Shown one piece after another: positions 1 through 64,000 of a stretch of DNA of 64,000 nt. The number at the start of each line of letters is the position of its first letter. Position 1 is the first letter of the stretch. Below the pieces are notes generated by a model. It worked only from the letters and a program-made list of their open reading frames with translations, did no database searches and had not been told where the DNA came from. Both the position numbers and the translations under genes were made by a program. The stretch is taken from positions 13,507 through 77,506 of the forward strand of contig CAZMKZ010000001.1 in assembly GCA_964567185.1 (NCBI GenBank). Reading direction: 5' to 3'. The DNA comes from an uncultured Thermodesulfobacteriota bacterium (GTDB taxonomy: Bacteria > Desulfobacterota > GWC2-55-46 > JADFVP01).

Positions 1-1
1 C

Positions 2-307
2 TCGCCCTTTGCCCCTCATATTACCGAGGAGCTCTGGGCACGGCTCGGCGCAGAGGCCGCAGCCCCCCTCTATAAGACCCCATGGCCGGGGTATGATGAG
101 TCTGCCGTTAAGCGCGAAGAGGTAACTCTTGTGGTTCAGATAAACGGCAAGGTAAGGAGCAGGCTCTCTGTTGCGCCTGACGCCTCCGAGGAAGAGGTTA
201 TGGCGATGGTGAAAGGGGACAGCCGTTTAACCGCATGGATAGAGGGCAGGGAAATAAAAAAAGTAATATATGTGCCGGGAAGGATCTTTAACATGGTGGT
301 AAGGTGA
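2..307 (+). CDS. leuS: leucyl-tRNA synthetase, C-terminal fragment (5' end lies outside the window)
   Basis: My own translation of the frame ending at TGA 305-307 gives ...ITEELWARLGAEAAAPLYKTPWPGYDESAVKREEVTLVVQINGKVR...VIYVPGRIFNMVVR*, a typical LeuS C-terminus. A leuS-lptE-holA order is conserved. Confidence 0.85.
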   Translation, partial: SPFAPHITEELWARLGAEAAAPLYKTPWPGYDESAVKREEVTLVVQINGKVRSRLSVAPDASEEEVMAMVKGDSRLTAWIEGREIKKVIYVPGRIFNMVVR

Positions 308-831
308 AGTCAAGAAGCTCCCTGATATACATAAGAGGACTATCAGCCTTGCTCCTCATGGCGCTCTCTTTTACGGGCTGCGGCTATCATATCGCCGGAA
401 AATCAGGGACCATGCCCGGAGGCATTAAGGAACTTACCATACCCGTTTTTGTTAACGCCACCTCAAAGCCCGACATAGAGGGCATTATTACATCGGCCTT
501 TGTCAGCGAGTTTGTCACTACCGTAAATATCAACAAAGAGGCCGGTTCGGAGTTGAAGGGCACTATTATATCCTATAGCCTCAGGGGCGTTTCATTTACG
601 GGACAGGACGTGACCAAGGAATACAGGCTTACCGTAGGCGTTAGTATTGCCGTAAGGAATAAAAAGGACGGCCGCGTCATCTGGCAGGACAATGGGATTA
701 CAGACTACGAAGACTTCAAGGTAGACACCGCCGACGTTACCCACACCGAGGAGGTGGAGATAGAGGCATTCAAAAAACTCTCAAAAGATGTAGCCCGAAA
801 GATAAAAGAGAGGATGCTTGAGGGCTTTTAG
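304..831 (+). CDS. lptE: LPS-assembly lipoprotein LptE (RlpB)
   Basis: GTG start overlaps the leuS stop. Signal peptide with lipobox LSFTGC, followed by the GYHIAGKSG motif typical of LptE. Sits between leuS and holA. Confidence 0.75.
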   Translation: MKSRSSLIYIRGLSALLLMALSFTGCGYHIAGKSGTMPGGIKELTIPVFVNATSKPDIEGIITSAFVSEFVTTVNINKEAGSELKGTIISYSLRGVSFTGQDVTKEYRLTVGVSIAVRNKKDGRVIWQDNGITDYEDFKVDTADVTHTEEVEIEAFKKLSKDVARKIKERMLEGF

Positions 832-865
832 CCGGCCCTGCGATAAAGCCCCGAAAGAGGCCCCT

Positions 866-1831
866 GTGACAAAAAGACCATTTGAAAAACCCGTCTACTA
901 TATATACGGCCCGGAGAGCTGTCTCCTTGACGACTTTTTGGACAGGCTGAAGGACGCCGTCCTGACGCCCGGTTTCGAGTCCATGAACTATCATGTCTAT
1001 TATGCCGAGAGCCTTGATATTACAGAGGCCCTTACAGAGGCAAAGACCATGCCCGCCTTCTCCGATAGGAGGCTGATAGTGATTAAGAAGGCCTCTTCAC
1101 TAAGGGCCGCGGCCAAGGAGGCCTTGCTGGGGTACCTATCGGATCCGTCCCCATGGTCTGTGCTCGTCTTTGTGGCCAATAAGGCCAAGCCCGGTTTGCA
1201 GGGAAAATTCCTTGCGGCGCTCAAGGCAAAGGGCGAGGTTAAGGCTTTGCGGCCTCCCTACGAGGAAAAGATCGGTGAATGGCTAACCAAAGAGGCCCGG
1301 TCTTATGGCAAGACCATTAGCCGTGAGGCATGCGAAAACCTTATAGGGCTTACGGGCGGCTCGCTTACGGCCCTGAAGTCGGAATTTACGAAGATTATAC
1401 TCTTTACAGGTGATAAAAAGCGGATAGACGCGGACGATGTTGCCGAGGCCGGCCTTGACGTAAAGGCCGATACCATCTTCAATCTTTCCGACGCCATCGG
1501 CAACAGGGACCTTAAGAAGGCCTTTTCCCTCTACGCCAGGCTCTCAACTGAGCCCTCCCTTCTTATAATAGGGGCCATAGCGAGGCATATGCGTGTGCTT
1601 ATCAAGCTCAAGACGGCCATGCAAGAGGGACTGCCCGCTAAAAGCCTGGCCTCCGTGGCCGGGGTTCCGCCATTTACTCTAAAAAAGTACAGGGAGAGTT
1701 GCCGCCTCTTTACCATGGAAGAGCTGAAGAGGGCCATAAGGTATCTCTTTGAGATGGATAAGGGCCTTAAGACCAGCGCCCTTCCAGAGGAGGTTGCCAT
1801 GACAAACCTTATTATCAGGCTCTGCCAATAG
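866..1831 (+). CDS. holA: DNA polymerase III delta subunit HolA (the track ORF starts at 818; GTG 866 with RBS AAAGAGG is the preferred start)
   Basis: PVYYIYGPESCLLDDFL is the HolA N-terminal motif. 337-aa ORF of the right size. Synteny leuS-lptE-holA. Confidence 0.75.
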   Translation: MTKRPFEKPVYYIYGPESCLLDDFLDRLKDAVLTPGFESMNYHVYYAESLDITEALTEAKTMPAFSDRRLIVIKKASSLRAAAKEALLGYLSDPSPWSVLVFVANKAKPGLQGKFLAALKAKGEVKALRPPYEEKIGEWLTKEARSYGKTISREACENLIGLTGGSLTALKSEFTKIILFTGDKKRIDADDVAEAGLDVKADTIFNLSDAIGNRDLKKAFSLYARLSTEPSLLIIGAIARHMRVLIKLKTAMQEGLPAKSLASVAGVPPFTLKKYRESCRLFTMEELKRAIRYLFEMDKGLKTSALPEEVAMTNLIIRLCQ

Positions 1832-1970
1832 TCCCGCGGCCATGGTTCGGGGCCCCGGCCTCTGGAGTATGAGAGGGCGCAGGCGTCACTATTTGGCGGC
1901 AAGGAAAGAAGCCAGGGTCTTTACGTGGGGGCGCGATGGGAAAGAAGGGGAGGGGTAAGTCCGCATCATA

Positions 1971-2089
1971 AAAAAAGGGGCCCCCTTGAAGGTTGCCCCA
2001 TACATATTGTTATGTCTTTAAACCCCGGCCCTCTTGAATATGCTCTAAAGAGGTTGGTATTGAAAAAAGGGGCCCCCTTGAAGGTTGCC
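1971..2089. repeat. Two identical 27-nt copies (AAAAAAGGGGCCCCCTTGAAGGTTGCC) at 1971-1997 and 2063-2089. On the minus strand each reads as a GGGCCCC hairpin plus T-run terminator for rpsT.
   Basis: Exact direct repeat seen in the sequence. AAGGG-GCC-CCCTT stem-loop followed by an A-run on the plus strand, which is a T-run on the minus strand. Confidence 0.5.
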
Positions 2090-2196
2090 ACTTTTTAAAG
2101 ATTTTCGGCCTGATATAACGGCCCTGTTGTCAGACGGCCTTTTTAAACAATCGGCCTGCGCCATTGAAGAGCAAACCCTTAACCGTGCCCCGGCCC

Positions 2197-2466
2197 TTAG
2201 CCGTTGGTGATGGAGTTGGCCTGTTTTGTGAGGCGCGATATCTTTCTTGCGGCGTTGTTTTTATGAATAATGCCCTTTGAGACGGCCCTGTCAAGAAGGC
2301 GTGTTGTGACGGAAAGGGAGGCGCCTGCTTCCTCTGCCTTGGACTCGGCTATGGCAAGGCGTGTTTTCTTAACGGCGCTCCTTACCGTTGATTTTATGGC
2401 AGCGTTTCTTACCCGCCTCTTTTCGCTCTGCCTGTGTCTCTTAAGGGCTGATTTATGGTTGGCCAA
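2197..2466 (-). CDS. rpsT: 30S ribosomal protein S20
   Basis: MANHKSALKRHRQSEKRRVRNAAIKSTVRSAVKK... is a textbook S20. Confidence 0.95.
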   Translation of the reverse strand: MANHKSALKRHRQSEKRRVRNAAIKSTVRSAVKKTRLAIAESKAEEAGASLSVTTRLLDRAVSKGIIHKNNAARKISRLTKQANSITNG

Positions 2467-2654
2467 TTCACATCTCCTTCTGTTGTTGCTATTTGATAGT
2501 ATTATAATAAGGAATAATTTGTTATATTATTCTTAAAATTGGTTCCTGTCAAGTATTTATGTCTTTAAGATGTGAGCTGGCAGGGTCTTTTTTTTGTAAT
2601 AAACATCGGTATGGCCTGATTAAGGGGCCATGGGCATCTTTTGAGTAAAGGCGC

Positions 2655-4220
2655 ATGACCAAGGGAAGTCATTCAAGAAAAATAGCCGCAGGGGCCTCCA
2701 TTGTGGGCGGTGCAACGGTCCTCAGCAGGATATTAGGCTACATACGTGATATGGCCATAGCCTATTATTTCGGCGCAGGCGCCCTCTCGGACGCCTTTTT
2801 TGTGGCCTTCAGGATATCAAACCTCTTGCGCCGGCTTGTGGGCGAGGGCGCGCTGACCTCGTCGTTTATACCAATATTCCTTGACGAACGGACACGGCGG
2901 GAAGACGAAGACCTCAAGGGGCTTGTGAGCGGCGTCTTTACGCTCTTTACCATCATACTTATTGTGGTCACCTTTCTCGGCATATTTTTTTCCGAGGACC
3001 TCGTGGCCCTCATGTCGCCGGGTTTCCTCTCCGACCCGGAAAAATTCGCACTTACCGTAAATCTTACAAGGCTCATGTTCCCCTATATGATATTCGTGGG
3101 GCTAATGGCCATAGGCATGGGGGTATTGAACTCCCTCAAGCACTTTACGGCGCCTGCGCTTGCCCCCGTATTTTTTAATATAGCCATCATCTCTTCCATA
3201 CTCCTCATTTCCCCTTTTCTTCAGCAGTCCGTCTACGCCCTTGCCATTGGTGTGCTCATAGGCGGCACGCTTCAGTTCGCCATTATGCTGCCATGGCTCA
3301 AGCAATACGGCTTCATGCCCTATATATCCTTCAGGTTCAGGGATAGCGCCATACTTAAGATATTCAAGCTCATGGGACCGGCGGCCTTCGGTATCGGCAT
3401 CTATCAGTTGAATATCTTTATTGTCCTCTGGTTTGCCTCGTCTCTTTCCGAGGGTAGCGTGAGTTATCTGTATTACGCTGGCAGGCTCATGGAACTGCCC
3501 CTTGGCATATTCGGCGTGGCCATCTCAACGGCGGCCCTGCCAAGCCTATCGGAGTGCGCGGCAAAGGGGCAGTGGAGCGGTTTTATGGAGTCCCTTGGTT
3601 ATGCCCTGCGTCTGGTGCTCTTTCTGACCATACCTGCCGCGGTTGGGCTTGTCATCTTGAGCCTCCCTGTCATAGAGACCCTCTTCAGCCACGGAGAGTT
3701 CAGGGAAGGGGCCGCCCACGCAACGTCCATGGCCCTCTATTATTACGCGCCGGGCCTTGTTCCCGTGGCCCTGTACCGCATACTCACATCTGTCTTCTAC
3801 TCATTGAAAGACACCGTTACTCCCGTGGCCGTGGCCTTTGTCACACTCATAATCAACGTTTTTTTCTGCTTTATCCTTGTGGGGCCCATGCAGCACGCCG
3901 GGCTTGCCCTTGCCACCACCATATCGGCCCTTTTCAATATGGCGGCCCTATTGTTCCTCCTCAGGAAAAAGATAGGAGCATTTGACTGGGCAGGTCTTTT
4001 AATATCCGCTCTTAAGAATCTGACTGCCGCCCTTGTAATGGGCGGGGCCGTATATCTTATCTTCTACGTGCCGGGTTTCAACGAGGCCGGACGGCTCCTG
4101 AAGATGGTCACCCTCGGTGGGACCATCCTTGCCGGCGTCTTTGTGTATATAGGCTCCTCACAGCTCCTCAAGGTGCCTGAAGTGGCGTTTTTAAAGGGGT
4201 TTTTCTTAAAAGGGCGTTAA
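2655..4220 (+). CDS. murJ: lipid II flippase MurJ (MviN)
   Basis: 521 aa and polytopic. The N-terminus IVGGATVLSRILGYIRDMAIAYYFGAG is the MurJ signature. Confidence 0.9.
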   Translation: MTKGSHSRKIAAGASIVGGATVLSRILGYIRDMAIAYYFGAGALSDAFFVAFRISNLLRRLVGEGALTSSFIPIFLDERTRREDEDLKGLVSGVFTLFTIILIVVTFLGIFFSEDLVALMSPGFLSDPEKFALTVNLTRLMFPYMIFVGLMAIGMGVLNSLKHFTAPALAPVFFNIAIISSILLISPFLQQSVYALAIGVLIGGTLQFAIMLPWLKQYGFMPYISFRFRDSAILKIFKLMGPAAFGIGIYQLNIFIVLWFASSLSEGSVSYLYYAGRLMELPLGIFGVAISTAALPSLSECAAKGQWSGFMESLGYALRLVLFLTIPAAVGLVILSLPVIETLFSHGEFREGAAHATSMALYYYAPGLVPVALYRILTSVFYSLKDTVTPVAVAFVTLIINVFFCFILVGPMQHAGLALATTISALFNMAALLFLLRKKIGAFDWAGLLISALKNLTAALVMGGAVYLIFYVPGFNEAGRLLKMVTLGGTILAGVFVYIGSSQLLKVPEVAFLKGFFLKGR

Positions 4221-4422
4221 AGGCCCCTCTGCTCATGGTTGCCCGATAAAAAATAGACCGCCTAATCCTAACCTCTTGTTTTATAAGCGAAAAATAGTGA
4301 TGAAAAAATAGGCAATCTGCCATTGCCCCCATAGTTGATTGACTATAAGAGCAAAATTCAGGGGGTTTTCAACAAGTTATTCACAGGTGTTGGGGATACA
4401 TCCTGAAGGTCTTGTTTTTGCG

Positions 4423-5220
4423 CTATTTTTTCTTTTCTTCCACCTTGGCCTCTTCCCATAGCTGGTTCAGCCTATCCATCCCCATCCCGGCGATGCCGTG
4501 GTCCTGGGCGGCCTTTTTTTCCACGTAGTGGAAGCGGTCAACGAACTTTACGATGGTCTTTCTAAGGGCCTCCTCCGGGCTTACCTCAAGGAATCTCCCG
4601 GCGTTTACCAGGGTAAAGAGGAGGTCTCCGAGCTCTTCTTCCATGGCACGGCTGTCTTTATTCCTTATGGCCTCCTCGAACTCGCCAAGCTCTTCAGTGA
4701 CCTTTTCCATAACCCCTTTAATATCAGGCCACTCAAAGCCGGCCTTTGCCGCCTTCTTGCTTATCTTGTGTGCCCTCATGAGCGAGGGCATGGCAGAGGG
4801 CACCTCAAAAAGGGAGCCCCGGGGTTTTTGTTTCTTCTCTCCCTCTTTTATCTCTTCCCAGCGCGCAAGGACCTCGGCGGGGGTCTCGGCTGTGGCGTCA
4901 CCAAAGACATGGGGGTGGCGGCGTATCATCTTTTCCACGGACAGGTCCATGACCTCTTCTATATTCCCTTTGCCCTCTTCTTCGAGGATACGGCAGGAGA
5001 AGATTACCTGAAACAAGAGGTCGCCGAGCTCTTCTTTTATATGCGGGACATCGCCGGAGTCAATGGCCGAGACCACCTCGTAGGCCTCTTCGATGATAAA
5101 GGGGGTGAGGCTTGTGAGGTTCTGCGCCCTGTCCCAGGGACAGCCGCCCTCGCCACGCAGCCTCTCCATGAGGGCCTTTAGCCTTGTTAACCCCGTGCCT
5201 TCCACTGATTTTGTCTCCAT
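4423..5220 (-). CDS. mazG: nucleoside triphosphate pyrophosphohydrolase MazG
   Basis: Tandem MazG domains carrying EEAYEV..ELGDLLFQV and EELGEFEEA..ELGDLLFTLV motifs. Confidence 0.85.
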   Translation of the reverse strand: METKSVEGTGLTRLKALMERLRGEGGCPWDRAQNLTSLTPFIIEEAYEVVSAIDSGDVPHIKEELGDLLFQVIFSCRILEEEGKGNIEEVMDLSVEKMIRRHPHVFGDATAETPAEVLARWEEIKEGEKKQKPRGSLFEVPSAMPSLMRAHKISKKAAKAGFEWPDIKGVMEKVTEELGEFEEAIRNKDSRAMEEELGDLLFTLVNAGRFLEVSPEEALRKTIVKFVDRFHYVEKKAAQDHGIAGMGMDRLNQLWEEAKVEEKKK

Positions 5221-5804
5221 TAGCAGTCCTTTTTCCTTGTTGAACGCATGCTGAGTTCCTGCCTTGTGTTAATGTTGGCTACGGAGGCCTCTATATCCAC
5301 GCCTTTGAAGTCACTCTCTGTGAGTCTCTTTACCTTTACCCTGTCAAAGAGGGTCATTATTCGCAGGTCCTTTTTTTTAATCATCTCTTCTATCGGGTCA
5401 AGGCATCTTTTGTCGTACATGGCGTGCATGGGGTGAAGCCTCCCGCCTATAAAGGGCACAACCACAAGGGCGCCTTCTGCTGGGGTTGAGATAAGCCTTT
5501 GTACGGCCCCTGCGTTTATGTCGGGCATATCGCAGGCCGTTACAAAGGCCTGCTCTGAGCTTGAGTTCAGGAGCGCAGTATAGATGCCTCCGAGGCTTCC
5601 CGCGCCCTTGTAAAAATCGGGTATGGCCTCTGCGCCGAGCCCCTTGAAGAGATTGACCTCGTCGGCTATGATGAGCTTCCGGTCGAATACCTCGCTCAAG
5701 ACACCGAGGACCCGCTCGATAATGGCAGTGCCGTCCACCTCTATGAAGGCCTTGTTGGCGCCCATGCGCCTGCTCTGCCCCCCGGCAAGGACGGCCCCTG
5801 TCAT
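5220..5804 (-). CDS. mobA: molybdenum cofactor guanylyltransferase MobA
   Basis: GAVLAGGQSRRMGANKAF at the N-terminus and an MobA-like fold of ~190 aa. Adjacent to mobB. Confidence 0.8.
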   Translation of the reverse strand: MTGAVLAGGQSRRMGANKAFIEVDGTAIIERVLGVLSEVFDRKLIIADEVNLFKGLGAEAIPDFYKGAGSLGGIYTALLNSSSEQAFVTACDMPDINAGAVQRLISTPAEGALVVVPFIGGRLHPMHAMYDKRCLDPIEEMIKKKDLRIMTLFDRVKVKRLTESDFKGVDIEASVANINTRQELSMRSTRKKDC

Positions 5805-6304
5805 CTTTTGTCTACCTTTATAATCACATTCTCGATAATATCGGCAACACCCTTGAAGTCGTTAATATCAAGGAGGGGCCTGTCAGTATCCACGGGCCCG
5901 TCGCTTACAACGGCAATGAGGGAGGTATCGTCAATACAGGCGCGGGCCTCAGAGACCGACTTTCTGAAGACCTCAATCTTGGGCAGGTTTCCCGTCTTGT
6001 AGCCCTCTGTTATGACAACGTCAAGGTCGTTCATGAACGTGCCGATAGCCTCGGTAAGGGGCATCTCAACATCGGTGCTCTTGATAAAGGCCATTTTTTC
6101 CTTTGAGGTAATGAGAACGCTCACGGCCCCGGCCTGCTTGTGACGCCACGAGTCTTTTCCCTCGCGGTCTATCTCGAACCTGTGGGCATCGTGTTTTATG
6201 GTGCCCACCCTGAACCCCCTTTCCGTTAGTTCGGCCACTACCTTTACGATAAGCGTAGTCTTGCCGGAGCCGGAAAACCCTATTATGGATACCGCTGGAA
6301 TCAT
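5801..6304 (-). CDS. mobB: molybdopterin-guanine dinucleotide biosynthesis adaptor MobB
   Basis: P-loop IGFSGSGKTTL ... GTIKHDAHRFEIDREGKDSW is the MobB signature. Confidence 0.85.
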   Translation of the reverse strand: MIPAVSIIGFSGSGKTTLIVKVVAELTERGFRVGTIKHDAHRFEIDREGKDSWRHKQAGAVSVLITSKEKMAFIKSTDVEMPLTEAIGTFMNDLDVVITEGYKTGNLPKIEVFRKSVSEARACIDDTSLIAVVSDGPVDTDRPLLDINDFKGVADIIENVIIKVDKR

Positions 6305-6547
6305 ATTTTTACTCTACCTCCACGGGTTAAAAGCCGATTAAAATTGATTAAGATAAGAAAAGGATATCAGAGGGTTACGGCGCCTGTCAAATCCAAAAAT
6401 CCCTGTGCCGCAGGCCGCCCTCCCATTAAATGATATGCCTTTACATATGAAAAGCATTTGATTATGGTCTATGATAAACTTACTTGGGGTCTGCTGTGGG
6501 CGAGGGGAAAAAGGGGAGCAGGGGATTATTAAAAAAATGGGGGTCTT

Positions 6548-7981
6548 ATGAAAAAGATACTCAGTAAGCCGAGAGACCTGCCCTCCGTAGAGGCATTGGC
6601 AAACGAAGAGTGCCTTGCAGGGCTCAGAGCTGATTACGGGGCGATCCTCGTGACGGACTCGGCGCGCGCTGTCATTGATGAGGCAAGAGATATACTGTCT
6701 TTTGGGCAAAAGGGCGTAAAGGGCGGTGAGGGGGGCGAATCCATCAGCGTTGATGTGCTTTTGAGCAGAGTGGTTGAGAGGGTGGAGGCCGTCATGGGCG
6801 GCGGGCTACGCAAAGTGATAAACGCCACGGGCACTGTCCTGCATACCAACCTCGGCAGAAGCGTGCTCTGCGACGAGGCCCTTCGCAAGGTTGCCCTTGC
6901 CTGCGCCTCGTACACGGACCTTGAGTTTGATATCGGCAGGGGAGCGCGGGGTGAACGCGATTCATTTTCCGTATCCCTTATAAAACAGCTTACTGGATGC
7001 GCTGAGGCCTCTATTGTTAACAACAACGCCGCGGCCCTGCTCATTACCCTTAATACGCTGGCCGAGGGCAGGGAGGTCATCATATCAAGGGGCGAGCTTA
7101 TAGAGATAGGCGGCTCATTCCGTCTGCCCGATATTATCACTAAGAGCGGCTGTATCCTGCGGGAAGTCGGCACTACGAACAGGACGCACGCCGCAGACTA
7201 CGTAAAGGCCATAGGGGAGAAGACGGCCCTTATATTGAAGGTCCATACGAGTAACTACACCATTGAGGGCTTTACGAGCGAGGTGGGCCTCAAGGAGCTT
7301 GTCTCTATTGGGGCGAAATACAACGTGCCCGTAGTGGAAGACCTTGGAAGCGGCGCTCTGCTTGACCTTACCGCCTATGGCCTGCCCCATGAGCCCCTTG
7401 TCTCGGAGAGCATCCGCGCAGGGGCGGGGTGCGTCACCTTCAGCGGAGACAAGCTCCTTGGCGGCCCGCAGGCAGGGCTTATTGCCGGAAATATGGACCT
7501 TGTGGAGAGGATAAGAAAAAATCCCCTCAAGAGGTCGCTTCGGGCGGGGAAACTAACGCTTGCCGCCCTTGAGGAGACCTTGAAATTGTATTTAACGCCT
7601 TCGAGGCTTCAAGAGCGCCTTCCGGCCTTGAGGCTCATGACCCGCCCTGTTGACGAAATCGAGGCCATGGCAGAAAAGGCCGCTGATATTATCAATAAGG
7701 ATAAGGGCGCGGGCCTCAATGCAACGGTAGAGGAGGCCAGCAGTGTAATAGGCGGCGGTTCACTGCCTGGCCGAACGCTTCCTACGATGGTAGTCTCCAT
7801 AAGGGGCGGCATGGGCCCCGCGGCTCTTTACAGGGCCTTTCTTGAGGCCCGCCCACCACTGCTCCCTGTGCTTGGAAGGATAAGCAAAGACAGCTTTATC
7901 CTCGACGCCCGCACCGTACTTGATGAAGGGGAATTTTTATCGGCCATCAGCACGATTGTCACCCGTATTAAAGGGGGGTAG
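6548..7981 (+). CDS. selA: L-seryl-tRNA(Sec) selenium transferase SelA
   Basis: 477 aa with an N-terminal SelA domain and the PLP-fold region VINATGTVLHTNLGRS and KVHTSNY, consistent with SelA. Confidence 0.85.
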   Translation: MKKILSKPRDLPSVEALANEECLAGLRADYGAILVTDSARAVIDEARDILSFGQKGVKGGEGGESISVDVLLSRVVERVEAVMGGGLRKVINATGTVLHTNLGRSVLCDEALRKVALACASYTDLEFDIGRGARGERDSFSVSLIKQLTGCAEASIVNNNAAALLITLNTLAEGREVIISRGELIEIGGSFRLPDIITKSGCILREVGTTNRTHAADYVKAIGEKTALILKVHTSNYTIEGFTSEVGLKELVSIGAKYNVPVVEDLGSGALLDLTAYGLPHEPLVSESIRAGAGCVTFSGDKLLGGPQAGLIAGNMDLVERIRKNPLKRSLRAGKLTLAALEETLKLYLTPSRLQERLPALRLMTRPVDEIEAMAEKAADIINKDKGAGLNATVEEASSVIGGGSLPGRTLPTMVVSIRGGMGPAALYRAFLEARPPLLPVLGRISKDSFILDARTVLDEGEFLSAISTIVTRIKGG

Positions 7982-7984
7982 GCC

Positions 7985-8833
7985 ATGAAGAGGACCTTGG
8001 CGCCCATCTCGTTTTTCTTCATTTTCCTTTTTGTTGTGCCATGTTACGCCCTTACTCCGAAAGCGATTCCTGCGGAGCCCCATAACCCTACAATAGGCGA
8101 GACCTTTGCAGGGGAGACTCTTTTATATGATATCGGGTTCTGGATTTTCAAGGAGGTAGCGGTCGCCAAACTTACCCTTACCAGAGAAGAGGGCGGCTAT
8201 AAGGCGGTGCTCAGCGCGCATACAGTTGGTTTTGTGGACACCATGTTTCAGCACAGAAGCGATGTATATACGGCCCATCTGAAGGAGGTAGATGGCGGAC
8301 AGAGGTTTGCCACGGTCTCTCTGACGAGTATTGAGGATATTAACGGCAATGTGAGGCACGGCGTTAAAGAGGTGGACAGGAAGGCCGGAGTATTCACGTG
8401 GCGAAGCTGGGGCGGGGGTAAGGACGAGAGGTCCGGCACGGTGCATTTCCCCCCCAATACATACGTGGACGACCCCCTTGGCGGTTTTTACAATTTTCGT
8501 TTCAACGTATACGGCAAGGCCGCTCCCGGCGCCGAGTTTACCATCACTACTTTTCCAAAAGAGGATTACAAGAACGAGTATATAAAGATGAAGATGGGGC
8601 CGGTGATGAAGACAGGGCAAAAAAACGAAAAAACCGGTGAGCCCGGCGAAGGGGGGGCAGAGGCCGCCTATGTAGCGAGGGTCAAGATGAGTAAAAATGT
8701 CTTTGGCACTGACCTTGCTGATATTGATATATACTTTTCACCGGGGCTTGTGCCCCTCCGGGCCGAGGCTCGGGATATAGTTTTTTTTACCGATGTAACG
8801 GGGACCCTGCGGAGCATGAGCAAGGGGCGTTAG
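7985..8833 (+). CDS. exported hypothetical protein (possibly DUF3108-like)
   Basis: Signal peptide MKRTLAPISFFFIFLFVVPCYA. No recognisable catalytic motif. Confidence 0.4.
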   Translation: MKRTLAPISFFFIFLFVVPCYALTPKAIPAEPHNPTIGETFAGETLLYDIGFWIFKEVAVAKLTLTREEGGYKAVLSAHTVGFVDTMFQHRSDVYTAHLKEVDGGQRFATVSLTSIEDINGNVRHGVKEVDRKAGVFTWRSWGGGKDERSGTVHFPPNTYVDDPLGGFYNFRFNVYGKAAPGAEFTITTFPKEDYKNEYIKMKMGPVMKTGQKNEKTGEPGEGGAEAAYVARVKMSKNVFGTDLADIDIYFSPGLVPLRAEARDIVFFTDVTGTLRSMSKGR

Positions 8834-9086
8834 CCCTTGGGATGGGTGAAGTGAAACGCTCCCGCCAATATTTTTTAGTTGACAAACCATGGAAGAGATT
8901 TTACTGGAAGGCGCAAGGCGGGCGGGTTTCCGGCTCATGAGAGAGGTTGTTCCGGGAATAACGATTTGGCGGGTTATGCCGTGCTTCACTCATCACGCAA
9001 GATTTTTAAATAAATCTCTCCCCTTTATGCCTCCTTTTGTGCTACAAAGGTTATCCATATATTGAATAGAAAAGGAGGGGTGCAAG

Positions 9087-9254
9087 ATGCCGGATATCGA
9101 GATATCCATTACATGCCCGGTCTGTAATAAGGACTTTAAGAAGATGACAAGCCAGCTCAAGAAGGGGACGGTAGTGAAATGTCCTGCCTGCGGCGAAAAG
9201 ACGACGATCAATACCGATATGTTCACCAATATGCTTGAGGAAAAGGAGAACTGA
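9087..9254 (+). CDS. 55-aa zinc-ribbon protein (CPVC...CPAC); absent from the ORF track because it is under 60 aa
   Basis: Strong RBS AAAGGAGGGG sits 6 nt before ATG 9087. Product is MPDIEISITCPVCNKDFKKMTSQLKKGTVVKCPACGEKTTINTDMFTNMLEEKEN*, with two CxxC pairs. Confidence 0.5.
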   Translation: MPDIEISITCPVCNKDFKKMTSQLKKGTVVKCPACGEKTTINTDMFTNMLEEKEN

Positions 9255-9393
9255 GCCCGGAGGCCGATCGCCCGTGCCTGGGAGGTCGGGTGGGCACTAT
9301 CCGGCCTCCATTGTAGGCGCTCATTGGACTTGATGGGTTGTCTCTTAAAGGCATCCGTGCCCTACGTCTAAGCCACTTAAAAGGCCGTCCCGG

Positions 9394-11412
9394 TTAAGGC
9401 TGGTCCTCTGAATAGGGGCTTTCCACTGCCTCTTCTTCCCCTTCGCTCTCCTTTATTATCCTCTCGATTTCGTCTTTTTCAAGGACTTCTTTTTCAAGGA
9501 GGGCATTGGCAAGGTTCTCAAGGGTCTTTCTCTTTGACTTCAGAATCTTCGTGGCCGTTTCTTCGGCCTCTACGATGAGTTTTCTTATCTCCTGATCCAT
9601 GAGCCAGGCCATGTCCTCGCTGTAGCGTTTCGGATGTGAGAGTTCCATGCCGAGGAAGGGGTGCTCCTCGCCCCTGCCGAGGTTAATGGGGCCTACCTTT
9701 TCGCTCATGCCCCACTGGGCGACCATCTTTTCGGCAAGGGAGGTGGCGTCTTTCAGGTCGTTCTGCGCGCCGGTGGAGGTGTCGTTGAAGATGAGCCTCT
9801 CCGATACCCTGCCGCCAAGGGCCACTGCAAGCCTGCTCAGCAGGTAGCTCTTGGGGTAAAAATGCCTGTCTTCAGTGGGTAACAGCTTGGTTACTCCCAT
9901 GGCCATGCCGCGCGGGACGATGGTTACCTTGTGAATGGGGTCGGTATTGGGAAGGCTCTGCGCCACAAGCGTGTGCCCTGCCTCGTGATAGGCTGTGATG
10001 CGACGCTCCAGCTCGTTTATCTTTTCCTCGCGTTTTGCTCCCATGAGGACCTTGTCTATTGCCTCCTCGAAGTCGGCGGAGTTAATCTCATTTTTTCGGT
10101 TTCTCGCGGCGTTTAGTGCCGCCTCGTTGACGATATTTTCAAGGTCCGCGCCTGTCATGCCCGGCGTTCCGCGGGCAGTGCTCTCAAGGTTTACGTCATG
10201 GGCGAGTTTTTTGCCACGGGCGTGTATCTTCAGTATTGCCTCTCTCTCCTTGAGGCCGGGCCTGTCTATGAGTATATGGCGGTCAAACCTGCCGGGGCGC
10301 AGGAGCGCCGCGTCCAGGACATCGGGCCTGTTCGTGGCGGCCATTACGATAACCTCTTCGTGGGCCTCGAAACCGTCCATTTCGCTAAGCAACTGGTTAA
10401 GGGTCTGCTCTCTCTCGTCGTGCCCCCCGCCAAGACCCGTGCCGCGGGTGCGCCCCACGGAGTCGAGCTCGTCGATGAATATGATGCTCGGCTGGCTTTC
10501 CTTGGCCTTCTTGAACATATCCCGTACGCGGGCCGCGCCCACACCGACGAACATCTCTATGAACTCCGATGCGCTGATGCTGAAAAAGGGCACATTGGCC
10601 TCGCCTGCCGTGGCCCTGGCAAGGAGGGTCTTGCCGGTGCCCGGGGGGCCCACAAGAAGGACGCCGCGCGGGACCTTGGCACCTATGTTCTTAAATCTTT
10701 CAGGGTCTTTTAGGAACTCGATGGTCTCCATGAGGTCGGCCTTTACGTTCTCAAGACCGGCTACATCCTTGAAGGTAACGCCCGGTTTGCTCGTGTCGTA
10801 TCGTTTTGCCTTGCTTGAACCAAAGGCGAAGAGCCCGCCGGGGCCGCCCTGCATACCGGCGGAGCGCCTCATGATGAGGACCCAGAAGCCTATGATAAGG
10901 ACCCAGGGCAGGATAGCAAAGACAAACTGCCAGAATATGGAGCCGGTCTCGGAGTCCACGGTGACGGAGACGTGTTTCTTTCTGAGCTCCGCCATGAGCC
11001 CGTCGCCCTGAAAGGAGGGCAGGTTGGTAGTGAAGCCTGTTGGTTCCTTAATCCCCTTATCCTTTATGCCTGTCTCGCCGCCCTCCCTTAAGAGCTCTCC
11101 TGTTACGGTAAGACCCTTTAAAGTAACGGACCTTATCTTTGACTGGTCAAGGAGTTCCATGAATCTGCTGTAGGAGATAGGTTTTCGCTGCGGGACATTA
11201 GTGGCTATGCCCCCCCAGAGGTAGAAGAGCAGGGCGATGGCCAGAAAAGGGAGGATAAAGCTCCACTGTGAGCCCGGAAGGGTAGGTCTCTTCTTGCCGT
11301 TAGCCTTCTTGTTTAAAAGCCTTTTGCCTTTAGGCCTGTTATCTTTAGCCATATAAGTCTTCATTTGCCTTTCAGTAGTTTGTGCGTCAGGGCGCGTGGA
11401 TTTGCGCTTCAT
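9394..11412 (-). CDS. ftsH: ATP-dependent zinc metalloprotease FtsH (the true start may be an internal Met near 11352-11364)
   Basis: TM segment, AAA+ Walker [17 protein letters not shown] region, and zinc motif HEAGH within ...[11 protein letters not shown]. Confidence 0.95.
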
Positions 11413-11624
11413 CTTTAATATAATGCCTTAAGGCGGCCATGTCAAAGGAGTTATAAGAGAAAGACAAGTAAAATCAAGGCAAAAAAGGTTTGATATCCTT
11501 GGAAAAAAAGATTTAAGAGATGAGAGGGCCGCTGTAGTCGCCTCTTTGGCGTGCCATCCTTCTACAAAGCGTAAAATAGTAGCGGATTTTTTGTCACGCA
11601 TGTGAAGGGGGCTGGGGAGGGGAC

Positions 11625-12002
11625 TTACTTTAAATCATTGGGGCTCATAACCCAGACCCTTATTGGGAGGTTGAACTCTTTAATGGTTAGGCGCAGCCTT
11701 TTGAGAAACCGCTCTTCAGGGGTTTTTTCCACTATGATTAGTATGCCAGGTTGCCTTCCTGTCTTTCCACTGTAAAATAGGGCCTGCCCGATGGCCTCGG
11801 CCCATTTATCCGCAAAATCCACCTCCACGGCATAGGTATCCGTAAGGCAATCGACGCGTGTACGGTCTGAGAGCACAACTTCGACCTGCCCGCCGATATG
11901 GCCGCACCAGGACTCCTGATAAACTTTTTCAAGGTGTAAGGTCTTGCTGAAGGCATTTACAGGGGTAAGGAAGATAAAAAAGATTAGCAAAGACTTTGAC
12001 AA
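11625..12002 (-). CDS. small secreted hypothetical protein
   Basis: Signal peptide MSKSLLIFFIFLTPVNAFS. No known motif. Confidence 0.35.
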   Translation of the reverse strand: MSKSLLIFFIFLTPVNAFSKTLHLEKVYQESWCGHIGGQVEVVLSDRTRVDCLTDTYAVEVDFADKWAEAIGQALFYSGKTGRQPGILIIVEKTPEERFLKRLRLTIKEFNLPIRVWVMSPNDLK

Positions 12003-12221
12003 AGACCCCCCGCTTTGTTCTCGGCGTTTCAGCGATATCGGGGAGTCTTATTCTCTGGTGTGCTGGAAACCGTTCTCTACCCAAAATGGGCGGACAACCA
12101 TAGCCCTGTTGAGCTGAAGATTATAATACCACTATATTAACAAAATGTGAACCGTTTTAAATAAAAAAAGTATTTTTTTTGAGGTCCAAGGGCCTTAAAA
12201 GGAGCGGCCTATTCCCCGGCC

Positions 12222-12896
12222 TCATTTTTCCAGTGTTCTTACCAGCTTTTTCGCTATTGAGGGGACGTTTTTCACCGTGCCGTCGAAGATTTCATAAACG
12301 CCTATGTCCTCCTCATCGTAGAACCTTGAGTTGGACTTCTGGTCCGTTACAATGGCCGCCCCTGCCAGCGAGACCCCGGCAAAGAGGCCCCTTGACCTTG
12401 AGTAGGAGTATATCTCCGCCTTCATGGTAACATCCGTTGCCGCCTCGCTGTGGCGTCCCACGGGACCTGCGGCCACGGTAGCGTCGGCGCCGAGGGTGAA
12501 CTTCGCCCGCCTCAGCCCGTCTACGCTCTTTTTTGTCCTGAAGACCAGAATTACATCCGATGATTGCGCTCCAACCTGAAAGCCAAGGCTCGCGCCGGCA
12601 ATGGTGATAAAGGAGGGGTAACTCCAACCTGTTTTGTTGCGAACAACGACAACGCCGCGCCCGAATTTTCCGCCTACCACATAGCCCACCTTTATCACCG
12701 AAGGGATGATTGCTATGGCATGCGCCTCGCGCAGGAGGTCCTCAGGGATGCTCTTTTCCGGTATGGACATGATGTCTTCCATGACCTCTATGGCATCTTC
12801 TACCTTTCTCGTCTCTTTTCTTCCCGCCGAAGCCGGGTATGAGGTCAGTAATATCAGAAAGGCCGCTAAAAGTGCCGTCATCATGTGTTTTTTCAT
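12222..12896 (-). CDS. SYLF (Ysc84/DUF500) lipid-binding domain protein, exported
   Basis: Signal peptide followed by ...IIPSVIKVGYVVGGKFGRGVVVVR...GASLGFQVGAQSSDVILVF...FTLGADATVAAGPVGR, the repeated SYLF pattern. Confidence 0.65.
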   Translation of the reverse strand: MKKHMMTALLAAFLILLTSYPASAGRKETRKVEDAIEVMEDIMSIPEKSIPEDLLREAHAIAIIPSVIKVGYVVGGKFGRGVVVVRNKTGWSYPSFITIAGASLGFQVGAQSSDVILVFRTKKSVDGLRRAKFTLGADATVAAGPVGRHSEAATDVTMKAEIYSYSRSRGLFAGVSLAGAAIVTDQKSNSRFYDEEDIGVYEIFDGTVKNVPSIAKKLVRTLEK

Positions 12897-13043
12897 GGAT
12901 TTACCTCCTATACTGAAAATTTACACTTTACACTGCCTTCTGTCAACATTTATGAGGAGTTAAATGGGGCTTTTGAGTAATTTCATCAGGCCGTTATTGT
13001 GTAGACTTTTTAATGTCCGGGAGATAATATCAAGGCATCGGGT

Positions 13044-13283
13044 ATGGTGTGTGGGGCCGAAGAAGACCATTATCGGATAATAATGCAGAATTCATTTAAA
13101 AAGCGTTCTGAAATTCCGAAAATTATATTATCTCTTGTGGTCTTGAGTGCCACTCTTACGGATATTTTTTCTGATGCGTTTTTTGGAAAATTTCAGGAAC
13201 TTCATCCGAAGTCAAAGGTAGCGGTTGTTTTCTTCGCGATCTTTGCTTTCTTTAGTTTGTGCGTGGACTTTGGCAATGTCTAA
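13044..13283 (+). CDS. possible small membrane protein in an AT-rich tract (weak)
   Basis: Two hydrophobic segments. AT-rich, no clear RBS. Could be spurious. Confidence 0.2.
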   Translation: MVCGAEEDHYRIIMQNSFKKRSEIPKIILSLVVLSATLTDIFSDAFFGKFQELHPKSKVAVVFFAIFAFFSLCVDFGNV

Positions 13284-13423
13284 GGAATAAAGGTATATAG
13301 GTATCAGGGCTATGACGAGGGATAGTGATAAAAAATAAAACCCTTTTATGTTTTTATTAGAGTAGTTTTTCAATTCGCCTCTATTGTGGAAAGCCTTTGC
13401 TCTTAAAAAAGGAGAGTAAGCCC

Positions 13424-14647
13424 ATGGCCAGATTTAAAAAAGATGAGTGGGACAGGGTTATGAAGTTTTTGGACGAGCACCATGGCCGGTTTGGATTGCC
13501 TGAGCGGCGGGCGGACTCTGTTGTCTTCGCGTCATTCAATATCCGAAAAATCGGAAAGGTCAAAAACCGGTCAAAACAGTCGTGGGAGTTTCTGAAAATG
13601 TTCTGTGAGCGTTGTGACCTTGTGGCGGTGCAGGAGGTTCAGGATAATCTCGAAGGCCTTAACTATCTCAAGGGGCTTTTGGGCGATAGCTACGGTATGG
13701 TTTGCTCGGATATCACGGGAGGTGTTCCCGGCGGAGTCGGCATGACAGAACGCCTTGCCTTTCTCTTTCATTGGCCCACGGTCCAGCGAACTGAAGTGGC
13801 ATCTGATATTTCTTTTGACCGAACTTCTGTTTTTGATACGCTATTTAAGAATCGAGCCGATTTTTCCAGGGCCTTCAGAAAATACGCCACGGGCCTCACC
13901 GCATGGGAGAAGAAGGTAGAGGTGTGGAAGGAAGAGGGAAAACCGGGCAAAAAGCCCAAGAAGCCTCCTTTCGTACTTCCCCGTTTTGTGACCTTCGTGC
14001 GCACTCCGCTCTGTGTTTCATTTCGAGTTCCGGGCTTCAACGGGGCCGTACCATATGAGTTTTTGGCCGTAAGCGCCCATCTGCTTTTTGGAGACAAAAG
14101 ACTGCAAAAGCAGGAGCGAAAGATGGAGTTCTATGCGCTGATAAAGTGGCTCATCTCCAGAGCGGCGCATGCGGACAGACTGTATCACAAGAACATCATC
14201 CTTCTCGGAGATATGAACCTTGATTTTGAGGAAGTTGATCCGAGACGGGCCGAGATAGAAGCTGAGATAAAGGGTTTCAATAAAAAATTTCTTAAATATC
14301 ATAAAGCCGCAAAGGTAAATTTCCCCTTTCTCGATGTTCATCCGGGCAATGATACCGTTTTTCGCACAAACGCCCGCAAGAACCAGACCTATGACCAGAT
14401 AGCCCTCTTCAGTCACGATAAGCGCCTGCCTGACGATAAGAAGAACGATACGGCCGGACAGACGCCGGGAGAGTTCGACTTCGGGGTTTTCAACTTTGTT
14501 GACCTCTTTGCCGAGGCGCTCCACGGGAAATCGCTAAAAGATCTATCGAGTAAAGAGAGAAAAGCGCTCTATGCCAGGTTTGAATACGATGTGAGCGACC
14601 ACATGCCCATATGGGTCCGTCTGCCCATGCCTTATGTGGGGCAGTAG
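13424..14647 (+). CDS. endonuclease/exonuclease/phosphatase (EEP) family protein (start at ATG 13424 with RBS GGAGAG; the track start 13397 is probably upstream of the real start)
   Basis: EEP catalytic motifs in order: VVFASFNIRKIG, LVAVQEVQD, LLGDMNLDF, SDHMPIWVRL. No signal peptide. Confidence 0.75.
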   Translation: MARFKKDEWDRVMKFLDEHHGRFGLPERRADSVVFASFNIRKIGKVKNRSKQSWEFLKMFCERCDLVAVQEVQDNLEGLNYLKGLLGDSYGMVCSDITGGVPGGVGMTERLAFLFHWPTVQRTEVASDISFDRTSVFDTLFKNRADFSRAFRKYATGLTAWEKKVEVWKEEGKPGKKPKKPPFVLPRFVTFVRTPLCVSFRVPGFNGAVPYEFLAVSAHLLFGDKRLQKQERKMEFYALIKWLISRAAHADRLYHKNIILLGDMNLDFEEVDPRRAEIEAEIKGFNKKFLKYHKAAKVNFPFLDVHPGNDTVFRTNARKNQTYDQIALFSHDKRLPDDKKNDTAGQTPGEFDFGVFNFVDLFAEALHGKSLKDLSSKERKALYARFEYDVSDHMPIWVRLPMPYVGQ

Positions 14648-14832
14648 AAGAGGGGGCAGGGGCTTGCAGATTGGTGAAGCGGAGCGCACAGCCCGACAAA
14701 TCATTGTTACGATAAGGGGAAGAAATTTAATTTCTCACCTTCTTGTCGCTCCTCTCACGTCCGCCCCTCTACCAGTATCTTCCATGGCATTGCCTCCTTC
14801 GGGAAGATAGGTCAAAAAAACCTAAAAACCCC

Positions 14833-14861
14833 TTGACACCCCGGCATAAATGAAATAATAT
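14833..14861 (+). promoter_or_regulatory. sigma70-type promoter for the rplU-rpmA-obg operon (TTGACA-17 nt-TAATAT)
   Basis: Consensus -35 TTGACA at 14833-14838 and -10 TAATAT at 14856-14861, 30 nt upstream of rplU. Confidence 0.5.
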
Positions 14862-14892
14862 TTAATATTCCAATAATAACGGAGGCATGACC

Positions 14893-15204
14893 ATGAAAGC
14901 GGTAGTCAAGACAGGCGGCAAACAGTATACCATTACAGAAGGCGATACCCTGAGGGTTGAAAAACTTGAAGGTCAGGTTGGCGCTACTATCAACCTTGAA
15001 GAAGTCCTCGCCGTGGGGGAGGGGCAGGACATAAAACTCGGCACCCCTACGGTAGAAGGGGCCAGCGTCAAGGCCGAGATATTGGCCCATGGAAGGGGCA
15101 AAAAAGTCATCGTCTTCAAGAAGAAGAGAAGAAAAGGCTATAAGAAAAAGCAGGGCCACAGGCAGGATTATACGGGCATAAAGATAGCGGAAATTAAGTA
15201 CTAA
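14893..15204 (+). CDS. rplU: 50S ribosomal protein L21 (second ATG 14893 preferred because of RBS spacing)
   Basis: [25 protein letters not shown]. Confidence 0.95.
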
Positions 15205-15223
15205 TTCGAGGGAGGCTGCAAAA

Positions 15224-15478
15224 GTGGCTCATAAAAAAGCGGGCGGAAGCTCAAGAAACGGCAGAGACAGCAACGGCCAGAGAAGGGGCGTGAAGCGCTT
15301 CTCCGGAGAGACGGTTCCGGCCGGTTCCATCATAATAAGACAGCTCGGCACAAGGGTGCATCCCGGAGATAACGTGGGCATGGGCAGAGACTACACCCTT
15401 TTTGCCCGTGTTAACGGTGTTGTTCAGTTCGTTGACAAGGGCAAAAAAAAGTTCGTCAACATCCTTCCCGGCCAGTAG
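15224..15478 (+). CDS. rpmA: 50S ribosomal protein L27
   Basis: [26 protein letters not shown]. Confidence 0.95.
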
Positions 15479-15528
15479 GGGCTCATTAAAGGTCAGGGGC
15501 GTATCAGGGGGGACAGGGCTGAAGTTAA

Positions 15529-16718
<1,190 letters not shown>

Positions 16719-16719
<1 letters not shown>

Positions 16720-17846
16720 TGGAAGGCAAGGCCATGTTGACGAGGAAGAGTCTTCTTAACGGGGCAAGACGTGTTGTCGTAAAGATAGGCAGCGCCGTAC
16801 TTGCCGGGGATAAAAATATCTTCAACAGGGTCGCAAGGGACGCAGGACTCCTTAAGGCAGAGGGCAGGGAAGTGGTCATCGTAAGCAGCGGCGCCGTTGC
16901 CCTTGGAATGAAGGCCCTTGGCCTCTCGGAACGGCCGGCCACCATACCCGAAACGCAGGCCGTTGCCTCGGCGGGCCAGCTGAACCTCATGTTCAACTAC
17001 AAGAAGGCTTTTTCAGAGGCAGAGCTCCTTATGGGGCAGGTCCTTCTTACTCATGATGATTTTAGAGACCGCAAGAGGTTTCTTAACGCCCGCAATACTG
17101 TCCTTACACTATTGAGGATGGGCCTTGTCCCGGTAATAAACGAGAATGATACCGTTGCAACCGAAGAGATAAAACTCGGCGATAACGACGAGCTCTCGGC
17201 CCTTGTCACCAACCTCGTGAACGCCGACATCCTCATAATACTCACGGACATAGACGGCCTCTATGATAGAGATCCCCGTGGCGATCCGAATGCGCAAAGG
17301 ATACCCCTTGTGCCTGATGTAGACAAGTTGTGTCCTGACGCCACGTGTAAAGGGGCCGGACCCCTTGGGTCGGGCGGCATGAGGTCCAAGACCCTGGCGG
17401 CCAGGATGGCCGCCCACTTCGGCGTTGCCACAATAGTTGCCAGCGGCCTTGACGATAATGTTATCACCAAAATATTTACAGGCGGCTCCATTGGCACGTT
17501 TTTCATGCCCGCGGAGCACAAGCTTACGAGCAGAAAACACTGGATAGCCTTTTCTTCGCGCCCAACCGGCAGGGTTACGGTAGACGAGGGCGCAAGAAAG
17601 GCCCTCCTTGACGGCAAAAAGAGCCTTCTGCCATCGGGTATTCTGGAAGTGGACGGCGCCTTTGAGACGGGTGAGGTAATTCACTGCGTCGATACAAAGG
17701 GCATGGAGTTCGCAAGAGGGCTTACCAATTACAGCTCCGAAGAGATTAAACGCATCAAGGGCTTCCAGAGCCGGGATATTGAGGAGCAACTCGGCTACAA
17801 GGTGTACGATGAGGTAATCCACAGGGATAACCTTGTCGTGCTTTAA
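16719..17846 (+). CDS. proB: glutamate 5-kinase ProB (with C-terminal PUA domain)
   Basis: VVKIGSAVL... amino-acid kinase fold, 375 aa. The ATG overlaps the obg stop (TGATG). Confidence 0.9.
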
Positions 17847-17878
17847 GAGATTTTTACAAGTACAGGGGGTAGAGGTCT

Positions 17879-19135
17879 ATGAGCATGGCAGATGAGTTTA
17901 CAGAGCTGGGCCGGAGGGCCAGAGAGGCGGGCCGCCTTGTGGCCAGGCTCGGAACAAAGGTAAAAAACAACGCCCTTGCCGCCATGGCCGAGGGTATTGA
18001 AAAGAACGCCGCCTTTTTGCAGGCAGAGAACGAAAAAGACCTTGTGGCGGGGAGGGAAAAGGGCCTTTCCACGGCCATGATCGAGAGGCTCAGGCTCTCC
18101 GATAAGGTCATAGCCTCCATGGCGGAGGGGCTCCGTGAAGTCGCGGCCCTGCCGGACCCCGTGGGAGAGGTTACGGGCATGTGGAAGAGACCCAATGGTC
18201 TGGTTGTGGGAAAACAGCGCATCCCCCTGGGCGTGGTGGGCATAATATACGAATCGCGTCCCAATGTGACGAGCGACGCCGCGGCCCTCTGCCTTAAATC
18301 CGGCAACGCCGTTGTGCTTCGCGGCGGCTCCGAGGCCATTCACTCCAACCTTGCCATAGCGAAAATACTCCATGAGGCCTGCGCGCGCTCCGGTGTGGCA
18401 GAGGCGGCTATTCAGGTTGTCTCAACAACAGATAGAGAGGCCGTCCTTGCCATGCTCAAGCTCGAAGACTATATAGATGTTATAATCCCAAGGGGAGGGG
18501 AGGGGCTTATACGCTTTGTGGTGGAGAACTCCAAGATACCAGTAATAAAACACTACAAGGGCGTCTGCCATGTCTATGTAGACGAGTTCGCTGATATGGA
18601 TATGGCCTCGAACATCGCCTTCAATGCCAAGGTATCCCGTCCCGGGGTCTGCAACGCACTGGAGACACTTCTTGTCCACAGGGCCGTTGCGGACGAGTTT
18701 CTGCCGCCCTTTTACCAGAGGCTCAAGGGCGCAGGCGTGGAGGTGCGCGGATGCGCGGAGACCGTCCGCATACTTGGCAATATAAAAGAGGCCGACGAAG
18801 AAGACTGGGCACGGGAGTATCTTGACCTTGTGCTCGCCGTACGGGTAGTGGATGGCTTCAGCGAGGCAGTCTCGCATATAGAAAAATACGGCTCTTTGCA
18901 TACCGAGTCTATTGTTACCAAGAGCTACGCCAACGCGCAGAGGTTTCTCCGCGAGGTGAACTCCTCTACCGTAATGGTTAACGCCTCTACAAGGTTCTCC
19001 GATGGTTTCGAGCTTGGTCTGGGCGCCGAGATAGGCATATCCACTACCAAGATACACGCCTTTGGCCCCATGGGCCTTGAAGAGCTTACGACACGCAAAT
19101 TCATCGTCTACGGCGAGGGGCAGATTAGAGAGTAG
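17879..19135 (+). CDS. proA: gamma-glutamyl phosphate reductase ProA
   Basis: 418 aa with ALDH-like fold, [10 protein letters not shown]... and the catalytic Cys region. Directly follows proB. Confidence 0.9.
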
Positions 19136-19462
19136 CCCGCAGGTTGCTCTCTTAGTGATTCTCCGTCCCCGCCCCATGTGAAAACGCTCCCTCTGCGCCT
19201 GGTTTTTTCTCTCCCTTTTGCCCATGGTAAACTCGTTATCTCCCCGGCGTACTGCGCGCTATTGCCTGACGCGGATATGACAAAAGTTACGGAACTATGA
19301 AAAAAGTGCGTCTTTATCCGGACTCTCTTTGTAAAAAGTCTATATAAATCAATAGGTTGATTTTGGCACAGCTTTTGCTTCTCTTAATAAGCACGATTTT
19401 GTTATAAGATCGCGTTTTAAGAGGACAGCGCGAAATAAAGATAGTCATTTAAAGAGGATACA

Positions 19463-19861
19463 ATGAGTGTAAAGGGCAGGCTTGCCGATATAAGACCAAG
19501 AGACATCCTAAATATATTCGTCAACGAGCACAAGACGGCGGCCGTTCATCTTACCTCGCCGCTTGGTTTCGGCCATATTTATATATGTGACGGGGCCGTG
19601 GTACACGCCCAGTACAGAAACATGGAGGGCCCCGAGGCCCTGAAAGAGCTTTTGCGATGGAAAGAGGGCGAGTTCGAGGTAGAGCCCGACGCGCTTTCAC
19701 AGGAGCAGTCCATAGATGAAGACGCCTTTACAGCCATACTCGGCGAAAAGGGCGGCGGATTTGCATGCGGTTCCGAGGGCAAAGGCCCTGTGGACTTCGC
19801 AGGCGATTCGGTTAGCCTTATTAACAAGCTTCTTGAACTCGATATACTGGAGAGGATATAG
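19463..19861 (+). CDS. DUF4388 domain protein
   Basis: LADIRPRDILNIFVNEHKTAAVHL...GHIYICDGAVVHA...GPEALKELLRWKEGEFEVE matches the DUF4388 pattern. Confidence 0.6.
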   Translation: MSVKGRLADIRPRDILNIFVNEHKTAAVHLTSPLGFGHIYICDGAVVHAQYRNMEGPEALKELLRWKEGEFEVEPDALSQEQSIDEDAFTAILGEKGGGFACGSEGKGPVDFAGDSVSLINKLLELDILERI

Positions 19862-19863
19862 AG

Positions 19864-22173
19864 ATGGGCAAGAAACACGTCGCCATAATAGGCGCCAACA
19901 AAGATGCCTTGAAACTCCTTCCCGTGCTCCTTGCCGACAAGGATACGGATATAAGGATAATCGCCGACACCAACAGGGATGCCATGATATTCAAGCTCGA
20001 TGAGCTCGGGTACAGGCTCTCGCCCAGGCTTAATATCAGGACCACCCATGACCTTGAGGATATAAAGGCCGATACCTCTGTGAATACAATCATAGACGCC
20101 GTTCAGGACAGCGTCAGCTCGGAATTTCTTAAGTCCCCCTGTTTTATCAACATGGAAAGGCTCGGTCCTCTGAGCGCGAGGCTCCTGTGGCTTGTGCGTG
20201 GGTCCTTTGAGGAGGACAGCGAAGGCGGCAACAGGGACACCATATTTACTTCCCTTAGAGAGATAGTTGATTCTCTTTACCTGATTACTGACAGAAAAGA
20301 ATTGACCTCCGTAATATTAAAGCTCGTTATAGAGTTCACAGGGGCCCAGCGCGCCTCCATAATGCTTCTTGATGAGACCGGGAACAACCTCCGTGTAGAG
20401 GCCGCCAGCGGCATGGATGAAGAGGTTATTAGAAAGATTCGCGTGCCCATAGGCTCAGGCGTCTCCGGCTACGTGGTAAAGCATGACAGGGCGGTTATCA
20501 TATCCGGCAGGGCCAACCCCGGCGAATATGTGAGACCAATGGAGAGAGACGACGCCAAGAGCGCCATGAGTGTGCCTCTTAAAGTCGATAACAAGGTCTT
20601 CGGGGTGATAAACGTGAGCTCCAGCGAGTCAGCCCACCTCTATTCCGATGAGGACCTGAAGTTCCTATCGGGCTTCGCCTTACTGGCCGCCGAGGTCATC
20701 CATAAATCCCTTGAGTATGAGGGCATCCGCGCAGATGCGGCAAAGTTCTCGTTCTGGAAGGAGATTGACGGGATGGTATCTTCCGGGACATCGGGAGATA
20801 AGAGCCTTGGGGCAATAGCAAAGAGGATAGCCAGCGAGGTGCCGGGGCTGACATGCCTGTTGTACCTCTATAATGACAAGACCAGAAGCCTTATACTAAA
20901 GGCATCGAGCGCGGGCGGCACCGGCGGGCTCGGTCTCTTTGGCGGCATCAGGCAAGGCCACGGCATAGAGGGTTTTGCCATGGATACTAAAAAAGACGTC
21001 TTTCTCGTGGACAGGACCGAGGAGGATATAATTAAAAAACTCTATATCTCCCTGCCCATGGTCTGCAATAATCGTTTTGTAGGTACGCTTAGCGGGCAGG
21101 TGGTCTCTTCACAGGGACTTTCCACGTACCATGAGTCATTTCTCAAGGATATCAGGACACTTGTCGCACAGAGTATCTACAGGTCCATGGAGTCCGAGAG
21201 AGACAACCGCTGGGGCAAGAAGGTATCGAGCATAGACGACCTCGGCCTTGACCTTATAATTGTCTCGGAACCGGCAAAGCTTAAACGGCTCATTGCCAGC
21301 AAGGCCGCTAACGCCATCGCGGCGGACGGCGCGCTTTTGAGGCTCGAGCAGGGAGACAAACGGTATCAGACAGTGGCCTCATACGGACTTGATGACAGCG
21401 GCCTCAGGCAGGAACTCCATTATATCGAGAAGGAGACGGTCCTTGAGGTCCTGCGTAAGAAGGAGCCCGTGTCAAGGGAGTTCTCAGAAGAGGCTTCGCC
21501 GCTTATTAAATGCGTATTTTCAGTGCCCATCTATGTAAATAATGAGATAAAAGGAGTCTTGACCCTCTTTCACAAGACCTACGAAGAGACACAGTACTGC
21601 GGCGCTTTTTCCGATGATGACGCCGATATACTCCAGAGGTTCCTGCTCTTTGCCGGAAGGGCCCTTGAGGCGACAATATTCAGAACACCGGCCGAGCCGG
21701 AAGATGAGAAAAATGCCCATGAGACCTCTCCAATGGAGGCCCTTGAGATAAAGGTAGACCAGGAGCTGAACAGGGCGAGGCGGCAGGATAAAAGCTTTGT
21801 GCTCTCTACCCTCCGAATCATAGGGCCGGAAAAGATATCAAAGAACAAGATGAAGGCCATGACGGCGAAGTTCTTTGATATTATCCGCGATGAGACGAGA
21901 AACTTCGACTATGTGGTAAGGCTTAGCGATGATGTCTTTGGACTGCTTTATCCGGAGACTGGCGGCGGGGTGAGGCGTGTTCTCAAGGCCATCACCGACG
22001 CCATAAAAGACAATCCCCTCCTCAATAGATCCTTCCTTGAAGAAAACCTCACGGCCTACTATGGCTCCGCACAATTCCCCGCAGATGGAGATTCCTTTAC
22101 CGCGCTCTTTTCAAAAGCCGCAAGACGTGATATCATCGAGCTTAACGGGACTTTTGAAGAGAAAGTGAAGTAA
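19864..22173 (+). CDS. multi-GAF sensory protein with a degenerate GGDEF-like C-terminal domain
   Basis: 769 aa. GAF-like segments such as SIMLLDETGNNLRVEAASG. C-terminal ...RLSDDVFGLLYPETG... corresponds to RYGGEEF...LP.T but has the GGDEF motif lost. Confidence 0.55.
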   Translation: MGKKHVAIIGANKDALKLLPVLLADKDTDIRIIADTNRDAMIFKLDELGYRLSPRLNIRTTHDLEDIKADTSVNTIIDAVQDSVSSEFLKSPCFINMERLGPLSARLLWLVRGSFEEDSEGGNRDTIFTSLREIVDSLYLITDRKELTSVILKLVIEFTGAQRASIMLLDETGNNLRVEAASGMDEEVIRKIRVPIGSGVSGYVVKHDRAVIISGRANPGEYVRPMERDDAKSAMSVPLKVDNKVFGVINVSSSESAHLYSDEDLKFLSGFALLAAEVIHKSLEYEGIRADAAKFSFWKEIDGMVSSGTSGDKSLGAIAKRIASEVPGLTCLLYLYNDKTRSLILKASSAGGTGGLGLFGGIRQGHGIEGFAMDTKKDVFLVDRTEEDIIKKLYISLPMVCNNRFVGTLSGQVVSSQGLSTYHESFLKDIRTLVAQSIYRSMESERDNRWGKKVSSIDDLGLDLIIVSEPAKLKRLIASKAANAIAADGALLRLEQGDKRYQTVASYGLDDSGLRQELHYIEKETVLEVLRKKEPVSREFSEEASPLIKCVFSVPIYVNNEIKGVLTLFHKTYEETQYCGAFSDDDADILQRFLLFAGRALEATIFRTPAEPEDEKNAHETSPMEALEIKVDQELNRARRQDKSFVLSTLRIIGPEKISKNKMKAMTAKFFDIIRDETRNFDYVVRLSDDVFGLLYPETGGGVRRVLKAITDAIKDNPLLNRSFLEENLTAYYGSAQFPADGDSFTALFSKAARRDIIELNGTFEEKVK

Positions 22174-22287
22174 CGGCAGAGGAATCTCTTCCCCCCTCTT
22201 TTTACTCTATGCCGGCAATAACAGATTTTACGGCCTCTCCATGATAGAGCCGTAAGCAAAACAGGTTTACATGAAAATCAGGCTCAG

Positions 22288-22536
22288 ATGATTGAGGTAA
22301 GGTTTTTCGCCATGCTCAAGAGGCTCGCAGGTACGCCCCGCAAGGAGTACGTGCTTGCCGAGCCAATAACAGTGCTTGAGCTCAAGCAGATGCTGGGCCG
22401 CGATATCCCTGCGCTCGCTCCTGTGCTTGAGGGAAGGAGCCTGCTCGTCTCCGTGAACGAGGAGTTCGCCCTTGACGACGAGCTTGTGGCGGACGGAGAC
22501 GTGGTGGGACTTTTGCCGCCATTTTCAGGCGGATAA
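22288..22536 (+). CDS. moaD: molybdopterin synthase sulfur carrier subunit MoaD
   Basis: 82 aa ending ...LLPPFSGG* (the GG terminus). Precedes moaE. Confidence 0.85.
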   Translation: MIEVRFFAMLKRLAGTPRKEYVLAEPITVLELKQMLGRDIPALAPVLEGRSLLVSVNEEFALDDELVADGDVVGLLPPFSGG

Positions 22537-22569
22537 TATTATTTAAAAACAACATGTCAGGGCGGAGAT

Positions 22570-22995
22570 ATGAGTAATCTTGTGAGGATTCAGGAGGCCC
22601 CCTTTTCCATGGAGGAAGTGCACGAGGAAGTTAAGAAGTCCTCTACGGGCATAGGCGCCCTTGTGCATTTTATCGGCACGGCGAGAGACCTTTCCAGGGG
22701 TGTGGAGATAAAGGGTCTCGACTTCGAGCACTATCCCGGCATGGCCGAGAAAAAGCTCACGGACATCCGCAGGCGCGCCCTTGATAACTTCAATATCATG
22801 GAGATGGCCATAGTGCACAGGGTAGGCCCAATCGCCATAGGCGAGGACATAGTCATCATCGTCGCGGCCTCGGCCCATCGTAATGACGCCTTTATGGCCT
22901 GCGAGTGGGCCATTACGGAGGTGAAGCGCACCACCCCCATTTGGAAGAGCGAGACCACGGCCGAGGGCGATGTATGGGTCTCGGATACCCCTTGA
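22570..22995 (+). CDS. moaE: molybdopterin synthase catalytic subunit MoaE
   Basis: FSMEEVHEEVKKSSTGIGALVHFIGTAR... is MoaE-like. 141 aa. Confidence 0.85.
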   Translation: MSNLVRIQEAPFSMEEVHEEVKKSSTGIGALVHFIGTARDLSRGVEIKGLDFEHYPGMAEKKLTDIRRRALDNFNIMEMAIVHRVGPIAIGEDIVIIVAASAHRNDAFMACEWAITEVKRTTPIWKSETTAEGDVWVSDTP

Positions 22996-22997
22996 AT

Positions 22998-23504
22998 ATG
23001 GATGACAAGACCATCATAAGAGCGGCGATACTCACAATAAGCGATAAGGGCTGCGCCGGTGAGAGAGAGGACTTAAGCGGCCCGGAGATAGAGGCCCAGA
23101 TAATAGACCTTCCCGCGCTGATTGCGGCCCGTGACATAGTGGCCGACGAGGTTCCGCTTATTAGCGCAAAACTTATCCATTATGTGGATGAGCTTGGCAT
23201 AGACCTTGTCATTACCACGGGCGGCACCGGTGTAACGCCGCGGGATGTTACGCCTGAGGCCACAAGGGCGGTCCTTGAGAGGGAACTGCCGGGGATGAGC
23301 GAGGCCATGCGTATGGAGAGCCTGAAAAAAACGCCTTATGCCATGATCTCACGCGCCCTCTGCGGGACGCGAGGCTCTTCTCTTATAATAAATCTACCGG
23401 GAAGTCCCCGCGCGGTGCGGGAAAACCTTACCGTGGTAATGCCCGCCCTCCTGCATACAATACTGAAGATAAAGGGCTCGCCGGAAGAGTGCGGCTCTAA
23501 TTAA
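22998..23504 (+). CDS. mog: molybdenum cofactor biosynthesis protein MogA/MoaB (start at ATG 22998)
   Basis: AAILTISDKG...GPEIEAQI...DLVITTGGTGVTPRDVTPEAT is the MoCF_biosynth (MogA/MoaB) signature. Confidence 0.8.
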   Translation: MDDKTIIRAAILTISDKGCAGEREDLSGPEIEAQIIDLPALIAARDIVADEVPLISAKLIHYVDELGIDLVITTGGTGVTPRDVTPEATRAVLERELPGMSEAMRMESLKKTPYAMISRALCGTRGSSLIINLPGSPRAVRENLTVVMPALLHTILKIKGSPEECGSN

Positions 23505-23606
23505 CCGGCCGCTCGGTCCCCCCCCCAAAAAAAACCTTATTAATCTTTTCTTGTTTTTGGCCCAGTCCCTTCTTTTTCATTGTCGGCGTCTTATAAGAAG
23601 GCGTGA

Positions 23607-24455
23607 TTAATCCAGCAGGTTTCTTACGACAAAGTAGATATTCTCTTTTCTCTCCTTGAGACGCCTGAGGACATAGGCGAACCAGTCTTTTCCATAGGGT
23701 ACATATACCCTTACCTTGAAGCCCTCTTCCTTGAGGGCCTTTTGCAGTTTCCGTTTTATGCCCAGGAGCATCTGAAACTCAAAGCAGTCTTTCCCGATAT
23801 TATGATCCATTGCAAGGTCTTTGGCCCTGTCTATCATTGCCTCGTCGTGTGTGGCTATTGCCGGGATGTGGCCTTTCAGGAGCAGGGTCTCCATAAGGGT
23901 AAGGTAATTGACGTCAACGAGTTTTTTTTCCTGAAAGGCCACTCCCGGGGGCTCCATGTACGCGCCCTTCACAAGGCGCACGCTCGCGCGGGCCTCCATG
24001 AGCCGATGTATGTCCTCACCGCTCCTTATTAGCGCGCTCTGAATGGCGATGCCGGTTGCGGGAAAATCCTCATGGAGTTTCAGGAATATATCAATGGTAT
24101 CATTCGTGTATTTGGAGCGTTCCATGTCAAGGCGGGTAAATATATTAAGCGCGCGGGCCTTTCTGAGTATTTTACGGAGGTTGTCTTCCGTTAATTTAGG
24201 GGAGATATCAAGGCCCAGGTGCGTAAGTTTTAATGAAATGCTTGCGTCAATGCCGGTGCTCTGAATGTCCTCAAGGAGGGCCAGGTATTCGGAAACCGCG
24301 TCCCGCGCGTGCTTTTCATCTGTAACGCCCTCGCCGAGCACGTCTATTGTGGCGGCAAGGCCGGCTTCGTTCAGTTCCGTGCATACCCTTATGGCGTCAC
24401 CGCGCTCAGTGCCGGCGATGTATCTATGGGCTAGGTAGCTCGTAAAACCCTTCAT
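23607..24455 (-). CDS. proline dehydrogenase (monofunctional PRODH)
   Basis: 282 aa. The ...VRLVKGAYMEP... motif and TIM-barrel PRODH pattern. Confidence 0.75.
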   Translation of the reverse strand: MKGFTSYLAHRYIAGTERGDAIRVCTELNEAGLAATIDVLGEGVTDEKHARDAVSEYLALLEDIQSTGIDASISLKLTHLGLDISPKLTEDNLRKILRKARALNIFTRLDMERSKYTNDTIDIFLKLHEDFPATGIAIQSALIRSGEDIHRLMEARASVRLVKGAYMEPPGVAFQEKKLVDVNYLTLMETLLLKGHIPAIATHDEAMIDRAKDLAMDHNIGKDCFEFQMLLGIKRKLQKALKEEGFKVRVYVPYGKDWFAYVLRRLKERKENIYFVVRNLLD

Positions 24456-25783
24456 GAGCCTCCCCTGGCCCGGGTATCAAGGAATTGCCGTATAAGGGCA
24501 TCAAGGCCGGGTTTTTGAAAGTCCTCTATCTCGTATGTGACCCTCAGGGCCGGTTTTTTTATATCGATAATCCTTGAGAGGTCTATGGGCGTGGCGATAA
24601 GCACGGCGTCGCAGGGTGTGGCGTTTATCGTGTCGCCAAGGTCGCGGACCTGCCCGGCGGAGTATCCTACGGCGGGAAGGAGGTTTTTGATGCGGGGGTA
24701 TTTATCAAAGGTATCCTTTATGGAGCCGCGGGCAAAGGCGCGGGCGTCTACGGGTCTCCAACCGAATTTTGCGCAGGCCGCGCCCCCCGCTCCAAAGGCC
24801 ATGCCTCCGTGCGTGAGCGTGGGGCCGTCTTCTATTACAAGGACCTTTTTTCCCTCTGCAAGTTCCCCGGCCACCTCAAGGTGAAAGGCGGTTTTTATTA
24901 TTCGGGCCGTTGGGTTTATCTCTCTCACGCTCTGCTCAACGGCGGTTAAGGCGGCCTCGTCAGCGGAACGGGCCTTGTTTATGATAACGCAATGGGAGCG
25001 CCTTACGTTTGTCTCGCCGGGGTAGTAGCCCCTTTCATCACCTGGCCGCAGGGGGTCTGCCACGGTAATCTCAAGGTCGGATTTATAGAAAGGCGTATCA
25101 TTATTCCCGCCGTCCCATATTATGACATCGGCCTCCTTCTCGGCTTCATGAAGTATGGCATCGTAGTCAATACCTGCGTATACAACGAACCCCTCGGCCA
25201 CAAGGGGTTCATACTCTTCCATCTCCTCGATGGTGCATTTTTCTCGTTTTATATCTTCAAGGGAGGCAAAGCGCTGAACGCTCCTCTGCCTGTTAAGCTC
25301 TCCGTATGGCATGGGGTGGCGTATGGCCACGGGGCGCAGCCCCGCCTTTTTTATTATACGGGCTACAAAGCGGGTCAATGCGCTTTTCCCGCACCCCGTG
25401 CGCACAGCGCATATGGAGATAAGGGGAAGTCTGGAGGGAATCATGGATTTTTCGGCGCCGAGGAGCACGAAGTCTGGCCCAAGCGAGTTTACGAGTGAGG
25501 CCTTTTGCATCAGCTCTTTATAGGAGATGTCGCTGTACGAAAAGACAACCTCATCAATGCCATGTTTTTTTATAAGTTCAGGGAGCCTCTCTTCGGGATA
25601 TATGGGGATGCCCTCAGGATAGAGGGGGCCTGCAAGCTCGCCTGAGTATGTCCTTGTCTCAATAAATGGAATCTGCGTTGCCGTGAAGGCCGCTACATCA
25701 TAATCGGGGTCTTCCCTGAAGACCATGTTAAAGTTATGAAAATCTCTTCCCGCGGCTCCCATGATGATTATTTTTTTCTTCAT
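24452..25783 (-). CDS. COG2403-type P-loop protein (cyclic 2,3-diphosphoglycerate synthetase-like predicted GTPase)
   Basis: MKKKIIIMGAAGRDFHNFN... with Walker A AVRTGCGKSALT. Family assignment is from memory and is tentative. 4-nt overlap with the PRODH gene. Confidence 0.4.
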   Translation of the reverse strand: MKKKIIIMGAAGRDFHNFNMVFREDPDYDVAAFTATQIPFIETRTYSGELAGPLYPEGIPIYPEERLPELIKKHGIDEVVFSYSDISYKELMQKASLVNSLGPDFVLLGAEKSMIPSRLPLISICAVRTGCGKSALTRFVARIIKKAGLRPVAIRHPMPYGELNRQRSVQRFASLEDIKREKCTIEEMEEYEPLVAEGFVVYAGIDYDAILHEAEKEADVIIWDGGNNDTPFYKSDLEITVADPLRPGDERGYYPGETNVRRSHCVIINKARSADEAALTAVEQSVREINPTARIIKTAFHLEVAGELAEGKKVLVIEDGPTLTHGGMAFGAGGAACAKFGWRPVDARAFARGSIKDTFDKYPRIKNLLPAVGYSAGQVRDLGDTINATPCDAVLIATPIDLSRIIDIKKPALRVTYEIEDFQKPGLDALIRQFLDTRARGGS

Positions 25784-25857
25784 ACTGAAAGGATAGCCCT
25801 ATTGAAAGTGAAAATCAAGGAAGGAGCAAAGGGGAGGTGGGCAGGGCCCCTTCATAT

Positions 25858-28086
25858 CTATTTGAACGGCAGGTAGCCGTCCCTCTCGCTCATAAGGGCG
25901 AATTCATTGCCCCGGGCGATGGTCTTGAAACCCCTCCCTGCCTCAAGCTCGGCTACGCGCTCTTTTTTTGTAATGATAAATAACCTCTTCTCCTCGTCTA
26001 CGGGCAGTTTATCAAGTGAATCCCCCTCCAGCTTCAGAATCTTTTTACCTGCGTAATAAAAGGCGATAGAGGGCTGGTTTATCTCATAGGTGGCAAGGGC
26101 GGACCCGGCTCCGGCGTTTTTAGCGTATTTTGCGTACTCATAGAGGTCGCGCTGCATGAAGGAGTTTACCGGAGGTATGGCCTCAAGGCGTAAAAAAACG
26201 AGGAGAGCCACGGCCACGGCGGCTATAAAGGGTGTGTATTTTCCGGGGTTTGAGATGGAAAATATGGCGAAGATACCTGTTAGAAGGAAAATAACGCCAA
26301 GGCCCGTAAAGAGAACCGGGGGCATGGGTATCTCCATTTTTAGACCAAGATGGGGGGTTATGAAGGCCGCAGTAGAGAGAATAAAGGAGAGCACGGCCAT
26401 GGCGACAGCGCCGAACTTCTTGGCTCTGCCTTGCTCAATACTCTCTGATATAAGAAGACCAACAAGTACGGAACAGGCAGGTATGGCCGGAAAGATATAG
26501 TTGGGAAGCTTGGTTCTGGAGATGGAAAAGAATATGAATATAAATAAAAACCAGATAGAGGTGAATAAAAATATATCATTATTTTCGGTATGTTTACCTA
26601 TTTCTTTAAAGCCCTTTATTACGGCTTCGGGCAGATGGACTACCCAGGGGAAAAAGCCGGCGAGGAGTATGAGTACATAAAAGTAGGGCGGCCCGCCGTG
26701 GCTTGAGATGACGCCCGTAAAGCGGTGTATATGGTGCTTTATAATAAAGGCGTCAAAGAACTCCCAGCCCTGCGCATGGTATTCAAGGAGGAACCAGGGC
26801 ATGGCTATTAAGAGAAACAGGAGGATATAAAGCGGGTTCAGGAGCCTCTTGATGGCGGGCATGTCTTTTTTTATAAAGAGATATAGCAGGGAAATGGAGA
26901 GGGGAAAGAGCAGGCCAATGGCCCCTTTTGTAAGCATGGCCAGCGCCGATGATGCCCAGAATGCTATATAGAGCCTCTTATCCCCTGTTTTTATGGCCCC
27001 ATAGGCGGAAAAAAGCGCACCGGAGATAAAAAAGGCCAGGGTCATGTCTGTTACGGCGGAGTGCGAGTACACGAAGAACTCGATATTCAATAAAAGCGCG
27101 AGGCACGACCATAGGGCCGCCCTGAAGCCCTTGAAGCGTCTTACAAAGACAAATGTGGTAAGGACAAGAAGGACGCCGAGCCCGGCCGAGGGAAACCTCG
27201 CCGAGAACTCCGAGATGCCGAACATCTTAAAGGCCCCGGACATGGCCCAGTAAAAGAGTATGGGCTTATCGTACCGGGGCTCGAAGTTGTATGTGGGCGT
27301 AATAACGTCGCCTGTGACCACCATCTCCCGTGAGGCCTCGGAAAAGACCGCCTCGTCCACATCGAAGACAAGGTAGCCGCCGAGTTTGAAAAAGCATATG
27401 GATAATACAAGCAAGGTCAGCCCAGCCATGGCCCACCTTCTTTTTCGCATTGCCATGGGTCCGCCCGATGTGAGGAGCCAGCCAACGGCAATTCCAACGA
27501 TGGCCCCGCCCACGATATCCGAGGGATAGTGCGAGCCAAGGGCTATCCTTGAGAGGGCTATAAGGGAGGCCAGAGCGTAAAGGGGCAGGCGCAGGCGCGG
27601 GTAGCGTCTTGCGATTACAGCGGCAAGGGCAAATGCCGTTGCCGTATGTCCGGAGGGAAAGGAATTGAACCTTCCGGTGAGATCGAAGAATGAGGGATGC
27701 TCGATGGCATGGAGCACGTAGCCGGCCACATGCGTTGGCCGGGGCCTCTCGAATACGGCCTTGATTATCTGCGCCACACCGCCGGAGAGGAGCACGGCGT
27801 AGAGGGAATCCCTTCCAGTTAATTTCAGGCAATCACGTTTAAGATACCGGCCCAGGCCGAAGAGTATCAGGGCCAGAGGTATGAGAAGACCGCCGTTGCC
27901 AAGGAGGCTGAAAAATTCTGCGAGACTGGATAGAAGGCCCGTAAGGTGTATGGAAGCGGGGATAAAATCAAGGGTTGCCGAGGCCAGAAGGACAATGACA
28001 GCGATGGCTACCGTAAAAAAGGCCCGCGAAGAATGCCATTGCGCCGTGCCTGCGCCCCCGGCCCAACCCGGCTCCCCTGTGCTCAA
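25858..28086 (-). CDS. fusion protein: N-terminal PAP2 lipid-phosphate phosphatase plus C-terminal ArnT/PMT_2-type (GT-C) glycosyltransferase
   Basis: PAP2 motifs KAVFERPRP, FPSGHTA and SRIALGSHYPSD. Then the ArnT-like DEAVFSEASREM...PRYDKPILFYWAMS...FGISEFSARFPSA and about 12 TM helices. Confidence 0.8.
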   Translation of the reverse strand: MSTGEPGWAGGAGTAQWHSSRAFFTVAIAVIVLLASATLDFIPASIHLTGLLSSLAEFFSLLGNGGLLIPLALILFGLGRYLKRDCLKLTGRDSLYAVLLSGGVAQIIKAVFERPRPTHVAGYVLHAIEHPSFFDLTGRFNSFPSGHTATAFALAAVIARRYPRLRLPLYALASLIALSRIALGSHYPSDIVGGAIVGIAVGWLLTSGGPMAMRKRRWAMAGLTLLVLSICFFKLGGYLVFDVDEAVFSEASREMVVTGDVITPTYNFEPRYDKPILFYWAMSGAFKMFGISEFSARFPSAGLGVLLVLTTFVFVRRFKGFRAALWSCLALLLNIEFFVYSHSAVTDMTLAFFISGALFSAYGAIKTGDKRLYIAFWASSALAMLTKGAIGLLFPLSISLLYLFIKKDMPAIKRLLNPLYILLFLLIAMPWFLLEYHAQGWEFFDAFIIKHHIHRFTGVISSHGGPPYFYVLILLAGFFPWVVHLPEAVIKGFKEIGKHTENNDIFLFTSIWFLFIFIFFSISRTKLPNYIFPAIPACSVLVGLLISESIEQGRAKKFGAVAMAVLSFILSTAAFITPHLGLKMEIPMPPVLFTGLGVIFLLTGIFAIFSISNPGKYTPFIAAVAVALLVFLRLEAIPPVNSFMQRDLYEYAKYAKNAGAGSALATYEINQPSIAFYYAGKKILKLEGDSLDKLPVDEEKRLFIITKKERVAELEAGRGFKTIARGNEFALMSERDGYLPFK

Positions 28087-29360
28087 GCGAGGGCCTCCTC
28101 GAAGATACGGATGGCGCTCATCAACTCATCGCGCGTGATGTTCAGGGGCGGTATGAGGCGGGCTACGTTCTTGTCTACGCCGCAATCAATGATGATAAGG
28201 CCCCTCTCAAGGCACCTGGCCATGACCTTTTCAAGGCGCGCAGGGTCGGCGGAGCCGTCGGCCTTGATAAATTCCACGCCTATCATAAGGCCCATGCCCC
28301 GTACGTCGCCCATGCAGGCATGGTTACGCGCTATTTTTTTAAGCTCCCTTAGGGCAACCCGGCCAAGCCTTTCAGCGTTCTGAAGAAGCCTTTTATTTTC
28401 GATTACATCAATGGTGGCAAGGGAAGCCGCGCAGGCCACGGGATTACCGCCGAAGGTGGTGCCGTGGGCCCCGGGAGGCCATTTCCGCATGAGTTTTCTT
28501 GAGGCCCCTACGGCAGAAAGCGGAAAGCCGGAGGCAATGCCCTTTGCCATGGTGAGGATGTCCGGCGATACGCCGTAGGCCTCGGAGGCGAACCACTTGC
28601 CAGTCCTTCCAAAACCGCTCTGAACCTCGTCGAATATGAGGAGTATGCCGTGAGAATCGCATATCTCTCTTAATTTATGGAGAAAACCCTCCGGCGCCGG
28701 GCAGTACCCGCCCTCGCCGAGCACGGGCTCTATTATCATGCAGGCCACCTCGGAAGGGGTGATCTGCCTCCTGAGCATGGTCTCAAGGTACCCGATGCAC
28801 TCCATGGAGCATCTGTTTTGCCTTTGTCCAAGGGGACAGCGGAAGCAGTATGGGTATGGGGCGTGATAAACGCCGGGAACAAGGGGATGATAACCCTTTC
28901 TGTATCTCGCGCTCGATGTGGTAAGCGTCATGGCCCCGTAGGTCCTGCCGTGAAAACCGCCGAGAAAGGCGATTACGCCCTGACGGCCCGTGGCGATTTT
29001 GGCGAGCTTTATGGCCCCCTCAACGGCCTCGGCCCCGCTGTTTGAGAAGAAAAACGACTCAATGCCTTTCGGGGTTATGGAGGCCAGCCTCTCGGCAAGG
29101 TCAAGTATGCTGTCGTAATAGAATATACAGCCCGAATGGATTAGTTTTTCGGCCTGTCCTGCGGCGGCGTGGACAACATCGGGGTGCGCGTGCCCTACGT
29201 TAGAGGCGGCAAGTCCTGCGGCAAGGTCCATGTAGGTCCTGCCGTCTGAGGCCTCGACATAGACCCCGTGGGCTGAGACGGCCTTGATGGGCGTGTGAAA
29301 GACAAGGGCCGTGGTGAGGAATTTTCGGGCTTTTTTTATATGTTTTTCCGAGTCGGCCAC
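28083..29360 (-). CDS. class-III PLP-dependent aminotransferase (acetylornithine/GABA/omega-aminotransferase family)
   Basis: 425 aa with the class-III AT fold (…GGFHGRT…DEVQSGFGRTGKWFA…). 4-nt overlap (ATGA) with the downstream PAP2-ArnT gene. Confidence 0.85.
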   Translation of the reverse strand: MADSEKHIKKARKFLTTALVFHTPIKAVSAHGVYVEASDGRTYMDLAAGLAASNVGHAHPDVVHAAAGQAEKLIHSGCIFYYDSILDLAERLASITPKGIESFFFSNSGAEAVEGAIKLAKIATGRQGVIAFLGGFHGRTYGAMTLTTSSARYRKGYHPLVPGVYHAPYPYCFRCPLGQRQNRCSMECIGYLETMLRRQITPSEVACMIIEPVLGEGGYCPAPEGFLHKLREICDSHGILLIFDEVQSGFGRTGKWFASEAYGVSPDILTMAKGIASGFPLSAVGASRKLMRKWPPGAHGTTFGGNPVACAASLATIDVIENKRLLQNAERLGRVALRELKKIARNHACMGDVRGMGLMIGVEFIKADGSADPARLEKVMARCLERGLIIIDCGVDKNVARLIPPLNITRDELMSAIRIFEEALA

Positions 29361-29415
29361 TTTTTTTCAGTCCCTTGTCTATTTTTTCGAGCGATTAAAA
29401 GAGGATTGGAAAGGG

Positions 29416-29664
29416 TCAGTCCGCGTCTACGGGAACGGGCTCGCAGAGCATGGAATCGTATATGGCCAGCCTTCCGCATTTTTTGCAGATGTACTCGATT
29501 TTGTCGAGCATGGAGCCGCATACATGGCGGGCGTCATCCACGGTCTTGCCGCAAAACTCACAGGTAAAGGGCAGAGCCTCGGCCCTTGGGTGGCAAAGGT
29601 GACCCCTGCCGCTGGCAAGCCCGTCGCAGTTGGGGCAGTGATATGTCTTTACATATTCTGTCAT
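29416..29664 (-). CDS. small Cys-rich (zinc-ribbon/rubredoxin-like) protein
   Basis: 82 aa with CPNC...C...CEFC...C...CKKC...C. Sits between the ferritin-like gene and the aminotransferase on the same strand. Confidence 0.4.
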   Translation of the reverse strand: MTEYVKTYHCPNCDGLASGRGHLCHPRAEALPFTCEFCGKTVDDARHVCGSMLDKIEYICKKCGRLAIYDSMLCEPVPVDAD

Positions 29665-29704
29665 GGGTTTTTTAAACTCCTGAGTTTTTTTGCCGTCAAG
29701 GGGG

Positions 29705-30208
29705 CTAATCGAATTCTTTTCTCAGCTCTTCGAGTTTTCCAAGGTGCTCTTTTTCCTGCTCTATGAGGGCCGTGAGGACTGGTCTGTCTTTTTCCACGAT
29801 GACCTTCTCATACTCGTTGTAAAAGACGATTGAATCTTTTTCCATGCCAATGGCAAAGTCGAGCACCTCTGCAGGGTTGGTTATCTCTCCGGCAAAGAGG
29901 GCGCCGTCTCCGGGGCTCTTGAAGACCTCGGAGTCCGCCATGGAGCGCAGGTACTCCGATGCCTCTGTAATATAGGGGTCAAAACCCTCGGTTACGTATT
30001 CATCCTTCACAAGGTCTTTCATGGCTGAAAAAGTCTTTATATGGTGCGCTTCCTCAATGGCAAGATTCTTGAAGAGGGCCTTTACCTTCTCGTCTCTTGA
30101 GGCCTTGAAGGCGTCGGTGTAGAACTTCATGCCGTTTTCTTCTATCTTCAAGGCCATCTCTATGACCTCGCTGCCGGTGAACTTGACTGAGCTCATTTCT
30201 ACCTCCAC
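29705..30208 (-). CDS. ferritin-like/rubrerythrin-like diiron domain protein
   Basis: Paired E..H helices: ...IEMALKIEENGMKFY... and ...LAIEEAHHIKTF... Confidence 0.55.
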   Translation of the reverse strand: MEVEMSSVKFTGSEVIEMALKIEENGMKFYTDAFKASRDEKVKALFKNLAIEEAHHIKTFSAMKDLVKDEYVTEGFDPYITEASEYLRSMADSEVFKSPGDGALFAGEITNPAEVLDFAIGMEKDSIVFYNEYEKVIVEKDRPVLTALIEQEKEHLGKLEELRKEFD

Positions 30209-30575
30209 GCTTGTTTTCCGCCGATTATATCACCGCGATAATGCTTTTGCAAATATCTTTAGACGGCCCTCTTCGCCGCCCGGCGGCCCCTGCCGCCCCT
30301 GGCGCGTGGCCTTACATCACAGGTGCCACCTCTTGGAGACCCGTCCATGGATATCCGGCCTCATGCCGGATAATCTTACTGCAAAAATGGGCACAATCAA
30401 GATGAAACCGCCATGCTTTTCCAAAACAAGTCTGTCTTGACTTGGGACCGGCATTAATGTAAGTATGATAAAATTATCAATATTCCGCTACGAAAGACTG
30501 CGTAACGCAGGCCGGGGTCTTGGCAATTAGTGGAATTATCATAAAGGTTTCTTAAAATAAGGCGCGTTTTTATCA

Positions 30576-32537
30576 ATGGAGTCAAAAGTAAGGGGAGATG
30601 ATGCAGAGTCTTTTGGCCCTGTGTTGTGGAAAGGCAGGGCACGGGCAGCGGCCATCCTCTTGATAGCCTTTTCCGCCATCCTCGTCTACTCCAATACCCT
30701 CAATAGCCCTTTTGTCCTTGACGACCCCTATGTAATAGTCAACAGCCCCTATGTTCATGCCCTCTCCAACTTCTGGCCCCCCGGCGGCCCGAGGTATTTC
30801 GGGTACCTCACCTTTGCCCTCAATTACAGTATGGGCGGACTCAGCCTGCCGGGATATCATATTGTAAATATCGCTATTCATATCCTGAACGGGATACTCG
30901 TCTATACGCTGGCGCAATATATCTTCATGACGCCTGCTGTTCGAAATTTTACGGGCACGGAACAAAAAAGCACGGCCCCGTACATTGCCCTTCTATCGGC
31001 CCTTATCTTTACCGTGCATCCCGTAAACACACAGGGCGTAACCTACATCGCACAGCGTTTTACCTCCCTTGCCACCCTCTTTTATCTCCTGACGATAGTT
31101 TTTTATCTCAAGTGGAAAACTCTCAGGGGCACGGGGCGGGGGGCTGTTTTTTATGCCCTTTCACTCCTCTTCGCCATAGTCGCGCAGAAGACGAAGGAGA
31201 TAAGTTTCACGCTCCCCTTCATGCTGGTCTTTTTTGAGTTTGCCTACTTTCCCTCTTCCGGCAGGGATGGTCTGAAAAAGAGGGCAATCTATCTCGCGCC
31301 ATTTCTCTTCTGTCTCATCATCATACCCCTGTCCCTCTTCTGGACGGCCATTACCGGGATGATATTCCACTCCGGCGGGGGCAGTGGCGGCGGCTTCTCC
31401 TCTGCGGTGCCCCTGGACTTGAAAGAAATCCCGCAGTACAATTACGTGATTACACAGTTAAGGGTAACCATTACATATTTCAAGCTCATGGTCTTCCCTG
31501 TTGGCCAGAACCTTGACTATGAGTACCCGGTATTCCAGACCTTCTGGACCCCCGAGGTTCTCTTGAGCCTCCTTGCGAATATCGCCATCGTATCTTCGGG
31601 CATTTATCTTTTCCTTCGCTCAAGGGCCAAAAAAAACCCCTTCCTCCTTATTATCTCTTCGGGTATTTTCTGGTTCTATTTGGCCCTTGCCGTGGAATTC
31701 TTTACCCCCTTGAGAGACGTAATATATGAGCACAGAGTTTATCTTCCGGGCATAGGGATATTTTTTGCCTTTAGCACGGCCGTGCTCTACGGGTTTTCCA
31801 TGGTTCGTGAAAGATTTGCCCTTAAGACATCCTTTGCCAAGGCGGCGGTTGTAATCTTCTGTCTCATTGTTTTTCCCCTTGCCTCCGCCACATACGCGAG
31901 AAATATGGTATGGCGGGATATCGTAGTTTTATATGAGGATATACTTCAGAAGAGTCCCGATAAGGCCAGGGCCCATAACAACCTTGGGGCGGAATACGCG
32001 AAGAGGCGGTTCTTTGAAAAGGCGATAAAAGAGTTCAGGGCGACCCTGAAGCTGGATTCCAGCCTTCATGCCACGATAAGGAATCTTGCCAACGCCCTTG
32101 CGGAGGAAGGCCGTGTCGATGAGGCCGTGGTTGAGTATAAAAGGTTTCTTGAGACGAGTCCCGGCGACATTGACGCGCGCGAACGCCTCGCGGGTATCTA
32201 TTTTGACAGGGGGTTCATGAAACTCGCGGCAAAAGAATATATGATGATACTGGTCAGCCACCCGGATAGTATAAAGGCGCATAATAATCTGGCGAATATA
32301 TTCTTTTTACAGGGCTTGCTCGATAAGGCCCTGAGAGAATACAGTATCGTCTTGTCCATGGAGCCCGGCCATGTAGAGACCCTTTACAACATGGCCATAA
32401 CACTTGAACAGAAGGGCGATATGGCAGGCGCCGTCTCATATTACCGGAGGTTCATTGACGCGGCCACCCCTGAGTATGCCGTTGAGAAGGAGACCTCCAT
32501 CAGCAAGGTAAGGGCCTTTATGCAGGAAAATCAGTAG
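30576..32537 (+). CDS. PMT_2/ArnT-family (GT-C) membrane glycosyltransferase fused to C-terminal TPR repeats (TMTC-like)
   Basis: N-terminal polytopic region with VLDDPYVIVNSPYV and GYHIVNIAIHILNGILVY, characteristic of PMT_2/TMTC. C-terminal third holds TPR repeats (AHNNLG..Y, AIKEF...). Confidence 0.6.
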   Translation: MESKVRGDDAESFGPVLWKGRARAAAILLIAFSAILVYSNTLNSPFVLDDPYVIVNSPYVHALSNFWPPGGPRYFGYLTFALNYSMGGLSLPGYHIVNIAIHILNGILVYTLAQYIFMTPAVRNFTGTEQKSTAPYIALLSALIFTVHPVNTQGVTYIAQRFTSLATLFYLLTIVFYLKWKTLRGTGRGAVFYALSLLFAIVAQKTKEISFTLPFMLVFFEFAYFPSSGRDGLKKRAIYLAPFLFCLIIIPLSLFWTAITGMIFHSGGGSGGGFSSAVPLDLKEIPQYNYVITQLRVTITYFKLMVFPVGQNLDYEYPVFQTFWTPEVLLSLLANIAIVSSGIYLFLRSRAKKNPFLLIISSGIFWFYLALAVEFFTPLRDVIYEHRVYLPGIGIFFAFSTAVLYGFSMVRERFALKTSFAKAAVVIFCLIVFPLASATYARNMVWRDIVVLYEDILQKSPDKARAHNNLGAEYAKRRFFEKAIKEFRATLKLDSSLHATIRNLANALAEEGRVDEAVVEYKRFLETSPGDIDARERLAGIYFDRGFMKLAAKEYMMILVSHPDSIKAHNNLANIFFLQGLLDKALREYSIVLSMEPGHVETLYNMAITLEQKGDMAGAVSYYRRFIDAATPEYAVEKETSISKVRAFMQENQ

Positions 32538-32639
32538 GCCCGGCTTTTTGGAATGACCGAAGATGGAGAGATTAATTGACGCCCTTTTCGTCTCTGGTAA
32601 GGGGCGTCACCGGGCATGGCATCAGGCGCGCTCTTGCGC

Positions 32640-34136
32640 TCAGTCTATCTGCGCCTTCTGCAACGCCCCGCTGAAATCCCTGTAAACCACCTTCACACGG
32701 GAGAACATATCAATGGCCCCGCCGCGTCCGCCCGCCTCCTTGTGGCCAAGGCCGCTCCGGCCCGTGCCGCCAAAGGGCAGGTGCACCTCGGCGCCTATGG
32801 TGGGGGCGTTTATATAGACTATGCCGGCGGTGAGGTCGCGCTCTGCGACGGCAGAGGAGTTAACGTCCTGAGTGTAAATGGCGGAGGATAGGCCGTATTC
32901 AACATTATTGGCTATTTCAATGGCATCTTCAAGGGACTCCGCCTTTATGACGGAAACAATGGGGCCGAAGATCTCTTCAGTGGCGATACGCATGGAGGGC
33001 GTAACACCGCTGAATATGGTGGGCTCCATGAAAAAGCCTTTTTCGTACTTACCTTCCGTAAGGGCCTTTCCGCCAAGGGAGAGGGTGGCTCCCTCGCCGG
33101 CACCCACCTTTACGTATGAGAGGGCTTTTTTCAGTTGAGCCTCGTTGATAAGGGGGCCTATATCGGTTTCCGACTTTAGCCCGTCTCCCACGGTTAGCCC
33201 GGCGGAGTCTGTGATGAGCATATCAAGAAAGCGCTCATAGACCTCTTTGTGAACGATGAGCCTGCTTGCCGCCGTGCATCTTTGACCCGTGGTTCCAAAG
33301 GCCCCCCAGAGCGCGCCCTCAAGGGCGAGTTCAAGGTTGGCGTCACTCATGATGATAATGGGGTTCTTGCCGCCCATCTCGCAGGAGACCGTCTTGTCAG
33401 GGCCCGCGCACATGCGGGCGAGTTTTTCACCCACCGCCGAAGACCCCGTAAAAGATAGGCCGTCCACGTCGGGGTGTGTGGCAAGGTACTCGCCAACTGA
33501 ATCGCCGCCTCCGTGAACAAGGTTAAGCACCCCTTCAGGAAGGCCCGCCTCGGCTATAATCTCAACAAGGCGTGTGGCCGCGGCCGGGGTATAACTCGAG
33601 GGCTTGAAGACCACTGTATTGCCAGCCACGAGGGCCGGGAATATCTTCCACGCGGGTATGGCCGTTGGAAAGTTCCATGGTGTTATGAGTGCAAAGACCC
33701 CGATTGGCTCGCGGAAGGTCTTGCAGTCTTTTGAGGGCAGTTCCGATGGCGTTGTCTCACCGGTAAGGCGCCTGCCTTCACCGGCCATGTAATAGGCCAT
33801 GTCAATGGCCTCCTGAACATCGCCGAGCCCCTCGGAGATAATCTTTCCCATCTCGCGGGTTACGAGCCTGCCGAGTTTTTCTTTCTCGCCTTTTAGTATC
33901 TCGGCGGCCCTGAAAATAATCTCGCCTCTTACCGGAGCCGGGGTAAGGCGCCAGGATGCGTAGGCCTCGCGGGCCGCCGCAACGGCGCTGTCTACCTCGG
34001 CCTTTGTGGATGCCGGAGCCAATGCCACAATCTCGGAGGTGTCCGCCGGGTTCAGGCTTTTAATGGACTCGCCCTTCGAGGCGCTCCACTTTCCGCCTAT
34101 GTAATTCATGAGGTTTCTGGTCCGTGTTGGAGACAT
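32640..34136 (-). CDS. NAD(P)-dependent aldehyde dehydrogenase family protein (start may be the internal Met at 34109)
   Basis: ALDH fold with FALITPWNFP and the catalytic Cys region. 498 aa. Confidence 0.85.
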   Translation of the reverse strand: MSPTRTRNLMNYIGGKWSASKGESIKSLNPADTSEIVALAPASTKAEVDSAVAAAREAYASWRLTPAPVRGEIIFRAAEILKGEKEKLGRLVTREMGKIISEGLGDVQEAIDMAYYMAGEGRRLTGETTPSELPSKDCKTFREPIGVFALITPWNFPTAIPAWKIFPALVAGNTVVFKPSSYTPAAATRLVEIIAEAGLPEGVLNLVHGGGDSVGEYLATHPDVDGLSFTGSSAVGEKLARMCAGPDKTVSCEMGGKNPIIIMSDANLELALEGALWGAFGTTGQRCTAASRLIVHKEVYERFLDMLITDSAGLTVGDGLKSETDIGPLINEAQLKKALSYVKVGAGEGATLSLGGKALTEGKYEKGFFMEPTIFSGVTPSMRIATEEIFGPIVSVIKAESLEDAIEIANNVEYGLSSAIYTQDVNSSAVAERDLTAGIVYINAPTIGAEVHLPFGGTGRSGLGHKEAGGRGGAIDMFSRVKVVYRDFSGALQKAQID

Positions 34137-34269
34137 TACTACCTCCTTGCAGGGGAAATCAGATGGGGTGCGGATGAACAGGGATATATAAAAAACATAT
34201 CATATATTCAGCGAGTTGCAAGGATATTTGAGCGGCGGTTCCGGTCTCTGGCGTCTATGGGAGAAAAAA

Positions 34270-34343
34270 TGGAGCGGGCGATGGGAATCGAACCCACGTG
34301 TGCAGCTTGGGAAGCTGCCATTCTACCATTGAATCACGCCCGC
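34270..34343 (-). tRNA. tRNA-Gly (anticodon CCC)
   Basis: Reverse complement is GCGGGCGTGATTCAATGGTAGAATGGCAGCTTCCCAAGCTGCACACGTGGGTTCGATTCCCATCGCCCGCTCCA. Cloverleaf fits: GCAGC/GCTGC anticodon stem, loop TTCCCAA, TTCGATT T-loop, encoded CCA. Confidence 0.9.
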
Positions 34344-34454
34344 ATGGAAATATGAGACTATTGGCCCCGGAGGAATCTCTTATACTATAAATCAGGGGCA
34401 GGGTCAAGTCCCTGACCTCAAAACAACGGAAGGGCGCAGGCGTTTTTTTAGACC

Positions 34455-34482
34455 TTGACAAAAGGGGGACATGATGTAATAT
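34455..34482 (+). promoter_or_regulatory. sigma70-type promoter (TTGACA-16 nt-TAATAT) for the HlyD/ABC-2 operon, followed by the inverted repeat AGTAAG-TG-CTTACT at 34483-34496
   Basis: Consensus hexamers seen directly in the sequence. A perfect 6-bp inverted repeat abuts the -10 hexamer. Confidence 0.45.
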
Positions 34483-34625
34483 AGTAAGTGCTTACTTACT
34501 TTGGAAGAGAGTCAAAAAGGGTCTGCTTTTTTTGCGAAGCCGGTTTATTATCTTTGACAATTTCTTTGTGCCTTCAGCCTTAAACTTCAGGCAGGGGTTT
34601 TGAGAGCAATTCATTAAAATAAGAG

Positions 34626-35726
34626 GTGCTTTTTTTGAAGGTTTTGAAAAAAATCATTCCCATCGCTGTCTTACTCGGCATCGCTGTGGCGGTGGTCTTC
34701 TATTTCAAGGGCAGGGGCCCCGGGGAGTCGGTAGACTCCATTACCGCCACGGGCACCATAGAGGCCACGGAGGTGGCGCTCTCGCCAAAGATTTCCGAGT
34801 CCATAGATTGGCTCTGCTGTAAGGTAGGCGGACGGGTTAGCGCGGGGCAGGTTGTGGTAAGGCTCGACGCGAGGGAATTAAAGGCCCTTGTGGCCGAGGC
34901 CTCAGCCACGGTGGCGGCCTCTGCCGAGGCCGTCAAGGAGGCCCGCGTTGAGCTGGAGATACGCCGCGTTGCCGTAGAGTCCGAAGGCTACGCCGTTGAA
35001 TCTGCCCGCTCCGAGGTCTTGCGTGTAAAATCCATTGCCATTGACGCTGAAAAAGAGTTCAAGCGTCTCCGGACCCTTGTGAAGAAGGGATTTGTCTCAA
35101 AGAGCGCCTTTGACAGCGCAAAGGCATCCTATGACTCGGCTGCGGCCAGCCTCAGCTCCGCGGAATCCGGGCTAAAGGCCGAAGAGGCGCGCCTCCGTAA
35201 CGCACGCGTGGCCGTAAAGAGGGCCGAGGCCGCGGTCTCGGCGGAAAAGGCGAGGCGCTTTAAAGACCAGGCAACCGAGGCCGTGCTTCGCACAAGGCTC
35301 TCATACGCGGAGCTTAAGAGCCCCATTGACGGCGTTGTATCTTACAAGGCCTTTGAGGCCGGTGAGATGGCCGTGCCGGGCCGGGCCATATATACCATAT
35401 ATGACCTTACGGATATGTGGGCAAGGCTCGACGTTGGAGAATCGGAGCTTGGCCGTGTAAGGCTTGGCGCCAGGGCCGAGGTCTGGACCGAAGCAAACCC
35501 ATCGAGGGTCTTCAAGGCGGTTGTTAGCGAGATAGGGCAGATGGGAGAGTTCGCCACTCATAAAGACGTGGTGCGTGTCTCTCACGATATCAAGACTTTC
35601 AGGATAAAGGTGAGGCTCTCTGACGCGGCGGGATTATTAAAACCCGGCATGACCTGCAAGGTAAGGATTTTGTTTGGTGAGAGCGGGGCTAAGGGCATTA
35701 AAACCCCGCTAAAGGCGGTGAAATGA
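34626..35726 (+). CDS. HlyD-family membrane fusion (periplasmic adaptor) protein
   Basis: N-terminal TM anchor, long Ala-rich coiled-coil segment, and C-terminal beta-barrel region. Precedes an ABC ATPase and permease. Confidence 0.75.
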   Translation: MLFLKVLKKIIPIAVLLGIAVAVVFYFKGRGPGESVDSITATGTIEATEVALSPKISESIDWLCCKVGGRVSAGQVVVRLDARELKALVAEASATVAASAEAVKEARVELEIRRVAVESEGYAVESARSEVLRVKSIAIDAEKEFKRLRTLVKKGFVSKSAFDSAKASYDSAAASLSSAESGLKAEEARLRNARVAVKRAEAAVSAEKARRFKDQATEAVLRTRLSYAELKSPIDGVVSYKAFEAGEMAVPGRAIYTIYDLTDMWARLDVGESELGRVRLGARAEVWTEANPSRVFKAVVSEIGQMGEFATHKDVVRVSHDIKTFRIKVRLSDAAGLLKPGMTCKVRILFGESGAKGIKTPLKAVK

Positions 35727-36724
35727 CCCCTGTTATAGAGACAAAGGGGCTTACCAAGCTCTATGGCGAAAAAAAGGCGCTGGACGGGGTGAACCTCTCT
35801 GTGCCGAGCGGCGATTTTTTCGGTCTTCTTGGTCCTAACGGCGCGGGAAAGACAACGCTTATACGCATACTCTCTACCCTTATAAAGCCCACAGGGGGCG
35901 AGGCACGTGTCTCTGGTTTTGACGTGGTCTCGGCGCGCGGCGCAGTGCGCCGGGAGATAGGCGTCGTCCCGCAGGCCATGACCACTGACCTTGACCTCAC
36001 GGCCAGAGAGGTCCTTGATATCTACGCCAGGTTCTATGGCATGAGGGGAAGGAAAAGACGTGAGCGCATAGATGAGTTGCTTGAAATGGTGGGGCTTACG
36101 GCAAGGTCCGGCGACCTTGTGGCCTCATACTCAGGCGGCATGAGGCGCAGGCTCGAGATAGCCCGCGGGCTTGTGCACATGCCCACGCTCCTTATCCTTG
36201 ACGAACCTACCCTTGGACTTGACCCTCAGACAAGGCACGTGGTCTGGGATCTGCTGCGAAGGTTTCGCGCCGAGGACGGCCTGACCGTACTTCTTACCAC
36301 TCATTACATGGAAGAGGCCGAGTCGCTCTGCGACCATGTTGCCATTATAGATAACGGCAATATCGTGGCCCTTGATACCGTGCCCGGCCTCAAGGCCATG
36401 ATACCGAGCCAGGACGTTATTGAGCTCGGACTTGGAGGCATTGCCCCTGATGAGGCCCAACGCTGGATTTCGTCCCTTGATATGGTAGATACCTGCACCA
36501 TATCCGATGATAACTTTGTCGTCTACGTGAAGGACGCCGTAGTGGTCCTGCCGGTCCTCCTTGAAGGGCTGAAAGCGCGCGGCGCGTCCATTACGAGAAT
36601 GGCCCTTAAGGAGAAGAGCCTTGAGGACGTCTTTATACATTTTACGGGCAGGTCCATAAGGGAAGAAAAGGCAAAGAAGGTAAACTACTTCTTAGGCGCA
36701 GGCGTGCCGGGCAAGATGAGCTGA
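35723..36724 (+). CDS. ABC transporter ATP-binding protein (ABC-2 subfamily)
   Basis: Walker A GPNGAGKTT, signature YSGGMRRRLEIA, Walker B LLILDEPT. Confidence 0.9.
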   Translation: MTPVIETKGLTKLYGEKKALDGVNLSVPSGDFFGLLGPNGAGKTTLIRILSTLIKPTGGEARVSGFDVVSARGAVRREIGVVPQAMTTDLDLTAREVLDIYARFYGMRGRKRRERIDELLEMVGLTARSGDLVASYSGGMRRRLEIARGLVHMPTLLILDEPTLGLDPQTRHVVWDLLRRFRAEDGLTVLLTTHYMEEAESLCDHVAIIDNGNIVALDTVPGLKAMIPSQDVIELGLGGIAPDEAQRWISSLDMVDTCTISDDNFVVYVKDAVVVLPVLLEGLKARGASITRMALKEKSLEDVFIHFTGRSIREEKAKKVNYFLGAGVPGKMS

Positions 36725-36788
36725 CTGCCCTCGCGGCAATAGTGCCTTAACCCCCTTAATTTCCCATAAGAGAAGAATACAGGCTCCC

Positions 36789-37910
36789 ATGCAGCGCATA
36801 TTCGCCCTCCTCGAAAGAGACCTCAGAAAATTCATCCGCAACCCATTTGTGGTAGCCGTCTCCATAGCCATGCCCATTGTCTACCTCATCATAATGGGTT
36901 CGAGCTTTCAGGGCGAACTGAAGCGGCTTTCCGTGGCCGTGGTGGACCAGGACAACGGCGAGTACGCAAGGACGGTTATTGATAACCTGCGCGCCATTGC
37001 CCAGGGCCCGGCCTCCATACGTGTCCTTACTTTAACGGACAAGGCCTCTGCCATGAAGGGCCTCAAAGACGGCCTTTTCAAGGCCGTCGTGGTCCTGCCG
37101 CGGGATTTTTCCAGACGGGCGCTACGCGGCGAGACCGCCGTTGTAGGTCTTTTTCTCGATAATGTGGAGACCATCCCCTCGGCCACAATAGAGAGAAGCG
37201 TCCGCGGCGCCGTCGCCAATGTTTACGGTGATTTTGTCTCCATGCGCGCCGAGCGCGGCAAGGTCATCGTGCGCTCGATAAACACCTACAGAAAGATAGA
37301 TTACGACCAGGGCCTTATACCCGGCGTGGTAATCATGGCCATATTCATCGGGGCCATGACAACGGGCGTTTTCAACGTGGTGATGGACAGGTTTCTCGGT
37401 ATTGACGAGAGCTACTTCCTTACGCCGCTGACAAGGCTCGACATAGTCGTCTCTCTTGTCATAAGCGGGCTCCTCGTGACCACCGTGCTTGCCGTAATCG
37501 TACTCTTTCTCTCTACCCTCACGGCGGGGCTCCAAATCTGGACCTTTCTTACCATCACGGGTTTTCTCTCGGTGCTGGCAATATTCGTCCTGACGGCGCT
37601 TTCGCTTCAGGGGCTTATGTTCCTCGTCATGGGCAGGGCCACGCATCCGAGGATACTGGGCATAATGGGCGGTTTTCTCAATGTCATATTCTTTTTTCCA
37701 AGCGGGGCCATATATCCTGTTGAGAGTTTTCCTCCCTGGCTGCAGGCCTTTGCCAGCGTAAACCCCGAGACATACTCGGTGCACGCCCTGAAGGCCGTGC
37801 TTTTCAAGGGCGCCGGCCTGCACGCCATAAGCAACGACCTGCTCTTTCTGGCGGGTTTTTCCTTTGTTTCCCTTACGGTGAGCATCATAACCTTTAAACG
37901 CTCTCTTTAA
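36789..37910 (+). CDS. ABC-2 family transporter permease
   Basis: 373 aa with an N-terminal TM helix, a large periplasmic loop, then 5 TM helices, as in ABC-2 permeases. Confidence 0.75.
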   Translation: MQRIFALLERDLRKFIRNPFVVAVSIAMPIVYLIIMGSSFQGELKRLSVAVVDQDNGEYARTVIDNLRAIAQGPASIRVLTLTDKASAMKGLKDGLFKAVVVLPRDFSRRALRGETAVVGLFLDNVETIPSATIERSVRGAVANVYGDFVSMRAERGKVIVRSINTYRKIDYDQGLIPGVVIMAIFIGAMTTGVFNVVMDRFLGIDESYFLTPLTRLDIVVSLVISGLLVTTVLAVIVLFLSTLTAGLQIWTFLTITGFLSVLAIFVLTALSLQGLMFLVMGRATHPRILGIMGGFLNVIFFFPSGAIYPVESFPPWLQAFASVNPETYSVHALKAVLFKGAGLHAISNDLLFLAGFSFVSLTVSIITFKRSL

Positions 37911-37941
37911 CCGCGCCCTGTAACACTTTGTAAAAATTCCC

Positions 37942-37970
37942 TTGACAGGGCCGTGAGGATATATTATTGT
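37942..37970 (+). promoter_or_regulatory. candidate promoter TTGACA-17 nt-TATTGT driving the riboswitch transcript
   Basis: -35 hexamer at 37942-37947 and -10 at 37965-37970, about 25 nt upstream of the riboswitch P1 stem. Confidence 0.45.
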
Positions 37971-37995
37971 CATAGCACAATTGAATAAATGGATA

Positions 37996-38150
37996 TCTTA
38001 TCCAGAGTGGTGGAGGGACTGGCCCGATGAAACCACAGCAACCGGTGCATCACTGCATGTCAGGTGCTAAATCCAGCAGGGTTTGCAAAAACCCTGAAAG
38101 ATAAGAAGAACTAAGAGACCCTCTTCTTATCCCAAGAAGAGTTTTTTTTT
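37996..38150 (+). ncRNA. SAM-I (S-box) riboswitch with intrinsic terminator expression platform
   Basis: TCTTATCCAGAGTGGTGGAGGGACTGGCCCGATGAAACCACAGCAACC...CTGAAAGATAAGAAG. The GGTGGAGGGACTGGCCCGATGAAACC core matches the SAM-I kink-turn/P2-P3 consensus, and P1 is TCTTATC/GATAAGA. A terminator CTCTTCTT-ATCCC-AAGAAGAG plus T9 lies at 38121-38150, and its 5' arm can alternatively pair with the P1 3' strand. Confidence 0.85.
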
Positions 38151-38218
38151 GCTCGTTTTTCGAGATGGCTTTAAGGCGAGTTTCTGTTTTTAACGTATCA
38201 GGCACAGGAGAAACCTAG

Positions 38219-39472
38219 ATGAAGTACATGAAAGGATTAAAGTGCAGGGAGTGCGGGAAGCGCTATCCCCTGGAACCGATCCATGTCTGCGAGTTCTGTT
38301 TCGGGCCCCTTGAGGTGGACTATGATTACGAGAAGATAGGCAAGTCCATTACCAGAGACATCATTACCACCAGAGCCCCTAATATGTGGAGATACAGGGA
38401 GTTGCTTCCCATAGACGCCGAGCCCACGGTGGGCAACAACTCCGGATTTACGCCCCTTGTAAGGGCCTATAACCTGGGCGAGGCCCTGGGCGTTAAAGAA
38501 CTGTACATAAAGAACGACGCCGTTAATTTCCCGACCCTCTCTTTCAAGGACAGGGTGGTCTCCGTGGCCATCTCAAGGGCCAGAGAGATGGGCTTTGACG
38601 TCATCGCCTGCGCCTCAACGGGCAACCTGGCCAACTCCGTTGCCGCCAACTCCGCGGCCTGCGGCCTTGATAGCTATGTCTTCATACCCTATGACCTTGA
38701 GCAGACCAAGATAACGGGAACCCTTATCTACGGCACTAACCTCGTGGGCATAAAGGGGACCTATGACGAGGTGAACAGGCTCTGCAGCGAGATAGGCGGC
38801 AAATACGGATGGGCCTTTGTAAACATCAACATCAGACCCTTTTATGCCGAGGGCTCCAAGACATTCGGCTACGAGATAGCCGAGCAGTTGGGCTGGAAGC
38901 TCCCGCAGCACGTTATTGTGCCCATGGCCGGGGGCTCTCTCATCACAAAGATATGGAAGGCCTTCAAGGAGTTCAAGGCCCTTGGTTTTGTCGATTCTCC
39001 GCCGGCGAAGATATACGGCGCGCAGGCAACGGGATGCGCCCCCATAGTAACGGCTGTTAAGGAAAAGAGCGAGCTCATCCGTCCGGTCATGCCCGATACT
39101 ATCGCCAAATCCCTTGCCATCGGCAACCCGGCCGACGGCTTTTACTCCGCAAGGGCCATCAGGGAGAGCAATGGCTGGGCCGAGGACGTTTCAGATGAAG
39201 AGATAATCGAGGCCATGAAGCTCCTTGCCGAGACAGAGGGCATTTTTGCCGAGACAGCCGGCGGCGTTACCGTGGGCGTGACTAAAAAACTCATCGAGCA
39301 GGGCAGGATACCCCGTGACGAGTCCATAGTCATCTCCATTACGGGCAACGGCCTTAAGACTCAGGAGTGCCTGGCGGGAAAAATCGCCGAGCCCCCTGTA
39401 ATAGAGGCTAAACTTGCCGAGTTCGACGCCCTGCTTGAGGGCGGCTCCGTGCGGAAGACGGCGGTAAAATAA
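38219..39472 (+). CDS. threonine synthase-like PLP enzyme (fold type II) with an N-terminal zinc ribbon; candidate O-phosphohomoserine-dependent homocysteine synthase (MetM-like, MA1715-like)
   Basis: CRECGKRYPLEPIHVCEFCFGPLEV zinc ribbon. PLP lysine motif FPTLSFKDRVVSV. ThrC-like length of 417 aa. First gene after a SAM riboswitch. Confidence 0.8.
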   Translation: MKYMKGLKCRECGKRYPLEPIHVCEFCFGPLEVDYDYEKIGKSITRDIITTRAPNMWRYRELLPIDAEPTVGNNSGFTPLVRAYNLGEALGVKELYIKNDAVNFPTLSFKDRVVSVAISRAREMGFDVIACASTGNLANSVAANSAACGLDSYVFIPYDLEQTKITGTLIYGTNLVGIKGTYDEVNRLCSEIGGKYGWAFVNINIRPFYAEGSKTFGYEIAEQLGWKLPQHVIVPMAGGSLITKIWKAFKEFKALGFVDSPPAKIYGAQATGCAPIVTAVKEKSELIRPVMPDTIAKSLAIGNPADGFYSARAIRESNGWAEDVSDEEIIEAMKLLAETEGIFAETAGGVTVGVTKKLIEQGRIPRDESIVISITGNGLKTQECLAGKIAEPPVIEAKLAEFDALLEGGSVRKTAVK

Positions 39473-39677
39473 GGGACGGGGCGTGATCGGGGGAGGCCCG
39501 TAGAGTATTGGCGCGGGGCAGGATTAACCGGCAGGGCCTGTGCAATATAACAAGGGCTGCCCGGTAGAGAGGCGGGTTCGGCTTGTAATAGTGACCCTCT
39601 TTCTGTTATCATTAGGGTTTAAGAAATATAAAAATTTTCCCTCTAAGAGGGGCGGTTTTCTTAAGGAGGTTTTTTTT

Positions 39678-40673
39678 ATGACGGACCATTTCATAGAGGA
39701 TAAGAGCCATAAGGTAGACCTTGACCTTGAGAACCTCAGCGGTAAGGTTAACTTCGGCGACCTCAAATCCGGGGGGTTCATAAAGCAGCGCCAGAAGGAC
39801 CTCTTTACCGTAAGGCTCCGCTGTCCCGGCGGCAGGATGACTACGGACAAGCTCGTGGAGATATCGAGGCTCGCAAAAAAATACAGCAAAGAGGGTGTGG
39901 TGCACTTCAGCTACCGCCAATCCCTTGAGATACTATATGTGGATTATAAGGACTTTCACGCCCTTGTGGGCGAGCTTGAGAAGATAGGTCAGAAAGTGGC
40001 CTCATGCGGGCCCCGTGTAAGGGTGCCCACTGCCTGCGGCGGATGCGAGTATAACCCCAACGGGCTTATAGACGCGCAGAAGATGGCCCGCATGGTGGAC
40101 GGTAAGTTCTTCGGAACAAATACGCCGCATAAGTTCAAGACCTCTTTTTCGGGCTGTCCCATAGATTGCTCAAGGACCGTTGAGATGGACCTCGGTTTTC
40201 AGGGCGTAGTGGACCCCGAGTGGGAGCAGGACCTCTGCACGGGATGCACCATCTGCTCCGAGGCCTGTAAAGAGGGGGCCATTGAGGCCCACCCCGATAC
40301 AGGAGAACCAATCTTCGACGTTAGTAAATGCCTTTACTGCGCCGACTGCATACGGGCCTGTCCCACCGAGGCGTGGAAACCCGGCAAGCACGGCTTTCTT
40401 GTGCGCATTGGCGGCAAACATGGCCGTCATCCCCTTGAGGGCGTTGAAATCTGCCGTTTCCTACCGGAGGAAAAGGTAAGCGACGCCATAGAGATGACCG
40501 TCAGGTGGTATAAAGAAAACGGCAAGAGTTTCGAGAGGATAGGGCACACCCTGCAGAGGGTGGGCATGGACGGTTATCTTGACCACATGGCCCCGCTCTT
40601 CGGTGATTATGCCGTTAGACCAAAGCATCCGCCCACGGACCGTCCGCTGATCAATAAGCCCGAAGGGGCCTGA
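39678..40673 (+). CDS. small dissimilatory-type-like sulfite reductase (Dsr-like, alSiR-type) with an inserted 2x[4Fe-4S] ferredoxin domain (start ATG 39678 with RBS AAGGAGG)
   Basis: NIR_SIR-type Cys cluster SCGPRVRVPTACGGC ... GCPIDCSRT. Ferredoxin motifs CTGCTICSEAC and CLYCADCIRACP. Confidence 0.7.
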   Translation: MTDHFIEDKSHKVDLDLENLSGKVNFGDLKSGGFIKQRQKDLFTVRLRCPGGRMTTDKLVEISRLAKKYSKEGVVHFSYRQSLEILYVDYKDFHALVGELEKIGQKVASCGPRVRVPTACGGCEYNPNGLIDAQKMARMVDGKFFGTNTPHKFKTSFSGCPIDCSRTVEMDLGFQGVVDPEWEQDLCTGCTICSEACKEGAIEAHPDTGEPIFDVSKCLYCADCIRACPTEAWKPGKHGFLVRIGGKHGRHPLEGVEICRFLPEEKVSDAIEMTVRWYKENGKSFERIGHTLQRVGMDGYLDHMAPLFGDYAVRPKHPPTDRPLINKPEGA

Positions 40674-40788
40674 TTAGCCGCGCTTCATTGGGTCGGGTAT
40701 GGATAATGGGGGGTAATCGGCGCAGTGGGTTTTCAGCTTTCGCCGGGAACCCGAAACATAACAGATCAGGACAAACGGTAAGGTTGAT

Positions 40789-41028
40789 ATGAGTGAGATA
40801 AAGGCAAAGGACAGCATCGATTTAAGGGGCGTCATGTGTCCCACAAACTTTGTAAAGACCAAGCTCAAGCTCGAGGCCATGAACCCCGGCGAGATACTCG
40901 AAGTGGTGCTTGACAGCGGCGAGCCTATCGCCAACGTGCCGAAAAGCGTCAAGGAAGAGGGACACAAGATAGTCAAGGTAAGCAAAGACGACGGCTCATT
41001 CAGGATTTTGATAGAGGTCTCTGAATAG
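40789..41028 (+). CDS. TusA/SirA-family sulfurtransferase-like protein
   Basis: 79 aa. ...IDLRGVMCPTNFVKTKLKLEAM... is a Cys-Pro TusA-like motif in a two-layer alpha/beta fold. Confidence 0.65.
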   Translation: MSEIKAKDSIDLRGVMCPTNFVKTKLKLEAMNPGEILEVVLDSGEPIANVPKSVKEEGHKIVKVSKDDGSFRILIEVSE

Positions 41029-41063
41029 CCCCTAATAAAGTTTTCAAGTACAAGGAGGAGAGT

Positions 41064-41348
41064 ATGTCAGTAAAGGTGAGGATACCCACACCCCTGAGGA
41101 AGATTACAAAGGACAACGACGAGGTCACTGCCGACGGGGCCACGGTCTCCGAGGTAATAGACGACCTGGAGAAAAACTATCCGGGAATAAAGGAGAGGAT
41201 ATGCGAGGCCGACGGGAACCTCCGCCGCTTTGTAAACCTCTATCTCAATGACGAGGACATTCGCTTCAAGGATAACCTCGCTACTGCACTGAAAGACAAC
41301 GATGAACTCTCCATCATTCCGGCCATCGCCGGAGGAGGTGGCCTTTGA
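41064..41348 (+). CDS. ThiS/MoaD-family sulfur-carrier protein (CysO/HcyS/MetO-like) whose C-terminus ...AIAGGGG-L* needs proteolytic exposure of Gly-Gly
   Basis: 94 aa beta-grasp pattern with a glycine-rich C-terminus followed by a single Leu before the stop at 41346-41348. Confidence 0.7.
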   Translation: MSVKVRIPTPLRKITKDNDEVTADGATVSEVIDDLEKNYPGIKERICEADGNLRRFVNLYLNDEDIRFKDNLATALKDNDELSIIPAIAGGGGL

Positions 41349-41581
41349 AAAAAAAGGTCTATCTAACCTATCCTCCGGAGAGGGTGAGAGAGCCTCTTCT
41401 CTGTGAGTGCGTGCGCAGGTTCAATGTCGTAACCAACATAAGGCAGGCCTCTGTTACGGACAAGATAGGCATCGTGGCCCTTGAGCTCGAAGGCGAGCCC
41501 ACGGAGATAGAAAAGGCCATGGACTTTTTTACTGAAAACGGCGTGAAGGTCGAGCCTATTGAGATGAATATTATCGAGTAG
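41345..41581 (+). CDS. stand-alone NIL-domain protein (the MetN C-terminal-type domain). TTG start overlaps the carrier-gene stop by 4 nt (TTGA); RBS GGAGGAGGTG
   Basis: KVYLTYPPERVREPLLCECVRRFNVVTNIRQASVTDKIGIVALELEGEPTEIEKAMDFFTENGVKVEPIE aligns by eye to the MetN NIL domain (LTFTGE...PLISEL.RRFGVDVNIL.GNIE...G.L.VELEGD...ALAYL.E.GV.VEVL). Confidence 0.7.
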   Translation: MKKKVYLTYPPERVREPLLCECVRRFNVVTNIRQASVTDKIGIVALELEGEPTEIEKAMDFFTENGVKVEPIEMNIIE

Positions 41582-41679
41582 CGCCCTCTCACCTTTCCCC
41601 GTCCTTGTCCAAAGGACGGGGAGCCTTGCAAATTCAACTCCCATTGGATTCTTTTCCTTGAAATCACTGCATATTATTC

Positions 41680-41706
41680 TTGACAAACCCGCTAAGGTAT
41701 TATAAT
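41680..41706 (+). promoter_or_regulatory. possible internal promoter (TTGACA-15 nt-TATAAT) upstream of the CysM-like gene, preceded by a 10-bp hairpin CCCCGTCCTT-GTCCA-AAGGACGGGG at 41594-41619
   Basis: Hexamers and hairpin seen directly. The spacer is short at 15 nt. Confidence 0.3.
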
Positions 41707-41810
41707 TTAAAAACTTGATTGTTTTAGTAAGGTAATAAAAAATGCCTTGTAAAAAGCGAGGTTTTAAGGCGCCTCTCCATAATGCTTAACATAATTCCAA
41801 GAGGCCTTGA

Positions 41811-42767
41811 ATGAGCAGCCATACCTTGAAGAGTTTTGACGCAGGGAACGAGTTTGCCATCCCGAAGGCGAGGTCCTCGGCCCTTGACCTTGTGGGCAAT
41901 ACGCCCCTTGTGAGGATAAACAGCATTACAGCGGGTCTTCCAGCCGGCGTAGAGGTATACGCCAAGCTCGAGTCCGCCAACCCCGGGGGCTCTGTAAAGG
42001 ACAGGCCGGCGCTCCGTATGATAGAAGACGCCGAGAAGAGCGGAAGGCTTACCAGGGATAAGATAATACTGGACTCCACATCGGGAAACACGGGCATTGC
42101 CTATGCGTGGATAGGCGCCGTAAAGGGCCATCGCGTAGAGCTGGTGGTTCCGGAAAACGTCAGCGCCGAGAGAAAAAAGATACTCGACGCCTTTGGGGCC
42201 AAGGTCATATTTTCAAGCCCCTTCGAGGGCTCCGACGGTGCGATACGTCTTGCCTGGAAGCTCTACGTGGATAACCCCGAAAAGTACTGCAAGCTCGATC
42301 AGTACAATAACCCCTCCAACCCCCTTGCCCATTACCATGGCACGGGAGTTGAGATAATCGAGCAGACAGGGGGCAGGATCACGCACTTTGTCACCACCAT
42401 AGGCACGGGCGGCACCATAATGGGGACCATGCGCAGGCTCAAGGAGTTTAACAGCAATATCGAAGTAACCGCCGTTGAGCCCGACAACCCCATGCATGGG
42501 CTTGAGGGCCTGAAACACATGGCCTCGTCCATAGTGCCGGGCATCTATCACGAGGACTCGCTGGACAGGAAGATACCGGCCTCCACCGAAGAATCTTACG
42601 AGATGGCCAAGAGGCTAGCCCGTGAAGAGGGCCTTCTTGTGGGGCAGTCATCGGGGGCGGCCATGCTCGGAGCGCTCAAGGTGGCCATGGAGCTTAAAGA
42701 GGGTCTTGTTGTGACAATATTCCCCGACGGCGGAGATAAGTACCTCTCCACAAGCCTCTGGGATTAA
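41811..42767 (+). CDS. cysteine synthase-like PLP enzyme (CysM/CysK family, fold type II)
   Basis: GNTPLVRINSI...VYAKLESANPGGSVKDRPALRMIEDAEKSGRL...DSTSGNTGIAYAWIGAVKGH is the classic CysK/CysM N-terminal half, including the PLP lysine. Confidence 0.85.
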   Translation: MSSHTLKSFDAGNEFAIPKARSSALDLVGNTPLVRINSITAGLPAGVEVYAKLESANPGGSVKDRPALRMIEDAEKSGRLTRDKIILDSTSGNTGIAYAWIGAVKGHRVELVVPENVSAERKKILDAFGAKVIFSSPFEGSDGAIRLAWKLYVDNPEKYCKLDQYNNPSNPLAHYHGTGVEIIEQTGGRITHFVTTIGTGGTIMGTMRRLKEFNSNIEVTAVEPDNPMHGLEGLKHMASSIVPGIYHEDSLDRKIPASTEESYEMAKRLAREEGLLVGQSSGAAMLGALKVAMELKEGLVVTIFPDGGDKYLSTSLWD

Positions 42768-43010
42768 GGGCTACGGGGAGCCCGGGCAGATTATTATTTT
42801 AAATGGCTGACAACAGCCGGTATTGATTTTTTTGGCCTGTCTTTTTTTGAAAAAAGAAGGCCACGCGGTTTTTTTTGATGGTTTCGGCTTCACGGGTTAT
42901 GCTTTGCTTTGTCCATCGTGCAAGTGTTTCCATGCGGCTACAGGCCGCTTATAAATGTGATTAAAGGGGCGTATTGCCCATAACGTGTAAATAAAGATAA
43001 GGGGCAAGTA

Positions 43011-43463
43011 ATGGGTCTACTCTCAAAGTTCAAGAAAAAGAATAAGCTGAAGGTGCCTAAGGACGTTTACGATATCATCATTGAACATGCCAGAGAGGAG
43101 TATCCCCATGAGTGTTGCGGAGTTCTCATAGGTAACGCCATGATGGGCAGAAAGATATTCTACGCCGACAAATGCACGAACCTGAACCGCGAGAGCGCAC
43201 ATAACAGGTATCTCATGGACCCCAAGGAGATAAATCTTGCCGATAAGGGTGCGCGCTCGCAGAGCCTTGAGCTTATGGGCTTTTATCACTCTCATCCGGA
43301 CCATCCGGACAGGCCCTCGGAGTACGACAGGGAGATGGCCCAGCCCGGATACTCATATATAATAGTCTCCGTAAAGGGCGGTACCGAGTTCTCCTTGAAG
43401 TCATGGACCTTTAACGAGGACGATGAACCCTTCAAGGAAGAGCCCGTGGAGATAGGCAAATAA
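43011..43463 (+). CDS. JAMM/MPN+ family metalloprotease (Mec+/HcyD/QbsD-like)
   Basis: E...ECCG, HSHPDHPDRPSEYD (JAMM motif HxHx7Sx2D). 150 aa. Confidence 0.85.
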   Translation: MGLLSKFKKKNKLKVPKDVYDIIIEHAREEYPHECCGVLIGNAMMGRKIFYADKCTNLNRESAHNRYLMDPKEINLADKGARSQSLELMGFYHSHPDHPDRPSEYDREMAQPGYSYIIVSVKGGTEFSLKSWTFNEDDEPFKEEPVEIGK

Positions 43464-43584
43464 AAACCCGGAGGGGTATGTTTGCAGTATACTTTCGGCG
43501 TTAGCGTCCCTGTAATGGGGTGAGTTTTCTTTTTTTGCCGCGATACTACATTTTGTTTTTGCATAGAGGGGGTTAGAGGTCAAG

Positions 43585-44394
43585 ATGGATTTTACCGATG
43601 AACAGATAGAGCGTTACTCAAGGCATATCATACTTCCGGAGGTAGGCGGAAAGGGGCAGGCAAAGCTCCTTGAGTCCAGGGTCTTTGTCCTCGGCGCGGG
43701 GGGGCTCGGTTCTCCGGCCCTGCTTTACCTTGCCGCGGCGGGCGTGGGCACCATAGGGGTTGCAGACGGCGACGTTGTGGATGTAAGCAACCTTCAGCGC
43801 CAGATAATACACGACAACAATACCGTTGGTATGCCAAAGGTGGATAGCGCGCGAAAGTCCATTGAGGCCCTTAATCCCGATGTTGAGGTAAAGACCTTTA
43901 ACGGCAGACTTGATACGGAGAACATCAGAGAGGTCCTTCGGGATTACGATGTGGTCCTTGACGGCTCTGATAATTTTCCAACGCGCTACCTCATGAACGA
44001 CGCCTCTTTTTTCGAGGGCAAGACCCTTGTCTCGGGGTCCATGTTCAGGTTTGACGGGCAGGTCTCTGTCTTCAAGCCGCAGGAGGGCTTTCCCTGTTAC
44101 AGATGCCTCTACCCGGAGCCCCCGCCAAAGGGCATGGTTCCGTCCTGTCAGGAGGCCGGTGTGCTTGGGGCCCTTGCGGGAGTTATAGGGGTACTGCAGG
44201 CCGTGGAGGCCATAAAAGAGATACTCTCCATCGGCAAATCCCTTGCCGGCGAGCTCTTGATATTCGACGCCCTTGCCATGAGTTTCCGCAAGGTCAAGGT
44301 GCGCACAGACCCTGATTGCGCGCTCTGCGGCGGGAATGCTACCATAAAGGAGCTCTCGCTCTATGAGCAGGCCCCATGCGAGCTGCGTACCTGA
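43585..44394 (+). CDS. ThiF/MoeB/HcyF-type E1-like adenylyltransferase (no rhodanese domain)
   Basis: RYSRHIILPEVGGKGQAKLLESRVFVLGAGGLGSPALLYLAAAGVG nucleotide-binding motif. C-terminal Zn motif CYRC...CALCGG. Confidence 0.85.
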   Translation: MDFTDEQIERYSRHIILPEVGGKGQAKLLESRVFVLGAGGLGSPALLYLAAAGVGTIGVADGDVVDVSNLQRQIIHDNNTVGMPKVDSARKSIEALNPDVEVKTFNGRLDTENIREVLRDYDVVLDGSDNFPTRYLMNDASFFEGKTLVSGSMFRFDGQVSVFKPQEGFPCYRCLYPEPPPKGMVPSCQEAGVLGALAGVIGVLQAVEAIKEILSIGKSLAGELLIFDALAMSFRKVKVRTDPDCALCGGNATIKELSLYEQAPCELRT

Positions 44395-44461
44395 TTCGGC
44401 TTTTCGGACTTATGCCGCAAACAGGGGACGGAGAAAGCGGTCTTTTACCTGAGGCGGTTGA

Positions 44462-45697
44462 GTGGTATTGAAAAGCCTGGATTACTTCAAGAACCCCGGA
44501 GCCCTTAAGATAGACCTTATGCTGAGGGGGGCGGCCATAGAAGACCCCCTTGTGAAGGCGCATGCCTGCGGGGCCTCTGGCATAGATATACTCCTGCCTA
44601 AAAAGACCCTCGTAAACATCCCCTGCGAAGACTGGTTTACCGTGCGCTCCCCTTATCTCATTAAAAAGTCTGAAAAGGGGTATGTCCTTACAAACGGCAA
44701 GGCCGAGGTCAGGGTAAGCATACTTCCGCCGCCGAAGTTTTACGGACTGAAGACAAGTTCAGGCGTAAGGCTTGGAGAAATAGCCAGCACTCACGGGAGT
44801 TACACCGTCATAACGCCCGACCAGAGGTGCGCTTTTTTTAAATCAAGCGCCCAGTGCCGTTACTGCGCGGGAAACTTCAGGTCCGACGCCGCCGCGTCCG
44901 GCGCGCGCGTCTATACAGTAGACGAGGTATTAGAGACAGTAAAAGCGGTATTCAGGGAGAGGGCCTCCGGGATAATATACCTCTCAATAGGTTTTGCCGA
45001 GGGCGATGACGGGGGTATAAAATTTCTTGAGCCCTATGTAAGGGCCATTAAGGGGCATTTTAACTGCCTTGTCGCAGTAGAGGCCCTGCCCCCCGCGCGA
45101 AACGAGTGGATCGACAGGGCGTACGCCAGCGGCGTTGATTCACTGCTCTATAACCTTGATATCTTTGATAAGGAGCTTTTTTCCATAATCTGCCCGGGCA
45201 GGGCCGGCCTCATAGGCAGGAAGAGGACCCTTGAAGCCCTGAAATACGCCGCGGGTATCTTCCCTAACGGCACGGTGGCCTCGCACCTCATTGTGGGGCT
45301 TGAACCGCCGGGTTCCACTATCATGGGCATAGATTATCTTACGGATATCGGCGTAGTGCCCATACTGCCCATATTCCGGCCTTCAAGGGAGAGGCCCCTT
45401 GATGTTACGGACCTTCATGCCGAGGTGATTATACCGGTATATCAGCACCTGTACCGGTCCTTGAAGAAAAAGGGCATTAACTTCAACTGGGTCCGCGACA
45501 TAAGCATGGTGACAACCCCCGTGGAGGGCAGGTTCCTCCTTGGGGAAAAAGAGGGCTCAGCCTCTCTGCTTGATAATTTTTACGGCTCAAAGCTCGGCCT
45601 TAAGACGGCATGGGGGCTCTCGGCCCTTCGAAGGCGGCTGCGGGTAAAAAAGCCCGCCAATGAAGAAAACCCCCCAGGCGGGTCTGAAAAGACATAA
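44462..45697 (+). CDS. uncharacterised protein with the Cys triad CAFFKSSAQCRYC (CX8CX2C). Possibly a non-canonical radical-SAM-like TIM-barrel enzyme, or alternatively the COG1900/DUF39 homocysteine-synthesis protein
   Basis: GTG start. 411 aa. Glycine-rich stretch IYLSIGFAEGDDGG about 35 aa after the Cys triad, and later ...VPILPIFRPSRERPL, reminiscent of radical SAM beta-strand motifs. No canonical CX3CX2C. Confidence 0.35.
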   Translation: MVLKSLDYFKNPGALKIDLMLRGAAIEDPLVKAHACGASGIDILLPKKTLVNIPCEDWFTVRSPYLIKKSEKGYVLTNGKAEVRVSILPPPKFYGLKTSSGVRLGEIASTHGSYTVITPDQRCAFFKSSAQCRYCAGNFRSDAAASGARVYTVDEVLETVKAVFRERASGIIYLSIGFAEGDDGGIKFLEPYVRAIKGHFNCLVAVEALPPARNEWIDRAYASGVDSLLYNLDIFDKELFSIICPGRAGLIGRKRTLEALKYAAGIFPNGTVASHLIVGLEPPGSTIMGIDYLTDIGVVPILPIFRPSRERPLDVTDLHAEVIIPVYQHLYRSLKKKGINFNWVRDISMVTTPVEGRFLLGEKEGSASLLDNFYGSKLGLKTAWGLSALRRRLRVKKPANEENPPGGSEKT

Positions 45698-45710
45698 AGG
45701 GAGTATTACC

Positions 45711-47135
45711 GTGAGAGTGGAGATAGACAGGAGGCCCATATCAATAATCATCGCCAATAAGGCGCTGAGGCCCCTTTTTTTCCTTCTCCTTACGGTGGGA
45801 TTTTTCTCATTCCTATACCTCCCCGTGCCCGAGGGGCTGGGGCAGGGCGGCATGAGGGCCATAGCCGTCTTTCTTCTATGCCTTGTGCTCTGGGTCTCAA
45901 ATGCCGTTCCCGTGGCCATTACGGGGCTCTTCGCCATAGTCCTCGTGCCGCTTCTGGGCATACTGCCAAGGGGCGATACGTATTCCCTATTCGGCAATGA
46001 GGCCGTGTTTTTCATACTCGGCGCCTTTATCCTCTCCGGGGCGGTCATGCAGTCCGGCCTCTCGAACAGGGTGGCCCTGCGGCTGATGGAAAAATACGGC
46101 GGCTCTCCGAAGAGGCTTATCATAAGCATATTTCTTCTCGCCGCGGCACTCTCATTCGTAATGAGCGAGCACGCCGTTGCGGCCATGCTCTTTCCCATAG
46201 TGCTTGAGATATCAAAGAGCCTGAAGCTCCGGCCCGGCGTTTCCAACTACGGAAAGCTCCTCTTCTTTGCCCTTGCCTGGGGTTCGGTCATAGGCGGGGT
46301 GGGGACCTTTCTCGGCGGAGCGCGTGTGCCCCTTGCCATGGGCATTCTGAAGGAGACCACGGGCTCTACCATAGGCTTTCTGGATTATACCGTGGCCGTC
46401 GCGCCCCTTGTCGTGGTGCTGCTGGTGGTGGGATACATCGTGCTGACAAGGTTCTTTCCCATTGACATCGAGGGCGTAGAGAGCGCGCACGAGGTCATTG
46501 TAAGGCGCGCCCGCGCCCTTGGCAAGGTGCGCCCGGCAGAGTACGCCGTAGGGGCCATACTCCTTATTACCATCTTTTTCTGGGTGACCATTGGCAAGAC
46601 CGTGGGCCTTGCCGCCATCGCCATGGTCTCGGTGATGGCCCTCTTTGTATTGAAGCTCGTAAAGTGGCGTGAAATTGAGGAGTATGTGAACTGGGGAATA
46701 ATCCTCATGTACGGCGGGGCTATTATCCTCGGCACGGCCCTTGACAGGAGCGGCGCCGCCAAATGGATGGTAGACGCCATTATGACTCAATGGGCCGAGA
46801 CGCCGGTGACGGTGCTGGCGCTCTTTTCACTCCTGGCCATACTGCTCACCGAGTCCATGAGCAACGCCGCCGTCATCGCCGTGCTCCTGCCCGTGAGCAT
46901 CGGCATGGCCGGAAGCACCAATATGAGCCCGGAAGTCCTTACCTATGCCGTGGCCATTCCGGCGGGTCTGGCCTTTATGCTGCCCATGAGCACGCCGGCC
47001 AACGCCATCGCCGTATCAAGCGACTACATATCCGTGCGCGATATGGCAAAGGGAGGGGTGATAATGTTCATCACCTCATGGGTCACCTTTAATCTCATGG
47101 CCCATTTTTACTGGCCCCTCATAGGGCTAAGGTAG
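45711..47135 (+). CDS. SLC13/DASS-family anion permease (Na+/sulfate symporter-like). Start at GTG 45711 with RBS AAGGGAG; the track start 45660 overlaps the upstream gene
   Basis: Polytopic. The PVPEGLGQGGMRAIAVFLLCLVLWVSNAVPVAITGLF hairpin-loop motif is typical of DASS transporters. Confidence 0.65.
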   Translation: MRVEIDRRPISIIIANKALRPLFFLLLTVGFFSFLYLPVPEGLGQGGMRAIAVFLLCLVLWVSNAVPVAITGLFAIVLVPLLGILPRGDTYSLFGNEAVFFILGAFILSGAVMQSGLSNRVALRLMEKYGGSPKRLIISIFLLAAALSFVMSEHAVAAMLFPIVLEISKSLKLRPGVSNYGKLLFFALAWGSVIGGVGTFLGGARVPLAMGILKETTGSTIGFLDYTVAVAPLVVVLLVVGYIVLTRFFPIDIEGVESAHEVIVRRARALGKVRPAEYAVGAILLITIFFWVTIGKTVGLAAIAMVSVMALFVLKLVKWREIEEYVNWGIILMYGGAIILGTALDRSGAAKWMVDAIMTQWAETPVTVLALFSLLAILLTESMSNAAVIAVLLPVSIGMAGSTNMSPEVLTYAVAIPAGLAFMLPMSTPANAIAVSSDYISVRDMAKGGVIMFITSWVTFNLMAHFYWPLIGLR

Positions 47136-47224
47136 GGTTGGGGCAAAACCTGGCGGGTTTATGGGAAAAAATACCGATAAACCCGCCATTATTGTTTACC
47201 TTCCAGAGGATTTAGGTTAAAATA

Positions 47225-47689
47225 ATGGGCAATAAAATACTACTCGTTCTATCGACTCACTCGTACTCGGACCAGGCCGTTGAATATGCTGTCACGAGGG
47301 CCGCGCAGGAGGGCCGTGTGCTTGTGGCCTTCTTTCTGCTTGAGTCGGAGCTTGCCAGAGAGGCCTCGGAGAGGTTCTCGGATATCGGCTTTACAGGCGA
47401 CAAGCCTTCGGCCACGCTCACGGAGTCTCTTATGCGTGAGTACAGGCAGAGGGGCTACGAGGCCCTTGGCAGGGCGCAGATAAGGGCCATGGAGGAGGGC
47501 GTGAGCTTTGAGCCTCTTCTGGATGAAGGGCCTTATGTCTCCACCATACTCGATGCCATAGAGGTCAATGATATAGGACTTGTGGTTATACAGAAGCGCA
47601 GGGAGAGGTCTCTTTTCAAGTACTTTAAAAAGGGTCTTTCCGCAGAGGTGAAAGAGATGGCCTCCTGTGAGGTCGTTATAGTGGAGTAA
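47225..47689 (+). CDS. universal stress protein (UspA family)
   Basis: 154 aa Usp alpha/beta fold. NKILLVLSTHSYSDQAVEYAV...CEVVIVE. Confidence 0.75.
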   Translation: MGNKILLVLSTHSYSDQAVEYAVTRAAQEGRVLVAFFLLESELAREASERFSDIGFTGDKPSATLTESLMREYRQRGYEALGRAQIRAMEEGVSFEPLLDEGPYVSTILDAIEVNDIGLVVIQKRRERSLFKYFKKGLSAEVKEMASCEVVIVE

Positions 47690-47724
47690 TGTAAATTCAT
47701 CACGGTTGAAAGGGAGGATTCAAA

Positions 47725-48432
47725 ATGGCAGTAAAGAAGTGGTCTGAAGAAGAACTTAAAGAGGTATCCGCGGAGCTTGAAGACAAGGGGCCGCAGGCGG
47801 CCATTCAGTGGGCCGTGGACAATTTTGAGAGGCAGGACCTGTCCCTTGCCTGTAGCTTCGGCGCCGAGGATGTAGCCCTGGTGGATATGCTCGTGAAGAT
47901 AAAACCTGACGCCAGGATATTTTATCTTGATACAAACAAGCTCTTTAAGGAAACCATTGATGTTATGGAGCGCCTTAAGGAGAAGTACCACATAAACCCT
48001 GAAAAATACTGCACAAAGATGAGCCTTGAGGAGCAGGCCGAAAAATTTGGACCTGAGCTCTGGAAAAAAGACCCCAAGCAGTGTTGCGATATCAGGAAGA
48101 TAAAACCTCTTAGAGAGGCCCTGTCTGGGCTCAGCGCATGGATAACTGGCATAAGAAGGGACCAGGCCCCTGCAAGGGCCAATGCCCCTGTCGTTGGCTG
48201 GGATTCCATGTTCAACCTGGTGAAGATAAACCCCCTTGTCAAATGGACGAGCGACGATGTATGGGATTATATCCGCGCCAATGACGTGCCCTACAATGTG
48301 CTCCACGACAGGAATTATCCCTCCATCGGCTGTGAGCCATGCACCAATGAGGTAAAACCCGGCGAAGACCCCAGGGCCGGAAGATGGGCTGGTTTCAAGA
48401 AGACCGAGTGCGGCCTTCATGACAAATCATAG
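47725..48432 (+). CDS. cysH: assimilatory adenylyl-/phosphoadenylyl-sulfate reductase (CysH family, Fe-S type)
   Basis: PAPS_reduct fold (SFGAEDVALVDMLVKI). Fe-S Cys pairs KQCCDIRK and IGCEPCT. Catalytic C-terminal ECGLH. Confidence 0.85.
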   Translation: MAVKKWSEEELKEVSAELEDKGPQAAIQWAVDNFERQDLSLACSFGAEDVALVDMLVKIKPDARIFYLDTNKLFKETIDVMERLKEKYHINPEKYCTKMSLEEQAEKFGPELWKKDPKQCCDIRKIKPLREALSGLSAWITGIRRDQAPARANAPVVGWDSMFNLVKINPLVKWTSDDVWDYIRANDVPYNVLHDRNYPSIGCEPCTNEVKPGEDPRAGRWAGFKKTECGLHDKS

Positions 48433-48520
48433 ACATAACCAGTATGAGGTTGCTGCTTCAATATATTGATTTATCAGCCTTTATGTCTTTTAACCCACAG
48501 CATAAGGAGGTTCTCTAAAA

Positions 48521-49684
48521 GTGGAGTCATTGATACCGCCCCATGGCGGCGTGCTTGTTAACAGGGTCGTAGAGGGTAAGGCCCGTCTTGATATGGAAAA
48601 AGCCTCTCTTGATATGAATACCCTCACCCTTAATGCGAGGGAGATATCAGACCTTGAGATGATAGCCACGGGCGGGTTCAGCCCCCTCGAGGGGTTCATG
48701 TGTCATGACGATTATCACTCTGTCATGGATACCATGACGCTGATAAACGGCCTGCCCTGGACCATACCCGTAACCCTTTCTGTAACCACGGAGGAGGCGG
48801 CCGGACTTAAAGAGGGCGTGGATGTTGCCCTTAATAACGAAAAAGGGGAGCTTCTCGCTATCCTTCATCTTGAGGAGATTTTCAAGCATGACAAGGAAAA
48901 AGAGGCCCTTCGAGTATACGGCACCGCCGAAGACGCGCACCCGGGGGTGAAAAACGTCTATGCAATGGGCGAGATGCTTCTTGGCGGCAAGGTCTCCATG
49001 CTCAAACGCACCGAGTACGGCGAGTTCAATGAATACCGCAGGGACCCGCTTGAGACAAGACAGCTCTTCAAGAAGAACGGCTGGAGGCGTGTTGTGGGCT
49101 TTCAGACAAGAAACCCCATACACAGGGCCCATGAGTACATACAGAAGTGCGCCCTTGAGACAGTTGACGGTCTTCTCATACACCCCCTTGTGGGCGAGAC
49201 AAAGGCCGACGACATACCTGCCGATGTGCGGATGCGTTGCTACACGACCCTTATGGAGAAGTATTACCCCGCCGACAGGGTAGTGCTCTCCGTATACCCG
49301 GCGGCCATGCGCTACGCAGGCCCCCGTGAAGCCGTCTTTCATGCCCTGATTCGCAAAAATTACGGCTGTACGCATTTTATCGTAGGCAGAGACCACGCAG
49401 GGGTGGGCGGGTATTACGGCACCTTTGACGCCCATCTCATATTCGACCAGTTCGAGCCCGAGGCCATAGGCATAGCGCCCATGTTCTTTGACTATACCTT
49501 TCATTGCAGGAGCTGCGGCGGCATGGCCTCGTACAAGACCTGCCCCCACGATTCATCGGAGCATATTACCCTTTCGGGAACAAAGGTAAGGGAGATGCTG
49601 AGGGCCGGAACGTGCCCTCCGCCTGAATTCTCAAGGCCGGAGGTGGCAAAGGTCCTCATTGAAGCCATGAAGCCGGCGGATTAA
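48521..49684 (+). CDS. sat: sulfate adenylyltransferase (ATP sulfurylase)
   Basis: GTG start with [26 protein letters not shown] and GRDHAGVG motifs. Confidence 0.9.
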
Positions 49685-49710
49685 GGACGGCTCTCAACCA
49701 GCGTCATTAA

Positions 49711-49740
49711 AAGGCCCCTCATGGAGGGGTCTTTTTTTTT
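49711..49740 (+). terminator. rho-independent terminator after sat (GGCCCCTC-ATG-GAGGGGTC plus T10)
   Basis: Perfect 8-bp GC-rich stem followed by ten T residues. Confidence 0.7.
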
Positions 49741-50002
49741 GGGCAATAATTGCAGTCCGCCTTAATCGTTCTTTTTTTTACCTTTTAATCTTGTTCTCAT
49801 GTTATATGATGAATATTAATAGTATCTCTGAAGTATTATGGCCGCTTTTTTGTCATTATGTCGTAATGCCCTTCGCGGGGGGCGGGGTAGAGCCGGCTGG
49901 TTTACAGCAGGGGGCTTGAGGGTTTGGCGCTCCATGGCCGGTCTTTTGTCATGAGAGCCGATTTACGTAACCTGTACTCAATAATAAGTGTGTCCATGAC
50001 TT

Positions 50003-50776
50003 ATGATTCGTAAGGGTCTCAGCTGTTTTTGGATAATACTGCTTCCACTGCTCTTTTTATACGGTTGCGGCGCCACGCACGGGCCGTATTATATCGCGCC
50101 CAACCCCTATTCACCCGTGCGCACCATTGCCGTCCTGCCCGTATACAACATCACCAATGACGTCGGCGGCGCCGATATGGTGCGCAGGCAGGTATACAAG
50201 GAGTTTGTATACAGGCATTACAGCGTCATGCCCCTTGCAGAGTCGGACCGCATGCTAAGGGAGAAAATGGGCATTACCCTCGGCGGTCAGCTTGAGTATA
50301 CCAACGCGCAGGCAGTGGCAAAGGCGCTTGGCGTGGATGGCCTTGTCTACGGGTATCTTCTTAATTTTGACGATATTACTACCGGGGTATATAATGTAAA
50401 AGAGGTAAGAGCGGGGTTTAAACTCATCGACGGCTCCACCGGCGGGGTAATCTGGGCTAATGGCGGCGGTGTGAAGAGCTTTTACGTGGCCGGCAGGGCC
50501 GGGACCGCCGTGACGATACTCAAGGAGATTGGTTCCGGCCGCGAGGTGCCCTCCCTCATTAGCGGGCTCAAGGATATACCTGGACTTAAGGACTGGCATA
50601 TAATACGGGTCATATATCTTGAAAAACTGGAGCATGCGGCCGCTTTCTCCCTTGGAGAGGAGATAGTGACGAGTGTATTTCGAGTTCACCTCAAGTTTGA
50701 GACAAACGCGCTTTTAAGGAGAGTATTAAGGTCTCTGCCCGCCGGACCGGGCGAACTGGCCCCGGCGAGCGGCTGA
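50003..50776 (+). CDS. lipoprotein (lipobox LFLYGC), possibly DUF799/GNA1162-like
   Basis: Signal peptide plus lipobox. IAVLPVYNITNDVGGADMV resembles the DUF799/LpoB-type lipoprotein motif. Precedes a CsgG-like gene. Confidence 0.45.
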   Translation: MIRKGLSCFWIILLPLLFLYGCGATHGPYYIAPNPYSPVRTIAVLPVYNITNDVGGADMVRRQVYKEFVYRHYSVMPLAESDRMLREKMGITLGGQLEYTNAQAVAKALGVDGLVYGYLLNFDDITTGVYNVKEVRAGFKLIDGSTGGVIWANGGGVKSFYVAGRAGTAVTILKEIGSGREVPSLISGLKDIPGLKDWHIIRVIYLEKLEHAAAFSLGEEIVTSVFRVHLKFETNALLRRVLRSLPAGPGELAPASG

Positions 50777-50815
50777 GGCGTGGAAGGGTAATTTGCTTAA
50801 AAAGGAGATTTAATC

Positions 50816-51802
50816 ATGGTCAATATATCGCCGCACAGGTTCAAGGGTTCATGCGTCCCTGTTTTTTTGGCCCTTCTCTCTATTATCTTTCTCGCCGGGT
50901 GCGGGCCTACCATAAAGGGTTCCGTAAAGGAGGACGTAAGCAGGACAGGAGAGTCGGGGAGGCTGGAAGCTGAAGGCCTTGATTACAGGGGGCCTTCATA
51001 CAACGTGGCCATTATCGCCTTCAGGGACAAGACCCCGGGCAGGGCCCTTGGCGTTGCAAGGGCCGCTACGGATATTCTGAGGACTATTGTAAAGCACGCG
51101 GGTCTTGAGCCCATTGTCCTCACTGAAGATGACCTGCGCGAGCAGGAGAGCCTCAGCGCCTTTCAGGAGACGGGCGTTCTCAAAAAGGGCAAGAAGAACG
51201 TGCTTGCAGGTTATGACTCCGTGGACTTCAGGATATCCGGGGCCGTGACTGCCTACTCGGCTGTTGAGGAGAGCACAAACGTCTTGCTGGCGCAGTCCAA
51301 GACCGTCATCTCAAGGGTGCAGGTGGATTATGCCCTCGTAGACGTAGAGACGGGCAAGAGCCTTGTGGCGGATTCGGGCATGGGCGAGTACAGAAAGACC
51401 ACGGGAGGGCTCCTTGGTCTGGGCTCAAAGTCTACCTTTGACATGAGCCTGCGAGACGGGGCGCTTCGCGACGCCCTTACAAAGGCCATGACAAGGATGG
51501 TGGCAAAACTGAACACTCTGCCCTTCAGGGGGCGCGTCCTATCCGTGGAGGGCAATACCCTTTATATCAGGGCCGGCACAAAGAGCAGGCTAGCCACGGG
51601 CACCGTCCTCTCTGTGTACCGGCGCGGTAAAGAGCTTGTAGACCCGGATACTGGCAGGGTAATCGGCAGGGCAGAGTCAAAGATAGGCGAGGTCGTATTG
51701 AGCTCGCATCAGGATGAGAGCATCTCGCGCGCTATCATCAAAAGCGGAAGCGGCTTCAGGGCCGGAGACGTTATAAGGACCTCATCGGGGGCCGCCGGGT
51801 GA
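50816..51802 (+). CDS. CsgG-family outer-membrane lipoprotein with a C-terminal SH3-like extension
   Basis: Lipobox FLAGC. YNVAIIAFRDKTPGRALGVARAATDILRTIVKHAGLEPIVLTEDDLREQ matches the CsgG pattern (krvaV.pFenktg...lg..ltdml.taL...g.f.vveR..l..l..Eq). Confidence 0.7.
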   Translation: MVNISPHRFKGSCVPVFLALLSIIFLAGCGPTIKGSVKEDVSRTGESGRLEAEGLDYRGPSYNVAIIAFRDKTPGRALGVARAATDILRTIVKHAGLEPIVLTEDDLREQESLSAFQETGVLKKGKKNVLAGYDSVDFRISGAVTAYSAVEESTNVLLAQSKTVISRVQVDYALVDVETGKSLVADSGMGEYRKTTGGLLGLGSKSTFDMSLRDGALRDALTKAMTRMVAKLNTLPFRGRVLSVEGNTLYIRAGTKSRLATGTVLSVYRRGKELVDPDTGRVIGRAESKIGEVVLSSHQDESISRAIIKSGSGFRAGDVIRTSSGAAG

Positions 51803-53037
51803 CAGAGGGGTTAAAAAAAGGTCCGGTATCAAGGGGGGTAAGAGGCGGCGCCGGCGCATATGTCTTTTTTGCCGTCCTTTTCGCCATAACCCTTGCCGGT
51901 TGCGGCGGTCCGTCCTCGAAGTGCCTCCTCTCCGATGACAGGATAGGAGAGTCCTATCTTTACGGCATGAACTATCTTGGAAAAAAACAGGCAATGCTTG
52001 CCGCGGGCGCCTTCAAGAGCATACTCGCCTGCAACGAGAGGTTCTCGCCTGCCTACAGCGGACTTGCCGTATCCTACGCGCAGATAGCCGCCGCCGGTAT
52101 CAACCCCGACGGCAAGACTATAATGGCCTCTTCAGTGGCCCTTAGGAAGGCGGAAAAGTATTCCACCGGCAGGGAGGATACCTTCCGACGCCATATAGCC
52201 GCCATGCGCGCAGCTACTATCTATAAGTCTCCGGGTTGGTTCGTGACGGTAGAGAACGAGTACAGGCTTGCCATGAAGACAAGGGTTGAGGCCGCGAAAC
52301 TTCCCTATTACCAGAGCAGCGACGCCGCCGGGTACTTCATGGGCAATGCTTTTTTCGACGCGGGGCTTATCGAGAGCGCCATGGCCGAGTACGAGGCCCT
52401 TTTCAAGGTAAACCGTCTTGACAGGTGGGGCAGGCTCTCTCAAAAGGCATTCAAGAGGAGCGGCCTCATATTGAGTCATATAGAAAGGTCCGTGGCAGGG
52501 CCCGATGTGGTGGTTCTTGCCTTTCATAAAGATGTTACAAGGGGAGACGTGGCGGCTATCCTCATAGGTGAACTACAGGTTGATGAACTGCTCGGCATTA
52601 ATGAGATACCGATGGGTATGAGAAACAATACCTCCCCGGTGCCCGTCGATATCCTGAAGAGCCCCTTCAAGGCCAAGATACTGAAGGTGATAAGGCTGCA
52701 CATAAAGGGGCTTGAGCCATCCTATTCGCCGGAATCCTCAACATACCTTTTCAGGCCCCGTAAGGTGGTCTCCAGAAAAGACTTCGCCGTCATTATGGAT
52801 GATATACTTAAGAGGTTATCGGCCTTTACACCGGCCTTTAGTGAGGGGGCCCATAAAGAGCGGAGCTTCACCGACGTGCCGCCCGATGAGCCCTGGCACA
52901 AGGCAGTAATGGACGTTACAAGGCGCAGTCTTATGAGTTCTGTCTCGGGCAGGCTCTTCAGGCCCGATGAAGGCCTTGACGGTCCCGACGCCTTCAGCGC
53001 AGTTTTTGGCCTCAAGAGAATGCTTGAGTCGCGCTAA
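51799..53037 (+). CDS. lipoprotein (lipobox LAGCG) with a TPR-like N-terminal region
   Basis: Signal peptide plus lipobox. 4-nt overlap with the CsgG-like gene. Confidence 0.4.
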   Translation: MTEGLKKGPVSRGVRGGAGAYVFFAVLFAITLAGCGGPSSKCLLSDDRIGESYLYGMNYLGKKQAMLAAGAFKSILACNERFSPAYSGLAVSYAQIAAAGINPDGKTIMASSVALRKAEKYSTGREDTFRRHIAAMRAATIYKSPGWFVTVENEYRLAMKTRVEAAKLPYYQSSDAAGYFMGNAFFDAGLIESAMAEYEALFKVNRLDRWGRLSQKAFKRSGLILSHIERSVAGPDVVVLAFHKDVTRGDVAAILIGELQVDELLGINEIPMGMRNNTSPVPVDILKSPFKAKILKVIRLHIKGLEPSYSPESSTYLFRPRKVVSRKDFAVIMDDILKRLSAFTPAFSEGAHKERSFTDVPPDEPWHKAVMDVTRRSLMSSVSGRLFRPDEGLDGPDAFSAVFGLKRMLESR

Positions 53038-53271
53038 GCCCCCCTCATGAGCGCTATCCCATAATCGCACGCAACCCCCTTTTTATTCTTTGTCAATAAA
53101 AACAGCACCGCTTAATAAGCTGTTTTAACAGCATTTTTTTGCTATTTCGAGTTTGCTTTCTCAAGCCTGCCCCCGGTGACCGTGGTCACACCCATCTGCA
53201 CCCCTTTTTTGTATAATCAGGTTGTGGATTAAGAGTGTTGTTCTTGTTGACTGAAGAAAAGGAGGTAAGCA

Positions 53272-54027
53272 GTGCGAAGACTTGTTATGGCAGTATCAGT
53301 CTTTATCTCATTTCTTCTCTTAAGCGTTAATGCTTACGCCCTCGTTGATGTTGAGGCGAGATACTGGTTTACCAACCTTGATGCAAACATCGAGGCCAAC
53401 AGCGGCACTGTCATAGGCACGGACCTGGACCTTGTAAACGACCTCGGTGTAGACGACCATGAAAACTTCCTTGAGGGCAGGATTACCCTTGAGCTTGGCC
53501 ATCATAGTTTTCGTTACGCCTACATGCCCCTTTCATGGAGCGGTAACGGAGTGGTTGCGCAGAACATAAGCTTTGCAGGAAAGACTTTTTCGGCCTCTAC
53601 CGCTGTTTCCACGGATGTGCAGATAGATTACCACCGTTTCAGTTACCGCTATGATTTTTTTAATAAACTGAAGAACCGTATTGGTGTTATCGCTGAGGTC
53701 AAGTACTTTGACGGCAGGGTGAACCTCAAGGACGCGGCACTCGGACTCGACGAGTCCACGCGTCTGCAGATACCCATGCCGGCCATCGGCATAGGCGGTC
53801 AGATATCCATACCTTTGCTCGCTAAAATAGGGGCCGAGGTGACGGGTATGAGCCTCGGCACGCTGGCCTATGTGCTTGACGCAGAGGCCAACATCGGTTT
53901 CAAGCCACTGCCCTTTGTAGACATCTCCGCCGGGTACAGGTACTTGAAATTCCATATTGACAAAGATGGAGATGTGGGCAGCATTAGCCTGAGAGGACCC
54001 TTTATCACATTGACGGCTGATTTTTAA
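53272..54027 (+). CDS. outer-membrane beta-barrel protein
   Basis: Signal peptide, alternating hydrophobic beta-strand pattern, and a C-terminal aromatic residue (…TLTADF*). Confidence 0.5.
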   Translation: MRRLVMAVSVFISFLLLSVNAYALVDVEARYWFTNLDANIEANSGTVIGTDLDLVNDLGVDDHENFLEGRITLELGHHSFRYAYMPLSWSGNGVVAQNISFAGKTFSASTAVSTDVQIDYHRFSYRYDFFNKLKNRIGVIAEVKYFDGRVNLKDAALGLDESTRLQIPMPAIGIGGQISIPLLAKIGAEVTGMSLGTLAYVLDAEANIGFKPLPFVDISAGYRYLKFHIDKDGDVGSISLRGPFITLTADF

Positions 54028-54250
54028 TTTTCTCAAGGCCCCGCTTTCACCGGTCTTTCATAAAGTCAAAATGTTATTGCGCTGTTTTTACGTGACCTTT
54101 TGTGTTAAATTATAATTTCGAGGGCGCGCCTTGTGTGCATGAGAGCCGGTGTTGCAAGGCCTCTTGCAGGGGCGCTCTTACAGGTTTTCTTTTTTTTGTA
54201 TATAAGGCGTAGCGCCATAATTTTCATACCATTTAAACCCTGATTAACCC

Positions 54251-55219
54251 TTGATGAAATACAGGTATATGCCTGGCCGGGCGAGCCGCTATCCTGCCAT
54301 GGCGGGGTACTTTTTTCTCCTTCTCATGGCCGTGACCTTTTACGGTTGCGCCACTGCGGAAAAGACTCCTACCGAGGATACCTTCCTTCTGGAGAGGGCC
54401 CGCCATACAAGAGAGAGCGGAAACGCGGCCTATGCCGAAGGTGATTACCGGAGGGCGCTCTTGAAGTACAGGGAGGCCTTTGAGATTGACAGCCGGATAA
54501 ACGGGCAGAGCGGGCAGATATCCGACCTTATCGGAGCGGGCAGGGCCTATACCGGACTCGGCAACGAGGAGCAGGCAACGCGGTATCTTACGAGAGCCGT
54601 GAAAAAGGCCTTTTCCTCAAGGGACGACAGGGGGCTTTCCCGCGCCTACTCCGCCCTGGCGAGAAGTTATCTCAAAGGCCGTAAATACAGCCTCGCGTTG
54701 CAGAACGTCAATGACGCCATAAGCCTTGAGAGGGCCGGCGGCAGAGAGCCCCTTGAGCTCTTTAACCTCGCGGCAGTCATCTACCTTAAGGCCGGAAGGC
54801 TCAACGAGGCCGGACTCATGATAGAGAGCGCCCTCAGGGCCGTGGCCACGGCCCCAGGCCCCGCCAGACTTGCCGATATATACAGGATAAAGGCCGTAAT
54901 ACTCTCGAAAAAAGGGGATATCGCCGGGTCAATGCGTTATTTTGATATGGCGTACGACGTTGACAGGGCGCTCGAAGACAATAGAAAGATGGCGCTTGAC
55001 CTCTGGAGCGCCGCGGTGGTCCTCATTGACTCGGGGCGCTATGACGAGGCCGTAACCAGACTTAAAAAATCCTACCTCCTTTACAGAAAAAGCGGCTTTT
55101 TGGAAGGTGCCGTAAGAGACCTTGATAAACTTGTTGAAGTTTATCTCGCTTTGGGGGATAAGAAAAGTGAGCGGTATTACCGCAACATGAAAGAGGCTGT
55201 TCTGGCCGACATGAGATGA
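54251..55219 (+). CDS. TPR-repeat lipoprotein
   Basis: Lipobox FYGCA. Multiple TPR-like repeats (…AYAEGDYRRAL.KYREA…). Confidence 0.55.
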   Translation: MMKYRYMPGRASRYPAMAGYFFLLLMAVTFYGCATAEKTPTEDTFLLERARHTRESGNAAYAEGDYRRALLKYREAFEIDSRINGQSGQISDLIGAGRAYTGLGNEEQATRYLTRAVKKAFSSRDDRGLSRAYSALARSYLKGRKYSLALQNVNDAISLERAGGREPLELFNLAAVIYLKAGRLNEAGLMIESALRAVATAPGPARLADIYRIKAVILSKKGDIAGSMRYFDMAYDVDRALEDNRKMALDLWSAAVVLIDSGRYDEAVTRLKKSYLLYRKSGFLEGAVRDLDKLVEVYLALGDKKSERYYRNMKEAVLADMR

Positions 55220-55232
55220 AAAGACGGGTCCG

Positions 55233-56294
55233 GTGAAACCAAGCATACTTATCGTAGACGATGATGAGAGAAACGTAATCCTTCTTACCGTGAAGATGGA
55301 GCGCGAGGGGTATGAGGTGGCGAGCGTCTCTAACGGCGTAGACGCCCTTGAACGTGTGCGCACCTTTAACCCCGACGTCATACTAATGGACGTTATGATG
55401 CCGCGCATGAACGGATATGAGGTATTGAAGGCCCTTAAAAGCGATGAACGGACCCGTTATATCCCTGTAATCATGCTCACGGGCCTTGGCGAGGTAGAGA
55501 ACAAGGTACAGGGCTTTGACGTAGGGGCCGAGGATTACATAACAAAACCCTTCAGCCTCCGTGAGGTATCGGCCAGGGTAAGGTCGCTTCTCCGGGTGCG
55601 CGCCCTTCAGAAGCGTATAAGGGATACGGAGAAGATGGCGGCCCTTGGCGGCATGGTGGACGGCATCGCCCATGAGATAAGAAATCCGCTTATGGTGATA
55701 GGCGGCATGGCCAGACGTCTCCATGAACGGGAGTGCGATGAAAAGTGTAAGGGATATGCCGGAGCCATCATCAAGTGCGTGGAGCGCCTTGAGAAGATGA
55801 TAGAGCGCGTCGATGATTACAAACGCATCCTCGTCTCCAAACCAAGGCCCGTGGAGATTAATCGTGTCGTCGAGGACGCCTTCCGTGACGCGGCCTTTCT
55901 CCTTGAGGGGACGGAAATAAAGACAAAGGTCTCCTGCGTGAGTCCGTCACCGGTGGTTAATATGGATTACATCAACCTCAAGACGGCTATATTCAACATA
56001 ATCCAGAACTCCGTGGAGGCCATGGGGAATAGCGGGCTCCTGGAGATAAAGACAGGCCTGAAGGACAACAGGGCCATTGTGGAGATAAAGGACAACGGCC
56101 CCGGCATAGACCCTGATGAGCAGAAGAAGATATTCCACCCCTTTCAGACCTCGCGCATCGAGGGCGCCGGACTTGGCCTTACCATGGCGCACAGGATAAT
56201 CTCGGACCACAGCGGCGAAATAACCGTAAGCAGCGAGAAGGACGAGGGCACGGTAATGACCATCTCCCTTGAGACCGTCCGCCAAGAGGGCTGA
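55233..56294 (+). CDS. hybrid response regulator receiver / histidine kinase
   Basis: REC domain ILIVDDDERN...DVILMDVMMPRMNGYEV...YITKPF. H-box IAHEIRNPL. HATPase_c with G-boxes. Confidence 0.8.
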   Translation: MKPSILIVDDDERNVILLTVKMEREGYEVASVSNGVDALERVRTFNPDVILMDVMMPRMNGYEVLKALKSDERTRYIPVIMLTGLGEVENKVQGFDVGAEDYITKPFSLREVSARVRSLLRVRALQKRIRDTEKMAALGGMVDGIAHEIRNPLMVIGGMARRLHERECDEKCKGYAGAIIKCVERLEKMIERVDDYKRILVSKPRPVEINRVVEDAFRDAAFLLEGTEIKTKVSCVSPSPVVNMDYINLKTAIFNIIQNSVEAMGNSGLLEIKTGLKDNRAIVEIKDNGPGIDPDEQKKIFHPFQTSRIEGAGLGLTMAHRIISDHSGEITVSSEKDEGTVMTISLETVRQEG

Positions 56295-56324
56295 GCTGTC
56301 AACGCCCCCTCGCCACTGCCCTTC

Positions 56325-57914
56325 TTAAAGGCTTATCTCCGTATCTCTTCCAAAATTTTCATCGTCCCTTTCGGGGTAGTCGATGTTGTAGTGCAGGCCC
56401 CGTGATTCTTTTCTCAATATAGCGGATCTTATTATGAGGCCGGCAACGGTGGCGATGTTGCGCAGCTCCACAAGGTCGCTCGTAATGGTAAAGTTCCAGT
56501 AATACTCGTCTATCTCCTTTTCAAGAAGGTTTATCCTGTGCAGCGCCCTCTCAAGCCTCTTGTTGGACCGCACGATGCCTACGTAGTTCCACATGAAACG
56601 GCGTATCTCGTCCCAGTTCTGCGTTATGAGAACGGCCTCGTCGCTGGGTCCGGCAAGTCCCGGCTGCCATGGCGGTATGGGGGGAAGATGCCCTGTCTTG
56701 TCCTCCGCGATAAAACCTTTAAGGTCTCTCGAGGCCCTCTCCGAGAGCACAAGGCCCTCAAGAAGGGAGTTTGAGGCCAGCCGGTTGGCCCCGTGAAGTC
56801 CGGTGCAGGCGGTCTCGCCTATGGCGTAGAGCCCCTTTAGATTGGTCCGGCCCATAAGGTCCGTCTTTACGCCGCCGCATGTGTAGTGCGCGGCGGGCAC
56901 AACGGGGATAGGCTCCTCTGTCATGTCAATGCCGAAGGAGAGGCATTTTTCGTAGATATTCGGGAAGCGTTTTTTGATGAAATCGGAGGGCTTGTCCGTA
57001 ATGTCAAGGTACACGCACTCGGAACCGCTCTTTTTCAGCTCAAAGTCAATGGCCCTTGCCACGATGTCCCTTGGCGCGAGGTCTGCCATGGGGTGACGGT
57101 CTTTCATGAAGGGAGTCCCGTCGCTGAGCCGGAGGACGGCGCCTTCGCCCCTTACGGCCTCGGAGATAAGAAAATTCTTTGCCTGCTCGTGATATAGACA
57201 GGTGGGATGAAACTGGACGAACTCCATATTTGAGATAACGGCCCCGGCCCTTGCCGCCATGGCTATGCCGTCGCCTGTTGCAACGTCGGGGTTGCTCGTA
57301 TAGAGGTAGACCTTTCCCGCCCCGCCCGTGGCGAGTATTGTGGCCCTCGCCATGAAGGTATGCACAAGGGCGTCCTTTTTATCAAGGACATAGGCTCCGC
57401 GCACAAGACCACCCCCTTTGGTGCCCCGGGCGTCGTCTTTTATGAGATTAACGGCGATATGCTCTGTGTAGACGGATATGTTGTCTTTTTTCTTTACTGC
57501 GGCGACAAGGGCCTTCTCAATGACGCTTCCCGTAAAGTCCCCTGCGTGCACAATGCGGCGTTTCGAGTGTCCGCCCTCCTTGCCGAGGTCGAGGTCACCA
57601 AAGGGGCTGCCGGAAAAATGCACGCCAAGCTCCCGCAGCTCGTTGATAAGGGCGGGACCTTCCTCTACTATTACCTTCACCACGTCTTCGTGGCAGAGCC
57701 CCGCCCCGGCGTAGAGCGTGTCCCTTACGTGCGAGGCAAAGGAGTCGCCGGGGTCTACCACCCCGGCTATGCCGCCCTGGGCGTAGTATGTGGCCGATTC
57801 TTCGATGTTGCGTTTGGTAACGAGGCAGACGCTTCCGGCCTCTGAAAGCTTAAGGGCAAGGGTGAGCCCCGAAATGCCGCTGCCTATAACAAGAAAATCA
57901 GAGACTATCTCCAT
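56325..57914 (-). CDS. nadB: L-aspartate oxidase NadB (start at ATG 57914; the track ORF extends upstream to 57995)
   Basis: [24 protein letters not shown]-binding fold with the succinate-dehydrogenase/fumarate-reductase flavoprotein-like motifs of NadB. ~530 aa. Confidence 0.85.
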
Positions 57915-58118
57915 CTGCCATCTCCGGATAAGGGATAAAAAAAAGGGGGATCTATCGTATTGAAGAGACTTTAAGGATAAGAAAAATGAATTCACCTGTC
58001 AATTTTTTATTTGAGATTCCTCTTATCAAAGGTTATTCATGGCGGGCAAGGGGTTGATTTTTATCTTATTAACTGCTATCTTCAATTAACAGGCCAGGGT
58101 GGCCTCAGGTGGCTTATT

Positions 58119-58697
58119 ATGAAAAAGCTGGTTTCCTTCATCTTATTAACCCTTATCCTTGTTTTTGCCTTTGCCGCCGTCTCCATGGCTGATTTCTATG
58201 CCTTTACGGACAGCTCAGGAAAGATGCATATCTCCAATGCCCCGAAGAGCGCGCGCTATGTGATGATAATGCGCGAGACCAGAGAGATAAAGGCCGCCAA
58301 ACACAGGGAGGCCTCCCTTGATAGAATAATCAAGGTCAAATCAGAAAAATACGGCGTTGACCCGGCCCTTGTAAAGGCCCTTATAAAGGCCGAGTCCAAC
58401 TTTAAGTCTTCTGCCGTTTCAGAAGACGGGGCAAGGGGGCTCATGCAGCTCATGCCCGAGACCGCGCAAGAGATGGGCGTTGCCGACAGGGCCGACCCGG
58501 AGGAGAATATCGATGGCGGGGTACGGTACCTGAGCAGACTTCTGAGGGTATTTGGTTCAGATACCGGGCTTGCCATAGCCGCCTACAACGCCGGAGAGCA
58601 AGCGGTCCTCAGGTACGGCGCCATACCGCCCTTTGCCGAGACAAGAGATTATGTCAAGAAGGTCCTTCAGTACTATAATGATTATAGCCCGAGGTGA
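58119..58697 (+). CDS. lytic transglycosylase (SLT domain), secreted (start at ATG 58119)
   Basis: Signal peptide MKKLVSFILLTLILVFAFA. SLT motifs AESNF...GLMQLMP...AYNAG. Confidence 0.8.
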   Translation: MKKLVSFILLTLILVFAFAAVSMADFYAFTDSSGKMHISNAPKSARYVMIMRETREIKAAKHREASLDRIIKVKSEKYGVDPALVKALIKAESNFKSSAVSEDGARGLMQLMPETAQEMGVADRADPEENIDGGVRYLSRLLRVFGSDTGLAIAAYNAGEQAVLRYGAIPPFAETRDYVKKVLQYYNDYSPR

Positions 58698-58830
58698 GTT
58701 TGCCGGTCCTTTGCATGATTCGGGCAGAGACCTTGTTATCTGATATTTTAATTCAGGCGATATGTCTTTTAAGATGATAGGAAATTACCCCGAAAGGCTG
58801 AGGCGAAAAATCAGAGAGACCTTTCGAAGG

Positions 58831-59406
58831 ATGCGGGTAGGCGGCCGCGGCGGAGAAGCTCTTAACCTCCCGAACATGCTTTCTCTGGCCAGAGTGGCGG
58901 CCGTTCCGGTTATCATCCTCCTGCTTATTTACCCCGGAAGGGTCTTGAGCATCATTGCGGCCGTCTTCTTTCTCCTTATCTGCGTCACCGACTGGCTCGA
59001 CGGGTATGTGGCGAGAAAAAAGGGGCTTGTCACCTCTCTTGGCAAGTTTCTCGACCCCCTCGCCGATAAACTTCTTATCCTCTCTTCCTTTATCATGCTC
59101 ATACCCTCGGGAAGGGTCCCGGCATGGGTGGTGGCCCTTATCGTGGCGCGCGAAATCGCCGTTACCGGGCTACGCGCCGTGGCCTCGGACATGGGGCTCG
59201 TCATAGCGGCCGGTAAGCTCGGAAAAGTCAAGACCGTCTTTCAGATAATCTGCGTGGCCTCTCTTCTCGCACATTACCGCTTCTACGGCATAGATTTTCA
59301 CGCCCTTGGTATCCTTGCCCTTATCCCGGCCTTTATCCTCACCATGTGGTCAGGCGTGGATTATTTTGTCAAGTTCTTCTCCTCTCCTGAGCCCGGCAGG
59401 GGCTGA
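58831..59406 (+). CDS. pgsA: CDP-diacylglycerol--glycerol-3-phosphate 3-phosphatidyltransferase (start uncertain; the track ORF begins at 58762)
   Basis: NLPNMLSLARV...DWLDGYVARK...GKFLDPLADKLL, the CDP-alcohol phosphatidyltransferase motif DG(x2)AR(x8)G(x3)D(x3)D. Confidence 0.8.
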   Translation: MRVGGRGGEALNLPNMLSLARVAAVPVIILLLIYPGRVLSIIAAVFFLLICVTDWLDGYVARKKGLVTSLGKFLDPLADKLLILSSFIMLIPSGRVPAWVVALIVAREIAVTGLRAVASDMGLVIAAGKLGKVKTVFQIICVASLLAHYRFYGIDFHALGILALIPAFILTMWSGVDYFVKFFSSPEPGRG

Positions 59407-59773
59407 GCCCCTCTCGTGCCGATTCTGCGCCCGCAAAAAATCCATTGACTTATCTTAATAAGCCGTTACAATAAGTACGGCCTTCCATCCCGTATCTTCC
59501 ATCATTGATTTCCCCTATGGAACCTCTGAATAATTCGTCCCTGCATTATTCAGAGACGGGAAAGAAAAAGCGCGGTTTTTCTTTCCCTCACATTTTTTCA
59601 ACAACTTACAGTTGCCGAAAATGGCAACACATCCATGTGTTGCTGGAAAGTCTGAATTAATCAGACTTTCCCTATATTTAACGCCGCACTGCGGCGGCGT
59701 CCCTGGCGGCCTACCGCCGTGCGCGCCTCGGTGCTTCCGGGCGGTGACCTTTTGTGAGTATACCCCTCTAAAT

Positions 59774-61402
59774 ATGAAACTTGTCAGCAGATTTTACATT
59801 CATATCAGCGTAATTTTCTTTGCAGGCATGATTGCCCTCTTCTATCTTATCCATCTTGAGAATGCAAGACTGCTTAATGAGCTTGGGGGCCTTTCAACGC
59901 GCCTGTCTCATGGAAGGGCCGAGGCCATTCTTGCAGTCCATGGAAGATATACGCTCCTTGGCGCCATGCTCATACTCGCGCTTGCACTGGCTTCCATTAT
60001 TCTCCTTCTTCGAAGAAGGGTCTTCGCGCCGCTTGGGGACCTTGGCCGTGGCCTTGATGGAATAGCCCCGGTAAAGCCCGCGGAGCCGACGGGTGGAGAT
60101 ACTCTTGATGAGTTGGCGGGGATTACCCGTGCCTTCAAGGCCATGGCAGAGTCCCTCACGAGGACCGCCTCGGAGCTTGAGGATTCCATGCTCAAGTATT
60201 CCTCTCTTGTAGATACAACGAGCGATGCCATTGTGCTCGTGGATATTGAGAGCATGAAGGTGAGGGAGGTGAACAAGGCCGCCACGCATCTAACGGGCTA
60301 TTCAAGGGATGAACTCCTCGAAAAAACCACCCCGGACCTCTACGGACCTGATGAGGTAAGCGGCAGATACAGGGATTTATTCAGAAAATGGGTCTTCGAT
60401 GGAAAGGGCTACATGCACGATGGCGGTATCCGCAAAAAGAATCATGGCGCTGTGGACGTCGAGGTCTCCGCGGCTACGTTAGAGCTCGGGGGCAGGGGCT
60501 TTGTGCTGGAGATATGGCGCGATGTATCGGACAGAAAGTGCCTTGAGGGTAACCTCAGGAATCAGGTAGAGGTCCTTGAGGAGCGGGTAAGGGAGAGGAC
60601 GGATGAACTCGAGGACGCCCTGCAAAGACTGAAATTATCAAAGCAGAAGATGATAGAGTCTGCCAAGCTCATCTCTCTTGGAGAGATGGGCGCGGGCATA
60701 GCGCATGAACTTAACAGCCCCCTTGCCGGCATACTGACCATAGTAGAGGTCCTGCTTGGGCGTATGGACAAGGATGACCGAAGCTACGCCCTCCTTCTGA
60801 AATTGAAAGACGCCGCTGTCCGCTCAAAGTATATAATCATCGATATGCTGAGCTACGCGCGGCCCTTCAAGGGCGAGCGCGAGCCCATCAACATGAACGA
60901 TCTCATAAAGTCCACTCTATCTCTATTTATTTCCGAGATTAACGCCGCATCCGTGGAGATAAGGCTCGATCTTGCCGCTTCCCTTCCCATGGTCCTCGGC
61001 GCCAGAGGTCAGCTCATGGAGGTTATGTTCAATATAATAAAGAACGCCCGTGACGCACTTGACGGTTACGGCAGTATATATCTCACCACCTCTGTTACGG
61101 AAGAGCACGGCATGCCGGCAGTTGCAATAGATATCAGGGACACGGGCCCCGGCATCCACGCGAAAATTCTTGAGAGGGTCTTTGACCCCTTTTATTCAAC
61201 AAAAGACAGGGGCGGAGGGCTGAACATAGGGCTCGGGCTTTCCATAGCCCAGAGCATTGTAAAAAAACACGGCGGAACGATTATTGCTGAAAACCTTACT
61301 GAAGGCGGCGCCTGTTTCAGGGTCGTCATTCCCGCACTTGTCGAAGGCCCTGATGAGAGGGCTGAGACGCACCCTGCTGGCGGGGATAATGGAGGAGATT
61401 AA
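59774..61402 (+). CDS. sensor histidine kinase (TM-HAMP-PAS-HisKA-HATPase); start at ATG 59774
   Basis: Two TM helices, a PAS-like region, H-box IAHELNSPL, and HATPase G-boxes. Confidence 0.8.
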   Translation: MKLVSRFYIHISVIFFAGMIALFYLIHLENARLLNELGGLSTRLSHGRAEAILAVHGRYTLLGAMLILALALASIILLLRRRVFAPLGDLGRGLDGIAPVKPAEPTGGDTLDELAGITRAFKAMAESLTRTASELEDSMLKYSSLVDTTSDAIVLVDIESMKVREVNKAATHLTGYSRDELLEKTTPDLYGPDEVSGRYRDLFRKWVFDGKGYMHDGGIRKKNHGAVDVEVSAATLELGGRGFVLEIWRDVSDRKCLEGNLRNQVEVLEERVRERTDELEDALQRLKLSKQKMIESAKLISLGEMGAGIAHELNSPLAGILTIVEVLLGRMDKDDRSYALLLKLKDAAVRSKYIIIDMLSYARPFKGEREPINMNDLIKSTLSLFISEINAASVEIRLDLAASLPMVLGARGQLMEVMFNIIKNARDALDGYGSIYLTTSVTEEHGMPAVAIDIRDTGPGIHAKILERVFDPFYSTKDRGGGLNIGLGLSIAQSIVKKHGGTIIAENLTEGGACFRVVIPALVEGPDERAETHPAGGDNGGD

Positions 61403-61647
61403 GCGGCTTGTTTTCAAGATGAGCCGTGGCGGCAGGTACGGGCAAGGGGGTAAAGCTGTAAGTGGGCAGGCAGGGTCAGACAGAGGCCGGCCCCACACCG
61501 CCTTTAGCTAATCTCCCTTTCCGGGACGCATCGGAGCGGACAGGCGCTTCTCTGCTGCCATGGGGTAATTACCTTGACAGGCAGAGCGATTTTATATAAA
61601 CTGACAATGTCATTTCATGTCACACCTCACATCACCCCTATACGCTT

Positions 61648-63348
61648 ATGATGACAGACAGGCTCGGCGAGCTCCTACTTAGAGAAAAACTCATATCCCC
61701 CGAACAGCTTTCAAAGGCCATTGAGGCCCAGAAAGAGGGAGGAGGAAGGCTTGGCTACAATCTCACCGTACTGGGGTTTGTAACGGAGCAGGAGCTTACC
61801 TCGTTCCTGAGCACGCAGTACGGCATACCCACGGTAGACCTTTCAGAAGAGGAAGTAGACCCCGATATAATCAAACTCATACCTGAAGAGGTATCGAGAA
61901 AATATCATATCATGCCTATCAGCAGGACGGGCTCTACCCTTGTTATCGCCATGGCCGATCCTTCGAACATCTTCGCCATTGACGATATCAAATTTCTCAC
62001 CGGATATAATGTCGAGCCCCTTGTGGCCTCTGACGAGGCTATCAAGAAGGCCATTGACGAGTATTATGAGAGCTCTGATTACGGCCTTGAGGGGGTTCTT
62101 ACAGATTTTGAAGAAGAAGACATGGAGGTTGTCAAGGAAGAGGATGAACTCGATGTCTCAGACCTTAAAAAGGCCACGGAAGAGGCGCCCGTTGTAAGGC
62201 TTGTCAACTTTATCCTTACGGACGCCATCAAGAAGGGCGCCAGCGACATCCACATCGAGCCCTACGAAAAGCTTTTTCGTGTGAGGTACAGGATAGACGG
62301 TGTCCTTCACGAGGTGATGAAACCCCCCATCAAGCTAAAGAACGCCATTGCCTCAAGGATAAAGATAATGAGCCAGTTGAATATCGCAGAAAGAAGGCTC
62401 CCGCAGGATGGCAGGATAAAGCTGAAGCTGGGAAAGAGTCGTGAGATGGATTACCGTGTATCAGTGCTGCCCACCCTTTTTGGCGAGAAGGTGGTGATGC
62501 GGCTCCTTGACAAGAGCAACCTTCAGCTTGACATGACAAAGCTCGGTTTCGAGCAGAACGCCCTTGATTCCTTTCTTGAGGCCATACACCAGCCCTGGGG
62601 CATGGTGCTCGTGACGGGCCCTACTGGGAGCGGAAAGACCACCACCCTCTATTCCGCCCTCTCTGACCTTAATAAGATGTCCGATAACATATCCACCGCC
62701 GAAGACCCCGTGGAGTTCAACCTCGCGGGCATCAATCAGGTTCAGATGCACGATGAGATAGGGCTTAACTTTGCCGCGTCTCTGCGGAGTTTTCTCCGTC
62801 AGGACCCCGATATAATCATGGTGGGAGAGATAAGGGATTACGAGACCGCCGAGATAGGCATCAAGGCGGCCCTTACCGGCCACCTCGTACTCTCCACCCT
62901 CCATACAAACGACGCCCCCTCTACTGTCAACAGGCTCCTCAATATGGGAATCGAGCCCTTTCTTGTGGCCTCGGCGACAAACCTCATCCTCGCCCAGAGG
63001 CTCGCGCGCAAAATTTGCACGGAGTGCCAGGAAAAGGTGGATGTATCGCCTAATGTCTTAAAAGACCTTGATATCAATGATGATGATATGAAGGATATGA
63101 CCTTTTATACCGGCAAGGGTTGCTCGGTCTGCAATGGAACGGGTTTTAAGGGCCGAATTGCCCTCTATGAGGTAATGCCCTTTACGGAGACCCTGAAGGA
63201 GCTTGTCCTTAACGGGGCCTCATCTTCTGAGATAAAACGCGCCGCCATTGACGAGGGCATGAAGACCCTGAGGATGAGCGGGATGACAAAGGCCGCAGAA
63301 GGTGTTACCACCCTTGAGGAGATTCTAAGGGTTACCATGGCGGATTGA
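61648..63348 (+). CDS. pilB: type IV pilus assembly ATPase PilB (GspE family)
   Basis: N-terminal GSPII_E_N domain. Walker A LVTGPTGSGKTTT. Tetracysteine CTECQ...CSVCNGTG. Confidence 0.9.
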   Translation: MMTDRLGELLLREKLISPEQLSKAIEAQKEGGGRLGYNLTVLGFVTEQELTSFLSTQYGIPTVDLSEEEVDPDIIKLIPEEVSRKYHIMPISRTGSTLVIAMADPSNIFAIDDIKFLTGYNVEPLVASDEAIKKAIDEYYESSDYGLEGVLTDFEEEDMEVVKEEDELDVSDLKKATEEAPVVRLVNFILTDAIKKGASDIHIEPYEKLFRVRYRIDGVLHEVMKPPIKLKNAIASRIKIMSQLNIAERRLPQDGRIKLKLGKSREMDYRVSVLPTLFGEKVVMRLLDKSNLQLDMTKLGFEQNALDSFLEAIHQPWGMVLVTGPTGSGKTTTLYSALSDLNKMSDNISTAEDPVEFNLAGINQVQMHDEIGLNFAASLRSFLRQDPDIIMVGEIRDYETAEIGIKAALTGHLVLSTLHTNDAPSTVNRLLNMGIEPFLVASATNLILAQRLARKICTECQEKVDVSPNVLKDLDINDDDMKDMTFYTGKGCSVCNGTGFKGRIALYEVMPFTETLKELVLNGASSSEIKRAAIDEGMKTLRMSGMTKAAEGVTTLEEILRVTMAD

Positions 63349-63503
63349 CGCTTTTGGGGCCAAAAACACGCCGCAGGAAGATTAGAGAAAAAAAATCATT
63401 TTGTAACCTAAGTCATAACATTTCCCCTCTTAACCCTTTATTATCTTAATGAAGATAGCCCTGTTCTGAGGCTTTTCTCAAGATTTCATGAAAGGAGCTT
63501 AAC

Positions 63504-64000
63504 ATGCCTACGGGAGAAGCCAGTTCATACTCCATCCAGAAATTACTTCGTGAATTAATAGAAAAAGAGGGTTCAGACCTTCATATCACCGCCGGATCAC
63601 CGCCGAGAATGAGGATAATGGGAAGGCTTGACTCCGTAGACGGCCCACCGCTTAACAACGTGGATACAAAAAACCTCTGCTATTCCATAATCACAGACCA
63701 GCAGAGGCAGCAGTTCGAGGAGGGTAACGAGCTCGATTTTTCATTCGGCATCAAGGGGCTCAGCCGTTTCAGGGCCAACCTCTTTATTCAGCGCGGCACT
63801 GTGGCGGGTGTCTTTCGGAGCATACCTTACAGGATTATGTCTTTCAAAGAACTGGGTCTGCCCGCTGTGGTGGCCGATCTCTGCCGGAAGCCCCGCGGCC
63901 TTGTCCTTGTAACAGGCCCCACGGGTAGCGGTAAATCCACTACGCTGGCCTCCATGGTTGACAGTATCAACAGGGAGAGGTACGAGCACATAGTCACCAT
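63504..64000 (+). CDS. pilT: twitching motility ATPase PilT, N-terminal fragment (continues past the window end)
   Basis: LHITAGSPPRMRI...GLVLVTGPTGSGKSTTLASM. Confidence 0.85.
   Translation, partial: MPTGEASSYSIQKLLRELIEKEGSDLHITAGSPPRMRIMGRLDSVDGPPLNNVDTKNLCYSIITDQQRQQFEEGNELDFSFGIKGLSRFRANLFIQRGTVAGVFRSIPYRIMSFKELGLPAVVADLCRKPRGLVLVTGPTGSGKSTTLASMVDSINRERYEHIVT

Follow-up and report, generated by a model that had tools for sequence, protein, structure and literature searches.

The reductase gene studied here belongs to a 13-gene operon that runs on one strand from position 38219 to position 49684 of the window, the 64-kb stretch of DNA analysed, downstream of a SAM riboswitch (Table 1, genes in operon order). 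An earlier reading of the sequence alone (the sequence-only reading) had named ThrC-like, TusA, ThiS/MoaD-like, NIL, CysH and Sat proteins as neighbours and had placed the reductase together with sat and cysH. Pfam and NCBIfam matches confirmed these neighbours, and a terminator lies downstream of sat. The hairpin behind the aptamer is probably the expression platform of the riboswitch. A SAM riboswitch was also found upstream of the cluster in all six related Thermodesulfobacteriota-type loci tested. In the carrier proteins of related loci, the conserved PAIAGG precedes a variable terminal tail, 1-3 residues long. The presence of a SAM riboswitch and of an adjacent sulfur carrier, together with the work on MetM/MetO (Hasebe 2024, as cited in PMC12172450), suggests that the ThrC-like enzyme is a probable MetM-type homocysteine synthase. 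CysH is probably an APS reductase, judging by its CC...CXXC iron-sulfur motif, and the Pfam/NCBIfam matches of the operon genes include no APS kinase.

Table 1. Genes and control elements of the operon, with positions in the window.
Feature	Position	Strand	Evidence and remarks
Sigma-70-like promoter, TTGACA-17-TATTGT	37942..37970	+	10/12 matches, directly 5' of riboswitch; consensus match only
SAM (S-box) riboswitch aptamer	37995..38107	+	RF00162, 94 bits (gathering threshold 44.4), full length
Terminator-like hairpin and T-run	38121..38151	+	Stem CTCTTCTT...AAGAAGAG, then TTTTTTTTT; 14 nt after aptamer
ThrC-like PLP enzyme with N-terminal zinc ribbon	38219..39472	+	PALP; threonine-synthase models
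Group III Dsr-like sulfite reductase (predicted)	39678..40673	+	Domains, homology, alignment, AF2 model
TusA/SirA-family sulfur-transfer protein	40789..41028	+	Pfam match; conserved Cys in GVMCPTNF
ThiS/MoaD/SAMP-like sulfur carrier protein	41064..41348	+	Pfam and NCBIfam; ends ...PAIAGG-GGL
Stand-alone 78-aa NIL-domain protein	41345..41581	+	Start overlaps carrier stop by 4 nt
CysM-type cysteine synthase	41811..42767	+	cysKM TIGR01136, 349 bits (cut-off 344); cysM, 376 bits (cut-off 394)
JAMM/Prok-JAB metalloprotease, Mec+/HcyD-like	43011..43463	+	Pfam and NCBIfam
MoeB/ThiF/UbaA-type E1 adenylyltransferase, 269 aa, without rhodanese domain	43585..44394	+	Pfam and NCBIfam
Variant radical SAM protein	44462..45697	+	NF045502, 166 bits (cut-off 125); syntenic in 35 loci
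DASS/SLC13-family anion symporter, probable sulfate importer	45660..47135	+	Pfam and NCBIfam
Universal stress protein (USP) family member	47225..47689	+	Domain match
CysH	47725..48432	+	PAPS_reduct
Sat, ATP sulfurylase	48521..49684	+	Domain match
Strong intrinsic terminator closing the operon	49709..49745	+	12-pair stem, then T-run

The reductase ORF is a real gene. Its longest frame extends from a GTG at 39540 to the stop at 40673, while the ATG at 39678 gives a protein of 331 aa. The latter start is correct, as previously proposed, because an AAGGAGG motif lies 8 nt upstream of it and the homologues of 315-330 aa share the initial MTDHFIEDK with the window protein. All the motifs quoted in the sequence-only reading are present between residues 109 and 229: SCGPRVRVPTACGGC (residues 109-123), CPIDC (160-164), CTGCTICSEAC (187-197) and CLYCADCIRACP (218-229). 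The HMM check that it had named matched both expected Pfam domains, NIR_SIR_ferr at residues 35-102 (E 5.9e-16) and NIR_SIR at residues 111-300 (E 5.6e-26), with two Fer4 motifs inserted at residues 180-235. Both ferredoxin cysteine sets (C187/190/193/197 and C218/221/224/228-P) are full, so the inserted 2x[4Fe-4S] ferredoxin domain is complete. The description of the gene as the only candidate for sulfite reduction holds within the window, since the family profile run against all ORFs matched no other NIR_SIR-type gene and Pfam revealed none among 37 of the larger ORFs besides the reductase. We retrieved 1434 homologues at E <= 1e-5, the best with 93% identity, a number which by sequence comparison is far above chance expectation.

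[quoted passage not shown] This type of reductase is already described in bacteria and annotated elsewhere as "GSU1351 type"; a full-text literature search for GSU1351 returned no match. The best-scoring NCBIfam model was AsrC (TIGR02912, 106 bits, cut-off 324), ahead of DsrA (TIGR02064, 70 bits, cut-off 393), DsrB (TIGR02066, 66 bits, cut-off 342) and CysI (NF010029, 31 bits, cut-off 457). With phmmer, Fsr scored 133 bits, DsrA/B at most 44 and NirA-type proteins at most 56. [quoted passage not shown] The AF2 model of the reductase (pLDDT 79) superimposed on Fsr with a TM-score of 0.76, an rmsd of 2.6 A and about 31% identity, and the query-normalised TM-scores were 0.66-0.70 for DsrA/B and ~0.5-0.6 for aSiR/NirA-type proteins (SiRHP about 0.5). 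[quoted passage not shown]

Identity with any of the better-known families was rejected. For CysI/Sir, besides the low score, a single repeat of 331 aa faces two repeats of ~570 aa. The DsrA and DsrB scores lie under the cut-offs, and the window contains no paralogue that could form an alpha/beta pair. The AsrC score is likewise too low, and Pfam/NCBIfam matches of the neighbouring genes show no AsrA- or AsrB-type subunit. Fsr was rejected because the FrhB-like F420H2-oxidase half is absent (Pfam) and the match is confined to the Fsr region given above. The label "alSiR-type" from the sequence-only reading had to be abandoned as well: alSiR is a Group I Dsr-LP of about 24 kDa without the ferredoxin domain (PMC3448663), whereas the window protein carries an 84-residue insert at residues 180-263. 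A 215-aa Group I-like relative, without this insert, aligns to residues 24-179 and 264-308 only, with ~38% identity over residues 24-179, and the catalytic core is shared with alSiR (Desulfovibrio vulgaris DVU1597).

Residues R46, R115, K152 and K154 of the reductase align with the sulfite-binding Arg355, Arg423, Lys460 and Lys462 of Fsr, and R80 aligns with Fsr Arg388, an assimilatory hallmark (Jespersen et al., bioRxiv 10.1101/2022.04.07.487323). These five residues do not vary within the family. In a representative alignment of 100 sequences (98 cluster representatives, the query and Fsr), they are kept in 84-92 sequences and the eight cysteines of the ferredoxin insert in 87-99. The protein is predicted to bind siroheme and to use sulfite as its substrate, and siroheme synthase genes adjoin reductase homologues in three loci (L076, L081 and L086). 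The putative siroheme-cluster cysteines C120, C123, C160 and C164, all invariant, form a CX2C...CX3C motif, in contrast to the canonical CX5C...CX3C. We read the motif classes from the alignment, as plain pattern matching is confounded by the ferredoxin motifs. Cysteine occupies position 126 in 91 of the 100 sequences, position 123 in nine and both positions in none. All seven full-length CX2C sequences in the tree group into a single clade, in which the predicted second ligand of the cluster is shifted by three residues. The loop of the deviant half-motif (residues 123-125) has a pLDDT below 50 in the AF2 model. C110 was rejected as a substitute ligand, since the 43 sequences with cysteine there mostly have CX5C and it does not covary with CX2C. 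The CX2C variant is a natural experiment on the ligand strictness of the siroheme-coupled cluster.

[quoted passage not shown] It differs from Fsr in the cluster motif (CX5C...CX3C in Fsr) and in the missing N-terminal F420H2-oxidase half, which implies a different electron donor; moreover, it is bacterial and encoded in a biosynthetic operon, while Fsr serves detoxification. The fold, including the ferredoxin insert, is also homologous to that of DsrAB, and the putative partner TusA resembles DsrC in being a small cysteine-bearing sulfur carrier. Nevertheless, a single gene is found here instead of an alpha/beta pair, scores with the DsrA and DsrB models are far under their cut-offs, Arg80 is replaced by Thr in DsrA, and the context is biosynthetic. 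Another stand-alone relative is the Group IIId Dsr-LP of methanogens, reportedly described by Susanti and Mukhopadhyay in 2012. Like the window protein, it has all four Arg/Lys residues, a length of about 300 aa and, besides the siroheme cluster, both peripheral and additional [4Fe-4S] clusters, and in M. maripaludis it is a sulfite reductase in vivo that permits sulfite as sulfur source (bioRxiv 10.1101/2024.03.05.583561). By contrast, the window protein belongs to a bacterial clade of its own, marked by CX2C, and its gene is part of an operon for a sulfur-carrier system that includes TusA.

We consider it likely that this Group III Dsr-LP is a siroheme-[4Fe-4S] sulfite reductase and catalyses the reducing step of the SAM-repressed 13-gene operon, with TusA as partner. 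Sulfate would be imported by the DASS transporter, converted to APS by Sat and to sulfite by CysH, and the Dsr-LP would reduce the sulfite so formed. The reductase would most likely be a homodimer like the C-terminal domain of Fsr, because there is a single such gene and each siroheme site of Fsr is built from two protomers. Electrons from a low-potential donor, for which no candidate was identifiable among the operon genes, would pass through the built-in two-cluster ferredoxin domain to the siroheme-coupled cluster (Cys120, Cys123, Cys160, Cys164), with sulfite held by Arg46, Arg115, Lys152 and Lys154. The sulfur would end up as a thiocarboxylate on the MoaD/ThiS-type carrier, trimmed by the JAMM protease and adenylated by the rhodanese-less MoeB-type E1, and from there would enter cysteine via CysM and homocysteine via the ThrC-like (MetM-type) enzyme, while SAM would repress the operon. 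TusA would be the dedicated partner of the reductase, most likely a sulfur shuttle between the latter and the activated carrier. This step is the weakest part of the explanation, because the assimilatory-type residues suggest release of free sulfide, which would leave TusA without an obvious chemical role.

The synteny of the operon is kept in about 65 loci. In 78 of 80 loci from several phyla, a tusA gene lies no more than 3 kb from the reductase gene. Being mostly from one clade of uncultured Thermodesulfobacteriota, these loci do not amount to 80 independent observations. Among nine distant representatives, tusA lies immediately downstream of the reductase gene in seven and a rhodanese gene is adjacent in the other two. 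Furthermore, we found fusions of the Dsr-LP with TusA (P0123, P0131, P0134), with JAB (P0137, P0138) and with MoaD (P0139). The adjacency of reductase and TusA and the fusions with TusA, JAMM or MoaD are the new observations of this analysis. In an anammox locus, a DsrE-like gene adjoins the reductase. In Nitrospinota the locus is arranged cysD-cysNC-DsrLP-TusA-cysH-permease; this operon and the siroheme synthase neighbours mentioned above independently tie the reductase to assimilation.

Among the matches seen, relatives of the reductase are publicly annotated as "4Fe-4S binding protein" or "dissimilatory sulfite reductase alpha/beta", and genome surveys can consequently call assimilatory sulfate reduction incomplete. 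A 2024 survey of Nitrospinota found Sir absent from most non-Nitrospinia MAGs (PMC10839748), while the Nitrospinota MAGs analysed here, set beside that survey at the phylum level only, carry the cysD-cysNC-DsrLP-TusA-cysH operon. Recognising the family could close such Sir gaps.

A more tentative reading, which we regard as possible but rather doubtful, is that bacterial Group III Dsr-LPs are two-component systems with TusA (rhodanese in remote lineages) as obligate partner. The reductase would stop at the S0 level and load the sulfur directly onto the TusA cysteine, forming a persulfide, in the way that DsrAB supplies DsrC; the TusA persulfide would attack the adenylated carrier, and two more electrons would free the thiocarboxylate. 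If true, this sulfide-free route from sulfate to cysteine and homocysteine would parallel, on the assimilatory side, the transfer of sulfur from DsrAB to DsrC. The pairing with TusA, which includes loci without a carrier or E1 gene, points in this direction, as do the tusA or rhodanese neighbours of the distant representatives, the three independent clusters of DsrLP-TusA fusions and the DsrE-like gene of the anammox locus. In addition, an E1 without rhodanese domain would need a persulfide donor, as Iyer et al. predicted for SirA (PMC1779556). However, Arg80 and the retained first cluster cysteine are traits tied by Jespersen et al. to complete six-electron reduction. TusA would also have to reach a buried siroheme. 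Moreover, Krishnamoorthy and Begley reportedly found in 2011 that, in the Wolinella system, free bisulfide is enough to convert HcyS to its thiocarboxylate. That TusA accompanies the reductase almost everywhere, and is in some cases fused to it, poses the question of what a persulfide carrier does beside a six-electron sulfite reductase; an answer would shed light on the loading of protein thiocarboxylates with sulfur from inorganic sources.

TusA (rhodanese in remote relatives) might instead split thiosulfate into a protein persulfide and sulfite, which the reductase would clear; the cassette would then serve primarily in thiosulfate/sulfite use or detoxification. Rhodanese genes in the place of tusA beside remote Dsr-LPs, a gene of the TauE sulfite-exporter family adjoining one cassette and the weak similarity of the window TusA to YedF and TsuB/YeeD-type proteins are compatible with such a role, and TusA of Metallosphaera carries thiosulfonate according to PMC4175335. 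We nevertheless consider it improbable, as the transporter, Sat and CysH would provide the operon with its own route from sulfate to sulfite without thiosulfate, and SAM-riboswitch control indicates biosynthesis rather than detoxification.

The sequence-only reading had also raised the possibility that the insert of the reductase takes over from the ferredoxin half of NIL-ferredoxin in methanogens; in that case it would work together with the separate NIL protein to make homocysteine. The NIL domain is indeed encoded separately, within this operon and with its translation coupled to that of the carrier, and some databases name such NIL proteins after the NIL-ferredoxin family. The substitution itself found no support and we hold it to be very improbable. 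[quoted passage not shown] Its position is shared by Fsr, DsrAB and almost every Group III Dsr-LP, with the high cysteine conservation given above, and it is kept in loci without a NIL gene (Nitrospinota, anammox bacteria, Omnitrophota). The NIL gene, for its part, goes with the ThrC-like and MoaD genes rather than with the reductase. Furthermore, the nearest 120 NIL homologues are all stand-alone proteins of 78 aa, and DUF39, the partner of NIL-ferredoxin (PMC5764234), had no match among the window ORFs scanned with Pfam (the reductase and 37 of the larger ORFs). One homologue, P0271, is 100% identical to the NIL protein of the window.

Siroheme reductases often act on both sulfite and nitrite. 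Least probable of all, nevertheless, is a role outside assimilation, be it in nitrite reduction or, as for AsrC or Fsr, in sulfite respiration or detoxification: although Group II Fsr reduces nitrite (PMC9295563) and AsrC tops the NCBIfam models, all four sulfite-binding residues are kept, two of which are changed in Group II Fsr, the AsrC score and the lack of AsrA-/AsrB-type subunits among the operon's Pfam/NCBIfam matches speak against an Asr system, the F420H2-oxidase domain is absent, and the operon consists of sulfur-assimilation genes under a SAM riboswitch.

The operon class as such has been known since 2006 from comparative genomics (class 4e; Iyer, Burroughs and Aravind, PMC1779556). 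All its parts are present between 38219 and 49684: the Gly-Gly carrier, JAB, rhodanese-less E1, SirA/TusA, sulfate activation, sulfite reductase and PLP sulfhydrylase. An HcyS/HcyD/HcyF/MetY/Sir pathway was reportedly described in Wolinella succinogenes by Krishnamoorthy and Begley in 2011. The window operon has in common with class 4e, Geobacter GSU1350-1352 and, reportedly, the Wolinella pathway a carrier with Gly-Gly and a removable tail, the clustering of JAMM, rhodanese-less E1, SirA/TusA, sulfate activation and sulfite reductase, and a protein thiocarboxylate in which the sulfur of sulfate would end. The homocysteine-forming enzyme is ThrC-like (probably MetM-type) here and said to be MetY in Wolinella. 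In contrast to these systems, the window operon adds CysM, has NIL, the variant radical SAM protein and the USP as additional conserved members, and is located under a SAM riboswitch.

The reductase gene is real and under selection. An ATG inside the reading frame called in the window, with the Shine-Dalgarno sequence AAGGAGG 8 nt upstream, opens a protein whose N-terminal MTDHFIEDK is common to homologues of 315-330 aa, so that the gene limits proposed by the sequence-only reading are right. Pfam matched both domains suggested there for checking, NIR_SIR_ferr (residues 35-102, E 5.9e-16) and NIR_SIR (residues 111-300, E 5.6e-26), as well as two Fer4 motifs inserted at residues 180-235, which bears out the predicted ferredoxin domain; every motif quoted was found in the protein. 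The database search returned 1434 homologues at E <= 1e-5, the top match with 93% identity. D3 and E7 of the N-terminal motif are invariant, yet the AlphaFold2 model (pLDDT 79, pTM 0.79) falls below pLDDT 50 over residues 1-22, which may form an interaction segment. The ThrC-like gene is separated from the reductase gene by an unusually long gap, which contains a small hairpin and a promoter-like site; no Rfam family matched the gap at the gathering threshold.

The protein had been called Dsr-like rather than CysI/Sir-like, and this is supported: it reaches the cut-off of no NCBIfam curated model and scores 106 bits with AsrC (cut-off 324 bits), 70 bits with DsrA (393 bits), 66 bits with DsrB (342 bits) and 31 bits with CysI (457 bits). 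Among solved structures, the C-terminal half of the F420-dependent sulfite reductase Fsr (7NPA/7NP8) matches its sequence best (E 2e-37), and the AlphaFold2 model superposes on Fsr with TM 0.76 and rmsd 2.6 A, on DsrA/B with TM 0.66-0.70, and on SiRHP and NirA with about 0.5-0.6. These features match the Group III Dsr-like proteins (Dsr-LPs) of Susanti and Mukhopadhyay (PMC3448663), who already reported bacterial homologues from Geobacter, Desulfovibrio and Syntrophus; a 67%-identical protein carries the database name 'Putative sulfite reductase, GSU1351 type'. The earlier label 'alSiR-type' is wrong, because alSiR belongs to Group I, without a ferredoxin domain (PMC3448663), and a 215-aa Group I-like relative skips the insert, aligning to residues 24-179 and 264-308 only. 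The likeness to alSiR holds for the catalytic core, whereas the ferredoxin insert is foreign to it.

Residue mapping placed the Fsr sulfite binders Arg355, Arg423, Lys460 and Lys462 at R46, R115, K152 and K154, and Arg388, described as an assimilatory hallmark that is Thr in DsrA (bioRxiv 10.1101/2022.04.07.487323), at R80. The family alignment shows all five as invariant, and they are kept in 84-92 of 100 sequences of a representative alignment (98 cluster representatives, the query and Fsr). Furthermore, a Group IIId Dsr-LP is an in vivo sulfite reductase in M. maripaludis (bioRxiv 10.1101/2024.03.05.583561). For the siroheme-coupled cluster the window protein has the motif C120-X2-C123...C160-X3-C164, where CX5C...CX3C is usual. 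In the representative alignment, 91 sequences have cysteine at the canonical position (query 126), nine have it at 123 and none at both; in a neighbour-joining tree, the seven full-length CX2C sequences that it contained group as one clade. We read this as a second cluster ligand that would have migrated inside one bacterial clade. Spacing in the family is not rigid (CX4C in 24/100), and model confidence is low in this loop (pLDDT below 50 at residues 123-125). Behind one CX2C-type relative (P0126, locus L086), for which Pfam recorded no Fer4 domain, come TusA, JAB, a pair of radical SAM proteins, an AhbA/B-like (NirD/L) regulator or decarboxylase, and then siroheme synthase.

Downstream of a SAM riboswitch lie 13 same-strand genes (Pfam/NCBIfam matches), in the order ThrC-like PLP enzyme, reductase, TusA, ThiS/MoaD/SAMP-like carrier, NIL protein, CysM, JAMM protease, rhodanese-less MoeB/ThiF E1, variant radical SAM protein, DASS anion symporter, USP protein, CysH and Sat. 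This confirms the proposed placement of the reductase between the ThrC-like and TusA/carrier genes, with sat and cysH downstream. No second NIR_SIR-type ORF occurs in the 64-kb window (profile against all ORFs, Pfam on 37 of the larger ones besides the reductase), so that within the window the reductase is the sole candidate of this type for sulfite reduction. The CC...CXXC motif of CysH is that of iron-sulfur APS reductases, and no APS kinase turned up among the operon's genes, which, together with established knowledge, points to a route that probably runs from sulfate through APS to sulfite. The carrier ends in PAIAGG plus a variable tail of 1-3 residues in nearly all related loci (AF, AA, SI or KF outside the window), which implies that the JAMM protease would have to trim it ahead of adenylation. 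This resembles the Wolinella HcyS-Ala precursor, which, as Krishnamoorthy and Begley reportedly described in 2011, is trimmed in the same manner by the JAMM protease HcyD. The radical SAM gene, with odd Cys spacing, is kept in the operon of 35 related loci; no function in sulfur assimilation suggests itself for it.

Positions of the features discussed, in the window or in related loci of other genomes (L numbers)
Feature	Sequence	Positions	Remarks
SelA, L-seryl-tRNA(Sec) selenium transferase	window	6548-7981	
Pfam-unmatched ORFs	window	13397-14647; 24452-25783; 50816-54027	251-443 aa
Promoter-like site	window	37942-37970	precedes riboswitch
SAM riboswitch	window	37995-38107	94 bits
Terminator-like hairpin	window	38121-38141	follows riboswitch
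Gap, ThrC-like gene to reductase	window	39473-39677	205 nt
Reductase ORF from GTG	window	39540-40673	
Promoter-like site in gap	window	39583-39612	
Small hairpin in gap	window	39638-39652	
Reductase gene from ATG	window	39678-40673 (+)	331 aa
Reductase residues 1-22	window	39678-39745	
Carrier C-terminus	window	41330-41348	tail GGL
NIL protein	window	41345-41581	TTG start; 4-nt overlap with carrier stop
Radical SAM protein	window	44462-45697	NF045502, 166 bits; CX8CX2C (CAFFKSSAQCRYC)
Terminator	window	49709-49735	region's strongest; past sat
Nitrospinota operon	L066	6732-13047	MAG UBA9963
Anammox locus	L076	9220-15554	Candidatus Loosdrechtia
Locus of CX2C-type relative	L086	392-5785	
Rhodanese genes, remote Dsr-LP	L093	4001-5215	
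Rhodanese genes, remote Dsr-LP	L095	1740-4870	

Scanning a single genome per species gave 283 relatives; of the corresponding loci, 80 were retrieved. In about 65 of these, from uncultured Thermodesulfobacteriota ('Deltaproteobacteria') MAGs, the ThrC-like gene precedes those for the reductase, TusA, the carrier and NIL, in this order, and the remaining operon genes usually come next; the SAM riboswitch was upstream in 6/6 Thermodesulfobacteriota loci checked. Outside this clade TusA is the constant neighbour: the order is cysD, cysNC, reductase, TusA, cysH and permease (PHO4-family in L066) in Nitrospinota; siroheme synthase, reductase, DsrE-like protein, CysM, JAMM, TusA, Rieske protein and GltD-like oxidoreductase in anammox MAGs; and TusA, reductase in Omnitrophota and Poribacteria. 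Siroheme synthesis genes adjoin the reductase in three related contexts. The GltD-like NAD(P)H oxidoreductase of L076 has Fer4 domains and is a candidate electron donor in the anammox lineage. Profile searches covered 80 loci with enough flank and placed TusA no more than 3 kb from the reductase in 78 of them; these are not independent observations, since a single clade supplies most of the loci. We therefore examined nine distant cluster representatives (27-42% identity): in seven TusA lies directly downstream, often overlapping, and in the other two rhodanese genes adjoin the reductase. Rhodanese genes instead of TusA accompany the remote Dsr-LP relatives of L093 and L095 (27-33% identity), and in a Firmicutes-like locus three of them stand side by side. 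Moreover, among 150 cluster representatives we found reductase-TusA fusions (P0123, P0131, P0134; TusA C-terminal), JAB-reductase fusions (P0137, P0138; Prok-JAB N-terminal), a MoaD-reductase fusion (P0139), whose N-terminal carrier part ends in AGG before a linker, and a Dsr-LP fused with a C_GCAxxG_C_C redox domain (P0228). TusA is a predicted dedicated partner of the reductase.

The best-supported role of the reductase is that of assimilatory sulfite reductase of a protein-thiocarboxylate pathway, from which CysM would make cysteine and the ThrC-like enzyme, probably MetM-like (MetM: Hasebe 2024, as cited in PMC12172450), homocysteine; SAM would repress the whole operon. Electrons would enter through the ferredoxin insert, and from the Fsr siroheme sites, each built from two protomers (bioRxiv 10.1101/2022.04.07.487323), we infer a homodimer. 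The active-site traits argue for six-electron reduction to sulfide, which would leave the thiol carrier TusA without an obvious job. We rank first the release of free sulfide with TusA as an accessory. Second comes direct passage of S0-level sulfur to TusA, by analogy with DsrAB-DsrC: the strict pairing and the fusions favour such a transfer, but the active-site traits speak against it. A TusA on the substrate side, cleaving thiosulfate, ranks third.

Neighbourhoods with ThiS/MoaD, JAB, rhodanese-less E1, SirA (now TusA), sulfate transport and activation genes, sulfite reductase and sulfhydrylase were described in Geobacter metallireducens, Wolinella and others by Iyer, Burroughs and Aravind (PMC1779556), according to whose proposal the carrier finally receives the sulfur of sulfate. 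In Geobacter, the annotations of GSU1350-1352 read sulfite reductase, sulfur carrier and thiocarboxylate synthase (PMC3495685). The window operon therefore belongs to a known kind, and its reductase class is likewise already described. Added here are the corrected class, the CX2C variant specific to one clade, control by a SAM riboswitch and the finding that TusA tracks the reductase itself, not merely the E1-carrier pair, as it also adjoins the reductase in loci without carrier or E1 gene and occurs in fusions. The chief interest lies in this TusA partnership of a bacterial Dsr-LP clade. In addition, a 2024 survey found Sir absent from most non-Nitrospinia Nitrospinota MAGs and inferred dependence on sulfide (PMC10839748); the Dsr-LP, which sits in a sulfate-assimilation operon in our Nitrospinota loci, may be the sulfite reductase called missing from many Nitrospinota MAGs.

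Of the sequence-only interpretation, the Dsr-like reductase in an assimilatory operon stands, and the NIL domain is indeed a separate gene, a stand-alone ORF of 78 aa. The alSiR label falls, and the evidence gives no support to the suggestion that the insert replaces the ferredoxin half of the NIL-ferredoxin protein of methanogens. The insert is ancestral, common to Fsr, DsrAB and nearly all Group III Dsr-LPs, and persists in loci without NIL; NIL itself goes with the ThrC-like and carrier genes rather than with the reductase. The nearest 120 NIL homologue clusters are all stand-alone, exactly 78 aa save one of 80 aa. DUF39, the partner of NIL-ferredoxin (PMC5764234), was not found among the subset of window ORFs scanned with Pfam. 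NIL homologues are labelled 'FeS-binding protein', 'MetN' or 'L-aspartate semialdehyde sulfurtransferase ferredoxin', despite having no Fe-S domain. Several ORFs of the window were unmatched by Pfam at E <= 1e-5, and three consecutive ones sit downstream of the operon. The window also encodes SelA, and the organism probably uses selenocysteine.

Follow-up and report, generated by a model that had tools for sequence, protein, structure and literature searches.

A capped ThiS/MoaD-type sulfur carrier encoded with a JAMM protease in a SAM-riboswitch operon: a proposed protein-thiocarboxylate route to homocysteine and cysteine in an uncultured Thermodesulfobacteriota bacterium

A small ORF of an uncultured Thermodesulfobacteriota bacterium reads as a sulfur carrier whose Gly-Gly is followed by further residues, and a JAMM protease gene lies in the same cluster. 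Does this ORF encode a carrier that has to be trimmed before use, where would the cut fall and which pathway would the mature protein serve? We addressed these questions in the window, i.e. the whole stretch of 64,000 nucleotides analysed (contig CAZMKZ010000001.1). Our main reading, to which we give a probability of about 75 %, is that the ORF is the pro-form of a CysO/MetO/HcyS-type carrier, trimmed by the JAMM protease and feeding the synthesis of both homocysteine and cysteine. The gene and its parts are the following:

41064..41348, + strand: gene for a ThiS/MoaD (CysO/MetO-type) sulfur-carrier pro-protein, assigned from family models, the CysO alignment and homologue tails
Codons up to 41336, + strand: carrier core, residues 1-91, ending AIAGG
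41337..41345, + strand: cap, G92-G93-L94
41346..41348, + strand: stop codon

Direct reading gave an ORF of 94 aa, with AGGAGG preceding its start ATG at 41064 and a C-terminus ...SIIPAIAGGGGL*. Its 3' codons, GCC GGA GGA GGT GGC CTT TGA, read A-G-G-G-G-L-stop, and the GGGG-L end and TGA of the original prediction are thereby borne out. The ThiS/MoaD-like nature claimed for the ORF was likewise confirmed by family models and by its closest structure. Pfam ThiS PF02597 matched over profile positions 1-76 of 76 (E 2.6e-18), and the NCBIfam models SAMP1 (69.5, cut-off 60) and TIGR01687 moaD_arch (53.3, cut-off 49.5) were both passed. The best solved relative was M. tuberculosis CysO (3dwg_C, E 1.6e-24), whose residues 1-93 aligned end to end with carrier residues 1-91, G90-G91 falling on the C-terminal GG of CysO. 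The AF2 model had the strand and helix order of a beta-grasp fold (mean pLDDT 90.5), with a last strand at residues 81-86 and a flexible end at 87-94, and mean pLDDT was 42 over residues 91-94. The terminal Leu, for which a sequencing or frameshift artefact had been named as a refuting outcome, is real: 6 contigs, drawn from 5 independent samples, encode the identical 94-aa protein, and relatives at 86-96 % identity are likewise 94 aa long and stop at the same place.

Relatives of the carrier are present in at least 595 GTDB species. Both G90 and G91 were invariant in 42 aligned homologues, and ...PAIAGG was invariant in all 120 carrier homologues, followed by a hypervariable tail (RGL, KGL, REL, GCF, GGV, KV, AA and others). 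Tail length in the best 120 homologue clusters was 0 aa in 4, 1 aa in 11, 2 aa in 75, 3 aa in 24 and more than 4 aa in 6, which makes capped carriers (116/120 nearest clusters) the rule in this widespread family. This invariance next to a hypervariable tail, together with the Pfam, NCBIfam and CysO alignments, which all stop at residue 91, argues that the cap is GGL and not Leu alone; the three extra residues beyond the invariant GG at 90-91 mark the protein as a pro-form. The masked Gly-Gly of the original prediction thus stands as to the mask itself but not as to its extent, the single Leu being replaced by G92-G93-L94 after the conserved G90-G91.

The surroundings of the carrier gene were annotated as follows:

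37942..37970, + strand: sigma-70-like promoter, TTGACA-17-TATTGT, before the riboswitch (10/12 consensus positions, a consensus match only)
37995..38107, + strand: SAM (S-box) riboswitch aptamer (RF00162, 94 bits versus gathering 44.4, E 2.7e-21, full model 1-108)
38121..38150, + strand: terminator-like hairpin and T9 run (CTCTTCTTATCCCAAGAAGAG then TTTTTTTTT), likely the riboswitch expression platform
38219..39472, + strand: ThrC-like PLP enzyme with N-terminal Zn ribbon, proposed MetM-type homocysteine synthase
39678..40673, + strand: small sulfite reductase of the siroheme type, with a 2x[4Fe-4S] ferredoxin domain as insertion (NIR_SIR_ferr, NIR_SIR, Fer4); start codon taken from the gene call of locus L001
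40789..41028, + strand: TusA/SirA-like sulfur relay protein gene (Cys17; PF01206, E 1.9e-22)
41333..41339, + strand: Shine-Dalgarno AGGAGGT of the NIL gene, made of the G90, G91 and G92 codons, 5 nt before the TTG
41345..41581, + strand: stand-alone NIL-domain protein gene, 78 aa, whose TTG start overlaps the carrier TGA stop (TTGA)
41811..42767, + strand: CysM/CysK-family cysteine synthase gene (PLP Lys in SVKDR, residue 63)
43011..43463, + strand: JAMM/MPN+ metalloprotease gene (Prok-JAB PF14464 E 7.4e-27; 2kcq E 5.7e-24)
43585..44394, + strand: MoeB/ThiF-type E1 adenylyltransferase gene, without rhodanese domain (ThiF PF00899, E 1.3e-79)
44468..45697, + strand: variant radical-SAM protein gene (NF045502, 166 bits versus cut-off 125)
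45711..47135, + strand: DASS-family anion (sulfate) symporter gene
47225..47689, + strand: gene of the universal stress protein family, within the string (PF00582)
47725..48432, + strand: APS/PAPS reductase (CysH type) gene (PF01507)
48521..49684, + strand: ATP sulfurylase gene (PF01747, E 8e-99, plus PUA_2)
49709..49745, + strand: strong terminator-like hairpin of 12 pairs with a T run, likely operon end

The ThrC-like, CysM, JAMM and E1 genes all lie within 3.3 kb of the carrier on its strand, a linkage kept in relatives, and the same one-strand string holds the sulfite reductase, TusA, NIL, DASS transporter, PAPS reductase and ATP sulfurylase genes. Among 80 species loci, 58 had a ThrC-like gene at most 5 kb from the carrier on the same strand, usually ~0.8 kb upstream, and a SAM riboswitch also stood upstream of ThrC-like/ThiS pairs in 7/8 related loci. 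The radical-SAM gene after the E1 is kept in several relatives. The ThrC-like protein (CxxC at 9 and 24, SFKD Lys at 110) passes NCBI threonine-synthase models; threonine synthase is a common misannotation of MetM-type enzymes according to GapMind. CysM scored 234 bits with E. coli CysM and 199 bits with the O-phosphoserine-specific M. tuberculosis CysM. The best NCBIfam match of the sulfite reductase gene, to the model for sulfite reductase subunit C, did not reach the cut-off.

The JAMM gene, originally placed 1.7 kb downstream of the carrier, was found at 1.66 kb with an intact active-site motif: ORF 43011-43463 carries HSHPDHPDRPSEYD at residues 93-106, plus Glu34 upstream, i.e. a complete zinc site (E34, H93-S-H95-x7-S103-x2-D106). 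The E1 named alongside it was recovered by its ThiF match, with GAGGLG at 37, CxxC at 171 and 245, and Cys188. By established chemistry, adenylation by an E1 requires that the carboxylate of the C-terminal glycine be free, which makes removal of the cap a necessity. In 80 species loci, which are not phylogenetically independent and in which a JAMM gene was scored only within the fetched locus, such a gene accompanied 26/35 carriers with tails of at least 2 aa and 6/45 with tails of at most 1 aa (Fisher p 4e-8); the fetched locus held no JAMM gene in 9/35 species with tails of at least 2 aa and in 16/20 with 1-aa tails. Where the carrier is fused to a NIL domain (ThiS-NIL), a JAMM gene was present near 9/11 examined fusions and absent within 7 kb of the two others. 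For tailed carriers or fusions without a nearby JAMM gene, the protease may be encoded elsewhere or another peptidase may be able to act.

According to our proposal, the carrier would be made with G92-G93-L94 beyond the family-invariant ...PAIAGG91, and the co-encoded JAMM metalloprotease would most likely cut after G91. The rhodanese-less MoeB/ThiF E1 would then adenylate G91, and attack of sulfide on the acyl-adenylate would yield carrier-COSH, the sulfide being supplied by the same operon through the sulfate symporter, ATP sulfurylase, APS/PAPS reductase and small sulfite reductase, possibly with a TusA relay. Two PLP enzymes would use the carrier thiocarboxylate as nucleophile: with activated homoserine, the ThrC-like (MetM-type) enzyme would give a carrier-homocysteine adduct, and with activated serine, CysM would give a carrier-cysteine adduct. 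After an S-to-N acyl shift, the same JAMM protein would hydrolyse the adducts to homocysteine or cysteine and carrier-GG, and the SAM riboswitch would turn the operon off when methionine/SAM is plentiful. What we infer, for a protein known from its sequence, is that the carrier is cut, where it is cut, that it forms a thiocarboxylate and which acceptor substrates are used. That the carrier-JAMM pairing reflects protein-thiocarboxylate amino-acid biosynthesis, as originally suggested, gains support from the kinship with CysO, the two PLP sulfhydrylase-type genes and the E1, and further from the sulfite reductase, TusA and sulfate-activation genes, the SAM riboswitch and the co-occurrence of tails and JAMM genes; the assignment of the operon to a protein-thiocarboxylate route to homocysteine and cysteine is thus supported.

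Two alternatives concern the cap itself. In the register of the original prediction, the functional di-glycine would be G92-G93, the cap Leu94 and the cut GGGG|L; the carrier does read GGGG-L, four glycines in one protein are compatible with a cut after G93, relatives with GGV, GGS or GGC tails fit the same reading, and one-residue caps exist, reportedly in HcyS (GG-A). We nevertheless hold this register to be unlikely, as relatives at 91-94 % identity carry RGL, KGL or REL in place of GGL, so that no second GG is conserved, all three sets of alignments end at G91, and a carrier with 2 more residues would still need to fit the active sites that its orthologues reach with 91. About equally improbable, in our view, is that the tail results from nothing but its overlap with the NIL gene and is left in place or removed by a housekeeping carboxypeptidase, with the JAMM protein only hydrolysing carrier-Cys/carrier-Hcy adducts. 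The tail codons do coincide with the AGGAGGT Shine-Dalgarno, spacer and TTGA overlap, the uncapped CysO still has Mec+, and no JAMM gene lies near many of the carriers with 1-residue tails. An uncut carrier, however, could not be adenylated, longer tails and whole-domain fusions are strongly associated with JAMM genes, and tails also occur without NIL overlap, as in Poribacteria, where a carrier with the tail SSDDERD lies 0.4 kb from a JAMM gene; JAMM trimming moreover has precedents in QbsD and CxnF (PMC5925218).

The two other alternatives change the function of the carrier and fare worse. A ubiquitin-like modifier (SAMP/TtuB-like), conjugated by the E1 to target lysines and removed by the JAMM protein as an isopeptidase, would agree with the passed SAMP1 model and with matches of the JAMM protein to a desampylase model and of the E1 to a UbaA model; yet both of these fail their cut-offs (84 versus 130 and 344 versus 450, respectively), E2- and E3-like genes are absent, the operon behind the SAM riboswitch is filled with genes for sulfur assimilation and PLP sulfhydrylases, and the nearest solved relative is CysO, all of which makes a mainly modifying role very improbable. 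Least credible, to a degree that we regard as negligible, is the MoaD identity (small subunit of molybdopterin synthase) given by several database names: source annotations do read 'molybdopterin synthase sulfur carrier subunit' and moaD_arch is above cut-off, but neither MoaE nor any other Moco gene was found within 10 kb on either side of the carrier, the gene surroundings are those of Met/Cys synthesis and sulfate assimilation, with a SAM riboswitch in control, and genuine MoCo operons lack JAB genes according to Iyer et al. 2006 (PMC1779556).

The trimmed-carrier reading places the locus in a class that is not new: its description dates from 2006, and Wolinella, Mycobacterium and Streptomyces have each provided a biochemical reconstitution. 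Krishnamoorthy and Begley are said to have reported, in 2011, the HcyS/HcyD/HcyF/Sir/MetY set of Wolinella succinogenes as a protein-thiocarboxylate methionine pathway, with HcyS capped as GG-A. This system and the window share a capped ThiS-like carrier, a JAMM protein and a rhodanese-less E1, and the HcyD-type JAMM reportedly both trims the carrier and frees homocysteine, for which we propose a counterpart here. The cap has 3 residues in the window versus, reportedly, 1 in HcyS; the homocysteine-forming enzyme is the O-acetylhomoserine sulfhydrylase MetY in Wolinella, whereas we propose a ThrC-like (MetM-type) enzyme for the window, which also adds CysM, a NIL gene translationally coupled to the carrier and the variant radical-SAM gene. 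Both belong with the operons that Iyer, Burroughs and Aravind (2006) grouped as class 4e, which have a rhodanese-less E1 plus SirA; one cluster unites sulfite reductase and SirA/TusA with the genes that transport and activate sulfate (PMC1779556).

The Streptomyces albulus MetO/MetM/Mec/MoeZ system, an O-phosphohomoserine thiocarboxylate route (Hasebe et al. 2024), resembles the window by a ThrC homologue paired with a ThiS-like carrier and by a SAM riboswitch upstream (on metM), a likeness to MetM/MetO that is by description. Mec-type JAMM maturation is reportedly required there, whereas in the window it is a proposal; the Streptomyces E1, MoeZ, is described as common to other pathways and as having a rhodanese domain, unlike the E1 of the window, where TusA and sulfite reductase are also co-encoded. 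In M. tuberculosis, Mec+ hydrolyses the carrier-cysteine adduct of the CysO/CysM/Mec+ pathway (PMC3227635). The combination of CysM, JAMM and E1 in CysO/CysM/Mec+/MoeZR is shared with the window, and CysO is the closest solved relative; CysO ends at GG uncapped and MoeZR has a rhodanese domain, whereas the window carrier is capped and its E1 lacks this domain, and the M. tuberculosis operon is without the ThrC-like enzyme and sulfate-reduction genes that the window has. Residues after GG and a cluster-encoded JAMM that removes them are also described for QbsE (CF)/QbsD of thioquinolobactin and CxnE (decapeptide)/CxnF of chuangxinmycin (PMC5925218), which are secondary-metabolite pathways, whereas the window would serve amino-acid biosynthesis.

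A whole SAM-controlled operon of an uncultured Thermodesulfobacteriota lineage would thus be assigned to the route from sulfate via a protein thiocarboxylate to homocysteine and cysteine. Present annotations ('threonine synthase', 'molybdopterin synthase sulfur carrier subunit', 'ubiquitin-like small modifier protein 1', 'FeS-binding protein') would accordingly be wrong or vague, and their correction bears on the reconstruction of metabolism, e.g. by GapMind-type tools and in the prediction of auxotrophies.

The NIL-domain partner, fused to the carrier elsewhere, is an under-described twist of this well-known type of system. Relatives repeat the layout in which the NIL Shine-Dalgarno lies within the carrier 3' codons. 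Since the tail codons serve as Shine-Dalgarno, spacer and overlapping TTG of the NIL gene, we propose that the tail is a tolerated by-product sequence, removed by the protease. Elsewhere, carrier and NIL form one in-frame fusion (ThiS-GG-linker-NIL), an architecture counted in at least 120 further protein clusters; release of the carrier from such a single polypeptide would require a cut at the Gly-Gly. Homopolymer assembly errors were ruled out as the source of these fusions, both by the number of distinct clusters with the same architecture and by the junctions at two loci (L011 and L020), which have no uninterrupted A run. NIL domains have a relative in MetN, where it binds methionine and has a regulatory role. 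We tentatively suggest, as a possibility and no more than that, that carrier and NIL are two halves of one unit, NIL being a stoichiometrically co-produced, so far undescribed partner of the thiocarboxylate pathway; it would act, e.g., as a Met/homocysteine sensor gating carrier activation or as a pro-carrier chaperone. If so, ThiS-NIL would be a bacterial counterpart of ubiquitin fusion precursors, and in any case the coupling and fusion provide a testable lead on the role of NIL domains in homocysteine synthesis. Two further candidates were rejected: a sulfur relay through a conserved NIL Cys, as the C-E-C of the window's NIL protein is not kept in relatives, and a ThiS-NIL fusion of solved structure in the Thermus 'MoaD related protein' 1v8c, whose C-terminal domain was not matched by the NIL query.

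A programmed frameshift or transcriptional slippage leading to ThiS-NIL in the window was also rejected, the +1 frame reading FEKKGLSNLSSGEGERASSL*, which is not the NIL frame. Slippage in the A run would be unable to bypass the TGA, which precedes the run or coincides with its start, and a -1 slip from CUU to CCU at the carrier-NIL junction was dismissed for want of pairing support. Termination-reinitiation at the TTGA overlap is a simpler reading than frameshifting. The carrier-NIL junction, GGAGGAGGUGGC CUU UGA A8, does resemble the prfB +1 site, with the A8 run after it.

The carrier gene lies in a string of genes on its own strand, preceded by a SAM riboswitch that is predicted to control the entire string, from the ThrC-like gene through ATP sulfurylase. 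The features retrieved were the following:

37942-37970, promoter-like site ahead of the riboswitch
37995-38107 (+), SAM (S-box) riboswitch (RF00162, 94 bits, gathering score 44.4, E 2.7e-21)
38121-38150, terminator-like hairpin with a T9 run, 3' of the riboswitch
38219-39472 (+), ThrC-like PLP enzyme with an N-terminal zinc ribbon
39678-40673 (+), small sulfite reductase with an inserted ferredoxin domain
40789-41028 (+), TusA/SirA
41064-41348 (+), ThiS/MoaD carrier, between the TusA/SirA and NIL genes
41345-41581 (+), NIL-domain protein, 78 aa
41811-42767 (+), CysM
43011-43463 (+), JAMM protease, site E34...H93-S-H95-x7-S103-x2-D106 complete
43585-44394 (+), E1 of MoeB/ThiF type, 269 aa, without rhodanese domain
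44468-45697 (+), variant radical-SAM protein (NF045502, related to the MSMEG_0568 family)
3' of the radical-SAM gene (+), DASS anion symporter
between the DASS and APS/PAPS reductase genes (+), Usp protein
between the Usp and ATP sulfurylase genes (+), APS/PAPS reductase
48521-49684 (+), ATP sulfurylase, last gene of the string
49709-49745, strong terminator-like hairpin at the end of the string

The protease and E1 assignments of the original prediction were borne out, the JAMM gene lying 1,663 bp downstream of the carrier and encoding, by sequence, a full metalloprotease site. No MoaE, ThiG or E2-like gene was found near the operon. The variant radical-SAM gene, placed between E1 and the DASS transporter, is kept at the equivalent position in eight fetched loci of carrier relatives (L006, L008, L009, L011, L029, L058, L068 and L077). 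The operon follows ABC-transporter genes, upstream of which is a tRNA gene (34273-34343, minus strand).

The carrier belongs to the ThiS/MoaD family (Pfam PF02597, E 2.6e-18, whole profile covered) and scored above the cut-offs of the NCBIfam SAMP1 and MoaD-family models. Direct reading of the sequence placed AGGAGG ahead of its ATG (41064) and confirmed its end as GCC GGA GGA GGT GGC CTT TGA (...A-G-G-G-G-L-stop, TGA 41346-41348, 94 codons). An artefactual Leu94 was ruled out, since six contigs, drawn from five independent samples, encode the identical protein and relatives of 86-96 % identity are of equal length.

The cap had been taken as this single Leu, a register that did not hold. All family models matched to the carrier end at residue 91, and the closest solved structure, that of the cysteine-pathway carrier CysO of M. 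tuberculosis (3dwg_C, E 1.6e-24), aligns end to end (CysO 1-93, carrier 1-91), its C-terminal ...PAVAGG corresponding to ...PAIAGG91. SI(I/V)PAIAGG is invariant in the 120 nearest homologue clusters (74-100 % identity) and is followed by hypervariable tails (RGL, KGL, REL, GCF, GGV, GGS, GAV, KV, RV, AA, AF, RS and others) of 0 (n = 4), 1 (n = 11), 2 (n = 75), 3 (n = 24) or more than 4 residues (n = 6). As a second Gly-Gly is missing from the RGL, KGL and REL relatives (91-94 % identity), G91 is predicted to be the conserved activation site and G92-G93-L94 the cap. In the AlphaFold model (mean pLDDT 90.5, final beta-strand 81-86), the mean pLDDT over residues 91-94 is 42, which predicts a flexible tail. 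In one relative, protein P0035 (locus L010, 2575-2955) bears after its Gly-Gly a 35-aa Gly/Ala/Pro-rich low-complexity extension encoded by GGGGCC-type repeats, possibly an artefact of assembly, possibly a genuine long cap.

Relatives were scanned in one genome per GTDB species, giving at least 595 species, from which 80 loci were fetched. They came from Thermodesulfobacteriota/Deltaproteobacteria, Poribacteria, Binatota, Verrucomicrobiota, Planctomycetota (Brocadia), Nitrospirota, Zetaproteobacteria, Dehalococcoidia and Latescibacterota. Same-strand neighbours within 5 kb of the carrier included ThrC-like (at least 58 of the 80 loci), NIL (at least 54), CysM-like (at least 48) and E1 genes (at least 31), these counts being lower bounds because many loci are incomplete; the usual place of the ThrC-like gene is directly upstream, at about 0.8 kb. 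To find JAMM genes, a profile was built from the loci themselves.

Tail after the Gly-Gly and JAMM gene in the locus (loci with; loci without)
None: 2; 23
1 residue: 4; 16
2-10 residues: 17; 7
In-frame NIL fusion: 7; 0
Other long: 2; 2

A JAMM gene was present in 26/35 loci with tails of at least two residues versus 6/45 with at most one (Fisher p 4e-8, species not being independent), and in 14/19 versus 5/23 when flanks of at least 5 kb on both sides were required (p 0.0015). Since species are not independent and the counts cover the fetched loci, with genes elsewhere in the genome outside view, tail length and JAMM presence are associated, short of proof. JAMM was absent within 10 kb in L037, L054, L056, L077 (Zetaproteobacteria) and other loci whose carriers have one-residue tails (K, R or C) and lie in ThrC-like/ThiS/NIL/CysM/E1 clusters; there, the protease may be encoded at another genomic site or the residue may be removed otherwise.

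Of 8 loci scanned, drawn from six lineages, 7 have a SAM riboswitch ahead of the ThrC-like/carrier pair, and the eighth ends short upstream; the riboswitch-preceded pairs belong to Verrucomicrobiota, Brocadia, Mariprofundus, Dehalococcoidia and Acidulodesulfobacterium. Streptomyces albulus is reported to make homocysteine from O-phosphohomoserine with a ThrC homologue (MetM) and a thiocarboxylated carrier (MetO) matured by a Mec-type protease, metM being under a SAM riboswitch. The riboswitch and pairing are the signature of this pathway, which makes it probable that the riboswitch-linked 'threonine synthases' are in fact MetM-type homocysteine synthases under a wrong name.

We propose that JAMM would trim the 94-aa pro-carrier after G91, which E1 would adenylate; sulfide would convert the acyl-adenylate to a thiocarboxylate, the sulfide coming from the sulfate-reduction enzymes of the operon and perhaps passing through TusA. 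This thiocarboxylate would serve the ThrC-like enzyme and CysM in forming carrier-homocysteine and carrier-cysteine adducts, both hydrolysed by JAMM with regeneration of the carrier, and SAM would switch the operon off. We give this mechanism as a whole a probability of about 0.75. Its steps follow the established chemistry of CysO/CysM/Mec+, QbsE/QbsD and MetO/MetM/Mec, with HcyS/HcyD/HcyF reportedly a further precedent. The first is documented in PMC3227635 and the second in PMC5925218. The idea that carrier plus JAMM denotes protein-thiocarboxylate amino-acid biosynthesis is supported by operon content, riboswitch and tail-JAMM association.

Iyer, Burroughs and Aravind (2006; PMC1779556, Table 1 row 4e) listed an operon class of ThiS/MoaD, JAB and an always rhodanese-less E1, with Geobacter and Wolinella among the examples, to which the present operon belongs as a new member. 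The original prediction is hence correct as written and of an already-known type. Within this class, the window's operon is set apart by a probable MetM-type enzyme in place of MetY, an additional CysM, a three-residue cap, a coupled NIL gene and the variant radical-SAM gene. Carrier-NIL coupling or fusion is the only part for which no description was found in the literature searched.

The NIL start TTG (41345) overlaps the carrier stop (TTGA) and is the first possible start, given that a stop at 41303-41305 closes its frame. A perfect Shine-Dalgarno sequence, AGGAGGT (41333-41339), formed by the G90, G91 and G92 codons, lies 5 nt before it; the carrier's tail codons would thus double as Shine-Dalgarno end, spacer and start of the NIL gene, which is predicted to be translationally coupled to the carrier. 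Close relatives have an equivalent layout (GGAGGA GCG CTT TGA; ...ATA TCT TGA), with 17 or 20 nt from the Gly-Gly to the first conserved NIL codon. The junction (41331-41356, GGAGGAGGUGGC-CUU-UGA-A8) bears a superficial likeness to the prfB +1 frameshift site (SD-like, then CUU UGA), with an A8 run after it; such frameshifting into NIL was rejected and the resemblance is regarded as coincidental, as the +1 frame is not that of NIL.

Many other lineages have the NIL domain fused in frame to the carrier (loci L011, L017, L020, L025, L040, L068, L076 and L086-L089). In seven species the spacing from Gly-Gly to NIL measures 18 or 33 nt and a single polypeptide results, laid out as ...PAIAGG, a basic linker of 5-15 aa and (V/F)YL(T/N)YP.... 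Homopolymer errors were rejected as their origin, L011 and L020 having no uninterrupted A run at the junction and the database search returning at least 120 distinct 90 % clusters of ThiS+NIL proteins (170-189 aa, down to 47 % identity). PAIAGG is kept in all clusters found, and the proteins are annotated merely as MoaD/ThiS or hypothetical protein. No account of this architecture turned up in the literature searched, and among the papers listed there for the NIL domain none names MoaD or a sulfur carrier as well; NIL/ferredoxin proteins have already been linked to homocysteine formation by the DUF39 route, which is unrelated. The NIL domain is similar to the C-terminal, methionine-binding domain of MetN (3dhx, E 8.6e-5).

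Iyer et al. (2006) suggested that, in fusions of ThiS/MoaD to other proteins, JAB releases the C-terminus. A JAMM gene was nearby in 9/11 fusion loci inspected; the other two (one Limnocylindrales, one metagenome) had none within 7 kb, only a ThrC-like gene adjoining the fusion. One fusion modelled with AlphaFold shows two confidently predicted domains (mean pLDDT 88), and the drop below 50 exactly at A89-G90-G91, with a pTM of 0.52, indicates a flexible hinge at the Gly-Gly. In the fusion-bearing L088 (5691-6725) and L089 (5688-6710), a ThiI/PP-loop ATPase-like gene lies between the ThrC-like gene and TusA, which suggests sulfur delivery to the carrier by a route other than the window's sulfite reductase.

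Follow-up and report, generated by a model that had tools for sequence, protein, structure and literature searches.

A widely conserved, free-standing NIL-domain protein encoded with a Gly-Gly sulfur carrier: a candidate regulatory subunit of a protein-thiocarboxylate methionine and cysteine pathway

The window analysed here, the whole stretch of 64,000 nucleotides from an uncultured Thermodesulfobacteriota bacterium, carries nine genes between 38219 and 45697, all on the forward strand, which together form a conserved sulfur-metabolism cluster. The first encodes a ThrC-like PLP enzyme with an N-terminal zinc ribbon (38219..39472; PALP, E 2.2e-69; NinF-type ribbon, E 2.5e-10), which passes the NCBIfam threonine synthase model (311 bits against a cutoff of 303) and retrieved ordinary threonine synthases only in a PDB sequence search. 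It is followed by a small sulfite/nitrite-reductase-like protein, here called SiR-like (39540..40673; NIR_SIR, E 8e-26; NIR_SIR_ferr, E 8e-16; Fer4), with an inserted 2x[4Fe-4S] ferredoxin module; its true start is likely the ATG at 39678, and its orthologues are about 320–330 residues long. A TusA-like sulfurtransferase (40789..41028; PF01206, E 1.9e-22) and a ThiS/MoaD/SAMP-type sulfur carrier (41064..41348; PF02597, E 2.6e-18; NF041918 SAMP1, 69.5 bits) come next. The carrier ends in PAIAGG-GGL, with a three-residue tail after the diglycine; among its orthologues the AIAGG is invariant and is followed by a tail of zero to three residues. Beyond the 78-residue open reading frame that is the subject of this study (41345..41581) lie the genes for a CysM-type cysteine synthase (41811..42767; TIGR01138 cysM, E 1.1e-112; cysKM, 348.8 bits against a cutoff of 344), a JAMM/Mec-type metalloprotease, a predicted hydrolase of carrier tails and adducts (43011..43463; Prok-JAB, E 7.4e-27), a MoeB/ThiF/UbaA-type E1-like adenylyltransferase (43585..44394; ThiF, E 1.3e-79; NF004281, 323.7 bits against a cutoff of 266) and, last in the conserved cluster, a variant radical-SAM protein (44462..45697; NF045502 variant_rSAM, 166 bits against a cutoff of 125). 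The gene set is of the CysO/MetO type, with a Gly-Gly carrier, an E1-like protein, a JAMM protease and PLP enzymes encoded together, and its synteny extends over 80 loci.

The 78-residue protein is a NIL domain along its whole length, as the original prediction had claimed from an alignment by eye. Pfam PF09383 matches residues 5–70 to positions 3–72 of the 73-position model (E 2.6e-15; 56.5 bits against a 24-bit cutoff), and a PDB sequence search matched the C2 domain of MetN (3dhx, E 8.6e-5). The AlphaFold model is confident (pLDDT 88.8) and has a beta-alpha-beta-beta-alpha-beta order of elements (E2-9, H18-25, E28-37, E42-50, H52-64, E68-71). Its best Foldseek match is 3dhw (TM 0.84, rmsd 1.4 A), others being 3tui, 3dhx, 2qrr, 2qsw and 3ced; the top 11 are all MetN C2/NIL structures, at TM 0.76–0.84 and 29–35% identity, and the weaker matches (1sc6, 2ko1, 3ibw) include the ACT domain of 3-phosphoglycerate dehydrogenase. 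Family and fold are thus those of the C2 domain of E. coli MetNI (PDB 3DHW, 3DHX, 3TUI, 3TUZ, 6CVL). Unlike MetN, however, the protein has no ABC ATPase (TIGR02314 MetN, 25 bits against a cutoff of 499.7) and the cluster has no transporter genes; the neighbours are biosynthetic and the NIL gene is tied to a sulfur-carrier system. Mean column identity within the family is 80%, and its own invariant motifs, YLTYP, TNIRQA, GVKVEPIE and a C-terminal Glu, suggest partners other than those of MetN. Neither Cys nor His is conserved in the alignment of 19 members, where relatives have Tyr, Val, Ala or Ser in place of C20 and C22 of the window protein, and a role as persulfide or metal carrier is rejected on this ground. 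No second NIL paralogue was found in the window.

The NIL gene begins inside the end of the carrier gene. Its TTG start codon (41345-41347) overlaps the carrier's TGA stop (41346-41348) as TTGA, and a strong Shine-Dalgarno sequence, GGAGGAGGTG (41331..41340, forward strand), is made of the carrier's glycine codons, its final GGAGG ending 6 nt ahead of the NIL start; both features had been proposed to tie the two genes together, and both are present. A search back to the previous stop found no upstream in-frame ATG, GTG or TTG, and the sole internal alternative is a GTG at codon 13. Residues 2–10, all before that GTG, are invariant or almost so and make up strand beta1 in the model, and we therefore take the TTG to be the true start. 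The same 4-nt NTGA overlap occurs in 45 of the 80 related genome loci; in most of these overlapping loci a GGAGG out of GCC-GGA-GGN sits 6–9 nt before the NIL start, and TTG is the start codon at 51 loci of the Thermodesulfobacteriota-type group, as compared with GTG at 5 and ATG at 4. This overlap, together with a GGAGG taken from the Gly-Gly codons, suggests that the NIL protein is made in step with the carrier. The weak TTG start and the small size could still raise the suspicion of an unexpressed chance frame that overlaps the 3' end of the carrier gene. We give this reading almost no credence in view of the Pfam match, hundreds of orthologues of the same length, a conserved start context, the confident fold and a coding-type substitution pattern: against 14 orthologues, third-position changes exceed those at the first and second positions several-fold (25 versus 5 and 6 for locus L001; 41 versus 10 and 7 for L005). 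On this comparative sequence evidence, the ORF is a real, conserved gene.

Two positions link the protein to methionine binding. Asn31, the conserved Asn of the N-I-L motif strand, aligns without gaps with Asn295 of MetN and Ala35 with Ala299, the comparison covering these two ligand and interface positions, and both residues are invariant in the 19 family members. In MetN, the bound L-Met forms a hydrogen bond with Asn295 of the partner C2 domain, the N295A exchange makes L-Met binding undetectable, and the strands carrying Ala299 pair in the locked dimer (PMC6233128); the Ki for L-Met rises 28-fold in N295A (PMC12357092). In the archaeal L-ASST ferredoxin subunit, too, the NIL domain has been discussed as a methionine-responsive regulator (10.1101/2025.02.10.637553). 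By analogy with MetN at these positions, and with a SAM riboswitch ahead of the cluster, the earlier idea of a methionine-binding regulator appears plausible.

The riboswitch is a SAM-I aptamer (RF00162; 37995..38107, forward strand; E 4e-22; 94 bits, the gathering score being 44.4; full model 1-108) that lies directly upstream of the ThrC-like gene. Of 23 relatives tested, 17, representing at least five lineages, also have an aptamer of this class ahead of the cluster, and none was detectable in the other six. On the same strand, a promoter-like TTGACA-17-TATTGT precedes it (37942..37970; 10/12 in the consensus scan, a pattern match only), and it is followed by a terminator-like hairpin with a T-run (38121..38150), formed by the 8-bp stem CTCTTCTT/AAGAAGAG and then TTTTTTTTTG, which is probably the expression platform. 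Because shuffled sequence gave at least as many matches in the promoter and terminator scans, the limits of transcription units within the cluster are uncertain; furthermore, the gap of about 205 nt between the ThrC-like and SiR-like genes holds promoter-like and terminator-like matches, so that SAM control of the NIL gene is less certain here than in compact ThrC-ThiS-NIL operons. No other structured RNA was found in 37000-46500, where a COG2908 RNA match (E 0.095) fell far under its gathering score. The presence of the SAM-I riboswitch here and in the 17 relatives argues that the ThrC-like enzyme, which is constantly paired with the carrier, is probably a MetM-type, carrier-dependent homocysteine synthase, an assignment that draws on this context and on the GapMind 2026 description of MetM, and against which stands the enzyme's score above the threonine synthase cutoff.

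The free 78-residue form is found in hundreds of proteins of the same length and at 464 genome loci, and public annotation already names it “NIL domain-containing protein”, so that a free NIL domain next to a ThiS-like carrier is far from the unusual arrangement it had been taken for. One database labels a member of the family “L-aspartate semialdehyde sulfurtransferase ferredoxin”. Across the 80 loci the gene order ThrC-like, SiR-like, TusA, ThiS, NIL, CysM, JAMM, MoeB, rSAM is nearly fixed. Scored within 12-kb loci, the NIL gene is accompanied by ThiS in 77 of 80, by the ThrC-like gene in 69, CysM in 61, TusA in 60, MoeB in 56, the SiR-like gene in 55, JAMM in 53 and the radical-SAM gene in 44. 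The smallest recurring unit is the ThrC-like gene with ThiS-NIL.

The SiR-like gene is missing from the remaining 25 loci. Among these are all examples from Verrucomicrobiota, Sumerlaeota, Myxococcales and Binatia, as well as the fusion loci of Limnocylindrales and Nitrospirota, and ThrC-like and ThiS genes are kept there. These loci weigh on the proposal that the NIL protein docks the Dsr/SiR-like iron-sulfur protein, in the manner of the NIL-ferredoxin subunit of the methanogen homocysteine system. Such docking would suit the position of the SiR-like gene, with its ferredoxin insert, two genes upstream, the covalent union of NIL and ferredoxin in L-ASST (PMC5764234) and the database label just mentioned. 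The NIL gene nevertheless persists with ThrC-like and ThiS genes where the SiR-like gene is absent, no NIL-SiR fusion occurs among the best 150 representatives, and neither a DUF39/COG1900 nor a COG2122 partner gene is found among the nine genes at 38219-45697; we consider docking very unlikely. The L-ASST subunit (MA1822/DvMF_0262, of the DUF39 homocysteine pathway) does offer a parallel as another NIL domain, presumed to be methionine-responsive, in an unconventional homocysteine-forming system of anaerobes. In contrast to it, the window protein has no ferredoxin domain (no Fer4 match) and no cysteine motif, and its cluster would work by a protein thiocarboxylate and PLP enzymes.

In many lineages the carrier and the NIL domain form a single protein. 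ThiS-NIL fusions make up at least 120 clusters, in every one of which PAIAGG is invariant and leads in frame into a linker of 2–14 residues; JAMM-NIL fusions also exist (P0290, confirmed on its contig, and P0306), as do tandem NIL-NIL proteins, which would suit a domain that works as a dimer. NIL domains are therefore not confined to fusions with MetN or ferredoxins, as the original prediction had assumed. That prediction included neither the carrier fusions nor the SAM riboswitch, which are more informative than any other fact about the locus. Two further candidates were set aside: a ThrC-NIL fusion (P0349) contains an Arg/Gly-rich stretch typical of an out-of-frame read, and a ThrC/ThiS/NIL protein (P0252) looks chimeric. 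In the model of a ThiS-NIL fusion, two well-folded domains (pTM 0.52) are joined at an A-G-G junction with pLDDT below 50, as would fit an exposed hinge. Only the reading frame around an A-rich junction distinguishes split from fused forms. Programmed frameshifting or transcriptional slippage yielding a carrier-NIL fusion in the window was rejected, as the A8 run lies 3' of the TGA, the sequence from Gly-Gly to the stop is variable and no slippery heptamer is conserved across the 45 overlapping loci; judged by these sequences, being split or fused looks like a difference that arose in evolution, and not like two products of one locus.

The fusions give weight to an explanation in which the NIL domain need not sense a ligand and serves above all as a C-terminal pro-domain to be cleaved off, or as a processing handle, capping the carrier's Gly-Gly until JAMM acts and perhaps recruiting JAMM through NIL:NIL contacts; the pair in the window would then be a frameshift-split fusion whose free NIL protein keeps the recognition role. 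The abundance of ThiS-GG-linker-NIL proteins, the invariant PAIAGG at their flexible junction, the JAMM gene in the same locus in 5/6 fused genome loci, the JAMM-NIL fusions, the difference in frame only between split and fused forms, and the one to three tail residues that split carriers keep for trimming all agree with it. On the other hand, the free NIL protein is under strong purifying selection over its full length, including the Asn that contacts the ligand in MetN. Verrucomicrobiota and Myxococcales have NIL as a separate gene away from the carrier's 3' end, and the Verrucomicrobiota carrier ends exactly at GG, which leaves nothing to cap. We regard this explanation as unlikely; it is also compatible with ligand sensing and does not exclude it. 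Ubiquitin-like fusion precursors, which JAMM or DUB proteases cleave after Gly-Gly, resemble the fused relatives in their beta-grasp carrier, Gly-Gly, linker, folded domain and adjoining JAMM gene. The likeness has its bounds, as cleavage of ThiS-NIL is only predicted, by analogy, and the parts in the window are separate, translationally linked genes.

Protein-thiocarboxylate pathways include CysO-CysM-Mec-MoeZ of Mycobacterium and HcyS-HcyD-HcyF-MetY of Wolinella. In the MetO-MetM-Mec-MoeZ system of Streptomyces (Hasebe et al., 2024), as far as the GapMind 2026 description was available to us, MetM makes homocysteine from O-phosphohomoserine and the carrier thiocarboxylate, and MetO needs C-terminal maturation. 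The window cluster shares with these pathways a Gly-Gly carrier, an E1-like protein, a JAMM protease, CysM and a ThrC homologue, and its tailed carrier, like MetO, needs maturation. To the pathways as described in these partial accounts, which mention neither a NIL protein nor its fusion to a carrier, it adds the NIL, SiR-like, TusA-like and variant radical-SAM genes and the SAM riboswitch. NIL is not named among the components MetO, Mec, MoeZ and MetM in the GapMind 2026 summary, and no paper in the literature collection searched mentions a NIL domain together with a sulfur carrier.

That the NIL protein might handle a substrate or product, binding O-phosphohomoserine, homocysteine or a carrier-Gly-Gly-homocysteine adduct and moving it among ThrC-like enzyme, carrier and JAMM, seems improbable to us. 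NIL domains do bind a sulfur amino acid in MetN (PMC6233128), and this one is constantly paired with the ThrC-like enzyme and carrier and made in step with the latter. However, the MetM/MetO/Mec/MoeZ chemistry, at least in the available part of its GapMind 2026 description, seemingly needs no such component, no NIL domain is known with a carrier or chaperone role, and no Cys or His is conserved for covalent handling.

The reading we prefer, at somewhat less than even confidence, is that the NIL protein is a dimeric amino-acid sensor, probably for methionine, which is made in step with the carrier and throttles the thiocarboxylate pathway. It would be an accessory regulatory subunit, ACT-like and of MetN-C2 type, of a protein-thiocarboxylate pathway to homocysteine/methionine and cysteine. 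Read from the families present, the pathway would run as follows: the carrier is made with a short tail past Gly-Gly, which JAMM would trim; the MoeB-like E1 would adenylate the carrier, and sulfur from the SiR-like and TusA-like proteins would convert it to the thiocarboxylate; the ThrC-like (MetM-type) enzyme would then use the thiocarboxylated carrier to form homocysteine, and CysM to form cysteine. Co-production of NIL and carrier would be achieved in the window by the TTG/stop overlap, with the carrier's Gly-Gly codons as ribosome-binding site, and in many other lineages by the carrier-GG-linker-NIL fusion, which would need JAMM cleavage. We infer the ligand, the dimerisation, the target and the direction of regulation from the MetN analogy and the genomic setting. 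As in MetN, two NIL domains would pair through their beta2 strands (TNIRQA) and hold an amino acid across the interface via Asn31, L-methionine being the most likely ligand and homocysteine a possible one. The liganded dimer may then hold back its partner, which could be the carrier or JAMM, both known fusion partners, or the ThrC-like enzyme, and this would add fast product feedback at the protein level to the SAM riboswitch at the RNA level. A non-regulatory, structural role would also be in keeping with the weakness of the TTG start and with a link to the carrier that is one of stoichiometry alone.

ACT-type subunits are small ferredoxin-like domains that dimerise, bind an end-product amino acid at the interface and occur free or fused to pathway enzymes. 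The proposed sensor would differ from them in that NIL belongs to another sequence family and its partner would be a ubiquitin-like carrier or a protease, not a classical enzyme. In a more specific form of the idea, to which we assign a low probability, the NIL protein would be a methionine-gated safety cap: Met-bound dimers would keep JAMM from processing the carrier's Gly-Gly end and/or the E1 from adenylating it, in cis in the ancestral fusion and in trans after the split, so that maturation and sulfur charging would proceed only when methionine is scarce. To our knowledge, no prokaryotic sulfur carrier is described as being under such end-product control of ubiquitin-like maturation.

Core metabolism has only recently come to include protein-thiocarboxylate routes to cysteine and homocysteine (MetM/MetO was reportedly described in 2024), and we know of no protein-level control of flux through them. 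The NIL protein is a concrete and widely conserved candidate for such control, repeatedly tied to the carrier by predicted translational coupling or by fusion after Gly-Gly, and also to JAMM. If the sensor reading holds, NIL domains would be in use not only in transport, where they serve trans-inhibition, but also in biosynthesis; many annotations of “MoaD family protein” at about 171 residues would be explained; and bacteria would possess a ubiquitin-like precursor with a metabolite sensor as its C-terminal partner. For annotation, the adjoining “threonine synthase” is probably a homocysteine synthase.

Two further elements lie between the NIL and cysM genes, both on the forward strand. A 10-bp GC-rich hairpin read from the sequence, CCCCGTCCTT/AAGGACGGGG (41597..41621), begins 16 nt past the NIL stop; it has no T-run and was not called by the terminator scan, and a similar hairpin is present in loci L002 and L006. 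Ahead of cysM, a non-coding block (41672..41770) has 65 columns invariant in eight relatives, amid flanks that are otherwise unalignable. It contains TTGACA (41680-41685) and TATAAT (41701-41706), followed by a TAAGGTA-N7-TACCTTA-type inverted repeat, and by its motifs is probably a separate promoter plus an operator or leader.

The stand-alone NIL-domain protein is encoded by a 78-aa ORF at 41345..41581 (+) that begins with TTG, exactly as the original prediction had read it from the sequence of the window. The claimed overlap is likewise present, the TTG (41345-41347) having two bases in common with the TGA (41346-41348) of the preceding 94-aa carrier ORF (41064..41348, +), and so is the claimed Shine-Dalgarno sequence, GGAGGAGGTG, at 41331-41340. 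A Pfam search against PF09383 (NIL) gave 56.5 bits, where the gathering score is 24 (E 2.6e-15), with a match spanning nearly the entire model, and a PDB sequence search recovered 3dhx, the C2 domain of E. coli MetN in isolation (E 8.6e-5). The AlphaFold model, built from 19 homologues, is confident (pLDDT 88.8) and has a beta-alpha-beta-beta-alpha-beta topology; the eleven PDB structures that Foldseek ranks highest against it are without exception MetN C2 or NIL domains (TM 0.76-0.84, rmsd 1.4-2.6 Å). Tests for the family profile, for the fold and for the key Asn were all positive, which places the protein in the NIL domain family. Lacking an ATPase domain, it is no MetN; nor is it a NIL-ferredoxin of the MA1822 type, since it has no ferredoxin domain and its cluster has no DUF39 partner.

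Mean column identity across NIL family members is 80%, and most substitutions between the gene and 14 orthologues fall at third codon positions. These conservation patterns mark NIL as a real gene and leave next to no chance that the ORF is not expressed. Residues 2-10 are conserved and make up the first beta strand, so the TTG, rather than an internal GTG at codon 13, is taken as the true start. Among the Thermodesulfobacteriota-type group, 51 loci start NIL with TTG, 5 with GTG and 4 with ATG, and loci without overlap retain TTG as well. The 4-nt NTGA overlap with the carrier is found in 45/80 loci, in most of which the terminal Ala-Gly-Gly of the carrier is written GCC-GGA-GGN, placing GGAGG 6-9 nt 5' of the NIL start; the spacer consists of the two or three variable codons of the tail that follows Gly-Gly. 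The diglycine codons of the carrier would therefore double as the NIL ribosome-binding site, a layout consistent with NIL being made in step with the carrier.

In six of the 80 loci the two are encoded as a single in-frame protein (...PAIAGG-linker-KKRVYLTFP...). The best 120 clusters matching a ThiS-NIL fusion query, annotated just 'MoaD family protein', are 167-189 aa long, all with ThiS and NIL Pfam domains, and come from Limnocylindrales (Chloroflexota), Nitrospirota and deltaproteobacterial MAGs; the fusion architecture is widespread. Fusions carry an invariant PAIAGG followed by a 2-14-residue linker. An AlphaFold model of a fusion gives two well-folded domains with a low pTM (0.52), and its pLDDT falls under 50 precisely at A-G-G, as would be expected of a protease-accessible hinge. 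A JAMM (Mec-type metalloprotease) gene accompanies five of the six fused loci, and JAMM-NIL proteins also occur (P0290, L087 5692-6405, and P0306; 237 and 249 aa), one of them confirmed on its contig. NIL could thus be regarded as a cleavable pro-domain or a JAMM-recruiting handle, a reading that we consider unlikely but worth keeping in mind, and one compatible with sensing rather than exclusive of it. In two long-contig fusion loci, the conserved unit is reduced to the ThrC-like gene and ThiS-NIL. The L087 contig with JAMM-NIL also has a PAPS reductase and a ThiS gene.

Among the best 150 cluster representatives, 52 are free NIL proteins (<= 90 aa), 62 have an N-terminal extension (91-135 aa), at least 12 are ThiS-NIL fusions, about 11 are tandem NIL-NIL and 2 are JAMM-NIL. 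The tandem proteins (142-193 aa) comprise P0241 (L088 1213-1707), whose gene is flanked by genes for TusA and an Rrf2-family regulator, and about ten others (P0243, P0247, P0249, P0250, P0264, P0274, P0292, P0307, P0374, P0380). One 2131-aa protein, P0301, contains 13 separate NIL-profile stretches (82.9 bits in total) and had no BLAST match among the window proteins; repeats in the protein or an artefact of its composition may explain this.

In the window, profile searches assigned a ThrC-like PLP enzyme with a zinc ribbon (38219-39472), a small sulfite-reductase-like (SiR-like) protein with a ferredoxin insert (39540-40673, probable start 39678), a TusA-like protein (40789-41028), the ThiS/MoaD/SAMP-type carrier ending in PAIAGG-GGL (41064-41348), NIL (41345-41581, +), CysM (41811-42767), a JAMM protease (43011-43463) and a MoeB/ThiF-type E1 (43585-44394). 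A variant radical-SAM protein (rSAM; 44462-45697, +), matching NF045502 and more weakly the MSMEG_0568 family, follows the E1 gene as the last member of the cluster, as it does in 44/80 related loci. Past the cluster, ORF translations read as a large membrane permease (45660-47135, +) and a PAPS/APS reductase-like protein (47725-48432, +), consistent with a wider sulfur-assimilation region.

In gene content the cluster agrees with the protein-thiocarboxylate pathways that yield cysteine and homocysteine. The newest such route, that of Hasebe et al. (2024) in the summary given by the GapMind 2026 preprint, runs through the MetO carrier, the Mec hydrolase, the MoeZ ligase and MetM; the preprint describes MetM as a threonine-synthase homologue 'often misannotated as such'. 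A full-length SAM-I riboswitch (37995-38107, +; 94 bits, E 4e-22) lies directly 5' of the ThrC-like gene and heads the cluster, which indicates a methionine-biosynthetic unit; the 'threonine synthase' is therefore probably a MetM-type enzyme of the methionine pathway. Of 23 relatives tested, drawn from diverse lineages, 17 have the riboswitch ahead of the cluster. In the open-access literature no description of NIL as a thiocarboxylate-pathway component was found, and earlier mention elsewhere is possible; relative to that literature, the novelty lies in where this known sensor domain is found, namely associated with a ubiquitin-like sulfur carrier.

The original prediction called a free NIL domain co-translated with a ThiS-like carrier unusual; the free NIL protein proved common: 513 matches were found among 5.8 billion proteins, and 464 loci in a one-genome-per-species scan. 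The 120 matches listed of the 513 are all 78 aa long except one of 80 aa; they are mostly from Thermodesulfobacteriota and 'Deltaproteobacteria' MAGs, and are variously labelled 'NIL domain-containing protein', 'FeS-binding protein' or 'ABC-type methionine transport system ATPase subunit'. When 1.84 billion cluster representatives were searched with a profile, 1111 clusters matched at E <= 1e-3, 308 of them at E <= 1e-10. Across the 80 loci kept, the order ThrC-like, SiR-like, TusA, ThiS, NIL, CysM, JAMM, MoeB, rSAM is nearly unchanged, with ThiS present in 77, ThrC-like in 69, CysM in 61, TusA in 60, MoeB in 56, SiR-like in 55, JAMM in 53 and rSAM in 44, contig ends accounting for some absences.

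Several loci depart from this pattern. CysM paralogues stand in tandem (two, against one in the window) in L047 (6454-8404), L048 (6359-8228) and L059 (2987-4861). Six loci from Myxococcales, Binatia and deltaproteobacterial MAGs (L066, L068, L074, L075, L078, L079) have the order MoeB, ThrC-like, ThiS, CysM, NIL, then mostly a short second MoeB-like ORF and mostly rSAM; here NIL, with the N-terminus MA(I/V)HRFYLTY, lies 3' of CysM rather than of the carrier, and a SAM riboswitch was seen ahead in L066, L068, L074 and L079. In six Verrucomicrobiota loci (L064, L069, L070, L071, L076, L077), carriers end exactly at Gly-Gly, and NIL, whose gene ends near 6237, is extended at its N-terminus by ~30 aa that are basic and rich in Lys, Arg, Thr and Pro; an obvious start codon is missing from the usual position.

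The original prediction also proposed NIL as a docking partner for the Dsr-like (here SiR-like) module. In Verrucomicrobiota, Sumerlaeota, Myxococcales, Binatia, Limnocylindrales and Nitrospirota, NIL still accompanies the ThrC-like gene and ThiS in loci without SiR-like and TusA, which points to the homocysteine branch and makes a docking adaptor very improbable. A persulfide or metal role is unlikely, as no conserved Cys or His was found in the family alignment, and we give little credence to NIL as a handler of substrate, product or adduct.

MetN C2 domains dimerise via a beta strand, L-Met on one hydrogen-bonding Asn295 of the other; binding is no longer detectable in N295A, and Ala299 strands pair in the locked, inhibited state (PMC6233128; PMC12357092). 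The HMMER alignment of NIL with MetN has no gaps over query residues 7-37 and sets the invariant family residues Asn31 and Ala35 against Asn295 and Ala299, respectively. One hypothesis, which we favour tentatively, is that NIL works as a dimer and senses an amino acid, in all likelihood methionine; co-made with the carrier, it would, when product is plentiful, restrain a pathway partner, the candidates being the carrier, JAMM or the ThrC-like enzyme. If true, protein-level feedback would act on top of the SAM riboswitch.

Promoter and terminator scans of the cluster gave matches not above shuffled-sequence expectation, including a promoter-like site before the riboswitch (37942-37970, +) and a terminator-like hairpin with a T-run after it (38121-38150, +). 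The exact transcription units are uncertain, because a ~205-nt gap with weak promoter- and terminator-like matches separates the ThrC-like and SiR-like genes and a conserved promoter-like block lies between NIL and cysM. This ~100-nt non-coding block (41672-41770, +) is almost invariant in 8 relatives while its flanks are unalignable; it has TTGACA (41680-41685) and TATAAT (41701-41706) with a 15-nt spacer, a TAAGGTA-N7-TACCTTA-type inverted repeat and no Rfam match, and may give the cysM-JAMM-moeB-rSAM unit a promoter of its own, together with an operator or leader hairpin. A GC-rich 10-bp hairpin (41597-41621, +; CCCCGTCCTT / AAGGACGGGG, 5-nt loop, no T-run) starts 16 nt past the NIL stop, with similar ones at the equivalent place in the related loci L002 and L006, and may be a transcript-end or stabilising element.
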